DNA of 64,000 bases from Amphiscolops sp. MND2022 (lineage: Eukaryota), in the NCBI GenBank assembly GCA_964187785.1, contig OZ076409.1, positions 10,542,001 to 10,606,000 of the forward strand, in the 5' to 3' direction. Within the stretch, counting starts at the first letter, position 1. Each line of letters opens with the position of its first letter. A program made the translations under genes and the position numbers. Shown in pieces: positions 1 through 64,000 of this stretch. Below the pieces are notes generated by a model. That model did not search any database. It was not told the origin of the DNA and saw nothing but the letters and a program-made list of their open reading frames with translations.

Positions 1-1253
1 TTTTCTATAGTACTCTTAGAAGAAACCCAACTTGACCATTGACGAACACTTCTACACTTAGAATAGCCCCCGGGCTATTATTTTCAGTTTATTCAGTAAA
101 TTTAACGATCTATAGTGAAAACCGCATGCAAAAATTCCCATTCAGTGCTGAGAAAAGTGAAAAAACGCACTGAATTTGATCAATTTTCCACAAAACCGGA
201 CTGTCTCTGAGCTAGGGTCGGGTCATCGATTCCTGAACCCTAGCCAAAAAGTGGTTGCATTTTCGTAACCACCACCAAAATTAACGTTAGTGCCGAAAAT
301 TTGGTGAACGTAACTTTCACCAAAATCGAGAAAAGTGCTCTAACGTTTCAACTTCAGAGGACTGTAAAACTACCGAAATAATCCAAAACTGAAGGACTGT
401 CGGTGCCTCGTACTTAACGGGCACATCTATTCGAGGGTTTATTCTAGTGTTACGAGTAGTGGGGCAACACGTAGATCCCATTTTTTCAACCCTACCACTT
501 TTTGAGGTGACCCTCTTAGCCAATTTGTGAAGAAAGTAGCCTAAGATTGTTTATTCTTTATGAGTGTTGTCCAAGTAAGGTCGAAACCTCAAATAAGCGT
601 CCGCGCTTTCTTTTGATGGTCTCACCGGCATTGTACACACTCATCGGCTGTAACTACAAAGTTTCGTGTCAATCCAACCGGTACTTGGTGAGAAAATAGA
701 AAAAACGTACCACTCAAAAAGCTGGGCATAGAGGGTGATTTTTCAAATTTTTCCCGAGTGATCCGAATACCTTAATTGAAAAACGAGGTTGAATTACAGT
801 TCATTTCTACCATTTGTACCAGATATTACGTTGTTTTGCAAATTTTGAGCCCGCCAGCTTTTCTCAGTAGAGCACAATCTCGAAATAAGCATGAAAATTG
901 ATGTATTTTGATGACTGAAGGTACCGAACGTCCGGATCAACCTAAATCTTGAAATAAAAACCCTAGCTTGGATTTAATTTTGCTATCGTGTAGTACACCT
1001 ACCACAAGGTCAGGTGGCCAATTTTCAAGTGTTTCCGACGATTAGACGTTGCGTTCGAGGGATCTTAGTCATTTCCAGAGAAATTTAAAAAACTCAAAAA
1101 TTGTCTAAAAACCCAATTGTTTGCGAATCAGCTACTCCGTAAGCCCCAAACGCACGGTTTCCGGCCCCACACCACGGTATCAACACGCTGTGTAAGTTTC
1201 ACGCCGGTACGACCCCTAGATCGATTTTTGACTTTTTCGAGACGTGCGAAATC

Positions 1254-4200
1254 ATGAAACCCATCAGTTTGCGTAACCTTTGGATTTCCATAACGAGAAC
1301 ATTAGGCCGCGCGAACACCCAGCGACGCTCTAATCATTCAAGAGGGGGGAGGAAGGACATCTCGCGATGCACTGAAACATCAAAGACACCAGATCCAACG
1401 GGGTGCGAGACAAACCTCAGTGCAATATCAGACTTGACCTCAGATCCCAAGGAGGAAGATTGGCCAACTGATGACAGTTTCATTATGGAACCCGATTTTT
1501 CAGACCCTATGTCAGACGACGCATCGGAGGAATATCAAGCCAAGCCGGTTGCCAAGACTACCGATGATATCGGAGGTTCAGCAGACGAAACAGGAAGTCA
1601 GGCGCACACGTCCAAATGGTTACAAGAACTCACCAAAGTAGCCGTCACGCCTTTCGGTACTGACGAAGCAGGAACATGGCCCAACTCCAACAGGACAAAC
1701 GCTGAGGAAGAAACTGAAATGAGTTGCTTGAATGCCACTGGACAACTCAAAGCTCCCAGCGTGGCCAGCGAGAGTACTGCGAACACGGCAGAGATATTGC
1801 AGCAAATGTCCTATGTCGGGGGTATGAACTATGCCAAGACACGTCTTCAAGAAGCTACAGCCCCCCGAGCATCTGGGAAGGGTAAGCAAGTACGGCCTCC
1901 AGCCTTACTAGCACAGACTGGCACTACAGGACCTCATGGCGACTCGCGCTCATCCTCACCTTCATCAAAAGCTGCATCTGCCCGATCTTCAGCATATCGA
2001 GCCGTACATGAAGCAGCGAAAGCACGCAAAGCTCTGTTAGATGCCCAGATAGGCGTGAAGCAAGCTGCTTCACAACTGTCTGAGCGTAAAGCAAGATGCG
2101 ACAGAGAGCATCAGTCAATAATGGAAGAGATAGAAGCCGTACAAACTGAACTGCGAACTTCGACTGAGCGACAAGCGCAAGGACATGAAATTCAGGCAGC
2201 TCGAATGGATGCCATGGGTTATCGAATGGCCGAAATAAAGGACATGGTGACCGAAAGAGAGGTACGCATGGAAGCTCAACTGCAAGAGGTATGTTCACAG
2301 ATACAAGCAATGGGCACCATGTTGAAAAATATCCAACCTCAACCCGCACCAGTAAGCAACACTATCAAAGAATTGCTGCAAGACACTAATATATCACTGC
2401 CAAAACCCATGAAAAGCGTCTCCCTCAAACCAAAAGAGAGTGTGACGATTTCGACAAACCCATCTGGCTCTAAACAACACTTGGCTAGGTACGCGCCCTT
2501 GCCACAAACTCTGGTCTCAAATGGAGAAGCTGCGTCAACATCGACGAAATTTATCCCATCTGCGGTATCAACAAAAAATATTCCACCCACAACCAAAACT
2601 CACAAGAAAGAACCAACATGCGAGGTGATAACTATCGACACTTCAAGCATGGGTATTAGCGACCTGCGAGAGCCCACACGCGCAAACATGCTAACCGAAG
2701 TCACTAGCACCTTCCAAACAGCAAATGCAACTTTGGGAGAATCAGCTGCAGAATTCCAAACCGCGAACGACGAATTACCCTCGGGCAACCCATGCGCTAG
2801 CAGTACTCGACGCCGAGAAGTGACTCTCCCCGAGAACACCGATGACTCTGTCAACTCAACGCGAGGCAGCAGCATCCCGCCACCAGCTATCAGCGAAGAA
2901 GCGCCTATATCACCAGAGCAACTCAGGTTTACCGAGGCAATATCTAAAGCCATGTCCAAGGAACTAGCACCGCTGATTGCTAATCGAGACCAAACTAGGG
3001 TGCGCCCTACGGTATACAAAGGCACTAAAGATGGTTCTGTCGATGGATGGCTCCCAGTGATGAAGCGATTTCTAGAAAGGGTGCATGCAAAATCCCCAAA
3101 AATCGACAGAGCCTGGGCTATCATCGACCACCTGGAAGGAGAGGCGAGAAATTATATTATCAACAAATCTGAACCTGAACGAGACGAGCCCGACAAGGTA
3201 TTCTCTCTCTTGGCCAGCAGATTTGGAACCGGTGGGAATCGCATGCACGTAAGGCAAACCTTCATGTCTCGTGTCCAACAGGAAAAAGAAGATTGGATGC
3301 AATTCCTGGACGCATTAGAAGGTCTGCGCACCCAAGGTTTCCCAGATGAGCCTATCACTACACGTCGTTATGAGATCCTGCAACGTTTTATAGATGGTGT
3401 CAATGATCCGACGCTGCGACAAGAGTTGGCCGTGGTATACGCTGCAGAGGCATATCTGACCGAACCACCAACTGTAGAATCCCTAAGGTTCACCACGAGA
3501 CAATTGCAACGGCATCGCCCAAACACGTCAAAACCTTACGACCCAAGGTATGCAATGAGATCGAGGCCTCATCCTTTCGTGCCAGGAAAATTGGTTCATC
3601 CAGCACCAGGCCTACCGCAAAACGTACTACCTCCTAACCAAGGACAACGAGAGGCTAAACCCCAAATGGCTCCACCAGCCCCTGCATCAGTAAAACAGGC
3701 TCCTGCACAACAGCAACCAGCGAGAGTGGTTCCCCAAGGAGCATGCTTCAACTGTGGGCTACCAGGTCACTTTGCAAGGGAATGCCCAAGTCGAGACCTA
3801 GCAAGGAAACCAGCGGCTCGCGCTGCACCTGAAGAGCGAGTAAACTTATGTGAGAATAATGTGGCCTCTGCATGTTCTGGCCCCGTATTCTGTGTAAATT
3901 GTGGCATGACTGAACACTCTGCATCACAATGCCAAAATGTTCCAGTACATGAGGATTTGGCCTACAGCCTCTGGGCTGAACAGCCACCTGCTTCTCAAAC
4001 AATGAGTGACAGTGAAATGGTACTTATGCTTCGTCCTGCTGAAACCGCTCATGTGGCAACGCCCCTTACCGTCACATGTGGCAAGATTCAAATCCAGACG
4101 AACCCGGAGCCAACTACTTTTGATCCCTCGGGACGCACTATCATGTCTGTCCGATTACTATTGGCGATTGAGAGGGAAACCCGCCCAGAACTCACCATAG

Positions 4201-7200
4201 ACGCCCTGATAGACGAGATAACCGCAAACGAGAATTGCCGACAATTGACCCTGCCCCAACCGGAAGAATGGCAGGTAAAAGGTGTCACTTCGACGTATCA
4301 TGCCTATTCTCCGATTCCAGTCAAAGTTTGCATAGATGGTGTTGACATGCGTTTTGGTGCCACTATCATTACTGACGCATTTCCTCCTGGAATCTGCTTG
4401 GGACCACAGGAGCTGCGCTGCTATAACATTGATGCTCAAGAACCAACTGGTGAAGCGAGAATCGATGAGCGTGCGTCGCTCGTAGTTTCATTCGTGGTTC
4501 CCGATGCTGCTCCCGTGCCATTACGTGGTCTGATAGACACTGGATCAGGAGTGTTCATCCTCACCTTCTCAGCCTACAATCGAGTCGCTGTGCGCACTGG
4601 GACACTCTTACGACCTTATGGTATTGACTTGTATGCCGCGAATGGGAAAACGATCAAAACTTTTGGTCTAGCGGAGAAAGTCAAGTTCCAATTGGGAGGC
4701 TACGAACTGGAAACTAACTTCGTGGTAGTTGACGACGCCATGGGAGTGGAAGACTTCCTCCTGGGCAGAAACTTCCTAAGAGCTTATCAAGTCTTGGTGG
4801 ATCTAACCGCGATGAAGGTCATTGTCCGAGCTCCGTCTGAACCAGTGTGGTACCATGCCCACACACAAGTAAGTAACGAATCACTCAATTCGTCGGTAGC
4901 GATTGCACAGGACGTAGTGTTGCAACCTTTTGAACGCGCAATACTACGCGCTAAACTGCTTGTAGACAACTTAGAACCTTTCATATTTCGAACCGTGCTA
5001 ATCAATTTCCAAACACCTAACCGAATGTTAAAAAACGCCATCTTTTTAGAGGACACCGTGGCGACCGTGGGGGAGACTGGCTTCCTTTACGTCAGTTTAG
5101 GAAATCTTACCAGCAACGTGCAGCGGATTAAAAAGGGCACCCTTTTAGGAACCGCGGTACCCGTAACGATGGTTCACAAAGCCATCCCCCAAATTGTCCC
5201 CGGACAATCAAGTGAAACTCAGCAGTCAAATGCAAATTATGTTTGTAAAGTTTACGAACAGATGAACCTTGACTCCTCTTCTGAATATAGTTCTTCATCT
5301 GAATTTGAGTTTTTGTCCTCTACCGAACCGTCAGAACTAGGCTTGTCCGAGCGCGAAGTAAAAAAACGAACCGATCCGGCGTTAATGGCTCCGATACCGG
5401 GCCCGGAAGCACAACTCGACGAAGTGCGCGGTTTGTGGGGATCGACCGCCAGCGACACGCTTAGTAAACTTTTGAATGAATTTGATGATTTGTTTATGAA
5501 ATTCAAAGCCGATATTGGTAAGTGTAAAATCGCCAAGCACCCGGTGGAAGTAGAGCCAGGGGCTGTACCCCACCGTGAAGGTGCAAGACGAATGTCGCCT
5601 GACAAGGCAGAACGTGCAAACCAAGAAGTCCGTGACCTGCTAGCTTTGGGAATGATACAGCCTTCTCTATCCCCTTGGGCGAGTGGAATCGTCATGGTCA
5701 AAAAGAAGAGTGGTGAATTGCGATTCTGTTGTGACTTTCGACCACTTAATGAAGTGACCATCAAAGACGCTTATCCCTTGCCACGTATCGATGAAAGTCT
5801 ATCCAGATTGGGCAAAGCCAAAATCTATACTAGTATTGATTTGGCGTGGGCATTCTGGCAAATTCCTGTCCGAAAAGCCGATCGTCAAAAGACTGCCTTC
5901 GCTTGTGAACTTGGGTTATTTGAGTGGCGGCGTATGCCTTTTGGTATGTGTAACGCATCAGCAACATTTCAACGGGCAATAGCGCGAGCGCTACAAAGAA
6001 TAGTGAACCGTGAAGGAAGTATGGTTATGGCCTACATCGATGACATTGCGATTGCTACCGAGACCATCGAGGATCACATGGGTAGACTACGCGAAGTATT
6101 CCAATGCCTGCGTGAGGCCGGGTTCAAAATGAGAGTCTCCAAGTGTGACTTCATGAAATCGGAGATCAAATATTTGGGCCGGGTAGTATCCGCAGATGGT
6201 ATCAAGCCAGATCCAAAAGCTGTCATCAAGCTGAAAGAATGGGATATCCCGCGAACCAAGACTGAATTGCAAAGTTTCTTGGGTTTTGCCAACTACTATC
6301 GAGATTTTATTCCGTGGCATGCAAAATTAGTTGCCCCTTTACACGCGATAACGGGAGGAGCCTCTTCATTTTTATGGGGGGAGGAGCAGCAGCGAGCCTT
6401 CAACAGCATCAAAGTGGCACTAATGGAAGCCACCGCTCTGGCGCAACCTGACACTGAAGGCGAATTTGTTCTCGACACGGATGCTAGTGGTGTAGCTATA
6501 TCGGGTATTCTGCACCAATGGCAAGGACCACCTGAGAGTCGCAAACTGCGACCGATTGTATTCGGAAGCAAAAAATTAACTGCTACGCAAGCAAAGTATG
6601 GAGCCCCAAAATTGGAAATGTATGCTGCATACTATTTCATCTTGAAAAACCACAGTTACCTCTGTCCACGAAAGTTCACACTGAGGGTAGATAATCAGGC
6701 CCTATCCTGGCTAAAAACATATTCGATGGATCAGGCGATTATCGGTCGATGGATTATGGCTCTTGAAAAATATCACTTCAGCATTGAGCATCGACCCAGA
6801 ACGCAACATCGAAATGCTGATGGTCTTAGCAAACGAACAAATGATTACAAAAAACACGAAAAGCAACTAAAAGGCTTACCCGCAATTGCAGACAAATGGG
6901 ATTTCCTGTCACAGGAGGAATATAACAAACTCCCGCTAGCCCCATGGTTCGACGTCCACGGACGCGTGATACCAAATCATCCAGAATTGCCTGCACACTT
7001 GCAGAGGTTGGGTAGCCAAAGTTCACCCGAGACCACAGTTGCCGCTCCCTCGCGAAAGAGCGGAGGAAGCAAACGAAATGCAACCATACGCGAGGAAGCC
7101 ATGAGAGCGCCTCTACCTACATTGCCAAAACCAGAATTGACACTGCCCGCCGAACTTTATCCAGAATATCCTGAGGATTGGTTAGAACTGACCGAGGAAT

Positions 7201-10200
7201 ATCAACGAGACTATCTACTCCCCACGCATGCTGCTAACGTACCATCAAGAACCACTTACCCACTAATGGAAAAGCAAGCAACTAGCACTGCACCAGAGCA
7301 CGTAAAACAAGCCGCGTTTGTGGTAAACAGCATATCAATGGAACTGCATGAACATGCTAACACAGTCCATGGATTGAAGGATCTACTACTAGCACAAAAC
7401 CGTGACGTCCATATATTGGCCATCAAGAAATTGGTAATGCAAGAATCAATAGATAATGACGTCTTTCCGGAAAATGTGCGCACCTTTGCCAAAAACTACC
7501 ACAAACAGAAGAAGAACCTCCTACTGATAAACGCCAACGGGATTTTGTGTGTAAAATACTCCAAAACTCAAAGAGCTTTGCATGAACGCCCCTGTATGAT
7601 AGTGATGCCACAATTGTATCAGCATGAGATACTATTCAAGGCCCACGACGCGATGGGACATCAGGGCATCGCGAAAGTCTTGGCCAGAATTCAAGAGCGC
7701 CACACTTGGCCAGGCATCCGCCGCACCATTGGACAATACGTCAGTCAATGTATCACTTGTCAACAAGTACGCGACAAGCCTGGTGATGTGCGCTTTCACT
7801 TGAAGAATATCCAAAGCGGTTATTTCAACGAGCTAGTCCAATATGACCACATGAAAATTTGTCCCTCTGATGATGGTAACACAGGGATATTGGTTATTAT
7901 CGATCATTTCTCTAAGCTCGCAGAAGCTGTGCCATGTAACCACGATGAGTACGATGCAGCAACCACTTCAAAGTTGTTGTTGCAGAAGTGGTTTGCCCGC
8001 CATGGAACGCCAACGAGGATGCAGTCAGACAATGCTCCCAATTTCACCGCGGCAGTATCTGCTGAGTTTATGAAAGCAGCCCAAGTGACCAAAGTAACCT
8101 CAACTGCTGGCCACCCCAGGACTCAAGGGTTGGTAGAACGACAAAACCGAACGCTACTCACCCTACTGCGTGTATTCTGCTCTAGACGAATGCGTGACTG
8201 GGATCAGTACCTAGATGAAGTTATGGGTGCATACAACTCCACACGTCATGCCACTACTGGATTTTCCCCGTATATGCTGACCAGAGGCATGGAAAAAGCT
8301 ATACCCCTGACTTTTTTGTATCCGGAATTTGCAACTCAGTCATTCGAATCACACGAAGCCTATGTGGAACATGTGCTGGCTCGACAACAAGAGATTCATG
8401 ACTTAGTCCGTCGCAACACGCATCAAGCCCAACAACGACAAAAATTGAAGTACGACAGAGCAATTCGTGCTAAGGCCTACGAAGTGGGCGAACCTGTTTG
8501 GGTATTCTGCCGATACATTCCTCAAAAGGGATCTCCCAAATTGATGAGAGCGTGGCGTGGTCCTCACAAGGTAGCACGAGTGCTACAAGAGGGACGTGTT
8601 TACATACTTGACACTGGGCAGAAAGTGCATTTCGAACGATTGAAACCGCATCATGGTGGTCCAACAGAATGGGCAGCTGTTCCTGCGCATAACGGCGAGG
8701 TTGCTATTATCATGGACCCTGATCCAGAACAATCCCATGAGGAGGTGAGAGACGATGCTTCACAACCTTCTTACCGTGCAGAGGAACCAATTTCGGAAGC
8801 CAGTGATGCCTCTTTGCCTTCTCGACAAAGACATTGGATGGACACACGGTTACGCACACACATGCGCGCAGGTGGCAGCCGCCTACATTATCAACAATTT
8901 GGCTACTCTTCGACTGAGTCTGACGATGAACGTTCTGATGTACTCCTATCGAGTGCTCAAACAAATCCTGACGAAAGTGTCATCTTGCCATCACAAGTAG
9001 ACGAGCCTGCGCCTATTCCCGAAATGCCAATATCACCACTACCTGCTATGGAGGCTCTATTTTCAGAGAATGAAGCAGTACCAGACGCATTAGATGTCGC
9101 CCCGAATCCTAATATCCACGTACCCACCGAAAGTGCCGCCACTTCTTTGACCGGTACATCCGCCCCATTTTTGACAAATCCATCTCTTACGGATATGTTG
9201 AGTAACTTTCCCATTTGGCCCCTAATCGATGACAATGACCTCAACCCAACCCTGGACGACGACGGTGCCGACACACCAACGACCAATAACGAAAAGGGAT
9301 CAATTCCCCCTGTAACAAATCCCATCAACAATGATGCAGCTACTACCACGAAACTCCCCAATGCTCCTAGAGGGCGTGGACCCCGGGGACGTCCGCCAGG
9401 CAGAGCAAGGCCGCGAGCCTCGCTACCACGTGGTCATCAACGGAGAGGTGCTATTAGAGGCGCTCGCAAAAGAGGCCGTCCTAGAGGTAGACCTCCTCGT
9501 ACAACGCACGCCAGACCTAACACTCCTACCCATATTCGTAACACTACATCAATGGACACTGACTCTTCTGCCCCTAGCGCGGCGGTTACCTCAGATCAGG
9601 CAGCACCACCAGAATCGACCAACGCTCATTATGGACTGCGACGCAATCGTATTCCCAGATATCGTTGCGGAACATGTGGCCTACGAAACTGCGAATGTAA
9701 CTACATGGTCCACGCGGGCTTCCCAATCAAATCCCAGGGAGTCCTACTAGCACGTGAACAGGAGAAATCACTTCCGAGCGGAATGGTTGACCGTTTGGTT
9801 ATTCGAGCCGAGAAAACCTACACTGGGCTACAACGCAGTGACACTCCATATCCCGTGGACTATATCCTATCCAAAATGAAAGATTCTACGATAGCAAAGG
9901 CTCCGTGCCCAAGGTTCAAGGAGTGGACCTATGATCTTGTTGGTTTGGAGTTCACCTTACCCATCACTGTTCCCCCTTTGCCTACAAATATTGCTTTTGG
10001 TCCTTTCAACTATGAGCGAGAGCCTATCCAAATGATACGCTGTATTCCTGCTGACCTCTTGTACGACAAATACAACGTCACAGCAAAACCAGGAGACGTT
10101 TATCAGCCTACAAGCAACTGGTGGCTACTAGTTACGGCCAAACAAGCATCCGACCTGGTTCATCCCACTAACTTGAACACCTGTCTGGAGAGTTTGCGGA

Positions 10201-11021
10201 CGATGGCCTCTCCTGATAGAATCACTTGTTTCCACACCATAGATCTATATCGTGGTAAAATTAAGTTTGAATGGTGGCTGGAACTTATTATAGCAGTTTT
10301 ATCAAATTTCTCACGAATCAGATTCCTGGACGAATGGACACACTCATTTCCTGGTCCTGTATCCCTCCAATCGGCCCTGCACGCACTGGATACATGGTCC
10401 AGGGCTAACATTGATAATCAATCATTGCCGCGATCTGTATGGCAAGATTTGGGCGCAATCAAGGGCCTCCTCCCGAATGCATGTGACGATGCTCTTTCCA
10501 AGGACCCTGGACGAGAGTTAGTGTACCATGGAGCCGCGAGACCTCAATTGGTTGACTATGTGCAGTATGCCAATACGGATTTCCTGCAGACTCCCCATCA
10601 TATCGTTTTATGTTGTCCCGCAAATCTGGAAACTAGTTCTGCCGCTCTTCGTTACGTCATTCGTGAGCATGGCGCAGATGCAATCTTTCAACTTCGACCG
10701 GAGGTTGGCAATATTGTAACGCTACCCACATCTTTGATAGACGGCCATCCTCAGACTATCCACCTTTTAATCACACGAGCTACACCTCGCTGCCCTATGC
10801 TCGCTGATATTCTCTTTGGATGTCTTGATCATTTGAAAACGTTACTCGAGCGCTTGGAGGCGATAGAAGTACACTTTGCCATCGTCGATCCTGAACGCCC
10901 AATACGTAATCTTTTTGATTTTTATGCCTGTTTGATGGACGTATTCGCCGACACCCCCCTGACCTTCGTTCTTCACGATCGCGTTTACGTATCTATTGCA
11001 AGCGTCGCTAGCTTTCCGTAA
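1254..11021 (+). CDS. Gag-Pol polyprotein (3255 aa) with long C-terminal extension
   Basis: Zn knuckles CFNCGLPGHFAREC and CVNCGMTEHSASQC. Protease LIDTGS (Asp codon 4536) and FLLGRNFL. RT RFCCDFRPLN, MPFG and YIDD (6033). RNase H LDTDASG. Integrase HDAMGH..CITC, QYDH/QSDNA/LVER and WRGPHKV. True start codon uncertain. Confidence 0.96.
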   Translation: MKPISLRNLWISITRTLGRANTQRRSNHSRGGRKDISRCTETSKTPDPTGCETNLSAISDLTSDPKEEDWPTDDSFIMEPDFSDPMSDDASEEYQAKPVAKTTDDIGGSADETGSQAHTSKWLQELTKVAVTPFGTDEAGTWPNSNRTNAEEETEMSCLNATGQLKAPSVASESTANTAEILQQMSYVGGMNYAKTRLQEATAPRASGKGKQVRPPALLAQTGTTGPHGDSRSSSPSSKAASARSSAYRAVHEAAKARKALLDAQIGVKQAASQLSERKARCDREHQSIMEEIEAVQTELRTSTERQAQGHEIQAARMDAMGYRMAEIKDMVTEREVRMEAQLQEVCSQIQAMGTMLKNIQPQPAPVSNTIKELLQDTNISLPKPMKSVSLKPKESVTISTNPSGSKQHLARYAPLPQTLVSNGEAASTSTKFIPSAVSTKNIPPTTKTHKKEPTCEVITIDTSSMGISDLREPTRANMLTEVTSTFQTANATLGESAAEFQTANDELPSGNPCASSTRRREVTLPENTDDSVNSTRGSSIPPPAISEEAPISPEQLRFTEAISKAMSKELAPLIANRDQTRVRPTVYKGTKDGSVDGWLPVMKRFLERVHAKSPKIDRAWAIIDHLEGEARNYIINKSEPERDEPDKVFSLLASRFGTGGNRMHVRQTFMSRVQQEKEDWMQFLDALEGLRTQGFPDEPITTRRYEILQRFIDGVNDPTLRQELAVVYAAEAYLTEPPTVESLRFTTRQLQRHRPNTSKPYDPRYAMRSRPHPFVPGKLVHPAPGLPQNVLPPNQGQREAKPQMAPPAPASVKQAPAQQQPARVVPQGACFNCGLPGHFARECPSRDLARKPAARAAPEERVNLCENNVASACSGPVFCVNCGMTEHSASQCQNVPVHEDLAYSLWAEQPPASQTMSDSEMVLMLRPAETAHVATPLTVTCGKIQIQTNPEPTTFDPSGRTIMSVRLLLAIERETRPELTIDALIDEITANENCRQLTLPQPEEWQVKGVTSTYHAYSPIPVKVCIDGVDMRFGATIITDAFPPGICLGPQELRCYNIDAQEPTGEARIDERASLVVSFVVPDAAPVPLRGLIDTGSGVFILTFSAYNRVAVRTGTLLRPYGIDLYAANGKTIKTFGLAEKVKFQLGGYELETNFVVVDDAMGVEDFLLGRNFLRAYQVLVDLTAMKVIVRAPSEPVWYHAHTQVSNESLNSSVAIAQDVVLQPFERAILRAKLLVDNLEPFIFRTVLINFQTPNRMLKNAIFLEDTVATVGETGFLYVSLGNLTSNVQRIKKGTLLGTAVPVTMVHKAIPQIVPGQSSETQQSNANYVCKVYEQMNLDSSSEYSSSSEFEFLSSTEPSELGLSEREVKKRTDPALMAPIPGPEAQLDEVRGLWGSTASDTLSKLLNEFDDLFMKFKADIGKCKIAKHPVEVEPGAVPHREGARRMSPDKAERANQEVRDLLALGMIQPSLSPWASGIVMVKKKSGELRFCCDFRPLNEVTIKDAYPLPRIDESLSRLGKAKIYTSIDLAWAFWQIPVRKADRQKTAFACELGLFEWRRMPFGMCNASATFQRAIARALQRIVNREGSMVMAYIDDIAIATETIEDHMGRLREVFQCLREAGFKMRVSKCDFMKSEIKYLGRVVSADGIKPDPKAVIKLKEWDIPRTKTELQSFLGFANYYRDFIPWHAKLVAPLHAITGGASSFLWGEEQQRAFNSIKVALMEATALAQPDTEGEFVLDTDASGVAISGILHQWQGPPESRKLRPIVFGSKKLTATQAKYGAPKLEMYAAYYFILKNHSYLCPRKFTLRVDNQALSWLKTYSMDQAIIGRWIMALEKYHFSIEHRPRTQHRNADGLSKRTNDYKKHEKQLKGLPAIADKWDFLSQEEYNKLPLAPWFDVHGRVIPNHPELPAHLQRLGSQSSPETTVAAPSRKSGGSKRNATIREEAMRAPLPTLPKPELTLPAELYPEYPEDWLELTEEYQRDYLLPTHAANVPSRTTYPLMEKQATSTAPEHVKQAAFVVNSISMELHEHANTVHGLKDLLLAQNRDVHILAIKKLVMQESIDNDVFPENVRTFAKNYHKQKKNLLLINANGILCVKYSKTQRALHERPCMIVMPQLYQHEILFKAHDAMGHQGIAKVLARIQERHTWPGIRRTIGQYVSQCITCQQVRDKPGDVRFHLKNIQSGYFNELVQYDHMKICPSDDGNTGILVIIDHFSKLAEAVPCNHDEYDAATTSKLLLQKWFARHGTPTRMQSDNAPNFTAAVSAEFMKAAQVTKVTSTAGHPRTQGLVERQNRTLLTLLRVFCSRRMRDWDQYLDEVMGAYNSTRHATTGFSPYMLTRGMEKAIPLTFLYPEFATQSFESHEAYVEHVLARQQEIHDLVRRNTHQAQQRQKLKYDRAIRAKAYEVGEPVWVFCRYIPQKGSPKLMRAWRGPHKVARVLQEGRVYILDTGQKVHFERLKPHHGGPTEWAAVPAHNGEVAIIMDPDPEQSHEEVRDDASQPSYRAEEPISEASDASLPSRQRHWMDTRLRTHMRAGGSRLHYQQFGYSSTESDDERSDVLLSSAQTNPDESVILPSQVDEPAPIPEMPISPLPAMEALFSENEAVPDALDVAPNPNIHVPTESAATSLTGTSAPFLTNPSLTDMLSNFPIWPLIDDNDLNPTLDDDGADTPTTNNEKGSIPPVTNPINNDAATTTKLPNAPRGRGPRGRPPGRARPRASLPRGHQRRGAIRGARKRGRPRGRPPRTTHARPNTPTHIRNTTSMDTDSSAPSAAVTSDQAAPPESTNAHYGLRRNRIPRYRCGTCGLRNCECNYMVHAGFPIKSQGVLLAREQEKSLPSGMVDRLVIRAEKTYTGLQRSDTPYPVDYILSKMKDSTIAKAPCPRFKEWTYDLVGLEFTLPITVPPLPTNIAFGPFNYEREPIQMIRCIPADLLYDKYNVTAKPGDVYQPTSNWWLLVTAKQASDLVHPTNLNTCLESLRTMASPDRITCFHTIDLYRGKIKFEWWLELIIAVLSNFSRIRFLDEWTHSFPGPVSLQSALHALDTWSRANIDNQSLPRSVWQDLGAIKGLLPNACDDALSKDPGRELVYHGAARPQLVDYVQYANTDFLQTPHHIVLCCPANLETSSAALRYVIREHGADAIFQLRPEVGNIVTLPTSLIDGHPQTIHLLITRATPRCPMLADILFGCLDHLKTLLERLEAIEVHFAIVDPERPIRNLFDFYACLMDVFADTPLTFVLHDRVYVSIASVASFP

Positions 11022-11250
11022 AACTTTCGTTTGTCCGCTTTCTTTTTTTTGTTTTTCGTTTTTTTTTGTCCGCTCGATTAAGTTTAGTGAATCGATACGA
11101 AGTTTATTTGAGACTATTACGTTATCTTTTTCTTTAATGTTAATGTGTAACATTCTATTACTTTCCCTGGTATTACCCTTAAATGACCTATGGTGTTACC
11201 CTACTATCAAGTGTGCTACAATCGACCTACGCTCTTTCAGAACTGTCGTC

Positions 11251-14200
11251 ATGAACCAAGATAATGATAGAAGCAACAACGTCCCGCCGAGGTCTACAGA
11301 CAACTCTCCTGCCTTGGGGCAACGCGTCTATGACACTGCGCGTGTCCAACGCACCCCACAAATTGCCTTTATTCGAGACAGACTCGACCAAGGTCTGTCG
11401 CCAGCAGCAGTGGCCGGGGTAGCAGCAATAATTGCCCAGATGGAATCACAATTGCAAGCCCCAATGCTAACGATATCAATTACCTCAGGGTTTCCTGGAT
11501 TTCAACGATCCATGACGTACCAAGATGGAGTGTGGCACGGCCATGATCTTACGCATCACTTCACAGATGATCGTGCGGCGATCTCGTATAGTCTTGCGAA
11601 TGGCGGAGTCCACCAGACTAGACCTTTACAGATCCCTTCTTGCCCGCCTCCACCTCCACCGCCACCTCCTGTACCAACACCACAAGCAGTAGTGCGCGCG
11701 CGCACTCCTGCTCCTATGGTGCCTAGCCTGCCCAATCAATCTATGGCGGAGCAAGCAGTCATTTCAGCGCTACAAGCAGTGGCTGCCAATCCCAATTACG
11801 ATGACTTCATGCGATCCATGGAGCAGTGTTGGCCAGAGCTACGTCGAATTGCTCTGCCCACTGTCACTATTCGTAACGACAATGCGACTTCAACTGAAAC
11901 ACGTCAAGGTGTCATCACTATTCCCCACATCAATCCTCAGTCTGAACAGCCAGGACACTCTCGCACCGTGACTGTGGAACGCAGTCGTTCGCCTTCCCGC
12001 TCTTCTCAAAAGGGGGGAGGAGAGAGCCGCCCTGCCTCCAGAAAGCGCAACGACCCCTCCCCAACAAAGAAGACTCAACAACCATTGACTGCCCGTGACA
12101 GCCCCTCGAGCAAGCCACCACCCGACAAAAAGATTTCCAACGAGAAGGCCACAACCTCCAAAGCGCCAGACCAAACGAAGTCAAAAGTGTCGGAAGCATG
12201 CGTGCTTCCCTCACCCCAATCACAACCGGACGTGACAGGCGAGCAACAAGGACTGCCGCAACCACCATCCACGCAGTCTACAACACGCGAGTCGCTGGCT
12301 CAACGAGCGACTCCTAAGCCCTCCACGTCAGGACAGCCACAATCGGAGCAAACTGTGGGTTATCAAGGCACCCCTGTATCCCAGCGAACTGTCAAGGACA
12401 TAATGGGTGATTACCCAGGGTTGAAAGTGACCAACAGTGGTCCAACTGGAACCCCACTCCGGAAACAGGCGATTCAACATCCAACTAAGAGGACCCTTAC
12501 GAAACAGCCGACGTACCTGAGTCCCATGCAGAACACAAAGGGCACATTGGTCACCAAGGATTCCCGACGTATCTGGGAATCGGCAGTTATAGTATCGCCC
12601 GAATGGCTATTTGAGAAAAACATGTGTCCTCCAAATGACGAAGAGCACGCGAAACTGAAGAAGGCAAATGTACCCGTATTCATGAATCGTCCAATCCGCC
12701 CAGACCACACTCCTACCAATGAGCCGCCATGGCTAGGGAAGGCAATGAATATGCTGCCAAACGTGGATGACAATTACCTAGATGCCCTCAACGTTGACCT
12801 TCGTGGGCAATTCGCCGATCGATATTTCCTCAACGCTGGAGAGACCTTTGAGATCAACCCACGGTACGCCCGTGATCTCGAAGCCCAGCTACCAATGCCA
12901 AAAGAAAGGTTGCAGCGTGCGCGCTTCGCCTTACTTATTGACTCAACATTCCTCAAGAATGTCCCCATCGACAACGTGTTGTCAGACGTGATGGTTTTTA
13001 CTCTACCGCTGTCACGTATTCCCGAGATGGCCGAAGTGTTGGTCACCATGTTTGACCCTGAGATGACAGGAACCTTCAAAGAGCCACCTCCACGTAGAGT
13101 GATCATCAGCAACGTTTTCGATCACATGGCCTGTGAAGGACTAATGGCCCAGATCGCGAACGTTGAGATTATGAATCCAAGTCCGGCTCAGCGAACAACG
13201 GTACGCAATGCAGCATTGAACATGGCCCGAGCCATGGAGAAAGCCCAAAACATCTTGAAAGACAAACTCAAGGTGCCAGCCCTGTTCGTGACACCCCCAG
13301 GTTTTTGCCAATGGCCCCCCGCCTTGCAGAGATTCATATACATGGTGACAGAAGTTTGCAAGTGCAGAGAAATAGACTTTGCGATCTGCGCGCCCAATAT
13401 GCGGATTAGCTCCAATGACTTTCGCCCCTCCTGGCTGTCCTACATGGGGTACATTGCCTCAGTGTCTAAAGTGCTACAGTCAGTAGAGAAAACAGGGAAC
13501 GCGCAGCTGACAATCGACGATGCCATTTACTTTGATCACGGCACTCGCATGGGCTTGTTGGTGTTCAACAAGGACGGAGAAAGGCGAGTCCCAGAGCCCA
13601 GTACGGCCGAATGCGAGGCAATCCGCCTGAATAACTGGATAGAGCGCGCGCGCTCATCCGGTGGAAAGACTTGTATCAAAACCGATCTTGCAGAAGTCAC
13701 TGCCACAATGAGCAAAGTCCCCAGCGACCGAGAAGTAGAACGAGCCATCCCGCGAGTTCAATTTGCCAAGGACCTCACAATCGATCAATTATCAGTGGGA
13801 ATGAAGTACATTGCTGCTAAATTGACGAGCGAAACTCAGGCTGAAATCCAAGCCTTCAGCAGCACCTACGACGCCTGGTACCAGCGGCTACAAACTACCA
13901 CCGTAGCAGACATTGCAAAAGAGCTTGGGATGTCAACCGACCAGTTTGCCATCTGTTTGGGATTGGGTTGGAGTCCCGATGTTATTCGAGTCGAGTTCGA
14001 TTTAGAGGAGAGTTGGTTGATCGAAATCAGCGAGATTATCGGTACCGTGCAGGTGAACGAACTCTTTGCACTGATGCTCACTTTCGGGCAGAAACGCTTT
14101 GTAGCTGGCCCAATGATGATATTGACTGACCTGGTTACCGAGTGTAATCTGGAATGGCTATTTTCATATCTGGTGATTGCACGAGGGAATATCTCAGGTC

Positions 14201-15618
14201 TAACCGCCCTAGCCAAGCTGTTGCAACGGAAAGACGCTCAGGATTATCCCGCTCACCTGGAGCGTATGACAACTTCATTGTATCACTGGATGTATTGCAG
14301 TCTGGTCTTTGCCTCAGGACTCTTCGTGGGGGTGGATAAGCACCAACCGTTATATGATGGACGTCAGCTAGTGACCGAGGTAGCTGGATTTTTGACACCC
14401 AACCAGCTGGCAGATTTCACTTTGGCTGAAGTCGAAGATCTTATACCGGTGTTAGCACCCGTGCTAACTCCGATATTTGGCCCAACCGGGATACTCCGAT
14501 ACCCCACCAAGCCTCTGAGACTGGCCTCGGAGACGTTAACGGTATCCATCCTAACTTATCTGAAGAACGTAAAACCACACAACTATCAACAGATGCTTGA
14601 ACGTGGGCTGTTTCTGCTAGTACCACGTATGTATACCACAATAAAGAATGAGACACAGCAAGACGAAAACCTGGCCGGTATTCTCAAAGCCCGAACAAAG
14701 AAGGCGTGCCCTTTACCTCGCGAATACGGCCCGGTGAATTGGTATAATTCTCCCCTAGACCACCTCGGAATCCCACAGCGATTCAATTGGAGTTTCGCAC
14801 ACCTCAGGAAGTACGTGACCGAGTGTGTGCAAACCATGGGCGGTCACACGAATCAGGAGTACAATTTCCAAATGATTAAGCTTCCAGCCAGGTACTGGCG
14901 AGGACCCATCGGTTATATCCGGGCCAAGCCAATCAGTATGGTCGAGAAGGGCTTTGATGAGCAGTATGCCTATCGCGACCACTACAAACTTGGCGTGTGG
15001 ATGTCAAGAACCCTGGAGGAGCGCCAAGGACGCCTAAGAGGTTTAATCATCCCCCCACTGACAATGCCTGTTTGGAATCCAGAGGCGAGGGTTACTATGG
15101 GAAGCGACATGCCAGCGGAGACTTGCTACCACGTCATGGAATTGCTAAGTGATCCCCTCGGACCCGAATGGGAAGCCTCTAGGCAAATCATAGAGCATGC
15201 GAATAGGGACAACTGGTCCAGAGCCTGCGGGCTCTGGGGCCGACCTGATCTACGCCCGAAACTCAGTGCGAAACAGAAACGACCCATTGCCACCCGCAAT
15301 AGACCGCTGGATCTACCGCACTTGTTTAATGCTAGTAGACTGGATGTACAGATCCCAATCTCCACATCAACCACAAGTTCTGCCAATGTTAGCGGCTCAG
15401 CCAATGCAGCGCAAGAACATTCGCCAGAAGCATCAACTCCGGTAGCCGCAGAAAATGGCCCTGGTGGCTCAAACACGGCTCCTAGGACCCATGAAACTGC
15501 CAGCGCAGAACCAAAGCCAGTCCTGCGAGGAGGAAATACGCGAAGAGGATCTCTGTCTGAACTGCAACCAAAGGCAGACGTTTCCCCCAGAGCGCGTCAC
15601 TCCTCTGCCACCCAGTAA
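11251..15618 (+). CDS. Element A ORF2 (~1455 aa from first plausible ATG): Pro/Ser-rich N-terminus, SGNH-like domain, unknown C-terminal region
   Basis: Open for 4.6 kb from 10996. ATG at 11251 follows a CTCTTTCAG acceptor-like site. The 3' part is also open in copy 2 with only a few substitutions. Confidence 0.85.
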   Translation: MNQDNDRSNNVPPRSTDNSPALGQRVYDTARVQRTPQIAFIRDRLDQGLSPAAVAGVAAIIAQMESQLQAPMLTISITSGFPGFQRSMTYQDGVWHGHDLTHHFTDDRAAISYSLANGGVHQTRPLQIPSCPPPPPPPPPVPTPQAVVRARTPAPMVPSLPNQSMAEQAVISALQAVAANPNYDDFMRSMEQCWPELRRIALPTVTIRNDNATSTETRQGVITIPHINPQSEQPGHSRTVTVERSRSPSRSSQKGGGESRPASRKRNDPSPTKKTQQPLTARDSPSSKPPPDKKISNEKATTSKAPDQTKSKVSEACVLPSPQSQPDVTGEQQGLPQPPSTQSTTRESLAQRATPKPSTSGQPQSEQTVGYQGTPVSQRTVKDIMGDYPGLKVTNSGPTGTPLRKQAIQHPTKRTLTKQPTYLSPMQNTKGTLVTKDSRRIWESAVIVSPEWLFEKNMCPPNDEEHAKLKKANVPVFMNRPIRPDHTPTNEPPWLGKAMNMLPNVDDNYLDALNVDLRGQFADRYFLNAGETFEINPRYARDLEAQLPMPKERLQRARFALLIDSTFLKNVPIDNVLSDVMVFTLPLSRIPEMAEVLVTMFDPEMTGTFKEPPPRRVIISNVFDHMACEGLMAQIANVEIMNPSPAQRTTVRNAALNMARAMEKAQNILKDKLKVPALFVTPPGFCQWPPALQRFIYMVTEVCKCREIDFAICAPNMRISSNDFRPSWLSYMGYIASVSKVLQSVEKTGNAQLTIDDAIYFDHGTRMGLLVFNKDGERRVPEPSTAECEAIRLNNWIERARSSGGKTCIKTDLAEVTATMSKVPSDREVERAIPRVQFAKDLTIDQLSVGMKYIAAKLTSETQAEIQAFSSTYDAWYQRLQTTTVADIAKELGMSTDQFAICLGLGWSPDVIRVEFDLEESWLIEISEIIGTVQVNELFALMLTFGQKRFVAGPMMILTDLVTECNLEWLFSYLVIARGNISGLTALAKLLQRKDAQDYPAHLERMTTSLYHWMYCSLVFASGLFVGVDKHQPLYDGRQLVTEVAGFLTPNQLADFTLAEVEDLIPVLAPVLTPIFGPTGILRYPTKPLRLASETLTVSILTYLKNVKPHNYQQMLERGLFLLVPRMYTTIKNETQQDENLAGILKARTKKACPLPREYGPVNWYNSPLDHLGIPQRFNWSFAHLRKYVTECVQTMGGHTNQEYNFQMIKLPARYWRGPIGYIRAKPISMVEKGFDEQYAYRDHYKLGVWMSRTLEERQGRLRGLIIPPLTMPVWNPEARVTMGSDMPAETCYHVMELLSDPLGPEWEASRQIIEHANRDNWSRACGLWGRPDLRPKLSAKQKRPIATRNRPLDLPHLFNASRLDVQIPISTSTTSSANVSGSANAAQEHSPEASTPVAAENGPGGSNTAPRTHETASAEPKPVLRGGNTRRGSLSELQPKADVSPRARHSSATQ

Positions 15619-16628
15619 AACAGAACTAACTTTGTCGTCATTCAATTTCCAACTTCAATAGTCTTATGCTAGATAAAATTTTGCGAAATCTCATGGTTTC
15701 AATCTCTGTTGTTGCTAAGCTTCGATTATGGAAATGCCAATTGGTCATGGGTAAAAATCTCCGAGTGGAGATGAAGCCCCCGGGCTTCATCTTCCTTGTT
15801 ATTCCGTTTTGGGACCGGCAACCCAACCATGAAACTGCGTTCTTGCCTTGCCTTAGTTAGATGCAATATTCAATTTGCAATTTGTGTTTGCAGTTAGTGC
15901 TTTTTCATGCTACTTCATGCTACATGTGGATGCGCTGTGCGCACTCCGTGCTCTAAATTTTCGGTGCTATTACACCATTTTAGTTGCTAGTTATCGTTTA
16001 CACTGTTGCCACTGTCGAAAAAGATAAAAAGAAAAGATAAAGGAAAAGGAAACAAGGAGGGAGAGATGAGAAATGAATAGAATAAAAAGATTGATGAACC
16101 TCGACCATTGTTTTTCTTGAGCTGCCTGATAGGATCGAGAGTAAGCCTCGCAAAAGAAATTTTAAATTGACCGTACTAATTAATTGATTTTATGGCAACT
16201 GCTTACCAAAAGAACTTTTATCAAACGCCAAGCAGTGCGAAGCTCCCGAGCTTCGGAAAATATGTTTCGAACAGTCATGTGATGGTCGTTGACCTTAAAA
16301 CAAGTTTTAACGCTAACGGCAAATAAAAACTTTTTTTGAATGGCCGAAAAGAAATTTTAACGCCTGAATTGCTCACGACAGGCTACAAAAAGCAATGACT
16401 TTGCCGTATAAGATTTGTGTACAAAGTTGTATTGATTTGATCAAAATGCAGCAACGCTGGGTCAAAAATACTTCCACGAGGCCAATTTGACGATGTCTCG
16501 ATGAACCGTCCAGCGCTATTTGATGTGCACTCTACCTCCTCAGTGGGACACAGATGACTCTGGGTACAGACTCAATGACGCCAACCCACACTTGACGGGG
16601 ACGTCAAGACTAGACCCCGGGGAGTGTA

Positions 16629-17362
16629 TGTAGCGACTACCTATCGAGTGCACGATTTCGAAAATTTCGATGAAAATTTCGTTCAAGGGACTATATCTCC
16701 TCTACTAAAGAGTCATATTCCGCCAGACGGCAGCGTGTCTTTATTCAAGTACCTGTCCACGGAATTGAAGAGGATTTGAACAAGAGACTCGAAAGAGACC
16801 CCAACCGAACGAGAAGATTGCAGAAAAACACGGCCACTATCAGAAAAAGACTCAAATTTCTGCCAAAACGGACTGAACTTTGTTCTAACCAGTGCTTTCT
16901 TCAGCGAAGCGTTACAAGACGCTGTGATTACCAAAAATGAGTCAATTAGCTTGACCAAGCATCCGTGCTTGTGTCCCCGGCTAATTGCTGCCTCAAAAGT
17001 GCTAATTATGTAGTAATTTTCGTATTTTCTTGTTGTAACAGCTCGTGAGCTACTCATTTCAATCTCCTGTGTAACTTCGATAAAACTTGATTTTTCCTTT
17101 CCACCACTTGCATTTTTTAAAGGCTGTCTAAGTGTTGATTTCGAAGAAAAAGCGTAATGCGCACTACTGATAGCAATTACAGACTGGATCAGGCCGGCGA
17201 GCACCTCACAAGAAGCGGAATCCTCCTCTGACGGGACAGTTTTTACCCGAAAGAGGCAAAATGAGCTCATGGTCATGGGCGCCTGTCCCGGGCAAATACC
17301 CATATCATGTGTTCCTCTAACTCTTATGGTTACGGCGACAATGGTGAGAGCTTGTCGTCACA
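16629..17362 (+). repeat. 3' LTR of element A (734 bp)
   Basis: Starts TGTAGCGAC, ends GTCGTCACA (imperfect terminal inverted repeat), preceded by a PPT-like GGGGAGTGTA. Same length as the reverse copy at 60209..60942. Confidence 0.9.
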
Positions 17363-17451
17363 GGACCTTACAGAATTTTCTAGGTTTTATAAAAAAATAC
17401 CCTACATGGAGGCCTGCAGCATGTAAAAAGTTCCAGCAGTCTCAACTAGGG
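17363..17451. mobile_element. Right-terminal fragment of the CATGTAAAAAGTTC-family MITE
   Basis: GCAGCATGTAAAAAGTTCCAGCAGTCTCAACTAGGG matches the termini ending at ~19144 and ~59781. Confidence 0.6.
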
Positions 17452-17937
17452 CTACGGAGCTGCATCAAGACATGCGTGCCCATATGCTTCCTCAAACGGC
17501 GAGGCGGTAATTTCGTCGGCAGAAATTTTGTCGTATTTATTCGAATTAACAGTGTTCACGAAAAGATGCCATTTTAAAATTTCAACCATTTAATTTTTGA
17601 AATGAGATCTTGAGAACAAGTTTCATTGTGACACCAAAATTGAGTTAAAAAGTTAATTACATTCAATCACTTCATAAAGACGCTTTTTGAGCAACGGGAT
17701 AATTTCAGTGCTGAACTGATCACTACGTGTTTTAGGTGAAACGATAATGAACAACTTGAAAGAATTGCACCAAAGATTTTGTATCAATAGATGAATATTT
17801 GCTTGCGAAACTTTTTCTCTCAAAACTGGAACTAAAAGTAATCAATAATTGCACAATTCACGTTAAATTATAAGATAATTAGACTCAATATTAACTGACG
17901 ATTCGTAATAGATTAGATAAAAAGTAGGACGTAATTA

Positions 17938-17998
17938 CCGACGACGAATTTTCCGACGACGAATTTTCCGACGACGAACTTTCTGGCGACGAAATTTT
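17938..17998. repeat. 15-bp tandem repeat (CCGACGACGAATTTT x~4) with inverted partner near 17507-17533; possible MITE subterminal repeats
   Basis: Repeat units read directly; AATTTCGTCGG upstream is the reverse complement. Confidence 0.55.
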
Positions 17999-18844
17999 GG
18001 ATAACTCTCAAACTACTCTGGGCAAAACTCCACAAATTACTGTAGCTTGAGTATCCACCCTTTGAACGAGCGCGTTGAAAAATTGAACAAATACATGCTT
18101 TAAAAATCAATTTCATTTACATTCTGATTTCGGAAAGTTGTTACAGGTACGAAGAAAGGTATTCCTTAGTCGGGAAAACAGTGGGGTAAATTGTTGAGAT
18201 CTGGCGGCTTCTAAGAATAGATCCGCTTCTCGATGAAACCTGCAAAAAACTTCATGGATTCAAATAATCGTGAAAGGATGTTTTTATTTTGCAGCTTGAT
18301 GGGTTTTTTTCCGTCAAAAATGCGCCTATCGATGTACCTTTTCTTTTTTAACCAAAAGTTTATTGGATCATCTTGCAATGAGCGAGAAATCAGAGAATCA
18401 GGTGTCACGAACCCGAGAAATTTTGCGACCAATTTTATAGGCTACTTGAACGTTGTAATTTATAGCTTCTTGCATTATTATCGATAGCATTTTCAGAACG
18501 GAGAGTACGATACAGGAGGTATTCATAAGGTCCCAAAAAACTTTTTTCGGACAATGTGCCTATTACTGACATTAAAATAAAAGGCTGCGAAACGTTTGTG
18601 CAAATGGAAGAGCGTTTACTTTAAGAAAATTGACTTGAGTGGAAAGTATAACGATAAAACGTAGTTGAAAACGTGATTAGGGAATGTTTGTTTTTCATTT
18701 CCTTCAGTAAATTAAGCGCAACATTATAAAGAATAAGTTTTTTTTTCATGAGAAAATTAATCCTGGCGGTTTTGGACCTCAAGTAAAAAACATTCAGTCA
18801 AAGTTGAAAAGAGAGCGTGTATGTGATTTTAATGGAAACTCCGT

Positions 18845-19772
18845 AATCGAAAAAAAAACTAAAATGGAAATTTGAATGGAGGGAAGTTGAGATAATGCTT
18901 GTTGGTTAAAAACTCCGAAGGAAATTCAAAAAGTGTACACTCAAGTGCTTACCATTGTTGAAACTGCTTGAACTTTTTGCATGTACTTTAATGTTGCCGG
19001 CAACTTTTATTATGATTTTTTGAAACTCCTACGGAAACTCATGCGAAAATATTTTCTAGGTTTCTAAATTTTCTAGGTTTTATAAAAAACTACCCTGCAT
19101 GCAGGCCTGCAGCATGTAAAAAGTTCCTGCAGTTTCAACTAAGGTAGTTGAGTATCATAAATGACTCAAATAAAATGAGCCTTGATGATTATAATTGGCT
19201 TCTTGTATGGGCTTGTAAATATAACTTGTGCATTACATAAAACAGAGAACAGTTGGTTGAGAATTTATGCTTCCTCATAAGATAATCAGCAAAGCATTTA
19301 GTTGAGTGCACTCAACTAAATGCTTTGCTGATTATCTTATGAGGAAGCATAAATTCTCAACCAACTGTTCTCTGTTTTATGTAATGCACAAGTTATATTT
19401 ACAAGCCCATACAAGAAGCCAATTATAATCATCAAGGCTCATTTTATTTGAGTCATTTATGATACTCAACTACCTTAGTTGAAACTGCAGGAACTTTTTA
19501 CATGCTGCAGGCCTGCATGCAGGGTAGTTTTTTATAAAACCTAGAAAATTCAGAAACCTAGAAAATATTTTCGCATGAGTTTCCGTAGGAGTTTCAAAAA
19601 ATCATAATAAAAGTTGCCGGCAACATTAAAGTACATGCAAAAAGTTCAAGCAGTTTCAACAATGGTAAGCACTTGAGTGTACACTTTTTGAATTTCCTTC
19701 GGAGTTTTTAACCAACAAGCATTATCTCAACTTCCCTCCATTCAAATTTCCATTTTAGTTTTTTTTTCGATT
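18845..19772. repeat. 928-bp near-perfect palindrome, no spacer, centred on GTGCAC (19306-19311)
   Basis: 464-bp arms are reverse complements with one mismatch noticed. Each arm contains a small MITE (~18952-19144 and mirror). Confidence 0.95.
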
Positions 19773-22309
19773 GGTATATATCGATTTTTCGGTTTTTTAT
19801 ATCGGTTTTTTATTCGATTGGTATTTTTTTCGACCATGGTATATACGTTTATGGAGATATATAATTTGAGAAAATGATATTAGAATATTCCAAAAAATAT
19901 TTATGTGACCTTTTTGATTTTTTGTGCAATGTTTGACTTATAATCAATGCAAATGGTCTGAGGTATGTAAACAACAGGCAATAATTATTCATGAACGTTT
20001 TATAAAAAGCATTCTTCAAGAAAACTTTCAATCGCGTGCCTCTAGACTTTCAGTATACTTATACTTGTAGCTGACATTCACATCTGTCAGGTTTAAAATT
20101 GGGACGGTTTTTGGAAGTGCCGAAACACGCAGTAAGTTTTTGAGTGAGTCATTGCCGGTGCCAATCTTGAAAGAATTTCAGAAACAAGTAAGTAGAAAGT
20201 CTAGTAGTGAATCAGTTTATTTAATAAACGGGTTTGATAAGTTTTCAAAATTTTAAAAAACAAGAAAATAAACCGGCGATGCTAGATTATGTGAGGTTCA
20301 GTTAAACCAGGACCCAGCCAAATACGTTGAAGCTGAATAGACAAGACCGCTGATATTACTGAGCAAATCAATGAAGTGTCAGTTGAATTGAAGATTAAGC
20401 GTTGCAACTCCAGATTGCAACTCCATAGTTTAAAATAACGATTTTCAAATCCATATACCTTGAAAACTGTCATGAATACAAACATTGTGTAGATCGATGA
20501 ATCAATTTAAAACTAGTCAAAAACGTCTTTCGATTCCCATAAGTGGCTCCATCAATAGCAAAATGAACGGTGGTGGTTTCATTTCTTTTGCATTCTATTT
20601 TCTACAGTTAACTCACGTCTTTTTGCCATACAGATGGATTCAAACTTTTGTTAATTCTGCGTGTTGGCAGTGGGAAATGAAAAACAAATAATTTTGCTTT
20701 TTTTTCGCACCAGAAATAAAATGTCCTTTGAACCGATTTTAGCGACGTTACCACTATCATCGAAAAAAAATTATCGTCAAATTGGAACCTAAATTAGCAA
20801 TCACACATTTTCTGAGTTGCACTCTATATTCTGTTTTTACTAGGAAGTAAATTGATCCCTTCATCCATGATTGAACTGACGGTAAGCAATCTTATTACCT
20901 GAAATTGGAATGTTTTGGTATATATCTCAAAAATGACTTTGCTGTATTTGAAACAAATATTGGGCATATCAAAAATTTTAACATCAGTCAATGCTTTTGG
21001 TAATAGCCGAAAAGTCATACAGTTGACAGAGTATTCGATCTTTAATTGCGGAAAAAAAACTCATCTTGCAAAAAACTGGCAATACTTTTTGCTAAATCTT
21101 GCGAGGCAATACATTGACATGCCAGGTTTCTAGCGAGATTCAGGCAAAAAAATTTTCATCCTGCAAGATTGTACCAGACATGTTGCAAGATTCTCGTGAA
21201 AATATGCAGAACCGTAAATGTTCGCACTTCGCGTAACGAGGAATTCTCGGTTGCTACTCATTGTGTCTTGCCATTTAGACGCTTGAAACGAAACTATCTA
21301 AAACTCAAACTTTAGAAAAGATGCCGTGAAACAATTTAAAGGATGTTCCGTTGAAACTACTATTCTGACAAATACAATAACCGCACAACAAACATGATTG
21401 TTTTCGACCTTCAAAGTTTTAGATTTCAGATGTTCTAGGCGTTAAATTGGTTGAGTTGAGAACGTTTAGTTGTATGCGTTCCAATGATGATTTGTCAATA
21501 TTTTAATAACTCTACCGAATTGTCTCCATGTAAAAATAATTTGCAGAATTTCAGCTCTGGTTCTTTCGCTTACCCAGCTGACGAAGACTTCATTTGGGGC
21601 TTCCAAAAGATACAATCAGAGAAAGTTTCAACCTGTCTTCGAAATGATTAAGAACAAATTAAGAGTCTGTTGCTTGTTTGAACTGTACAAACGTTAAGCC
21701 AAACGGGTTTAAGACAGACAAGACATCAGTGTTCCGACGCCATTGGCACTGTTTTAATGGGCCTTTCTGTTAGACTCCATGATGGTAGACAACATGGTTT
21801 TGAAAAGAAACGAGTCTTGCGGTGATCAACAAACAGTAGTTCCGTGGTTTCATATGAAAAGTCAAGTGCATCGGTTTGAAAAGTAAGAAGGATGAGTTTC
21901 ATTTCGATTTTCAAATGTTTTCTGGAGACAAGTTCGCTTACAGATTCTGTTGTGATATCCATTGGGACAGCGTTTTTGGGCACCGGTTTTTGGCTTGTTC
22001 TAATTGCGCATATCATCAAAAGTGCGCAGACTATAGGGGACTCAAAACATTAAACTGATAGTTTCCGATATCATAAACTTCTATGGTCCAGTCTGAAACC
22101 ATAAAGGGTCCAGATCGGAATCATAAATGGTCCAGAGTATGATCAGCCTGGAACCATAAACCTTTCTTTATTACGGCAGCGTATGATCAACCTGTTGTCG
22201 TATGGGAAGGAAAACTCGGGAATCTAGAATACATGTTTTCAAAATTGAAGGTTCTTTAACTTTGTCATTGTTGATAGAAATATTCTTTTTTTCCGGGTTC
22301 TAGCTAGAG

Positions 22310-23797
22310 ATGCCCGTGTTTCAGGATTCTTCTTCAGTTATCGAAGGCAGTCAAGAAAGAAAACCACCTGTGGAGTTGAACGTGAAAAAATGCCCCCTAC
22401 ACAAGAAACCATGGGTGAAAGAGAAATTACGTTGGCTTTTCAAAATAACCAGACCCAAAAACATTCTGCATCTCTGTATTTGGTCTGTTTGCTTTTCACT
22501 GCTTGTTTACTTCTTCAGTGGTATTTTGGATGATTACGTTGCACAGAATCCGATCTCAATTGTTACATACGTTGACCAAAAACATATCACATCCCCTTTG
22601 AATGTCAAAGTCTGCAATGAGGTGTATTTAGATAAAGAAAAAATTTTGAACTACAATGGTAGCGAATTAGGTTTCAGTTCTTACCAGTTTTTATATGAAG
22701 CCATGTCTGGCAATGACAATTTCAATGACAGCTTTTGGATTTTCATGGACAAAAGTTCAACCAGGTTTTTCACCAGCACCAGAGTTTTGGATGCTTTCGC
22801 TTTAGATCTGGAATCGTTTCTATTGGCCTGTATCGTCTTCAACGAAGACTGCTCGCAAAGTTTCAAAGTTTTTCGAGAATTCTACAACTTATGCTATGAC
22901 GTAACACTTGAGGTTCCGTATTATGACAAAAGCAATGGAATTTATTTGATGTTCTACTTCGACCCGAATATAACAATGGCAAAGTACACTACCACTTTGG
23001 GCGCATTTGTCTCGGTGGCACACGAAGGTCAATACATCGCACCTTCAGAGGGCTTCCATTTGAGCCCAAACGAGCTGGCTATTGTAACTGCATCGGTGAC
23101 TCATCGCTTCCAAGAAAAACCCCTGTCGAAAAAAGACTGCGTCAATTCAGATATCGAGACCCACAATTTCACAGGGAAGCCTTTCCAAACGCTCTATAAC
23201 CCCGAATCATGCATCGATCTCTGCTACGCCAGAGTTTACTATCCAGCATGCCAGTGTGCCCCATTCGTCGGCTGGAATCTGACAAACACAGAATGTCTGG
23301 AAGACAAGGAAAAACTTTCTTGCATGTGGCAGTTTGGCTCTCGTAACAAAAATTATTTGTTCCGAAGCATGACCGAATGCTCGCTTGGCTGTCTGCCCAA
23401 ATGCAACCAGAAGACTCTGGAAAACAATATCCTCAAGAAAAAGTTGGACTGGAATGGTTACAATTTGAGGAATTTCATGAGAAATTTGGCCAGAGGTTTA
23501 GGGCGGGAGCATCCTTACTGGAAAGTACTCAAGGTCAATGACAGCAAGCCAGAAGATTGGGATAGAGTAACACCCCACGTCAGCCAAGTTTTCATTCGTC
23601 TGAAAAACGAGCCAATCAGAATCGTCAACGTTGTTCCGTTGATGAATATGAACACCTTTATAAGCAATTTTGGAGGCCTTTTGGGCATGTGTTTGGGCTT
23701 GAGTGCAATATCCCTGTTTGAATTTTTGGAAAAAGTTATCTACGGGGCTATTTTGTCCGGTCGACAAAACTCAGTGGCCGATGTGGAAAGCACGTAA
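22310..23797 (+). CDS. DEG/ENaC/ASIC-family (amiloride-sensitive) sodium channel subunit, single coding exon, 495 aa
   Basis: TM1 (LHLCIWSVCFSLLVYFFSGILDDY), post-TM1 VKVCN, Cys-rich thumb (CIDLC..CQCAP..CLPKC), TM2 signature FISNFGGLLGMCLGLSAISLFEFL. Confidence 0.93.
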   Translation: MPVFQDSSSVIEGSQERKPPVELNVKKCPLHKKPWVKEKLRWLFKITRPKNILHLCIWSVCFSLLVYFFSGILDDYVAQNPISIVTYVDQKHITSPLNVKVCNEVYLDKEKILNYNGSELGFSSYQFLYEAMSGNDNFNDSFWIFMDKSSTRFFTSTRVLDAFALDLESFLLACIVFNEDCSQSFKVFREFYNLCYDVTLEVPYYDKSNGIYLMFYFDPNITMAKYTTTLGAFVSVAHEGQYIAPSEGFHLSPNELAIVTASVTHRFQEKPLSKKDCVNSDIETHNFTGKPFQTLYNPESCIDLCYARVYYPACQCAPFVGWNLTNTECLEDKEKLSCMWQFGSRNKNYLFRSMTECSLGCLPKCNQKTLENNILKKKLDWNGYNLRNFMRNLARGLGREHPYWKVLKVNDSKPEDWDRVTPHVSQVFIRLKNEPIRIVNVVPLMNMNTFISNFGGLLGMCLGLSAISLFEFLEKVIYGAILSGRQNSVADVEST

Positions 23798-24237
23798 TTC
23801 ATTCAGATACTCAATTTCCAAAGTAGTTAAATTGAAACGAGGAAATGCAAAAATTTGGTCTCATCGAATTTTCGTTTTTTTAGACTGAGTTAGCAGCGAA
23901 TTACTGAGCCAGCAAAACATTTTGCCGATTTTTTTCGCAAATAGATTTTCAGATAAACTTTTAAAAACAACTACGCCATATTTAACCAAAAAGAGCTTTA
24001 ATATTTGATCGTATAAAAACTATTATAATTTGTTTTCATGAATTCAGATAGGTCCCCTGTTGGCAAAATACACAATGAAGGCAAAATTCCTTTCAAATAT
24101 TTCTTCAAAAAAATTCTTTGAAAAGTCCCATAAAAAGCTGTAAGATCTTGTAAGAGAATGTATTATTTGTCAATAACTCTTCTAAGATATGCAAATTCCC
24201 ACTGAAAGCGATACAAAATACATAAACTTGTAACAAT

Positions 24238-26499
24238 TGTTACGACTATTTACAGGTGTAATTTTACGAGTAGTCGCAGTAGGTTTGGTTTTAATTTGAG
24301 TTGAAGTTGCATTTTCCGGAACGTTTTCGGACTCAGAATCTGTTTCTTCGGTAGCTGTTGTGATGGTTTGTTTTTTAGACGTAGGTGCTATTAGTTTTAG
24401 CATTTCTTTTTGGTTTTCAGCCAAGATTTTAGTAAGATCAGACATGATCTCTTTCCTTAGTGAAGACTTGATTTCCTCTAGATTTTCAGTGAGCACTCTA
24501 GGAGATTTGCTCGTTCCCGCTACGGGGTTTAGGTTTTGGTTAGTCTCAGGTATCGGAGTCTCAGTTTCAGTGGAAACTAATTCCTCGACAGCTTTTCTTT
24601 TCTGGCTTCTAGTAGTCATTTTAGAGAGAGAGAGAGGTTGTTCTTTGGAAAACTCGAATTCTTCAAAGAAATTTGGTTTTCAGAAACGAAGTATCAACGT
24701 AGCAAATTAAAAACAGGTCAACTTATTTTACAAATCCCTGTGTATATATACTTTCACAGCATCATTTGTTCCCCACGAAAAAATTTATAGGAATCCTTAA
24801 AATCGGTTTTGTTCATCAAAAACGCTTAACCATCCTTATTAATTCAACCCTTCTATTAATTGTTCACAATTTAAAAATCCTAGTCACGGCTCCCTTACGG
24901 AATACTTGTTGAAATCATTTTGTTCATTGATATCGTTTCCGGTCTGATCGCGGAAAAGGCGGCAAAATGAAAGTATAGTTGAATTTTCATCGAGAAAAGC
25001 ACGCTGGCGTGATCAATGATTCATCTTGAGACTAGTGAAAATCGTCTGTTCGCGGTAAAAAAATGACAAGCAAAATTGACTACGGAAATATCTCGGAGTG
25101 ATTTTGGATTAATGTGCTGAGAATATTTTGAAAAGAACAAATGATGCTGGAGAGATAGTTAATACAGATCAAGAACTGAAATGGCAAATAATATAGCACA
25201 GTATCATTCTGAGCTAATTTTACATGTATTGAAGCAATTTTACATGAGTTGAAACATAATGGCTTGGCTAATACAGATCAATAGATTATTTAGCCCAATG
25301 AACATGGCGTAGTAAATGTACAAAACACCTTTTTCCAAAATGAAGGAAAACACCTTTCGTTTAATCGTTTCCCTTGTCTTAACCTGTAGCACGATCATTT
25401 TGATTAGTTATTAAAACGGGAATAATCCGGAAAGGTATTATGATGATATTTTGAATATTCCGTTTCGTTTCTGTATGGCATGAGGAATATCTTGACATGT
25501 TAAAACAATTTTGGTCTTGCAGCATTACCTTCAGTCGTTCTATACGTATTAACATTAGGCATAACCTTGTCATTTTACAATTTGCTCCGTAAGCGCTCCG
25601 TACGTATTAAGATTAGGTATAACTTCATCGCCTTACAATTTGCTCCGTAAGCGCTCCGTACGTATTAAGATTAGATATAATTTCATCGCTTTACAATTTG
25701 CTCCGTAAGCGCTCCGTACGTATTAAGATTAGGTATAATTTCATCGCTTTACAATTTGCTCCGTAAGCGCTCCATACGTATTAAGATTAGGTATAGTTGG
25801 CTAGCTGTCAGCGGAGCTAGAACGGAGTAAAAGGCCATTCTTAAATCATTCTTAGTGACGTCACTCGAAAAATTCTCATTCGCTTGAGCGCAAATATGCT
25901 AGTTTTATTTGCGACGCTATTGGTCCGTAAAATCAGAAATGCCAATATTTTGCTTATTTGAGCGGCGTTGCCATTACGTTGCAAGAACCTAGTTAAATTA
26001 CTTGACTGTAATTCAAATAGGCTCTTACAGCTACTTCAGCCATCAGAAACAAATTTATTACGTTATCTTGCGTTCTTTTCATTTTAGATTGTATGAATTC
26101 CGTTGGGATCGCGGAGTTAAATACTGTTTTTAATGTTTTCATTTCAGTGTGTAAAAGAAAAAATGATCCCAGAGTTAAGAATGTTTTCATTTTGTTGTTT
26201 AGATCCTTATGGAATTTTTAGCAGGCAAAACCGGAAGTAATAGAACGGTTACGCATGAAAACTTTATACCGGAAGTTCCGTTTTGTCTAAAAATCACTTT
26301 TGGATATTTTATGTATGGTTTCCGTTAGGTTAAATACCTTTCTGTTCTGATTATTAGTTCGTACTACAGTTTAAGCAAAGGTAAGTAATCAGTCAAAGTT
26401 TTTACTTAATTTTGTGTGGTTCTGCCATGTCCTCGTCCTCTTGCAAATTTCGGTATTCCCCCGCAACAGGAAAAACCCGACAGGGAGCGGGTCGCGACA
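24238..26499 (-). repeat. 3' LTR of element B (2262 bp)
   Basis: Direct repeat of 37862..40124 with scattered substitutions and small indels. Minus-strand ends TGTCGCGAC...GTCGTAACA. Confidence 0.93.
25577..25796. repeat. 58-bp tandem repeat x~3.8 inside LTR
   Basis: Units start at 25577, 25635, 25693 and 25751 (ACAATTTGCTCCGTAAGCGCTCCGTACGTATTAAGATTAG...). Confidence 0.9.
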
Positions 26500-26977
26500 T
26501 GGCGCCTCTATAGCCTGTTGACCATGGTCTGGGGCAATGTGGGATTTCTCTAGTGATAAGCACGGGCTGTTTTCGCATTCTTGTTAGCTTGGCAGACGTG
26601 TAGCGGGTTCCGCGTCCACACAGTGGCCTGTACTTCGGACTGTCCTGCAAGCTGATTCCGTGGGACTCTTCTATCTCATTTATATGGGGCTCCATTAAAT
26701 CATCTAGACGATCAATTTTTGCAGGTGGTTCGTTTGACGAGTGTTGGCGGTTAGTTAAATCTTGTGGGACCGGTGCATTTTGAAACGGGGGTAACTGCCG
26801 CGGGGTATCCGGTTCTTCATAATATCTCTCTTCCGAATTTTCAGCGGTTTGTTCTTCCACTGTAAATACTTCTCCGGGGCTTGACGTTCCGAATGTTATT
26901 TTTCTAGGGGAGCCTATTGTCTCAAACGTTGAGGCAGATATATTTGATAGGTTGAGTTCATTGATGGAAGACATCAA
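26402..26977 (-). CDS. Hypothetical 191-aa disordered ORF running from element B interior into the 3' LTR
   Basis: Open frame with Ser/Pro/Glu-rich composition; no recognisable domain. Confidence 0.35.
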   Translation of the reverse strand: MMSSINELNLSNISASTFETIGSPRKITFGTSSPGEVFTVEEQTAENSEERYYEEPDTPRQLPPFQNAPVPQDLTNRQHSSNEPPAKIDRLDDLMEPHINEIEESHGISLQDSPKYRPLCGRGTRYTSAKLTRMRKQPVLITREIPHCPRPWSTGYRGAMSRPAPCRVFPVAGEYRNLQEDEDMAEPHKIK

Positions 26978-27084
26978 TTCTTCAGCGCTCCCTTTGGTAG
27001 CTTCTAGTGAAGATCCGGACAGGTCTAACGTTTATTGTACAACAAATTAAGAGGTCAATTCTCTTCCGTTTGTGTTTTCCTGTA

Positions 27085-27255
27085 TTTCTATTGGCTGATA
27101 TTTTCCTTTTATTTCAGTTCGTTTTATCTTCGGAAAGAGTTTCACTTTCATCTGTGCTATGATTGGCTGAACTGCAAGGATAGAATTTCTAGGTTTAAAC
27201 TTCATCATGACGTCATCAACTACTCTCTGAGGATGATCCGTATGACGTCATAAGC
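27085..27255. promoter_or_regulatory. Putative internal promoter: two reverse CCAAT boxes and two CRE palindromes
   Basis: ATTGGCTGA at 27090 and 27162; TGACGTCA at 27208 and 27243. Lies ~230 bp upstream of the antisense gene ATG. Confidence 0.5.
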
Positions 27256-27481
27256 TTGAAGATGGCTTTTCTTGGTTATTTTACACTTGACTCCAGAATT
27301 TTTAAAAAACTTTTATGCTTTCATCGATGATAGAACGGCCAATTGTTGATTTTCCTTTTTGTGTTGATAGGATGTTTCTGATTCTTTTTAGACATTCACG
27401 TTATAGGGGCGTTTTCTTTTGCCTTGGTTTTCTATGGGTTCTCCTTAGTTCTTCTTTCTCTCTTTAGATCGCTATTGTCTA

Positions 27482-30400
27482 ATGGAAGAAGATTCCGATC
27501 TTCCCCCGCTCACTCCTGCTCCGGTTTCTGGGTTCCAAAGTGGCCATGACACCACTTATAACTGGTCGGAGGACGATATTATTGCCTCGGGTACGGAATG
27601 TAGGCGAGCAGAATCAGGTTGGTAAAAAATCTTTCTGACTTCCATGGGTAATCAGACTATTGTTTTGGTGATCAGCCTTTGTAGTCTTACCCGTAACTCT
27701 GACGCGTCGAACCAGATCTTGATTTTTCAGTAACTCAACCTGTAGTAGTTGCCAGCAATACCGGCGGTCCTCCGGATGCTCTTCCTTCTACCCAATCAGT
27801 TCAGCTGCCGCCTCTATCCTTTGTTTTGCAACCTGTATTTTCTTCTTCCTGTACTGCAGGAATCGTAGGGACTGTTATCGGCGACGTTGATACTGAGCTG
27901 CCTGTTGAAGGACCTTCTGTTGTCAAGTCCGGAGCTATGACGGTTTCTCCTGAACTTGAGTGCTTCTCTGTTACTCAGTGTCAGCGGCCTCCCTCAGATG
28001 AGTCTCATGAAAGTGAGACTGATCCCCCCTCCAGAAAAAAGGACTGGTTAGTTGGGTCTTCTTTTTTTTCTCTGTGAAGTGAGTTCATTGTCTTCACTGT
28101 AAGCGAAACATGTGTGTTTATGTTGTAGTTGCAAAAAAAGTGCTGTTCGGCGGACTGTTGTGAATTGTGCAGCGACTCCCAAACGGGGCAAGAAAGTGTT
28201 GCTACCTTCTCCTTCAGCGACACCCATGGGAGGATGGAGTAGTTAGTTTTGTCTTCTTGGAACGTACTAATCGTTTGTTTGTTCGGTGTGGTTTCTGGGG
28301 AATGATCATCGGATGATGTGTTGTTTTTGGTCTAGATGATCTCCCAGGTGGTTCCGGAGGCATTTCGTTGAGTCCACAGGATATGTTTCGTCTGGGCCAG
28401 CAACTTGTGGACGAGATTGACAGTCGGGCTGCAAGGACTATTCAAAGCGGTCTGTGCATGCATTGTGTTTATATCTTTCTAATTTTTGTTTCTGTCACTT
28501 TTTCTTTGTTTGTCCCCCGTTTGTTGTCCGTTGTGGTATTGAGTGTTGATCTTTAACCTCTGACACCATGATGTAAAGTATGTATGTTATTTAGGTTTCG
28601 AAGAGTTGACTGAGAAGGTAGTCGGAAAGTACTGTGGTCCTAAGACGAAAAAGTACAGCAGTCGAAACTACTTGCATAAGCGAATGTTGGGGTTGAACCA
28701 ACTGTTTCAAGATGTTGTTAGTGGCCCGAAGAATGGACGTGGAACCCATTTCTTTTGTAAAGTGTGCAAGAGAGATGTCGCAATGAAAGCTCACGGTTCT
28801 GGGGAGTTTGGACGGCATTTTTATTCTCCTGGACATTGGAATCGCGATGTGACATACCGGGTACACATGGGACTCCCGATTTACAATCGTCTAATGGAAC
28901 CAATGGCTTTGTCTGCCGCTCAACTTGCGGATTTTCGTTCACGCCCATTTGAAGATCTCGGTGAGGGTTTTCCATTCCCTGAAGATTTGGTGCCGAAACG
29001 GGCACGAGTTGAGTCTAAAGTGCCCTACATGACTCTGGTGGCTTCTCTTTGTGACTTTCTTCGCAGTGGCGGTGATTTCAATCTGGTACGCCGTTTGTGG
29101 GGCTACTTCCGTGCAACGTTGGGTGAACGGCAGCCAGATTTCTCTTTCGAGTGGAGTCGATCTGAGACTATCGTTAGTATGGTTGTTGGTATTCGTGTGT
29201 GATTCGGCCTTTTGGCCGTTTTTGATGAGAGTAAAAAACATAGCTGCGTGTCTGAGGATGTACATTTTCATGATTTTTGGGTAGCATTTTTCGTTAGAAT
29301 GGGGGCTTGGTTGGTTGTGGTTTTTGCTGATGAGCATAGTGTGTATTTGTTTTAGTCTTTCCTCTGTCAGGGAGTTGCTCCGCGGGCCCTCCGATTGGTA
29401 GTGAGTGGTGTAACTAGTATATCAGAGTATGCTCTTCAATTTGAGAAGGACAGTCGAGTGGAGTATTGCTTCATCATTTATTGGGATGTGGACAAACTGA
29501 AGAAAGTTAGTGTAGACGTACAATCACTGGATGAGGAATTGCCCAATGCGGAATTGAACCGACGATTGCAGATGGTGGTTCGTGGTGCCAGTCCGTCTTT
29601 GATGCGAGTGTTGGGTGACACACGCGAAGTTTCTCGTCGCTTTGTTGTTTATCAGCGTTTTACGGAAGAAGTGTTTCTGGAGTGCTTTCAGCGTGCTCAC
29701 CAAGATGTTTTTGGCATGGTGGAGAATGGCACGTTGGTCGAATTCATCATTCAAAGGATGAAAAGTGCCGTGTACGAAGATTGGACTGAGGGTAACCCCT
29801 GCTTCGCAAATGTATCCGCAATGGACGCGTCAATTTTTGGGATCTTCGTGAGTTGTTGACAGACTTGACTGAGTTGTGGCACATAATACGACCATATATC
29901 CGTTGTACTGGACTACCCTATGCCAAGGAGAAAGCGGATCGCATTAGTGCATTCCTTTGTGTTCTTTTGTCGTATTATAACGAATGATGTTGATTTCGGT
30001 TGTTGTGCCTTTTAGATGCGCGGTACTGAACTGTATGTCGTCTCCGATAAGATGATGGTTCATCGGTTCGGGCTGCTACGTTTGGTGCTCGATATGTGTA
30101 AGTAATACTCGGGTGGTTGCTTGAATGCGAATTGTGTTCGTCTGTTTCTGTATTGGCATTTTGTTGATTGATTTCCGTTTGTTGTTCGTTTGATCTTTCT
30201 AATCTTTGTTTGTTGTTCTAAAAGATTTCTGTGTGCGATGACTGATATATTGTTTTTATTTTTGTTTAGTTTATGTGAAGATCGGGAAGGCGCAGCAAAG
30301 ACGTTATGACTACGATTTTCATTGTTTTGGAGAAGTCTGCAATTTCGTGTATTGTTTACTAATGGAGACTCGTGAGCTCAACGCGTTGCCTAGTATCCAT

Positions 30401-31378
30401 CAATGGAAAGAGTACATGAGTGTGGAGAGTGTGGAACGTTTCCCTTCCGTTTCTATAGATTGCTTTTTGAGCAGTTACGATTTGGGCAAGGAGCTTGCGG
30501 CTGGAAAAGCTAGTGAATCACGAGAGTTTCGAGTGAAGTGTTCTGAATTCCTGGATCAGCTTATTGTTATGGTCTTGCAGCACGGGAGCGTTACGTCTGG
30601 GGTTTCTCGGGGGCTATCGAGTTTCTGTTCCAAAATCTTGCTGGAAGGTGACAATAGTTGTGTTTTTACTTTGTTCGCCGATCTCTGTCGTTTGTACGTG
30701 GGCTGCGGAGTGTTGGCTTTGGATGTGTCCAAAGCTGCTGTCGAAAAGTTCACCAGTTATGTCGCTGAGAAACGGCGTCAACACGCTGATAGTACCCGAT
30801 CTGCCAGTGATATCTCAAATATTATGGAATTCTTGTTGAATGATTTTTCGGTTCATGCCCGTCATCACGTATTCCGTGTATTCAAGCTGTGCTGTTTGGT
30901 GATTGAGCTTCCTCGTAGTGATCTTCCTGCTGTTGAGTTTGATTTATCTGGATGCGCTCTTAGTCGGATAGATTTTGACCGGAGTCTTCGTCTGGTTCAG
31001 TCATATGTGTTATGTTCTGGATACTCACATGAGACTTTCTTCACCAATCCTACTTTGGATGCCGTCCGAGATGCGATCGCAACTGCTGGAGTGTTCTTTG
31101 TGGCACCGAATTATAATTTGTGGGCTGGCTTTTGTGATCCTGCGTATGAGAAATATATTACTGATGTGGGGGTTGCGTACAAACAGTTCTTGGATGAGCG
31201 ACGTAAAGCTGGTGAGAGTCACTATATTGAGTGTAATCGTGCTAATCGTTTGTCATCAGTGGATCGCGGATCATGTTCGTCAAGCGAAGGAAGTCTCGTG
31301 GGCGTTGGATCTAAGACGAAAAAGGGGGAAGCGCAGCCCGTGGCAATTGTGAAGAAGATATCTGCGGCCAATAGTTAG
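27482..31378 (+). CDS. 8-exon antisense gene inside element B; ~979-aa BED-type zinc-finger, hAT-transposase-like protein
   Basis: Exons 27482-27617, 27731-28046, 28129-28241, 28336-28449, 28595-29172, 29356-29847, 30016-30097 and 30270-31378. All introns are GT..AG with T-rich acceptors; phases 1,2,1,1,0,0,1 join without a stop. Motif FCKVC-x17-RHFYSPGH. The exon 6 end is ambiguous. Confidence 0.8.
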
Positions 31379-31624
31379 AGCTCTGGAAAAAGCGATGTTC
31401 AGAAAGGGAAGAGTCAAAAAGACGTGTCATTCCCGTGTATTTCATCAGATAAAATGATGTCAACTTTATTTAGTTTTTATTTGAAACTTTTGATGTTAGT
31501 GTTTTTGTACGTTGTATCAGCCTATCTTCTGGTATTTTGATACTTCTGGTGTGATTTCTATCAGATATTGGGTATAAATTGACGTAGCCATTCCGGTCCG
31601 GTTTGATTCATTGATCGTTTTTAT

Positions 31625-34600
31625 TCAGTTTTGAGTTTGAGAGCTTCCTTCCGTAGTGATTGCGTCAAGCATCCGAAAATTAGGATGCGCGTTAGGTCTA
31701 GGATTTGGACGTAGGTTGTATCTTCCCGTTTTTCTAGGATTGTATCCGACAACTATAGGTGGTAGTGTAGGCGGTATTGGGGGGCTTTCCGTAGGCGGCA
31801 GAGTCATTATAAAAGGGTTATCACTGACGTCCAAGTTAAATGACGTATTATCTCCGCAGGATGATTATCCGTTGTTATACCCCCATCTTCAGTCGTTATA
31901 GCTGTTTCATGGTTTGTCGTAGTTTCGTCTTCAGTTTGTATTTCCATGATGGTAGCTTCTTCATTTTCGTTTTCCGTTGAGGTTCCGAACAGAACTTCTC
32001 CGAATTCGGTTTCCCAAGCTTGTGCGTACCAATCGTCATGGGTTGTTTTAACCTCAGGATCTGGAAGCTGGTCTTCCACTTTGACTGTTACGTCAGGTAC
32101 TCGTTGATTGGGCGCGTATAGCCTTAGGCGAATTCTATGGAGGGTTTGCGTATATCTTGTTCCCGTCCGTCTTACGACGTAATTGTTATTGGAAAGGACT
32201 TTGACCACTATGTATGGCCCTGTCCAAATGCAATCTTTGAAAGCGAATTTCAATGACTGGTTATCAGCCTTCGGATTCAAGGCGTAGCAATAGTCATTGA
32301 TTTTCAATGGCGTTGCTGTCGATTTTTTATCATAATATCGCTTGTACTTCAAATATGATTGCATGAGGTTGTCCTTGGCTGACTGGTGAATTTCGGTGAT
32401 TTGCTTTTGTAATTCGTCCGTTAGATCTTCGTTGGCGTCTTTTTTCCATTCTGGCTTGAGTCCCAGTTTGATGTCCAGAATGTTGTACGGGAAGCGTCCG
32501 TGAAATACTGTTGTCGGTTCGCAGCCTAGGCTTTCGTGGTAGCTTGTGTTGTAGTTCATGACTGCAATTTGTACGTATTTATGCCACATTGAACGTCGTT
32601 CTCCCGTTGATATTTTTAAGGACGTTTTTAGTGATGCGTGTGTTCTCTCAAGTATTCCAATCGCTTGTGCATGTTTCATTGATGCGTGACTAGTCCGTAT
32701 GTCGAGAGTTTGTGCTATCTGGTTTACGACATCTGATCGGAATTGTGATCCTTTGTCAGTGAGGATTACTGTAGGCAGGTAACAATGGCGTGTCATTACG
32801 TCAATTATGCATCGGCCTACTGTTCTGGCTGTCATGTCTTGCGTAGGGTATGCGAAGAGGTATCGAGAGAAAACGTCCATCATTGTTATGATGTGCCTGT
32901 ATCCATTGGATGAAGGGAAATTTGGTAGAATGTCAACTTCTAAGCAATCCTCTGAGCCGAATGTAAATTCCGTGTTGCTCAGCATTTTTGGGCGTATTTG
33001 TCTCGTGTCAATCCGTTTATTGGCTATGCAGTCAGGGCAGTTGATTACTCAAGCTCTGATTTTCCGTGCGAGTCCCGGATAGTAGTATTTTGTTCGGCTT
33101 TCTTGGATCATCTTTGTTATTCCTGGGTGTTTGTTGGTTTTTCCGTGCAGTGTTGATAGGAGTTCGGGGACTATGTGTTTCGGTATGAGGATTTGGTGAT
33201 GCGTGACTGTGCCATCCTCTCCGTAATATTTGCGCATGAGAACTCCATCTTTAACTATTATTCTTTCTTCGTGGCGTAGCAGATTTCTCCCTCTAGGTTC
33301 AGTTTTGAGGAGATGTTTGTCGTATTCTTCGTGGAGTAGACGTAGCTTTAGTGCTTTCAGGATTGGATCTGCATCTTGTTCGTTGCGTATTCGGGCGTTT
33401 TCTTTGATTGCCCCAAATGCGTAGACTGCCGTATTGAGCGGTATTTGGACTGCTTCTGTTATTTCGGTGGATAGGTTTTGCTGTTCTTTTTCGTCCACTG
33501 CTCGTTGTTTGCTAAGGGCTTTTCTTGCAAGAGTTTCTTGTTCTGATTCTTCTTCCTCATCTGGTCGGAAAAAAAGTTGTTCTTCGTCGGCGACATCTGT
33601 GGACTGTAGGTTGACTTCGATGGGTGCCGTTATAATGTCGTCTCGTAGCTTGAGTTGAACCTTTTCTTTTGGCGTTAGTTCCAGGCGAGACGGAAAATCG
33701 GCTGCTGTGTTTTGTGACCCGGCTACGTGCATAGTGCGGAACTTGAATTGTTGTACGTAGTCACAGGCATTCCAGAGAGCAGGTGGCGTTGTCTTTGTTT
33801 GGAAAAATCTTGTTACTGATCTATTGTCCGTTAATACTAGGGATGGTAGTGTCGTTTCCCATAGGATGTGACTGTATTCTAGGAATGCGTGGTAAATGGC
33901 AAGGAACTCTTTACAGTATATCGACATTTTTAGCTGTGACGGAGAGAATACGCGGGAACCAAAAGCGACCGGTGCGAAGGTTTTTCGTTTAGAGAGTAGT
34001 TTTTTATCGTCGTTTTCTTCTATCATTAGGGCGTAGCCTGATGCTCGGAAACTTGCGTCCGTCATTAATACGTATTGTTTTCCCGCAACTGGTTGTCTGA
34101 GGGCTAGACCACATGCTTCCGCTAGGCTTGCGTTGATGGCTTTGAAGTTGTCGACTAGTTCTTCTGATATGGTGATTTTTGCATCTGCTTTTAGGAGTTC
34201 GTACATTCCAATCATCTTTTCGGACAGTCTTGGTATGTAGTTTCTGTAGTAGTTGATGAATCCAATGTTTTTCTGGACTTGTTTCTTTGATCGGGGAAAT
34301 CTGATTTTTGACAAAAAGTTGGTGATTTTGTGGTCTTGCGGTGCTACTCCGTGAGGTGTGATGGTCCTTCCGAAAAATTCGATTTGGGAGACACCAAAGT
34401 GGCATTTTTCGATTGTGAGTTTTAGTCCGGCTTTGCGGATGCATTTTAAGACTGCTCTGATGTTCTTGATGAGTTGTTCCGTTGTGTTGGCGGCAATCCG
34501 AATATCGTCCATATATTGTGCACACTGGTCTGCTTTGATGACGGTGTCGAGGTATTCCCGCATGAAGCTCGAAAAGGCTGACAAGGCTCTAGTAAGTCCT

Positions 34601-36120
34601 TGGGCTAGCCTACGATAGGCAAACGTTCTACTAGCAAAATTAAATGCAAGGAGTTCTACTGACCTTTGATCTGCACTTTGGAGGCAGTGGTAGGCTTGTG
34701 AGCAATCGAGTTTGCAAAACAACTGCTTCCCCGCTAGATGTTGTGCGGCGTCCGAGAGGGTGCTGATGGGGTGGTTGTTGTTTATGTAGTCATCTGAGAT
34801 GAGGGAGTTGATCTTCCGTAAGTCCACTAGGAGCCGTAATTTGCCGTTGGGTTTGCGTTGCGCAAAGATGGGGCTGGCATATTTCGAGAATGGGAGAGTT
34901 GTGATGATCCCATATTTGTGCATCAGTGCTAATTCTACTGTGAGGTCGTCTTTGAGGTTGATGGGTACGGGGAGACTCTTTGTATATACCGGTTTGTCAT
35001 TTTTGGGGATAGGCATACCTTGAACTGGTTGTTCATTCCGATGTCCAGTCGGTGGCGTGCAAAGATGTCATTGAATTCGACTAGGGTGGACTCTAGATAT
35101 TCACGGTCTTCTCCCGTTATTAACGAATCGTTCCATTTGAATAGTGAAATGAATTGTGACCTGGATTTTTTGTCTTGTTTGGGGTCCAGTTCTTCTAATC
35201 GTTGTAGTTCGCGTAGTTCTCGCAGAATGCGTTGTTGGATGGGTGTGTGTTCCGATTCGTCTCCGGGATTTTCGGGAGTTGGGAACCAGAATTTCTCTTC
35301 TGTTTGTTTTGACGAATTAACTTGCATCAGTGCATTAACGTACGCAACAACATCGTCGTGTTCGGTGAGTAGATTGAGGGCTGCTATATCTACTGCTCGT
35401 ATCAATTTCGTTTCTTCAGGTTTCAGTATTTGTAATTCTGCTAGTTTCGTATGTGGCGTTACTGTATAGGGGAAGTCTGTGGTGTTCGCTATTTTTATCG
35501 CGACTCGTTTGTCTTGGGCTGTTGTTATTGCTGGGGCTACTATAAGTTTTGCATTTTCGTTGAACTGTGGTAGAGGTTGAACTGTCCCAGTTATTGGGTG
35601 GTCGTTACTTGCAGTAATGGACGCGTGGATAATCCGCGTGGCTTGTGCTGGTGATGGTGTGTTTTTCTTCCGTCTTGATGGTGATGGGTTTGGGGTTGCA
35701 CTTTTGTCTTTCATCCTTTAAGGCTAGGGTGATTTGTATTTTAGGAAAGTCTATTGTTCCTTGTGCAGTATCTAGGACTGCGGAATGTTTTCGGAGGAAT
35801 GCCAGGCCGATGATTGGGTAGGATGTTTTGGTCATGATGATGAAGGTCTCTTCGAACGCGTAGTCCCCGATTTTGAACTTCATTGTGTAGCTCGCGCGAG
35901 ATTTTTCAAGTTCGGTGTTGGCATATTGTCTCTTGAAAGGGGGCGGAGGTGCCTTCGAAATTATGGTTGCATTGGCTTCAGTTTGTATCTTGTCTGCGTC
36001 TCTTTCGCTGATGACGTTAATATAGGCTCCCGAGTCAACTAGTGCATCAATTCTAGTGTTTTGAAAGTCAAGGGGGATGAAGAGCATTCTTTTCTTCTTT
36101 TTGAGGGTAATTGCTGACAT
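31625..36120 (-). pseudogene. pol of element B (PR, RT, RNase H, IN), broken by frameshifts and a stop
   Basis: LVDSGA (35605..36120). RLLVDLRKIN, YMDD and MTDASF (33049..35016). Integrase EVDIL/LTDKGSQF/ILER and WTGPY (31807..32985). Split over several frames. Confidence 0.92.
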
Positions 36121-36789
36121 TAGCGGAATGTAGTCGTCGTCTTTGTCATGCTGTATGAATTCTTTTATGATGTTGAGGTCATCTGGCAGTTGTTGTGGGC
36201 ATTCCGTTACTTCTTCGTCTTCATAGTTGTTGTCTTGAGTTGGTAATTCAGGTGCTGTTGTTGGGGGTGATTCTGTGTGATCGGCTTTCTTCCGTTGTTC
36301 TCTGTCTTGTTGTGTCCATATTGTTTTATCCTCGGTGCAGATGATATTCTCTGCATCTATTTGTGTGTACGGGGTGTTGACGGGTACTGGCGGGGACTGT
36401 GTTGTCTTTTTTAGGATTGGTGACGGTGGTGATGGTAAGGTTGAACTCTCGGTGAATTGGGTTTGAGGATTTGAAACTTGGATCTTGAAGGAGAGTTTAT
36501 TTGTGTCATAGATGGTTGGTTCGTCCCAGGGATCACATCTATAGTCTCTATCATATATGTAAATGCGCTCGGTCTTTGATTCTGGTAGTGGTCTCTTTAG
36601 TGTCGCGTAGTTATCGGGTGATTCTGTTATCCATTAGAGTAGTGGTGTTGGGTCCTTTGGGTGTCGGGCATTGTGTCTAAGTATCATGCCTACGTTCCAT
36701 CGACGTTGCCAGTCTTGGGTGGGTTCTTCATTGCATTCTGTAAAGAAGTCTTCTTCATACCTATTTGGGGGGTCTTCTATTGTGTACGC

Positions 36790-36840
36790 CCTTGCGTCTA
36801 CCGTTTCCCCGAAGCGGAGGCGCGGCGTTCTTAGTTTTTT
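36790..36840 (-). promoter_or_regulatory. Putative -1 ribosomal frameshift signal at gag/pol junction
   Basis: In-frame heptamer A AAA AAC directly before the gag TAA, followed by a GC-rich self-complementary stretch (ACGCC..GGGCGT). The protease ORF at 36120 is in the -1 frame. Confidence 0.6.
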
Positions 36841-38243
36841 GGCAGGATTCCAATAGAGAGCATTGGTTGTTCGTTGATTTGGTTCGTGGGTATGGCGAAC
36901 TCGTGTCCTTTCTTCCTAGGGTCATTCGCCGCATTAGCTCCGTACCAGCAGTTCTCAGTTTTGTGGAGTTTTCCACAAGTGTCGCATTTTGGTTTGGGTG
37001 GTTCGTTGGTGTTGGGAATGCCGTTCTGTGCTTTAGTTGCATAGTAGCGATCTTTTCGTAATTTACGGCATTGTGCCTTATAATGTCCATATTTGCCACA
37101 GTGGAAACAGTTTCCTCGTTGGTTGAGTTCCGTTTTTGATTCCGGTGGGACGACGTTGACCATATTTAGTGGTACTAGCGTGGTTTCGTCTGGGGTTCCC
37201 AGACCATTGAGGCGCATCTCCCGTTCAAGATGTAGGACAATGTCGTTATAGGGTTTGTCCTCGAGGTAGGCTCGGTTAGGAATCTTTTTGACGTGGTCCG
37301 GCATTTTGGCGTATATAGCCTTGTCTATAAATTTTTGTGCTTCTGAGCCGAACGCTTCTTTAGCCGTTTTTTGCAGTTTGTCCAAAAATTCATGTAGTTT
37401 TTGCATGGTTGGATCAAAATGTGGCGAGTCCCATTCGCATCTCGCCTTGGCCGTAGATTGAAAATCTCCGAAGCGCCGTTTAAACGCCGTAATTACCTCC
37501 TCTAAGTTATCTTTTTTGGCATTGTCTAAGTTGCAATATGCTTGTACTGCATTGCCTCGTAGCAGCGAGTGAAAGTAGTTGATTTTTTGAATTTCTGTTA
37601 GATGTGGGTACATTTTTATGTTGTTTCGGAATAAATCTTCGAAGAGTTCGAATTTTTCGGACTTACCATCAAACACAGGTAGAGATGCAGTAAGTGCTTT
37701 TGGCATTGAAGGAGGTTGAGGTGGTGGATGGATTTCCGGCTGAGGAGCGAATAGTAGTCTTGATGTCGAGGGTCGTTCATTGGGTGGCAGACTTTGTGGA
37801 CGGTGTGGTCGCGTCTTCTTTTTCCCCAGATTTGTGGAGTCATTGAGGACTCATGTCACCATGTTACGACTTCTTACAGGTAAAATTTTACGAGTAGTCG
37901 CAATAGGTTTGGTTTTAATTTGAGTTGAAGTTGCATTTTCCGAAACGTTTTCGGACTCAGAATCTGTTTTTTCGGTAGCTGTTGTGATGGTTTGTTTTTT
38001 AGACGTAGGGGCTATTAGTTTTAGCATTTCCTTTTGATTTTCAGCCAAGATTTTAGTAAGATCAGACATGATCTCTTTCCTTAGTGAAGACTTGATTTCG
38101 TCTAGATTTTCAGTGAGCACTCTAGGAGATTTGCTCGTTCCCGCTACGGGATTTAGGTTTTGGTTAGTCTCAAGTATCGGAGTCTCAGTTTCAGTGGAAA
38201 CTAATTCCTCGACAGCTTTTCTTTTCTGGCTTCTAGTAGTCAT
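36831..38243 (-). CDS. gag of element B, starting inside the 5' LTR, with one in-frame TGA at 37853-37851
   Basis: MTTRSQKRK ORF (38243) and MPKALTASLPVFDGK ORF (37706) are in the same frame with only that stop between them. Knuckles CFHCGKYGHYKAQC and CDTCGKLHKTENC. Confidence 0.8.
37845..37861 (-). promoter_or_regulatory. Primer-binding site of element B (TGGTGACATGAG...)
   Basis: TGG immediately follows the CA end of the 5' LTR. Cognate tRNA not identified. Confidence 0.6.
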
Positions 38244-40124
38244 TTTAGAGAGAGAGAGAGGTTGTTTTTGGAAAACTCGAATTCTTCAAAGAAATTTGGT
38301 TTTCAGAAACGAAGTATCAACGTAGCAAATTAAAAACAGGTCAACTTAGTTTACAAACCCCTGGGTATATATACTTTCACAGCATCATTTGTTCCCCACG
38401 TAAAAATTCCTAGGAATCCTTAAAATCGGTTTTGTTCATCAAAAACGCTTAACCATCCTTATTATTTCAACCCTTCTATTAATTGTTCACAATTTAAAAT
38501 TCCTAGTCATGGCTTCCTTACGGAGTACTTGTTGAAATCATTTTGTTGATTAATATCACTTCCGGTCTGATCGCGGAAAAGACGGCAAATTGAAAGTCTA
38601 GTTGAATTTTCATCAAGAAAAGCACGCTGGCGTGATCAATGATTCATCTCAAGACTAGTGAAAATCGTCTGTTCGCGGTAAAAAAAATGACAAGCAAAAT
38701 TGACTACGGAAATATCTCGGAGTGATTTTGGATTATTGTGCTGAGAATATTTTGAAAAGAACAAATGATGCTGGAGAAATAGTTAATACAGATCAAGAAC
38801 TGAATTGGCAAATAATATAGCACAGTATCATTCTGAGCTAATTTTACATGTATTGAAGCAATTTTACATGAGTTGAAACATAATGGTTTGGCTAATACAG
38901 ATCAATAGATTATTTAGCCCAATAAACATGGCGCAGTAAATGTACAAAACACCATTTTCCAAAATGCACCTTTCGTTTAATCGTTTCCCTTGTTTTAACC
39001 TGTAGCACGATCATTTTGATTAGTTATTAAAACGGGAAAAATCCGGAAAGGTATTATTTTGGCGTTTTGATATTTTGAATATTCCGTTTCGTTTCTGTAT
39101 GGCATGAGGAATATCTTGATATGTTAAAACAATTTTGGTCTTGCAGCATTACTTTTAGTTGTTCTATACATATTAACATTAGGCATAACCTTGTCATTTT
39201 ACAATTTGCTCCGTAAGCGCTCCGTACGTATTAAGATTAGGTATAATTTCATCGCCTTGCAATTTGCTCCGTAAGCGCTCCGTACGTATTAAGATTAGGT
39301 ATAATTTCATCGCTTTACAATTTGCTCCGTAAGCGCTCCGTACGTATTAAGATTAGGTATAATTTCAACGCTTTACAATTTGCTCCGTAAGCGCTCCATA
39401 CGTATTAAGATTAGGTATAGTTGGCTAGCTGTCAGCGGAGCTAGAACGGAGTAAAAGGCCATTCTTGAATCATTCCTAGTGACGTCACTCGAATAATTCT
39501 CAATCGCTTGAGCGCAAATATGCTAGCTTTTTTTGCGACGCTATTGGTCCGTAAAATCAGAAATGCCAGTATTTTGCCTATTTGAGCGGCGTTGCCATTA
39601 CGTTGCAAGAACCTATTTAAATTACTTGACTGTAATTCAAATAGGCTCTTACAGCTACTTCGGCTATCAGAAACAAATTTATTATATCATCTTGCGTTCT
39701 TTTTATTTTAGATTGTATGAATTCCGTTGGGATCGCGGAATTAAATAGTGTTTTTAATGTTTTCATTTCAGTGTGTAAAAGAAAAAATGATCCCAGAGTT
39801 AAGAATGTTTCCATTTTGTTGTTTAGATCCTTATGGAATTTTTAGCAGGCAAAACCGGAAGTAATAGAACGGTTACGCATAAAAACTTTATACCGGAAGT
39901 TCCGTTTTGTCTAAAAATCACTTTTGGATATTTTACGTATCGTTTCCGTTAGATTAAAATCCTTTTTGTTCTGAATATTAGTTCGTACTACAGTTTAAGC
40001 AAAGGTAAGTAATCAGTCAAAGTTTTTACTTAATTTTGTGTGGTTCTGCCATGTCCTCGTCCTCTTGCAAATTTCGGTATTCCCTCGCAACAGGAAAAAT
40101 CCCGACCGGGAGCGGGTCGTGACA
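37862..40124 (-). repeat. 5' LTR of element B (2263 bp), including 58-bp tandem repeat at 39201-39420
   Basis: Direct repeat of 24238..26499. Minus-strand ends TGTCACGAC...GTCGTAACA. Confidence 0.93.
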
Positions 40125-40329
40125 GCAATTCTTTCAAAAGTTGCATCGTTCGAGTTCAAGATGATTTGTTAATGCTGTTATACGGTTCATCCGTCTAGTT
40201 GACCTCTACCGTGTTTCGCTTTAACAACATAGTCTGAAACTATAGTTCTTATGAGTTGTTAGTGAACAAACTCAGAAAACAGTTTAGATTACACATATCC
40301 ATTCTTGATATACGTTTGATCGTGTGACG

Positions 40330-43300
40330 TTACTAAATTGAGAGTACTATTTTTTACATTCTATTCCATTTCAAAGATATCTGATCTTAGAATACATACA
40401 ACATGGTGCAGTCAGCTAATTCTTAAATCGAACAGCGTTTCATTGACTGAGGAAAACATAGTACCGAATCTAGCAGCAAAAGCTTCGGACGGAAACGCGG
40501 TGTTCAAACCGAGACAGTACAAATTGAAATCGAAAAAGAACACAATTTCAACACAATTCCATTCGAAGAACTGCTGATATTCTAATACATGACAGCAACC
40601 ACCGACAACAAACTGCGGCACAAAATGATAAAAAAAAACACTAGAACTGAAAAAGACGATCAAACTAATCAAACGAAAAATCAATGACAAGAAGAACAAA
40701 AAAACACATTACCGGAAGCCCTAACTTCGGCAAAAGAAAAACAGGCGATAAAAGAAGAACCGATAAAAAGAATGGAAAGATTCGCTGCGAGACCAAAAAT
40801 AGACCGACAGGAAAAAGCCCATGCAGATTTTGCGGAGCACCGAAATTGACACCAATACACAAGTGTCCGGCGATAGAAACAAGTTGCAACAAATGTGGGA
40901 AAAAGGACACTATGCAAAAGTGTGCAGACTAGAATATACAAACAACGAAACAGAGAAATGTTTAACCGAAGAAGAAACTGATGGCCGAAATGTAACATTA
41001 AAAGATTAAAAGAATCAGACGACAGTATTCACCACATAAAAGAAGTAAAGGAATTCGAAAAGAAAATCAAACGCTATACGGCAACAGTAAGAATGAACGA
41101 GATTAGGGAAGATTTCATAATCGACACTGGGTCACCGATAACGATAATCCCACCGGACGAGAAGATCTTAAAATTAGGCGGAAAAAAGAAAATCTCAAAC
41201 GGATACAAAGACGTAAACAAAAACGAAGAATAATTCCGAGGAAAAGTTCCGGTGAACCTGGAATACGAGACCAAGAAACAAAAAAATGGAAATCTTGATA
41301 TCGAAAGAACGGACATAACACCCTTACTCGGGATGAACTGGATGAAGAAAGTCAAATGTCAAATTAACAATCGGTAGATAACAGTTCGCCGAGAACAACT
41401 GATCAGAACACGAGAAAGTATTTAAGAGATTCCCGGACTTGTTCGAGGAAAAGTAAACCATAAAAGATACCAAAATAAACATCCAGTTGAAACCGGGACA
41501 CTACCCAGTAACACAAAAAGCCAGACCGGTACCTCTACATGAACAAGAAGACGCGGGACGTGAATTAGAGAAGCTGATAAAATATAGACACCTAGAAAAA
41601 ACAACCGATATGGATGAAGATTGCTTAGTACCCCTCGTGGTAATAACCGTTAAAAGCGACAAACCTGTAAAGATATTATTAGACTCACGGAAACTAATTG
41701 ACAGTTGTATCAAAATGAGACCACATATGCCAAATATGGAAAAATTATTGAATCAGATTTCGGTAGAGATTACACGCAACCGAACAGCGCACCTATTCAT
41801 TTCAAAAATGGATCTGGACTACGCATACGGTCAAATGGAATTATCCGAAGAGAGAAACCGACAATGCGTATTCGCAATAACCGGAGGAAAATTTAGCGAG
41901 AATTACCGACTCAAAAAGGTGTTCTACGGTCATTCCAAGAACAAAATTACCGAAAACTCGGAGACAATAAACCGGCGTTGCTAGACGACATATTTGTAGT
42001 GACACGGGGAAGTGAACAAGATCACGAAAAAAAATTATTTGACATCTTGAAAAAATTGGAAAAGGCCGGATACCAGGCCAGTAAAATAATTCGAATTCTT
42101 CGTGAGCCAAACAAAGTTGCTGTGACACGAAACTGACGAAACCGGAGATAAACAGAACGAAGAAACAGTGGAAGCAATACTACGATTAAAACAACCGGAA
42201 AATCCTAAAGAACTGGAATCATTTCTGGCGGTGATACAATACATGTCAAAATTTTTACCAAATCTCTCGGAACTAACAGACCGATTTAGAAAATCCTTGA
42301 GATAAATGAACCTTGAACATGGGGAGATAAACAGCGAAAAGACTTCGGAAAGATAAAACAGATGTTAACCGAAGGACAAGGTTTAGCACAATATGCGAAA
42401 GACGAAGACCACATAGTAGCAACGGACGCTTGCACGATCGGACTCGGAAATACTTTATGGCAAATACCAGATGACGGAAACACAAAATCGATAGCATTCC
42501 GTAGCAGATATTTAAATAAGACAAATGAGAAATATTCCACCGGTGAGTTAGAATTACTAGCAGTAGTGTGGGGATTAGCGAATTTCCGATTTTACCTAAA
42601 CGGGAAAAAGTACATCTCTACACGGATCAACAAGCATTAGAACCAATAATTGAATGGAACCGATGTAACAAACATTATAGCGCAAGATTAACACGGTGAT
42701 TGGACCGATTACCACATTTCGATATATCAATACAAAGTTTTGCCGGAGGCAACTTGAAATTTACAGAATATCTAAGCAGAAATCCGGTAGGGGGAGCCAC
42801 GCCGGAAAATAATTACAATGAAGAATACGTAATTACCAAACTAAACAAGCTGAATTGAATTTAAAATACTGGCCATTATTCGTCGACCAGTCAAAACGCA
42901 CCGAAATTAAAAACGGCATTACCTAACGACAGCACTGAGACACAAAATGACCATGAAAAGAACCAATCACAAAGGAATAGAATATTCGAGGACTAAAACA
43001 ACGTGAACAAAGATGTACAGAATGAAATAACTACATCCGAGCAGTCCGATATTAGCACTCTACGTTCTAGTCACAAATCAGTTGATACAAATAATAAAAA
43101 CATGGACCGAGCAAAATTCTTTCATTGGTGGGCAGCCCGTGAAGTTATGGAATTTATCAGAAGCCGAAACAACAGTCCGGAAACGAGAAGATTGGTGGAG
43201 CAAAGGGAACGCGCTATCTCGACCGGGTACTCTGAGACGCCGATATGACTATCAAAGCCAGAGGACAATATTCGCACCATCCCGGCCGAACAAACAAGCC

Positions 43301-43620
43301 GATAAGAGAAAAACCGAAATCGACGCGGAGCCCATGAGAAGAGCAAACAGGCTGGGTTGAGGATAACTGAAACATGAAGAGCCCGAAGACATTCCGGAAG
43401 AGAAAGAAATAGGTCAAGAACAGGAAGATACGGAGAAAGACAACCTAATAATGCGCAGAGAAAACCTGCCAATAGGTGACTTGAACAAGTACAGCACAGA
43501 TGGAAAGGAGACCAAATACATTCAGAAAAAACTACATTGTGGAAACAGGACATCGAACAAGAAGGTGACCGCAGAAATTTTCAAAAAGCGGAATTTGAAA
43601 GAACAATATCGATATCGAAA
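40330..43620 (+). pseudogene. Decayed, truncated gypsy gag-pol remnant (element C)
   Basis: Fragments CRFCG..HKCPA..CNKCGK/GHYAKVCR, FIIDTGS (~41113), LDSRKL..KMDLDYAYGQ and VATDACTIGLG..ELELLAVVWGL. Many frameshifts; no LTR or integrase seen. Ends approximate. Confidence 0.85.
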
Positions 43621-43737
43621 TGGTTGTAAAAATCATTCAGTAATTTTGTTTTGAGTGATGTCTAGATTATTTTGCCATAACTCTTAATTTAATGGTTTTC
43701 TGATTTTACTTTTTCTCGATATCGAGCAGTTCGTAGC

Positions 43738-43992
43738 AATTTTTTTCTTGCCATATTCGGCTTCTTAGTTAGATTTTTCTTGCCATATTGGGCTTCTTAG
43801 TAAGATTTTTCTTGCCATATTGGGCTTCTTAGTAAGATTTTTCTTGGAAACATGGCTCTCTTGATAAGATCTTACCATGGCATCTTGCAATTCTTGGCAA
43901 TATCTTGTCACGATCTTAGCTAAGATTTTTCAAGATCTTGGCAAGATCTTGCCAAGATCTTACTAAGATATCCATGGAGGGTCGACCCCGGA
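43738..43992. repeat. 31-bp tandem repeat x3 plus CAAGATCTTG-rich terminus of a non-autonomous repeat
   Basis: ATTTTTCTTGCCATATTGGGCTTCTTAGTAAG repeated, then AAGATCTTG units ending near CCATGGAGGGTCGACCCCGG. Confidence 0.55.
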
Positions 43993-45138
43993 GAGCCCAA
44001 GCTGCAATCATGAAATTGAATTTAAATTTGAAGGTTTTTGGTGAGGTATTTAGTCTTTTCATTGTAATATTCTAACTGACTTTCCAAAAAAAAATGGTGG
44101 TGGGGTGGTTTTACAGAAACGAACACATTTTTGCAACAATTGTGAAAGAAGACACTCAAATAATAAAAGAAGAAAAAAGAAAATGTTATCAGAATCTTGT
44201 ACGAAATTGAGTAAATTGTATGAATCTTGCAAAATATGCTATTCTTGTACCGACTTTGTCACATATGCATAGTTGGCTAATTTTACAATATTTGTGACTT
44301 TTGAAAACTAGGGAATATGAACTCACCACGAAAATTTGAGAAATTTTATGCGAATTGATATCATTTTTTAATAAGAACATGAAATGTTTCCAGAAGCATG
44401 ATATTTTGGCACAGCTCTGCAAATTATATTTTGCGAAAGCTCAGAAAACTTTTAGCTTGATTGTATGCCTGGATTCATTATCAAACTAGTTCAAATTACA
44501 CAATCAAAATTTGAATAGCAGCTACAAAGATTATAAAACTGAAAACCTCTATATGTTGAAGTTTGTGTATGAATTAGCTGTAAAAATTACTGATTGACTT
44601 AATTGGTTTTATCTTGATGATGTCATAATATGTAAACCAATCGCATTAAACAAGCATACCAAATTGCTCTGGCGACATCAGAATATATACGAATTCATTT
44701 CTTTTTGTCGATAAAGTTCTATCGTATTTGTCAGACTATTTAAAGATTCTCTCGAAAATTACGAAGAAGCATTCTGAGCATATTTTCACAAAGTGTGGGT
44801 TCTTTAAAATTGTCAATTCGCAATAATTAAAGTATTATAGAAATATTTAGTCCTTGATCTTTGAAGAATCGGTCATGTTTGATTTCCAATTCAACATCAA
44901 TCCATTTTTCTTTGACAATGTTGTAAACATTGTTGAGATGAGATTGTTTCAAATCGAATTTTTCAACAACTTCCAAATGACTATTGAAGTGATGTAAAGT
45001 TCAGCGTTGATGTTTTAAAGACGACTTATTTTTTCACACTTTTACTATTTCTGGAGACCTTTCAGCAGGTTTATTTTGGCCAGATCTTCCTTTTGTTCAT
45101 TCTTTTTTTCTGAGCTCTTTATCTTCGTTTTCAAAGAC

Positions 45139-48100
45139 ATGCATTTATTTGAGCACGCTTATCACATTGACACGCTTTTATGCTGCCAAGCCTGTCATTT
45201 TCATTCCACTAAAGAGAACTTTGACGAGATCCTGCAAGATGGATTTCTGTTGCGAAAAGAGTGGATTTTGTGTCCCAACGAACATCCCATCGTGAAGAGA
45301 TATTGCGAGTTGTGCATGGATTTGGGAGACGTGACGTTATTCGAGGCTTTTTACAGGCACCGCAATGCCATCAAGTGTGGGGCGTGTGAATACCCCGTCA
45401 AAGTGTACCAGACCAATCTACTCGAAGGAGGTTAAAACAACGGTGGTAGGTTGTATAGCCGAGCGAACTTTAAGACGAAAGAAATTTAGGCCGACAATCT
45501 GAAGCCGACATCTAGAGATTACGTAATCATTACTAGCAGTGGTGAGCAGAATTGAAAAAGGATATTATCAGAATGCAGCAACGTGGCTTCAGTAGCCGCT
45601 TGTATAACAACTGCTTATTTCGTCATCCAATCAGATTTGAGATCGGCTTCATATTCTTTCTTCCTAAAGTTCGTTCGGTTATACGATCGGCTACCTAGAA
45701 CAATAATATCACTCAATTAACAAGAGGCACAGAGGCACTGCGTTGTTTTTTGTATACTGGTGCACGACGCCTTTAGCAAAAAAGTTAGAGAAGTCGCAAT
45801 AGTTTTTTATAAAAATACAAGCAGGGAATGGCCCAAGTTGGCGCCCAAGTTCAAAAAGAGCAAAGCGTTTTGAATATGCGGAGTGACACAGTGCCAAAAA
45901 AGACTCGAAACATCAAAGAACCAAATTTTTGAAAAAAGTCGGCCGTTTTTCTCCGAAAAAACTATAGTGTCGAAAAACCCGAAAGTTCGCATAACGCTTT
46001 CTCCAAGCTAAGACTTTTTTCAAAAGTGATTTCCAAAGGGCATACTCATTGACCAAATGATTTTTTCCGCCAAAATGTTTTTTGACTAAAAATAGTCGCT
46101 TAGTGCCGAAAAAAACGTACGACTTTCCACAGGTATTGAGAAAACTCTCATCAGTCCCACGTGACCAAAATTAACCAAAGAGGTCACCCTAAAGGCTCGG
46201 TAAAACTTTATAACAGAAAAGACCAAAAAATAAATTGAAAAACTTCTTGGAGTTTTTTTGTTCACACCAATGATGCCGGGACAACCTAAGATAGCCCTCT
46301 ATGCTCGCCAAACGATTTGTTTTTGCTAAAAATCAAGGGGCACTTCGGTTTAAAACCTTTGTGGAAAAAGTCACAAAGTTCCGAAGAGAACCTTTGGTCT
46401 TCTCTCTACTTTTCAAGCATATACGTTTTTGGTTTAGGGCGATGCTCGAACCCCTGTACTGCCCCTGCTTAGCAGACCTCGCGGAAATTAACTAAATTGT
46501 TTGTGGTGCAGAAAAATGATCATAGGATTGGTAAAAAATTTAGTCTCATAAATTGTGAAAAACGTCGAAGATATATACCTCGGCGACTTCCGAACTTTCC
46601 GACATTCAATTTTTTCAAAGCGTATGCACATCTTCTGCGAGAAAAAAAACAAAGCAAAAACTTAGCGCTGTATCAGAAATATCAGAAATATCAGAAATTC
46701 CTAAGGTTAACGTTAGTTCCTAGTTCCTTAAGGTTGTCAAAAATTGTTTTTGTAAAGTTCATACTGAAACTTTACAAAAGTTAGGCTCTGATTAGATTCA
46801 AACTCCAACATTTTTGACCAAAGGAATATTAGGAGGTTTAAACGTCACAGTTTCATAAAAGCCGTTCGTTTTTGTCAAATAAGTTGTATCAAAACTCGAA
46901 GTTACAAAAATAAATACTGAAAATACGTATGTCCGATAACTGTTAAATGCCTTTTCTCTCATTGTTCATGGCAAATTGCTATATATTTCGAAAATAGGGC
47001 GTTTTAGTAGGTGCTTTTTAAAATATAACGCGACTATAACCGCGAATTTTCCTCGATTTTTCAAATGATTTTCAGTCCTGTAGAAGTGACCAAAACTGTC
47101 CCACAGAAGTTCTAGAATAAACATATGATCAAAGAGAGCCAAAAGATCCTTTTTTCATTTCCTTTTGTCATTTTGATTTCAGATAAAAAGCTCAAAAAGC
47201 CTTTCAAAATTTTAAGTTCTTTGCGCTTCATGAGCTCAAGAAAGTCTTAGTATAGTTCAGTTTCAAAACATTAAAATAATGGACTTTAGCGAGACTCGAA
47301 CCCAATTCCTCCTGTTCCCAAGTCTTGTTCGTTAACCACTGAGCCAAAAAGCAGCACTTGGCTGCAGATCATTTTTGTCAATAGGTCAGAAGTTTCTGAC
47401 ACAAAGTGTTGAAAAAAAACTTAAACAAGACGGGAACGTTTCAAGTCGGCGCTATATCTAAGGCTCAAAATGCGCAAAAGACTTTTTTTTAAAAAAAAAC
47501 TTGAAATTTTTGATTTTTTTTCTCTCAGAAAATGTCGCATAGTGCCAAAAAATGTAAAAGGGGGGCCCTTTGGGCTTTATTAACATATATTCTGTTGCAA
47601 AATATCAAAAAACTCGAAAGGGGGACTCTTTTGAGACATTAAAAAATTTTCGAAAAAAGTCGCACAATGCCGAAAAAAATCGAACCTTTTAGTCTCGTCC
47701 GGTTTTGTAGGCTACGGTAAAATAGTAAAATATGAAAAGGGGACCCTTCTGTACTAATTTCCGCTGACCGGACTTGGCCTTATGCTAGTAGTTTTAGTAG
47801 TTTCGATTGTAAGAAAAGTGGCCCAATCAGAGTGAGATTGTAGTCTGACGAAAAAAAAAAGAAAACAAGACGGGAACGTCCCAAGTCGGCGCCATATCTT
47901 AGGCTCAAAAATATTCAAGGAACAACTATTGTAAAAATTTGGAAAAAAAAATTTTTCAAAAAAATTATTTTTGAAATTTTTTTCGAAAAAAAAGTATTTT
48001 TTAAGTCGCAAAATGCCGAAAAAAATCCAAAGGGGGGACCCTTTGGGCACGTCCGGTTGTGTATGTTTCCTTGAAAAAGTAAAAACTGAAAGGGGGACCC

Positions 48101-50743
48101 TTTGGAGTAAAGTTTGCCTTCTGCGCAGAATTGCAGAATTGTAAGAAAAGTGGACCACTCAGAGTGAGATTGTCAACTGAAAAAAACAAAAAAAAAAAAA
48201 AACTACTCACTGTAAGAGTCGGGCTTTTTTCCTTAAGGGAAAAGGCGCCGACTAAAAACTAGCCACTGTAAGTGTCGGGCACTTTTCACTAGAAAAGCGC
48301 CGACTAAAAAACGCAGGTGAAGCCAAGATTTTCAATCTTTCTAATGATAACTGTTGAATGGATTCGTTACATTTATTCTAATGAACATAAAAAAACTGTC
48401 GAACCAAAGCTTTAGTAGGTCTTCTATATAGTAGAAGATTAATTGAGTCAAAACATGCAATCTATGCGAGAACGGCTGAATGTTTGACGATGTATTTGAT
48501 CTGTCATATCAATTGTCTAAATTATTTCGATCATTTTGACTTTTGCAATATATTTAAAGGGAATACGATGACAAATGTCTAGAAGCAGAAAGGGGAAAAG
48601 CCGAAGGGGAAAATATCTTAGAACCAATAATTTTGCACAATTTTGCAATTTTGCACGTAATCAGGGAACGGGTTCAAATTAGGCAGGCCGTACTCCCTAC
48701 TAGAAAACAGAGTATTTAAAAATCACGGTCCTAACTGGAATTGATTTTTTCCAGACGAAACACTGACTGAAGAAGAACTGGAAGTAGTCCAGTGCAGCCA
48801 GTGTGGAGAGACTGGGATAGAGAGCCAACTGGTGATCCCTCTGGATGACTCTGGCATGTGTGTAGGGTCCAGCTGTGCCAATTGTTACGCCACCCAGATA
48901 ATGTACGACCAGTCTCTGGGAGCTCCTCCGGAAGAAGAACTTGAAAAGATCCGAAACTTCGGCAGAGCCACGGAGACGGAAGTTGTCGACCGGGACAATA
49001 TTAAAGACATAAAACCAGGAGATCATATTGAATGTTCCACTCATAAATACGGTTAGTGATTTGCACCAGTTTTGACATCGCTTATTGTTTTCGCTACTCG
49101 CTGAACCGCTGATTTCAAAATCGCTATTTTGCTGGAAAACTTTTTCTTCAAACGATTAAGTGATTGAATTCAAGTAGATTTCAACATTTAATAATAAATT
49201 TTCATTTTTAGCAAGAGAAAAACTAAAATTTTTCACACTGTGTGAGGTTTACACGTCTAAGAGTCGGGATTTTTCGAATTTCATTTCGAATATCCGTGTA
49301 TTTTCTGAGGAAATTTTGAACTTGGAGATTCTATTAGTTGCCGTTAAATTGGTTGCTGCTAATTTGAATCGCTAAATAAATCGAGGAAAACTCGGCGCGG
49401 ACGCTATTTCGGTAAATCGCTGATTAGCGGTGTCAAAATTATGATTTGCACTTTGAACCTAATTCCAAGGTGATTAGGTGGTTGTTATTTTTCCCAAGCA
49501 AACGTTTAGGAAAAAATTTATTGTTTGGCCTTAAGCAAGTCCTTTATCGCTAGCTTAGTGGTGTGGTCAGTCACAAAAAAATACGCATTTGGCGTAGAAA
49601 AGTGAAACCAATAAGAGCAACGATGAGCAGTCGGACCTTTGTGACCTTGATCAAGTCACTTTGAAATCACAAGTCAACCATTGCTTCAAATCAACCATTG
49701 CTTCAAGTCAACCATTGCTTGACCATTTGGCTGCTAATATGGTACCATAGCTTGCAATCCGAAAAGGCGCCGACTTTGAAAAGCAGAACTGCTTATTCTG
49801 CGTTGACCCCCGTTGAATCGGGGAAAAACTTCAGGAGATAAATCTGTCTGACTGATAAACTCTACTAAATATTGCTTTAAGGTCTAGCATCGATACTAAC
49901 TCTATTTTTATTCCAAGGTAAATTTTGGAGACTTGTTATTTTTCATTGCTAAATTTTTTAATTTCCAGCAACACCGTGTTGTTTGTTTCAGGTCTTCTGT
50001 CAATCGAGCACCATATATTCGTGTCTTTTGTTGACCTCGAGAATCAGTGCATGTTGGCCTTCGAAAGACTTTCCGAAGGAGTCCGCGAGAACGTTTACTA
50101 TTTCAAGGACCTTTTGACAAAGTACAGCATATGTCGAAAGTATATCTATGAAAACGAGAATTCTTTCGAGGAAAGCATCAAAATGGCTCTGACAGTTGTC
50201 GGAAAAGGACGCTACAATTTGTTCAACAAAAACTGCGAATGTTTCGTCCGCTGGCTGAAAACTGGGGTCTCCGAGTCTTTACAAGTCAAAGCAGCCCCTG
50301 GAAGAATTTTAGCCAGACTTGCTACCGTTTTTTCCAAATTGCCAGCTCTGGCAGTAAAAACTGGAGTAGCCAGACAGGGAGCTAGATCCGCCTTGGGTGC
50401 ACTCGGAAGTTTGGGCCTATCGGCTGCGATTTCAGCAGGTGTATTTGCATTCGAAAGACGCGGGCTGAAGAAACAGCTGAAAGCCGGGAAAATTTCCCGG
50501 GAAAATTACGAAGACAAGTTGATTGAGCGGGGGTTCGAAATGGGGGCTGCGGAAGTGGGCGCATGTTTGGGGACGGTGGCTTCCGTTGGCTTAAGTGTGA
50601 TGGGGGTGGGGACCCTTGGTTCACTGGGAGGGGCCATTATAGTCGGAATTTTAGGGGCCCTGATTCTAGCAAATGTGGGAAGCTGGATTGGTAAGACCAT
50701 TGTGAAGCATCGAAGAAAGAAGAAATTATCAAAGGAAAACTGA
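45139..50743 (+). CDS. 3-exon gene (~446 aa): Cys-rich N-terminus, LRAT/HRASLS-like (permuted NlpC/P60) domain, Gly-rich hydrophobic tail
   Basis: Exons 45139-45430, 48755-49051 and 49992-50743 join in phase 1/1 at GT..AG. Motifs IKPGDHIE, EHH and YNLFNKNCECFVRWLKTG. Linkage of exon 1 is less certain. Confidence 0.75.
45445..45696. mobile_element. Small MITE-like element in intron 1
   Basis: GGTAGG..GTATAGCCGAGCGAACTTTA at the left is approximately the reverse complement of TAAAGTTCGTTCGGTTATACGATCGGCTACC at the right. Confidence 0.45.
47286..47347 (-). repeat. tRNA-derived SINE head or tRNA pseudogene
   Basis: Minus strand TGGCTCAGTGG (A box) and GGTTCGAGTC (B box) at tRNA-like spacing; no complete acceptor stem. 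Confidence 0.5.
47423..48310. mobile_element. Two nested copies of a non-autonomous repeat (Helentron/HINE-like)
   Basis: Start AAACAAGACGGGAACGT..CAAGTCGGCG at 47423 and ~47862. End GTCGGG..AAAAG(G)CGCCGACTAAAA at ~48258 and ~48310. Family assignment is by structural resemblance only. Confidence 0.5.
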
Positions 50744-51118
50744 TGTCTTCCATGAACCAAACTTACATAAACTCTGCACTTTTTTAAGCTTGCAATGTTA
50801 CGAGAGATTACGTAAGATGTAAAATGTGAACAGTGGATTTCAGAATTATGTCACAAAAGGGGGTTGTTATGAGATTGACTGTATGCATATTTCGAGAGTT
50901 TTTATTTCAATTTTTCAATGGTCAATAGATAGTTTTACGAAAAATATATATTTTTTGTACACTTTTATCTATAACACTGTCCTTTTCATATATCTGTCTT
51001 TTCAAAGATACTGTAAATATATTACAGAAGTATGGCTATTAGATTATTTTACACTGTTTCCACTAGTACAATAAAAACAAATACTCTATGCTTATATTTT
51101 CGTCCTGAAGTATTTTAA

Positions 51119-54100
51119 TATTATAGACTCGTAAAAGAATAGGATAAGGATAGAATTTTGAGGCATGTACTAATTGTAAATAAGTCTAGACGTATCTAGC
51201 TTTTTCCTCTACATTCTCCCTTCTATAGGATTATGGGAAGCGTTCCTTGTTTCCAGTGGCTATTTGTTTTGCAGGGTTTCCACTTTTGGCAGGGGATCTA
51301 GGTTGTCGTGTAAAATGGATGACTTTCTTCTCAGGTTTTGGCTTTTGTTCTAAAAAGTTCAATTACTGTTAGACGTACTCGATTCCACTAAGTTTCTTCA
51401 CATTTTTTGCCGTTCTTCATCTATCCGATCTGCGTACCCTATTTTCACCTTCAAGGTTGTCTATTTCCTCCTCCCCCTCAAAGCCTATGTTTACTGTTTC
51501 TTTTTCCACAACTGTGTGGGGCGATGTTTTGGGAAATGTATCGCTGTCCGGTACCGTTGGTCCGTTCGGTGCCGCAACCTACGGGCGGTGTTGTTTTTGT
51601 TGTCAGGGCGTTGGGCGTTTGTTGTGTAACCTCTGGCTCTGAGGTGTAACCTCTGGCTCTGAATCGGCCGTGTTCGGTATCTCTTCGACCGTAGTGGACT
51701 GGCTGTCCGAGATTACAGTGACGTCAGGTATTTCTGTGTGTTCTCGTGCCGGCATTATTGATAGGGTTTTGCTTGAGCAGGCCTTGTCAGTTTCTTGTTG
51801 TTTTCAGCCATTGTTCTTTTGTGAGTATCGCAGAACTCGTCGTTGCTGAATCTGCCGCATCTCTTGCAACTTTTAGTAGGTTTCCTGTTGTCTTTAGACT
51901 TTTTGGATGGCTGAAGGTTTATAGGGTTAGATTCCAATTTTTTGTGTATGATTTTTCCGTGAGAGGTGGTTCCTGGTTTCTCTTTCAAAAAATTTGTATT
52001 TTCTAAAATTTTCCCTTACCGATCTACCTTTCTTCTTTGATTAATTGACAACCAGATAGTCGGCGAGTTCTCCATCTGAATCGTGGATGGTAAAAACTTG
52101 TAGTTCTGCAGGCTGAGCTAAAACGTAATTGGTTATAGTCCTCTTCCAGTTGGACAATAAGCACGTTGGTTGACCCATTAAATTGGTGATCGATATACAA
52201 GATTTGCATCCGAAATGCATTTCAAGTGGTGTCATTTTCAGCGTATTATGTGGTGTTTGCTTAATTGTTTTAATCGATAAGTGGACACTTTCTTCAAAGG
52301 TTAATCCATTTCCTAAATTGGCTCTAGTTAACTATTTAATCGTGCGTATTGTTCTTTCTACTAATCCGGTTCCCGTGTGTAGATTGGGGGTATATCGTAT
52401 TCGTTGTATAATTTTGCCGTTGCAATAGTATTTCAATTCCTGTCTTTTGAAACAACTTCCGCTGTCGGTGCGGATCGTCCGTGGTGTTCCGTTGTCGGAG
52501 CAATACTTCGTTAAAAATTTTAATACGGTCCGTGAGTCCGTATTTTTACAAATCTGTGCCGTTGGCCATTTGCTAAAACGGTCGACCGCCACTAAAATAT
52601 AAACGTCACTGCATGTTTAGGGATTTGATTGGACCGACGAAGTACAATTGGATTTCTTGATTCGGTACGTCTAAAATTTCGAGTGTATTTATTTCCGTGT
52701 GCGGTAACTGTGTTCTCAAATTCTTACCTGCAGCTCTACAGCTTGTGCAATTCTCAGCTTTCTCTCTGATTTCACCGTGAATTCCGGGCCACCAAAACGC
52801 TTCTGCTGATTGGTCCATTTTGTTTATTGACACATGTCCTTGGTGTAACAAGACAATCAATGTCGATCTCATGGCTTTAGGAATGACGATTTTATCATTG
52901 TAAAATAACAGTCCAAAGCGGGTGAATAGGTGTTTTCTGTGAGAGCGGTTTGGGTAAAAAATGCTGTCCGGCTGGTCCGTCTCGAGTGCAATTATGACAT
53001 CTAGCAGTTTTGTGTCCCTCGCTGTTTCGTCCACGAGTAGCCGCAGGTCTGCGGAGAAGTCTTTTTCTGCTTTATTTATGGCCTCTGCCGTTTTCTCGTT
53101 TTGAGCTTCTTGTAAGGTATTTTGGTTTGCCGTCTGTTTTACTCGAATTAAGTTTACGCTCTCGTTTTTCCGGAAATTTCGTAGCACATTGGTTGGGCAC
53201 TTTTCCTTTCCGAGTTGACCTATCTGGTTTTCGTTGTCAGAGGAGGCATTTAACCAGGAATCGTTTACGTTTTCGTGAAATTCCCTCAGTGGGGTTGTTC
53301 CAATTTTTCCTCAGAAGTGAAAGAAACAGTTGTATATTAGGATGTTCAACCATTCGATTTGTTTCCTCCCTTCTTCAGATGGGCGATATTCCTGTATTCT
53401 CTCGTTATTGCCGCCCTTTCCGACATTTCGGGATTTGTTCGGCTTGAGGATTCTGTTTCGTTCTTGGCGTAATCTATCGGTTTCAGGGGGAGTGCCCTCT
53501 CTTTTCGAAAATAAAATTCATGTCAATGCTATTTACTCTGTCCATAGTTGAGACCAACGGTGGATTGTTTGATTTTCTTTTAGCTAACTTGATGTTGTTT
53601 GGCGGTAAGATATTTTGAATTGAGTGTTCAGTCCGAACCGGTTCGCGCTTTTGTGTGTTTTTTCCGTCATTGGTCGTGATGATTAAATTCAAATCAGACC
53701 GTATATTGATTGATTACAAATCCTCCGGCTTCCTTCTCGTCTTCTTCGCAGTGAGTTCCGTCGCGCTCCCGTGTATTATTGGATGGCGGCGCAAGTAATT
53801 CGTTAACGGAATGTTTTTACCGGTGGTGTATTGTAAATTGACGTCAAAAAGGCTCAATTGGTCTAGCCAACGCGTGAGTCTTGCGCTGTACTGTTCGTGG
53901 GCTCGGCTAAGTTTTAAAAGTGGCTGTAGCGCCTGATGATCGATTGAAAGGTTTACTTTCTTACCGTAAACGTGGTATCTAAAATACTCAAGTCACCACA
54001 CAGCGCCTGATAACTCTAGTTCATTTATTGCGTATTTTTGTTCACAATCAGTGAGGAATCGACTTGCGAATGCTACTGGTCTAAAAACTTCACCCCCTTT

Positions 54101-57100
54101 TTGCCATAAAGTTGCCCCAAAACATGTATTACATGCATCCGCTGTTACGTAGTTGTATTTTTTGGGGTCGAAATGCGCCGGGCATGGTGCTCTTGTGAAT
54201 TCTTTCTTCAATTGTTCGAAATCGTCGTCTATTTCCGGAATCCATTCCCATTTGACGTCTTTCTTTAGCAGTCTTCACATTCTATCGGTCTTCTTAGAAA
54301 GGTTATTAAAAAATTTCGACTGGTATTGCATTGATCCCGAAAATGACTTCAATTCTTTTGTATTCGTCGGGTCTTTCAGCTTGGTTATGGCTTCTGTTAT
54401 ATCATTGAGAGGCTTTACCCCGTTCAGGTTGATACGATATCCGAGCCACCTTAGTTCCTTTTCGAATAATTCTGTTTTCTTTTCCATCGCCTGGTATCCC
54501 GCTTCTTATAGTTTGGATAGGACCTCTCGTAATTCCCGTTCGTGATCTTCTGCCGTCCCATTTTTAACACACATGATATCGTCTAGCCAGACAAGTGTTT
54601 TAAATTCCAGTACCGTGTCTATGTGTTCTTGGAATACGGTGGGGATATCTGACAAACCGTAGATGCTTTTTTTGAATCGTTAATGTCCGGTAAAATAACC
54701 TCTAATATTTGAGAATACGCAGTGTTTTCATGCTTCTTTGGATAATTTCGTTTGACCGTAGGCGTAATCCAGAACGATTTTTGACATCGACATTTCGCCT
54801 TCAAATTTTTGTAATTTTCGCTGAAGTTTACTGATCAGTTCTTCCATATTCGGCATTGCTGCCTTTCTTTTTATGCACGCTTCGTTTAGTTTCCTGGAAT
54901 CAAGGGCAGTCTTTACCGATTTATATTTTTCGATTGTTATCACTGCGGGTGATATGAAACAGTTTTCCGTGGTTTTGTCGGCTTTTTCAGGATGCCCTTT
55001 TTCGATCAATCTTTCCAGTACATTTCGTCCTGTATTTTGGAAGTGAATTGGCACCGGTCTCCCGTTTTGTTGTTTGGATTTGGCGTTTTTGTTCAATTGG
55101 ATGACGATGGTTAGGTTTTTTTTATAGTGTGGTTAGTTTAAAAAAAGATGTTTGTAATCTTTAAAAATTTTCCCACCTCTTTCATTGACTTCTATGTTTC
55201 GGATGATGTTTGTTTCCCTGTTCCCCTGTAGACCAATCTCGAGTTTGTCCAGCAAATCTAGTCCCAGTAGCTGCTGTGTGTTTCCTTTCTCCGTGATTAG
55301 TATTGGTAGGGTCACTGGTTTCGTTCTGCTTTTACCTCGACCATTGCTTCACCCTTGAACTTTATTGGATTTTTGTTTACATCCACGTTACATTTTGGAA
55401 ATGCTTTCATGTTCTTCGGATTCATAATTGGCGGAATTATAGTTACTGGTGAGCCAGTGTCAATAATGTATTCTATTCGCTGTCTTTCCACCAATAGAAT
55501 CGTTTTGTACAAATCGATGCGAATAATCCCGTTGATGGATTGTATATGATCGATTTCTGGCCATGGCTCCGTATTGCTTCCGATGTCTTCTTCTTGTATG
55601 AAGGGGCTTTTCTTGGATGTTGATTTAATATAAAAGCAGCAATAGTATCTGAATTGCTTTTGTGGAGTCTGTACGACTGTGTAAAGTTCTGTACATATTC
55701 GCACAGAAACTGTTTTTCAAAACTTCAATTAACAGGCGTTTTTGACTTGTAGTTTTCATTTTCTTTCTTTTCAAAGCAGTATTGACAACTTTCTAATTTT
55801 CGATAAATTCTGGCACATATGTCAGGATCTGTAAAGACCTGTACGGATTCGCACAGAAGTTTTTCCCCTAAACTTTGATCAGGTGACGTGTTTATCTCTT
55901 AAAGCACTTTTCAACAACTAATATCAATTTCAAAACTGTATTTACGACTGCTGGTTTCGTTCTGCTTTTACCTCGACCATTGCTTCACCCTTGAACTTTA
56001 TTGGATTTTTGTTTACATCCACGTTACATTTTGGAGTTGCTTTCATGTTCTTCGGATTTATAATTGGCGGAATTATAGTTACTGGTGAGCCAGTGTCAAT
56101 AATGAATTCTATTGGCTGTCTTTCCACCAATAGAATCGTTTTGTAAAAATCGATGCGAATAATCCCGTTGACGGATTGTATATGATCGATTTCTGGCCAT
56201 GGCTCCGTATTGCTTCCGATGTCTTCTTCTTGTATCCGATTCACGGTCTTTGATCGGCATACTTTCGCAAAATGTCACGTCCTTTTGCAATTGTTACATT
56301 GGGCTTTCCGTGCCGGGCAAATCTTGTCCGGTGTCCAGTTTGGCTTTCCACAAAAGTGTTAGTTGCGGTCCGACGTTTTTTTTTCATTTGTGATTGCGGT
56401 TCTTTTTCTCGGCATATGCTTTGTGTACCCAATTTGTTCAATTTGTTCGTCTTTTGATGACGTGTCTGATGAAGTCTTCCGTTGTCTCTTGGATTTTGCG
56501 TATTTGTCACCAAATTTGCGGTTGTAATTGTCTAATTCTATTGTCTCGAGTACCAGTTTTAGCTTCAATGGACCTTTTATGAACTTTTCACGAGCTTTTT
56601 TGTCATGTTTGCTGCGAATTTGTACGTGACAATGTCTTCAGGAGCTCTTGCCTGATGCTGTTGAATTCGCACTTCCTCCCAATGTCCACTAGCTTCTTCC
56701 AATTTTCATCTAGGGTTTCGTTGTCCTCTTGCAGGGTGTTGAAGAATTGGGCTCTGCTGTGGAATACGTTTCTTGTTGGTAGGAAGGTTTTCTTGAAAAA
56801 TTTTAGCAACTCTTGTAAGCTGATATCGCGGAGTTCTTTTCCCCATTGACCCCTCATGATCTCATGTTTTGCTTTTGAGCGAAGTGCCCAAACGACATCG
56901 CCCTTGATGTGGTAGGTCGTGTGTGGGTCCATGGAGTCTGTTCCCAGTTCTATCAGTTCTTCTAGTTTCTTTTGATAGGTCAGTTCAATTTACTCCGATA
57001 TCTGCTCCCACCACATTTTTGGGTTGATTTTTTATAGGTCGGTCTCTCTATCCGATAGAATCGGTAATTTGTACTTGTTTCATTCGGCCCTCTCGAACGT

Positions 57101-57382
57101 GGTTTGGTTGGCCAACGTCTGATCGGCTACATTGGGGTTGTACGTGTTGTCCATTGTTTCTCGTTCTTTTCTTTTATGACTGCGCCATGCTATAGACTCG
57201 AAAAGGAATAGAATAAATAAGGTTCAAATTAAGAGCAGGTTCGATATCAACTGAATGTGATAGTTCATGTTATCGTACATACACAACAAACGTTAGCATC
57301 TCAATGAATGGAATTGCAATGTAGTTTTGAGGCAGGTACTAATTGTAAATAAGTCGAGACGTATCTAGCTGTCTCCTCTACA
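51119..57382 (-). mobile_element. Decayed gypsy LTR retrotransposon (element D, 6.3 kb) with short LTRs
   Basis: LTRs 57188-57382 and 51119-51213 (shared ends, ~100-bp indel). PBS TGGCGCAGTC at 57187 down; PPT AGAAGGGAGAA at 51214-51224; TSD TTTAA/TTGAA. Fragments IIDTGS, LDSRKLN, TADAC, LHQGH..CTSC, VDRFSKW and GLVERTI. Confidence 0.88.
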
Positions 57383-59231
57383 TTGAACAACAACGTTTTT
57401 TGGACTCCAGCATAGCTTATAAACTACAAAACCTACACAATAAAAATACGTATCTGGCATTTTGCTTCATTCCAAGCAAAGCAAAAATTGATTTTTTTTC
57501 TGTCAAAAAGGAACCTAATACCTAAGGAGCTATAGCTCTATATGCAAATGGCGAAAACAACGAAAAGAGCAATCACATGCTGAGTGCCACGTCACACATC
57601 GAAATAGTATTTTTGACAAAGTTTCTGAACCTATCAAAGTTAAGAAATCGTCTGATTTTGCTTTACCAGAGGATCCCGTTACAGAGTGAAACACATTCAA
57701 AGATGAAAAAAAAACAAATTCACTGAAACTGAAGCACAGCAAAGATTTTATTTTGTCAAAAACCCTCAATGAAACTACACATCATGACATAAGCGATGAA
57801 CGACGCCTGGGTACACTCTGGCAAATGGATTCCTATGTTCTGAATGTGGCTTCGGTGTCCCCGCTCATGTTCCACACATGTTCTCCAGACTAGGCTGGGG
57901 CTTTCCTTGGATGTTGATTTAATATAAAAGCAGCAATAGTATCTGAATTGCTTTTGTGGAGTCTGTACGACTCTGTAAAGTTCTGTACATATTCGCACAG
58001 AAACTGTTTTTCAGAACTTCAATTAACAGGCGTATTTGTCTTGTAGAGTTTTCATTTTCTTTCTTTTCAAAGCAGTATTGACTACTTTCTAATTTTCGAT
58101 AAATCCTGGCACATATGTCATTATCTGTAAAGATCTGTACGGATCGCACAGAAGTTTTTCCCCTAAACTTTAATCAGGTGACGTGTTTATCTCCCAAAGC
58201 ACTTTTCAACAACCAATATCATTTTCAAAACTGTATTTACGACTAATTTATTTTCGATAAATCCTGGAATATCTGTCAGGATCTGTACAGATTCACAGGG
58301 AGGGCTCAACATGGGTATTACCTTTTCATGAATATATTGAAGCCGAAAAAACTTTCAGGAAATCTACAAAATTTTCATGATCAAAATTGAAAAATGTTGG
58401 TGAACTTTTCATGGATTTTTTGGGGATTGATCCTTGATTTACCATAAATAATTGATTAAGTATTGTGTTAATTAAAAATAGAGTTTTCAAAAACATAACT
58501 GATGCATTTAAGGTTCATTAATTTGCATTTACAACAGTTTGGTTACACCAATATACTAATAAGGAGTCGTTAGAAAACGCATAAAATATACCACGGAGAG
58601 TTTGGATGAAAATTGTTCGGAAAAGGCAAACTATTTTTTCTTACTTTGAAATACTCCCCGAATATTGGGTTCCCGATTATTTTTATATCAACCTCTCCTA
58701 TGAGCAGGTACCGGAAAAATAAGCTTAACCTATTTTGACCTATTTTACCTAAATTGGTAGGGGGTTTTCCAAATAACCTGTTCTCACCTATTTTGCCCTG
58801 TTTTGACCCAACTCACGTAAAATTTTCATTCATATGGCGACATGATAAATGTCATATAGGCATTTCTCATATTTACAGACCGGAAGACAATGCCGAAGAC
58901 AAATTGCCAACAGCCCAAAAAACAACCCGGGACTCCACAAAATCCTTCAAAATATGGCTCGTTTCTTTTATTCACCCCTTATATCATGCGAAAGTGAGAG
59001 ACTTTTTAGTTTGACTAAAGCTATTTACATTAATTCTTCTAATATTAGCGAAGAACCTCTGCAAGCATTGATGTATATGGGTTTTGGAAATTGAATTTGT
59101 TTTGACCTTCGTTTTGACGTTTTTTTTTCGTTTTTGTTTGACCTTTGAAGGCGTCTATTTGACGATTATGAGGACCTAAAATTCCGGTCCTTGTCTATAG
59201 TTATATAGATATATAGTTATATAGGTATATA

Positions 59232-59781
59232 CCCTGGTTGGAACTGCTTGAACTTTTTACATGTTTGTGTAGGTTACCAAGCTAATTTTCCATGATTTTA
59301 TAAAATTCTCAAAGAAATGTCCATGCATTAAATCTTCCCTGATTCGATTTAATTTTACCAAGCTGTTTATAAAATGCATCTTAAATTTGACGGCATGTCT
59401 GCGTCGCGACGTTTTGCAGGTTTCATAAAGACGCCGTTCTAATTTTGAAAGCTGCTGAAACCTTAATCAATTTTACCGCTTTCAATGCAAACAAATTTCA
59501 GTCACATTATAAGTTTCAAAGTAGCGGCATATTCAGTGTGCTATTTGGCTAACGGTGAATTACATAAGGTACTTACATGAGAAACTTACGCGTGAAAACA
59601 AAGTGATCGCTGCGGCGAAGAAGTGGAATAGTTTTCAGTTTTAATTCAAATAGTGAAGGCTGCATTGTAATCCTACAAAATGTTTTCATGCACGGTCCCG
59701 GAATTTTCCATGTTTTATAAAAAAAATTAGCCTGCATGTTTCCATGCAGCATGTAAAAAGTTCGAGCAATCTCGACTAGGG
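59232..59781. mobile_element. MITE with imperfect TIRs and TA flanks
   Basis: CCCTGGTTGGAACTGCTTGAACTTTTTACATG ... CATGTAAAAAGTTCGAGCAATCTCGACTAGGG, with TA on both sides. Confidence 0.65.
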
Positions 59782-59934
59782 TATAGGTTATATAGGTATA
59801 TAGTTATATATATCCGGTCCCTGTCTATTTTACAATAATTTCCGGCCTAATGACAAAAATGTTGATGTGATCCAAAAACAATTGATTCACCGCTTTAAAA
59901 TTCTTACCACGGGGAGCGGATGAATCATAACATA

Positions 59935-60208
59935 ACTGGAACTGCTTGAACTTTTTACATGTTTTTGTAGGTTACCAACCTAATTTTCAATGATTTTATA
60001 AAATTCTCAAAGAAACGTCCATGCAACAAAACTTCACGGATTCGATTTAATTTTATCAAGCTATTTAATTGCCGACAGATTTAGGATGCATTTTATAGGC
60101 AGCTTGATAAAATTAAATCGAATCCGTGAAGTTTTGTTGTATGGACGTTTCTTTGAGAATTTTATAAAATCATTGAAAATTAGGTTGGTAACCTACAAAA
60201 ACATGTAA
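59935..60208. mobile_element. Fold-back MITE of the same family, right arm interrupted by element A copy 2
   Basis: 108-bp inverted arms 59955-60062 and 60101-60208 with a 38-bp spacer. The right arm stops at CATGTAA where the LTR begins. Confidence 0.75.
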
Positions 60209-63200
60209 TGTGACGACAAGCTCTCACCATTGTCGCCGTAACCATAAGAGTTAGAGGAACACATGATATGGGTATTTGCCCGGGACAGGCGCCCATGACC
60301 ATGAGCTCATTTTGCCTCTTTCGGGTAAAAACTGTCCCGTCAGAGGAGGATTCCGCTTCTTGTGAAGTGCTCGCCGGCCTGATCCAGTCTGTAATTGCTA
60401 TCAGTAGTGCGCATTACGCTTTTTCTTCGAAATCAACACTTAGACAGCCTTTAAAAAATGCAAGTGGTGGAAAGGAAAAATCAAGTTTTATCGAAGTTAC
60501 ACAGGAGATTGAAATGAGTAGCTCACGAGCTGTTACAACAAGAAAATACGAAAATTACTACATAATTAGCACTTTTGAGGCAGCAATTAGCCGGGGACAC
60601 AAGCACGGATGCTTGGTCAAGCTAATTGACTCATTTTTGGTAATCACAGCGTCTTGTAACGCTTCGCTGAAGAAAGCACTGGTTAGAACAAAGTTCAGTC
60701 CGTTTTGGCAGAAATTTGAGTCTTTTTCTGATAGTGGCCGTGTTTTTCTGCAATCTTCTCGTTCGGTTGGGGTCTCTTTCGAGTCTCTTGCTCAAATCCT
60801 CTTCAATTCCGTGGACAGGTACTTGAATAAAGACACGCTGCCGTCTGGCGGAATATGACTCTTTAGTAGAGGAGATATAGTCCCTTGAACGAAATTTTCA
60901 TCGAAATTTTCGAAATCGTGCACTCGATAGGTAATCGCTACATACACTCCCCGGGGTCTAGTCTTGACGTCCCCGTCAAGTGTGGGTTGGCGTCATTGAG
61001 TCTGTACCCAGAGTCATCTGTGTCCCACTGAGGAGGTAGAGTGCACATCAAATAGCGCTGGACGGTTCATCGAGACATCGTCAAATTGGCCTCGTGGAAG
61101 TATTTTTGACCCAGCGTTGCTGCATTTTGATCAAATCAATACAACTTTGTACACAAATCTTATACGGCAAAGTCATTGCTTTTTGTAGCCTGTCGTGAGC
61201 AATTCAGGCGTTAAAATTTCTTTTCGGCCATTCAAAAAAAGTTTTTATTTGCCGTTAGCGTTAAAACTTGTTTTAAGGTCAACGACCATCACATGACTGT
61301 TCGAAACATATTTTCCGAAGCTCGGGAGCTTCGCACTGCTTGGCGTTTGATAAAAGTTCTTTTGGTAAGCAGTTGCCATTAAATCAATTAATTAGTACGG
61401 TCAATTTAAAATTTCTTTTGCGAGACTTACTCTCGATCCTATCAGGCAGCTCAAGAAAAACAATGGTCGAGGTTCATCAATCTTTTTATTCTATTCATTT
61501 CTCATCTCTCCCTCCTTGTTTCCTTTTCTTTATCTTTTCTTTTTATCTTTTTCGACAGTGGCAACAGTGTAAACGATAACTAGCAACTAAAAGGGTGTAA
61601 TAGCACCGAAAATTTAGAGCACGGAGTGCGCACAGCGCATCCACATGTAGCATAAAGTAGCATGAAAAAGCACTAACTGCAAACACAAATTGCAAATTGA
61701 ATATTGCATCTAACTAAGGCAAGGCAAGAACGCAGTTTCATGGTTGGGTTGCCGGTCCCAAAACGGAATAACAAGGAAGATGAAGCCCGGGGGCTTCATC
61801 TCCACTCGGAGATTTTTACCCATGACCAATTGGCATTTCCATAATCGAAGCTTAGCAACAACAGAGATTGAAACCATGAGATTTCGCAAAATTTTATCTA
61901 GCATAAGACTATTGAAGTTGGAAATTGAATGACGACAAAGTTAGTTCTGTTTTACTGGGTGGCAGAGGAGTGACGCGCTCTGGGGGAAACGTCTGCCTTT
62001 GGTTGCAGTTCAGACAGAGATCCTCTTCGCGTATTTCCTCCTCGCAGGACTGGCTTTGGTTCTGCGCTGGCAGTTTCATGGGTCCTAGGAGCCGTGTTTG
62101 AGCCACCAGGGCCATTTTCTGCGGCTACCGGAGTTGATGCTTCTGGCGAATGTTCTTGCGCTGCATTGGTTGAGCCGCTAACATTGGCAGAACTTGTGGT
62201 TGATGTGGAGATTGGGATCTGTACATCCAGTCTACTAGCATTAAACAAGTGCGGTAGATCCAGCGGTCTATTGCGGGTGGCAATGGGTCGTTTCTGTTTC
62301 GCACTGAGTTTCGGGCGTAGATCAGGTCGGCCCCAGAGCCCGCAGGCTCTGGACCAGTTGTCCCTATTCGCATGCTCTATGATTTGCCTAGAGGCTTCCC
62401 ATTCGGGTCCGAGGGGATCACTTAGCAATTCCATGACGTGGTAGCAAGTCTCCGCTGGCATGTCGCTTCCCATAGTAACCCTCGCCTCTGGATTCCAAAC
62501 AGGCATTGTCAGTGGGGGGATGATTAAACCTCTTAGGCGTCCTTGGCGCTCCTCCAGGGTTCTTGACATCCACACGCCAAGTTTGTAGTGGTCGCGATAG
62601 GCATACTGCTCATCAAAGCCCTTCTCGACCATACTGATTGGCTTGGCCCGGATATAACCGATGGGTCCTCGCCAGTACCTGGCTGGAAGCTTAATCATTT
62701 GGAAATTGTACTCCTGATTCGTGTGACCGCCCATGGTTTGCACACACTCGGTCACGTACTTCCTGAGGTGTGCGAAACTCCAATTGAATCGCTGTGGGAT
62801 TCCGAGGTGGTCTAGGGGAGAATTATACCAATTCACCGGGCCGTATTCGCGAGGTAAAGGGCACGCCTTCTTTGTTCGGGCTTTGAGAATACCGGCCAGG
62901 TTTTCGTCTTGCTGTGTCTCATTCTTTATTGTGGTATACATACGTGGTACTAGCAGAAACAGCCCACGTTCAAGCATCTGTTGATAGTTGTGTGGTTTTA
63001 CGTTCTTCAGATAAGTTAGGATGGATACCGTTAACGTCTCCGAGGCCAGTCTCAGAGGCTTGGTGGGGTATCGGAGTATCCCGGTTGGGCCAAATATCGG
63101 AGTTAGCACGGGTGCTAACACCGGTATAAGATCTTCGACTTCAGCCAAAGTGAAATCTGCCAGCTGGTTGGGTGTCAAAAATCCAGCTACCTCGGTCACT

Positions 63201-64000
63201 AGCTGACGTCCATCATATAACGGTTGGTGCTTATCCACCCCCACGAAGAGTCCCGAGGCAAAGACCAGACTGCAATACATCCAGTGATACAATGAAGTTG
63301 TCATACGCTCCAGGTGAGCGGGATAATCCTGAGCGTCTTTCCGTTGCAACAGCTTGGCTAGGGCGGTTAGACCTGAGATATTCCCTCGTGCAATCACCAG
63401 ATATGAAAATAGCCATTCCAGATTACACTCGGTAACCAGGTTAGTCAATATCATCATTGGGCCAGCTACAAAGCGTTTCTGCCCGAAAGTGAGCATCAGT
63501 GCAAAGAGTTCGTTCACCTGCACGGTACCGATAATCTCGCTGATTTCGATCAACCAACTCTCCTCTAAATCGAACTCGACTCGAATAACATCGGGACTCC
63601 AACCCAATCCCAAACAGATGGCAAACTGGTCGGTTGACATCCCAAGCTCTTTTGCAATGTCTGCTACGGTGGTAGTTTGTAGCCGCTGGTACCAGGCGTC
63701 GTAGGTGCTGCTGAAGGCTTGGATTTCAGCCTGAGTTTCGCTCGTCAATTTTGCAGCAATGTATTTCATTCCCACTGATAATTGATCGACTGTGAGGTCC
63801 TTGGCAAATTGAACTCGCGGGATGGCTCGTTCTACTTCTCGGTCGCTGGGGACTTTGCTCATTGTGGCAGTGACTTCTGCAAGATCGGTTTTGATACAAG
63901 TCTTTCCACCGGATGAGCGCGCGCGCTCTATCCAGTTATTCAGGCGGATTGCCTCGCATTCGGCCGTACTGGGCTCTGGGACTCGCCTTTCTCCGTCCTT
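60209..64000 (-). mobile_element. Element A copy 2 (3' LTR 60209-60942, 3' UTR, 3' part of ORF2); continues beyond window
   Basis: Reverse complement of ~13570..17362 with only scattered substitutions. Confidence 0.96.
61952..64000 (-). CDS. C-terminal part of element A ORF2 (copy 2), 5'-truncated by window edge
   Basis: The listed 636 aa match ORF2 of copy 1 except I>V, D>N and A>T. Confidence 0.88.
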   Translation of the reverse strand, partial: KDGERRVPEPSTAECEAIRLNNWIERARSSGGKTCIKTDLAEVTATMSKVPSDREVERAIPRVQFAKDLTVDQLSVGMKYIAAKLTSETQAEIQAFSSTYDAWYQRLQTTTVADIAKELGMSTDQFAICLGLGWSPDVIRVEFDLEESWLIEISEIIGTVQVNELFALMLTFGQKRFVAGPMMILTNLVTECNLEWLFSYLVIARGNISGLTALAKLLQRKDAQDYPAHLERMTTSLYHWMYCSLVFASGLFVGVDKHQPLYDGRQLVTEVAGFLTPNQLADFTLAEVEDLIPVLAPVLTPIFGPTGILRYPTKPLRLASETLTVSILTYLKNVKPHNYQQMLERGLFLLVPRMYTTIKNETQQDENLAGILKARTKKACPLPREYGPVNWYNSPLDHLGIPQRFNWSFAHLRKYVTECVQTMGGHTNQEYNFQMIKLPARYWRGPIGYIRAKPISMVEKGFDEQYAYRDHYKLGVWMSRTLEERQGRLRGLIIPPLTMPVWNPEARVTMGSDMPAETCYHVMELLSDPLGPEWEASRQIIEHANRDNWSRACGLWGRPDLRPKLSAKQKRPIATRNRPLDLPHLFNASRLDVQIPISTSTTSSANVSGSTNAAQEHSPEASTPVAAENGPGGSNTAPRTHETASAEPKPVLRGGNTRRGSLSELQPKADVSPRARHSSATQ

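Follow-up and report, generated by a model that had tools for sequence, protein, structure and literature searches.

The window, by which we mean the whole stretch of 64,000 nucleotides analysed here, carries an LTR retrotransposon whose polyprotein runs on far beyond its integrase, which raises the question of what this C-terminal tail is and what it may do for the element. A sequence-only reading had recognized in it two tandem macrodomains of the TARG1/DarG type, probably non-catalytic, located where chromoviruses carry a chromodomain and acting as an ADP-ribose or chromatin reader or as a decoy. Some other retroelement proteins also bear annotated macro domains. Against RNA viruses and phages, ADP-ribosylation is established as a defence; against LTR retrotransposons, to our knowledge, little is known about its action.

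Layout of the element

ORF1 is free of stops over 3292 codons and carries gag-pol together with two predicted macro-fold units at its C-terminus. Its Pfam domains follow the order gag-PR-RT-RH-IN of a Ty3/Gypsy LTR retrotransposon:

1143–11021, + strand: ORF1, a single gag-pol polyprotein, measured between stops, with its first Met at 1254
3741–3791, + strand: gag CCHC zinc knuckle (Pfam PF00098)
4518–4781, + strand: aspartyl protease (Pfam PF13975, under that family's curated cut-off)
5697–6773, + strand: reverse transcriptase and RNase H (Pfam PF00078, PF17919, PF17917)
7608–8117, + strand: integrase zinc finger and core (Pfam PF17921, PF00665)
8553–8573, + strand: GPY/F-like motif 3' of the integrase core (from sequence)

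The last of these, which we take to be a GPY/F-like motif, lies in a region (8400–8700) over which Pfam gave no relevant match. The chromodomain PF00385 was not found in ORF1 by Pfam, the C-terminal folds being macro.

Predicted macro folds of the tandem units

~9978–10334, + strand: macro unit 1, a shortened TARG1-type fold (structure model, profiles)
10335–10517, + strand: inter-unit segment, one strand and two helices predicted
~10518–10982, + strand: macro unit 2, a full-length TARG1-type fold (structure model, profiles)

Structure modelling predicts two macro-fold units at the end of ORF1, with TARG1 (OARD1, C6orf130; 2LGR, 2L8R, 4J5Q/R/S) as their closest fold. In the AF2 model of 9864–11018, the best match was human TARG1 2LGR, placed over unit 2 (Z 15.4, rmsd 3.5, 143 aligned), followed by DarG (5M3I, Z 14.7; 7OMU, Z 12.4), BT1257 (2AFC, Z 12.4) and Poa1p (6LFQ, Z 10.1), all of the same macro subclass. 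In the model without unit 2 (9630–10418, mean pLDDT 81), TARG1 was also the best match of unit 1 (Z 11.0, rmsd 2.7, 116 aligned), with BT1257 2AFC and DarG 5M3I within 1 Z of it and so tied, and Foldseek gave TARG1 at all of ranks 1–8; the top rows of both units' fold searches were macrodomains. These models bear out the tandem TARG1/DarG-type folds in one reading frame with integrase that had been read from the letters, and all 11 motifs quoted for them are real and in frame within ORF1 (10035–10307 for unit 1 and 10566–10955 for unit 2).

The profile match to macro families that had been looked for was obtained in part: of 177,635 PDB sequences, TARG1 ranked first with the family profiles, at weak E-values of 0.26, 0.016 and 0.039, and was the best sequence-profile match for unit 2, but the Pfam Macro family PF01661 was reached at E ≤ 1 neither by the window ORF nor by any of the 34 alignment members. 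The domain of a related element forms a bridge, with E 2e-26 to TARG1 and E 1e-9 to the unit-2 profile. A profile from unit 1 alone gave no TARG1 match, its formin matches at E ≥ 0.23 being due to chance. The profile–profile alignment of unit 1 with unit 2 scored 37.1 against a maximum of 25.1 in 100 column shuffles, and the two single sequences aligned no better than chance, with 303 of 2000 shuffles scoring as high. Searches with the ORF1 C-terminus gave no Pfam match at E ≤ 1, no macrodomain in the PDB by phmmer (one unrelated match, E 1.5) and, in the ESM Atlas, a best score of 0.81, with a Macro-bearing cluster at 0.80, under the lead threshold; for the window protein, NCBIfam returned nothing usable and no DarG match. 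Degenerate forms being invisible to Pfam, surveys of transposon domains would have missed them.

Probable remodelling of the ligand pocket

In a residue register taken from profile alignments, not from superposed coordinates, and with counts that are of sequences, many of them close kin, unit 2 retains the adenine-site Asp that it has in common with TARG1 (10578; 214 of 229 covering relatives), carries Arg at the Lys84 position (10776; 194 of 201, with Lys in 1), reads Asp/Glu/Arg/Pro in place of Gly121/Gly123/Leu124/Asp125 at 10887–10901 (Asp for Gly121 in 167 of 173 and Glu for Gly123 in 161 of 171) and has Ser and Ala for the loop 1 glycines Gly41/Gly43 (Ala in 211 of 226), while unit 1 has Ala/Ser at the Lys84 position (221 of 233), a loop 2 reading D-x-Y-R-G and no loop-1/helix segment. 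The window ORF does not contain the TARG1 pattern TKx(30,35)Px[IL]GxGxD as published (PMC6397177), which was found in 24 of 515 comparison proteins, all from the P0403–P0405 clusters; Lys84 and Asp125 are required by the TARG1 mechanism (PMC6397177). With Lys84 and the glycine loops lost and the TARG1 catalytic signature failing in both units, both are therefore probably non-catalytic, as had been surmised. Canonical ADP-ribose binding is predicted, from the same residues, to be lost in the pair because of the Glu at Gly123 in unit 2 and the missing loop-1/helix segment in unit 1, and the proposed role as an ADP-ribose reader is weakened by these two changes; in human TARG1, according to the accessible part of PMC5928194, G123E abolishes ADP-ribose binding and catalysis, and RNA binding survives. 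Compared with TARG1, the element units thus lack Lys84, the GxGxD loop and Asp125, and the pair, a tandem fused with the polyprotein of a retrotransposon, is not basic; compared with DarG, BT1257 and Poa1p, it lacks the catalytic Lys and the glycine loop and stands in a eukaryotic retroelement setting.

The pocket replacements hold across families at 42–44% unit-2 identity and also in the distant fragments P0197 and P0214, the latter keeping Lys84 alongside the new loop. As identity in the linker drops to 29–38% between families, we take these sites to be under selection. Because the replacement residues are near-invariant across families only 42% identical, the pocket appears to have been remodelled and not to be decaying. 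The view that a captured TARG1 gene decays without function would accommodate macro units conserved less than every core enzyme and a tail absent from some relatives, but with the frame open and the pocket residues near-invariant across families at 30–55% identity it is already largely refuted, and we give it next to no weight. The invariant Asp, Glu and Arg might instead have become an active site of another kind, with an ADP-ribose-like molecule or a nucleotide as substrate, since a pair of invariant acids and a pair of invariant Arg lie clustered where the old active site was and P0214 combines Lys84 with the new loop; the GxG phosphate-binding loop and the Asp125 needed by the TARG1 mechanism are absent, however, and the fold searches gave no known macro enzyme with such a loop, and we regard a remodelled enzyme as quite unlikely.

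Unit 2 has a pI of 5.2–6.4, against 8.7–9.5 for intact-looking copies, and the net charge of both units lies between −1 and −8 (window, P0003 and P0004); such neutral to acidic units fit a protein ligand better than RNA or DNA. Non-specific binding of RNA or DNA by the macro folds, as by SARS SUD or by TARG1 through its RNA-binding surface, is suggested by the RNA binding that TARG1 G123E retains (PMC5928194, accessible part) and by the G-quadruplexes that SUD binds, but SUD does so through lysines (PMC2674928, accessible part), and the neutral or acidic units here, set against basic intact-looking copies, make it very unlikely.

Relatives with intact-looking and degenerate copies

In an RT-RNase H tree of 34 chosen rows with a midpoint root, the element falls into a 24-row Gypsy clade (100/100 support) that leaves out P0383, P0386 and P0401 and is separate from chromodomain-bearing elements. 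A TARG1-type domain ends 13 of the 24 sampled polyproteins, in forms running from copies with the full TARG1 signature through to degenerate single and tandem ones. The finding of such a Gypsy clade is new here; in a literature search that covered few subscription papers, no account of a TARG1-type domain in a Gypsy element came up. The relative P0403 passes the Pfam Macro family PF01661 (23.4 bits, cut-off 22) and P0405 scores 21, and P0424 passes the leave-out profile test (1e-18). Unit 1 of P0394 is weakly supported, with E 1.6e-4 from a profile that included P0394's own unit 2. Two further tails, of P0416 and of P0422, had a macro-like appearance on visual inspection but failed the leave-out profile test (E 0.85 and 0.38) and were not counted.

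Conservation across related elements, which had been proposed as a check, is found close to the window element: 52 of 59 long ORFs (RT identity at least 74%, integrase core present) extend through both units, with about 50 from one family. The sister lineage P0385 and P0395 (RT ~60%) has no macro domain in the predicted ORF, and the tail is therefore dispensable for some relatives. The macro-domain tree is poorly resolved, with long branches, and neither orders the events nor tells whether the domain was captured once, long ago, or was taken up anew at a later time in P0403–P0405. Among JGI contigs, 0 of 172 metagenome and 0 of 93 viral pattern matches were confirmed as related loci.

The main rival to the reading that we prefer below is a counter-defence decoy, which would continue the ancestral task of opposing host ADP-ribosylation, now without catalysis, by binding a PARP/ART, a reader or ADP-ribosylated residues in a rebuilt pocket, with Arg side chains standing in for the glycine backbone and integrase, Gag or cDNA ends being shielded. 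It is consistent with the intact-looking TARG1 copies in relatives of the same clade, with the adenine-site Asp and two invariant Arg near the pocket of unit 2, and with the divergence of unit 2, which at 44% identity to P0003, compared with 72% for gag and 91% for RT, changes far faster than either, like conflict proteins. L1 is silenced by ADP-ribosylation via SIRT6/KAP1 (PMC4695847, accessible part), and macrodomain activity has repeatedly been lost in host–virus conflict (PMC10221186, accessible part). Nevertheless, the Glu at Gly123 is the very change that blocks ADP-ribose binding in TARG1 (PMC5928194, accessible part), loop 1 is lost from unit 1, and a working eraser would presumably serve better against such a defence than an inactive one, leaving the decoy somewhat unlikely.

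The tail between integrase and the macro units

8703–9302, + strand: acidic Pro/Ser-rich linker, poorly conserved (net charge per 40 aa)
9366–9500, + strand: basic Arg/Gly-rich, AT-hook-like stretch with three GRP cores (at 9387, 9474 and 9486)
9666–9698, + strand: CxxCxxxxCxC cysteine knuckle, predicted metal site (low model confidence)
9783–9971, + strand: conserved beta-rich subdomain 5' of unit 1 (AF2 model of 9630–10418)

Across the wider linker (8670–9602), between-family identity is 29–38%, and net charge amounts to +20 across 9303–9542. A GRP-type motif and the cysteine knuckle are each kept in the tails of 52 of 52 long relatives and are missing from the tandem relative P0394 and every single-domain relative; despite GRP cores in a basic context, Pfam AT_hook gave no match for 9330–9560. 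The beta subdomain comprises strands at model residues 52–64, 96–99 and 105–114 (block pLDDT 67–92 over residues 51–120) and was barely covered by the fold search. The sequence-only reading had not included the basic stretch, the knuckle, this subdomain, which is joined to unit 1, or the wider clade in which some TARG1 copies look intact. Its comparison with the position of a chromodomain holds only loosely: unit 1 begins ~475 residues past the GPY/F-like motif and the element belongs to a separate clade. At that distance, the element's protease might detach the pair.

Released by the protease or still attached, the pair could alternatively serve as a scaffold for the particle or the ORF2 product, unrelated to targeting. 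The long acidic linker separating integrase from the module, the conserved extra strands flanking both units and the giant ORF2 directly following would suit such an assembly role, but it leaves unexplained both the invariant residues exactly at the former ligand pocket and the DNA-binding-like basic stretch, and we consider it unlikely.

A possible tether for the integration complex

We favour, at somewhat short of an even chance, a pseudo-enzyme adaptor by which the integration complex would be tethered to a chromatin partner of the host: the pair is likely a docking module and not an enzyme, because its catalytic residues are gone, whereas in related elements a single copy that looks intact is retained. 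In the scheme that we infer, an ancestor of the clade would have acquired an ADP-ribose eraser of the TARG1 type as an addition to the end of its pol. The domain would then have duplicated in this lineage, the loop 2 glycines changing to D-x-E/Y-R and Lys84 to Arg or Ala/Ser, whereby hydrolysis and canonical ADP-ribose binding would have ended, and the new invariant residues would make up a binding site for a protein ligand. Finally, the basic GRP stretch and the Cys knuckle may hold DNA while the pair docks on its partner, so that integration would be biased, as by the chromodomain of chromoviruses. The retained adenine-site Asp of unit 2, for its part, would fit a kept nucleotide pocket and counts against the tether, as do the distance of the pair from the GPY/F-like motif, the missing AT_hook match, the lack of GRP motifs and knuckle in P0394 and the single-domain relatives, and the sister lineage that does without a macro domain.

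Several known systems offer partial parallels. Gypsy elements with fused chromatin readers are a precedent (10.1101/2021.11.30.470311, accessible part). Chromoviruses such as MAGGY likewise have an extra reader-type domain at the integrase C-terminus, and a targeting role is proposed here by analogy, whereas our element has no chromodomain, belongs to another clade and bears its module much further from the integrase core. SARS SUD-N/SUD-M resembles the pair as tandem macro folds in the polyprotein of a selfish element that have lost ADP-ribose binding, as demonstrated for SUD and predicted here, and gained other ligands (PMC2674928, accessible part); its structural similarity is lower (Z 6.6–7.4), and the two are not homologous by any close route. 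Fish epsilon-like endogenous retroviruses also exemplify capture of a macro domain by an LTR retroelement, as additional ORFs (PMC4977317, accessible part, citing Basta et al. 2009); going by that description, the domain here is set apart as TARG1-type, C-terminally fused, duplicated, degenerate and of a Gypsy clade.

A clade with TARG1 domains from intact-looking to disarmed and doubled is a natural series for testing whether retrotransposon proteins or cDNA are ADP-ribosylated by their hosts, and it could show how an eraser turns into a module for binding. Should the pair indeed tether integrase, it would be a new type of targeting device beside chromodomains and PHD fingers.

ORF2, LTR and insertion sites

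10963–15618, + strand: ORF2, with 1551 codons between stops; it begins inside the end of ORF1, in a different frame
16629–17362, + strand: 3' LTR (TG...CA), preceded by a purine-rich tract; end set by the divergence of two copies
60209–64000, − strand: second, recent copy of the element, with the 3' part of ORF2 and the LTR, cut by the window end

ORF2 had no family match in Pfam, NCBIfam, the PDB or the ESM Atlas. A spacing seen by eye in it resembled what we take to be the SGNH motifs; in BLAST against the P0388 GDSL tail the best E was 0.94, Pfam, the PDB and the Atlas gave no support, and the SGNH-like reading was rejected. No 5' LTR or PBS was found within the window. The second copy is identical to the first in 3779 columns over 3793 bases.

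In its widest form, our reading would be that an undescribed Gypsy clade took TARG1 onto its integrase end and repeatedly made it a pseudo-enzyme, that the duplicated, disarmed pair with its DNA-gripping basic arm is a new kind of targeting device sending insertions to one particular foldback repeat family, and that the intact sister copies reflect ADP-ribosylation of retrotransposon proteins or cDNA by animal hosts; taken as a whole, this is improbable. The insertion-site lead itself comes from n=2 and a motif picked after inspection: both copies in the window end either inside one particular foldback-repeat motif or 57 bp away from it, and only 2.6% of the host-side DNA lies within 70 bp of that motif.

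Results

The sequence-only reading had placed a tandem pair of TARG1/DarG-like macrodomains at the end of a retrotransposon polyprotein, and all 11 of its 11 peptide motifs were recovered in frame and in place. Both units lie inside ORF1, confirming their fusion to the integrase polyprotein, and the features concerned are as follows.

1143-11021, + strand: ORF1, 3292 codons, stop-free, bearing the macro pair at its end
9666-9698: CxxCxxxxCxC knuckle
9978-10334: unit 1
10518-10982: unit 2
10963-15618: ORF2, 1551 codons, after ORF1
about 16629-17362: 3' LTR, downstream of ORF2 and preceded by a purine tract
60209-64000: copy 2, inverted, cut by the window end

The Pfam order in ORF1 (CCHC knuckle, aspartyl protease, RT, RNase H, integrase zinc finger, integrase core) identifies it, at the sequence level, as a Ty3/Gypsy gag-pol. 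No 5' LTR was found within the 64-kb window; copy 2 matches the first copy in 3779 columns over 3793 bases, which argues for recent movement of the element family. ORF2 combines a hydrophobic stretch at the N-terminus with a long region rich in Pro, Ser and Thr and a large part that is globular; it has no match in Pfam, NCBIfam, PDB or Atlas, and an SGNH-like spacing is seen in it by eye only. Separately, a sister element (P0388, RT 60%) bears a GDSL/SGNH lipase-like domain (PF13472, residues 1328-1469, under the cut-off at E 8.8e-7), which sits in frame behind a partial integrase, in place of a macro tail. Another Gypsy-like element, unrelated to that of ORF1 (RT 28% identical), occupies 24238-39483 on the minus strand; its ORFs are interrupted, and long direct repeats spaced by about 13.6 kb flank it. 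A macro-profile search of it gave no match.

The expected macro profile match was obtained in part: the single C-terminal sequence hit no Pfam family at E ≤ 1 and no macrodomain in the PDB, but family profiles reached TARG1, weakly. Homologue searches brought up relatives at 41-98% identity, 52 of them long and 157 short (among the matches listed, all from ENA), and, in a further search, 385 representatives at E ≤ 0.001, 150 of them listed. Against 177,635 PDB sequences, a 34-member profile matched only TARG1 (five hits, E 0.26-0.36), and other family profiles matched it at E 0.016 and 0.039; a profile of unit 1 only failed to reach TARG1 in the PDB search, which counts against the assignment. 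Structural models bear out a predicted TARG1-like macro fold for both units. Two alpha/beta units are seen in an AF2 model covering the final 385 residues (mean pLDDT 64.6); of these, unit 2 best matches TARG1 (Z 15.4, rmsd 3.5, 143 aligned), followed by DarG (Z 14.7) and DarTG and BT1257 (Z 12.4). In a second model without unit 2 (mean pLDDT 81), for which the Foldseek check proposed earlier ranked TARG1 first to eighth, unit 1 also best matches TARG1 (Z 11.0, rmsd 2.7, 116 aligned), ahead of BT1257 (Z 10.3) and DarG (Z 10.1). We therefore regard the macro pair on the polyprotein as real and its fold as predicted. Aligned as single sequences, the units score no better than shuffles; their trimmed profiles align with a score of 37.1 versus a maximum of 25.1 in 100 column shuffles, consistent with an origin by duplication.

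TARG1 uses Lys84 as nucleophile, Asp125 for hydrolysis and a GxG phosphate-binding loop (available text of PMC6397177). Residues were counted in the 343 of 514 stored proteins that match the window C-terminus, each site over the proteins covering it, with the residue register taken from profile alignments; the counts are of sequences, many of them close kin. The losses of the catalytic Lys and glycine loops noted from the sequence hold across the family: unit 2 has Arg at Lys84 (194/201), Ala at Gly43 (211/226), Asp at Gly121 (167/173), Glu at Gly123 (161/171), Arg at Leu124 (165/170) and Ser/Pro at Asp125 (159/168), with the adenine-site Asp retained (214/229), and unit 1 has Ala/Ser at Lys84 (221/233), lacks some 20 residues, among them loop 1 with its helix, and carries Asp (230/242), Tyr (216/242), Arg (223/242) and Gly (228/241) in loop 2. 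The TARG1 substitutions G43E, I44E and G123E are described as abolishing ADP-ribose binding and catalysis, with RNA binding retained in G123E and G43E (available text of PMC5928194). Given its Glu at the Gly123 position, unit 2 is, by sequence, a natural counterpart of the binding-dead G123E mutant, and catalysis and canonical ADP-ribose binding have very probably both been lost. Both units are neutral to acidic, and nucleic-acid binding by the pair is highly improbable.

The pocket residues are the same in three families with just 42-44% unit-2 identity, and they recur in two fragments further removed, P0197 and P0214, of which P0214 retains the Lys. The pocket is thus rebuilt and conserved, not decaying; that the pair is a relic is scarcely credible, and that it is a remodelled enzyme is quite unlikely. 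Identities to families P0003 and P0004, respectively, are 91 and 82% for RT, 89 and 69% for integrase, 72 and 55% for the gag region, 64 and 42% for unit 1, 44 and 42% for unit 2, and 38 and 31% for the linker, indicating that the pair changes faster than gag, yet its pocket residues stay.

Past the GPY/F-like motif (8553), the tail consists of an acidic linker, an Arg/Gly-rich basic stretch with three GRP cores, in which Pfam calls no AT-hook, the Cys knuckle and a beta subdomain, followed by units 1 and 2 with a segment of 60 residues between them. The GRP motifs and knuckle are present in 52/52 long relatives, themselves found through the macro region. The beta-rich subdomain (9783-9971) is conserved and confidently predicted, with no fold match among the matches listed. 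A merely structural role of the pair within this tail is unlikely.

A wider RT-RNase H search gave 279 matches, 120 of them listed, and reached more distant elements. Among the matches listed, 52 of 59 long ORFs with at least 74% RT identity and an integrase core continue through both units, and seven stop earlier. A tree built from 34 selected rows places the window element and its relatives in a 24-row clade (support 100/100) apart from three chromodomain-bearing elements; a C-terminal TARG1-type domain is confirmed in 13 rows, uncertain in two and absent from the predicted ORF in nine, five of which end early. A profile from unit 2 of the tandem family alone matches the C-termini of P0394, P0403, P0404, P0405, P0409, P0413, P0427 and P0428 (E 3e-22 to 3e-7), and a leave-out profile, which supported neither P0416 nor P0422 as macro-bearing, adds P0424 (1e-18). 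P0394 appears tandem, its first unit weakly supported. The last 200-210 residues of P0403-P0405 form a single domain with the complete TARG1 catalytic pattern and Tyr at the adenine-site Asp position; one member of the cluster matches TARG1 at E 2e-26, and NCBIfam gives a DarG match (E 1.8e-11), making these proteins candidate active ADP-ribose erasers on a retrotransposon. Further single-domain states are found in P0409, P0427, P0428, P0413 and P0424: the P0409 group has Arg at Lys84 with loop 1 glycines retained, P0424 keeps Lys and Asp with Ala at Gly123, and P0413 is fully derived. TARG1 may have been captured by the clade a single time or recaptured in P0403-P0405.

Discussion

Macrodomain capture by retroelements and reader domains on integrase are already known; macro-domain ORFs are reported in fish endogenous retroviruses (available text of PMC4977317, citing Basta 2009), and macrodomain activity has been lost recurrently in macroPARPs and alphaviruses (extract of PMC10221186). 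For TARG1-type domains on Gypsy integrases, no description was found in the literature searched, whose coverage is incomplete. The likest system in its working is SARS SUD, a tandem macro pair not binding ADP-ribose (available text of PMC2674928), a loss predicted for the window pair; the chromodomain of chromoviruses offers a positional likeness (extract of 10.1101/2021.11.30.470311). The window pair descends from TARG1 but fails its defining catalytic features and is not classed as a member. What heightens the interest of the finding is that states across the clade run from an intact-looking eraser to a disarmed tandem.

The retained adenine-site Asp, the fast evolution of the pair and the relatives with intact-looking domains would also suit a decoy against ADP-ribosylation, which we consider somewhat unlikely. 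We tentatively favour a pseudo-enzyme adaptor, in which the disarmed pair would dock the integration complex on a putative host chromatin partner, the basic GRP stretch and Cys knuckle assisting the tethering, because of its position behind integrase, its DNA-binding-like neighbours, its non-basic surface and the foldback-junction lead. Against tethering count the distance of the module from the GPY/F-like motif (about 475 residues) and its possible cleavage, the absence of the GRP stretch and knuckle from P0394 and the single-domain relatives, and the existence of a sister lineage without the tail.

The foldback-junction lead comprises two junctions, with a motif picked post hoc after inspection. 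Both element copies terminate within or close by a repeat of a single foldback family: the LTR of copy 2 (junction 60209; motif 59948-59961) joins within the conserved 14-mer CATGTAAAAAGTTC, judging by the opposite arm of the palindrome, and that of copy 1 (LTR end 17362) lies 57 bp from a motif copy at 17420. All eight motif matches in the window fall within 2.3 kb of the two junctions. Of the host-side DNA (42.8 kb), just 2.6% lies within 70 bp of a match. To the same foldback family belongs a near-perfect 928-bp palindrome at 18845-19772, with 464-bp arms and no spacer.
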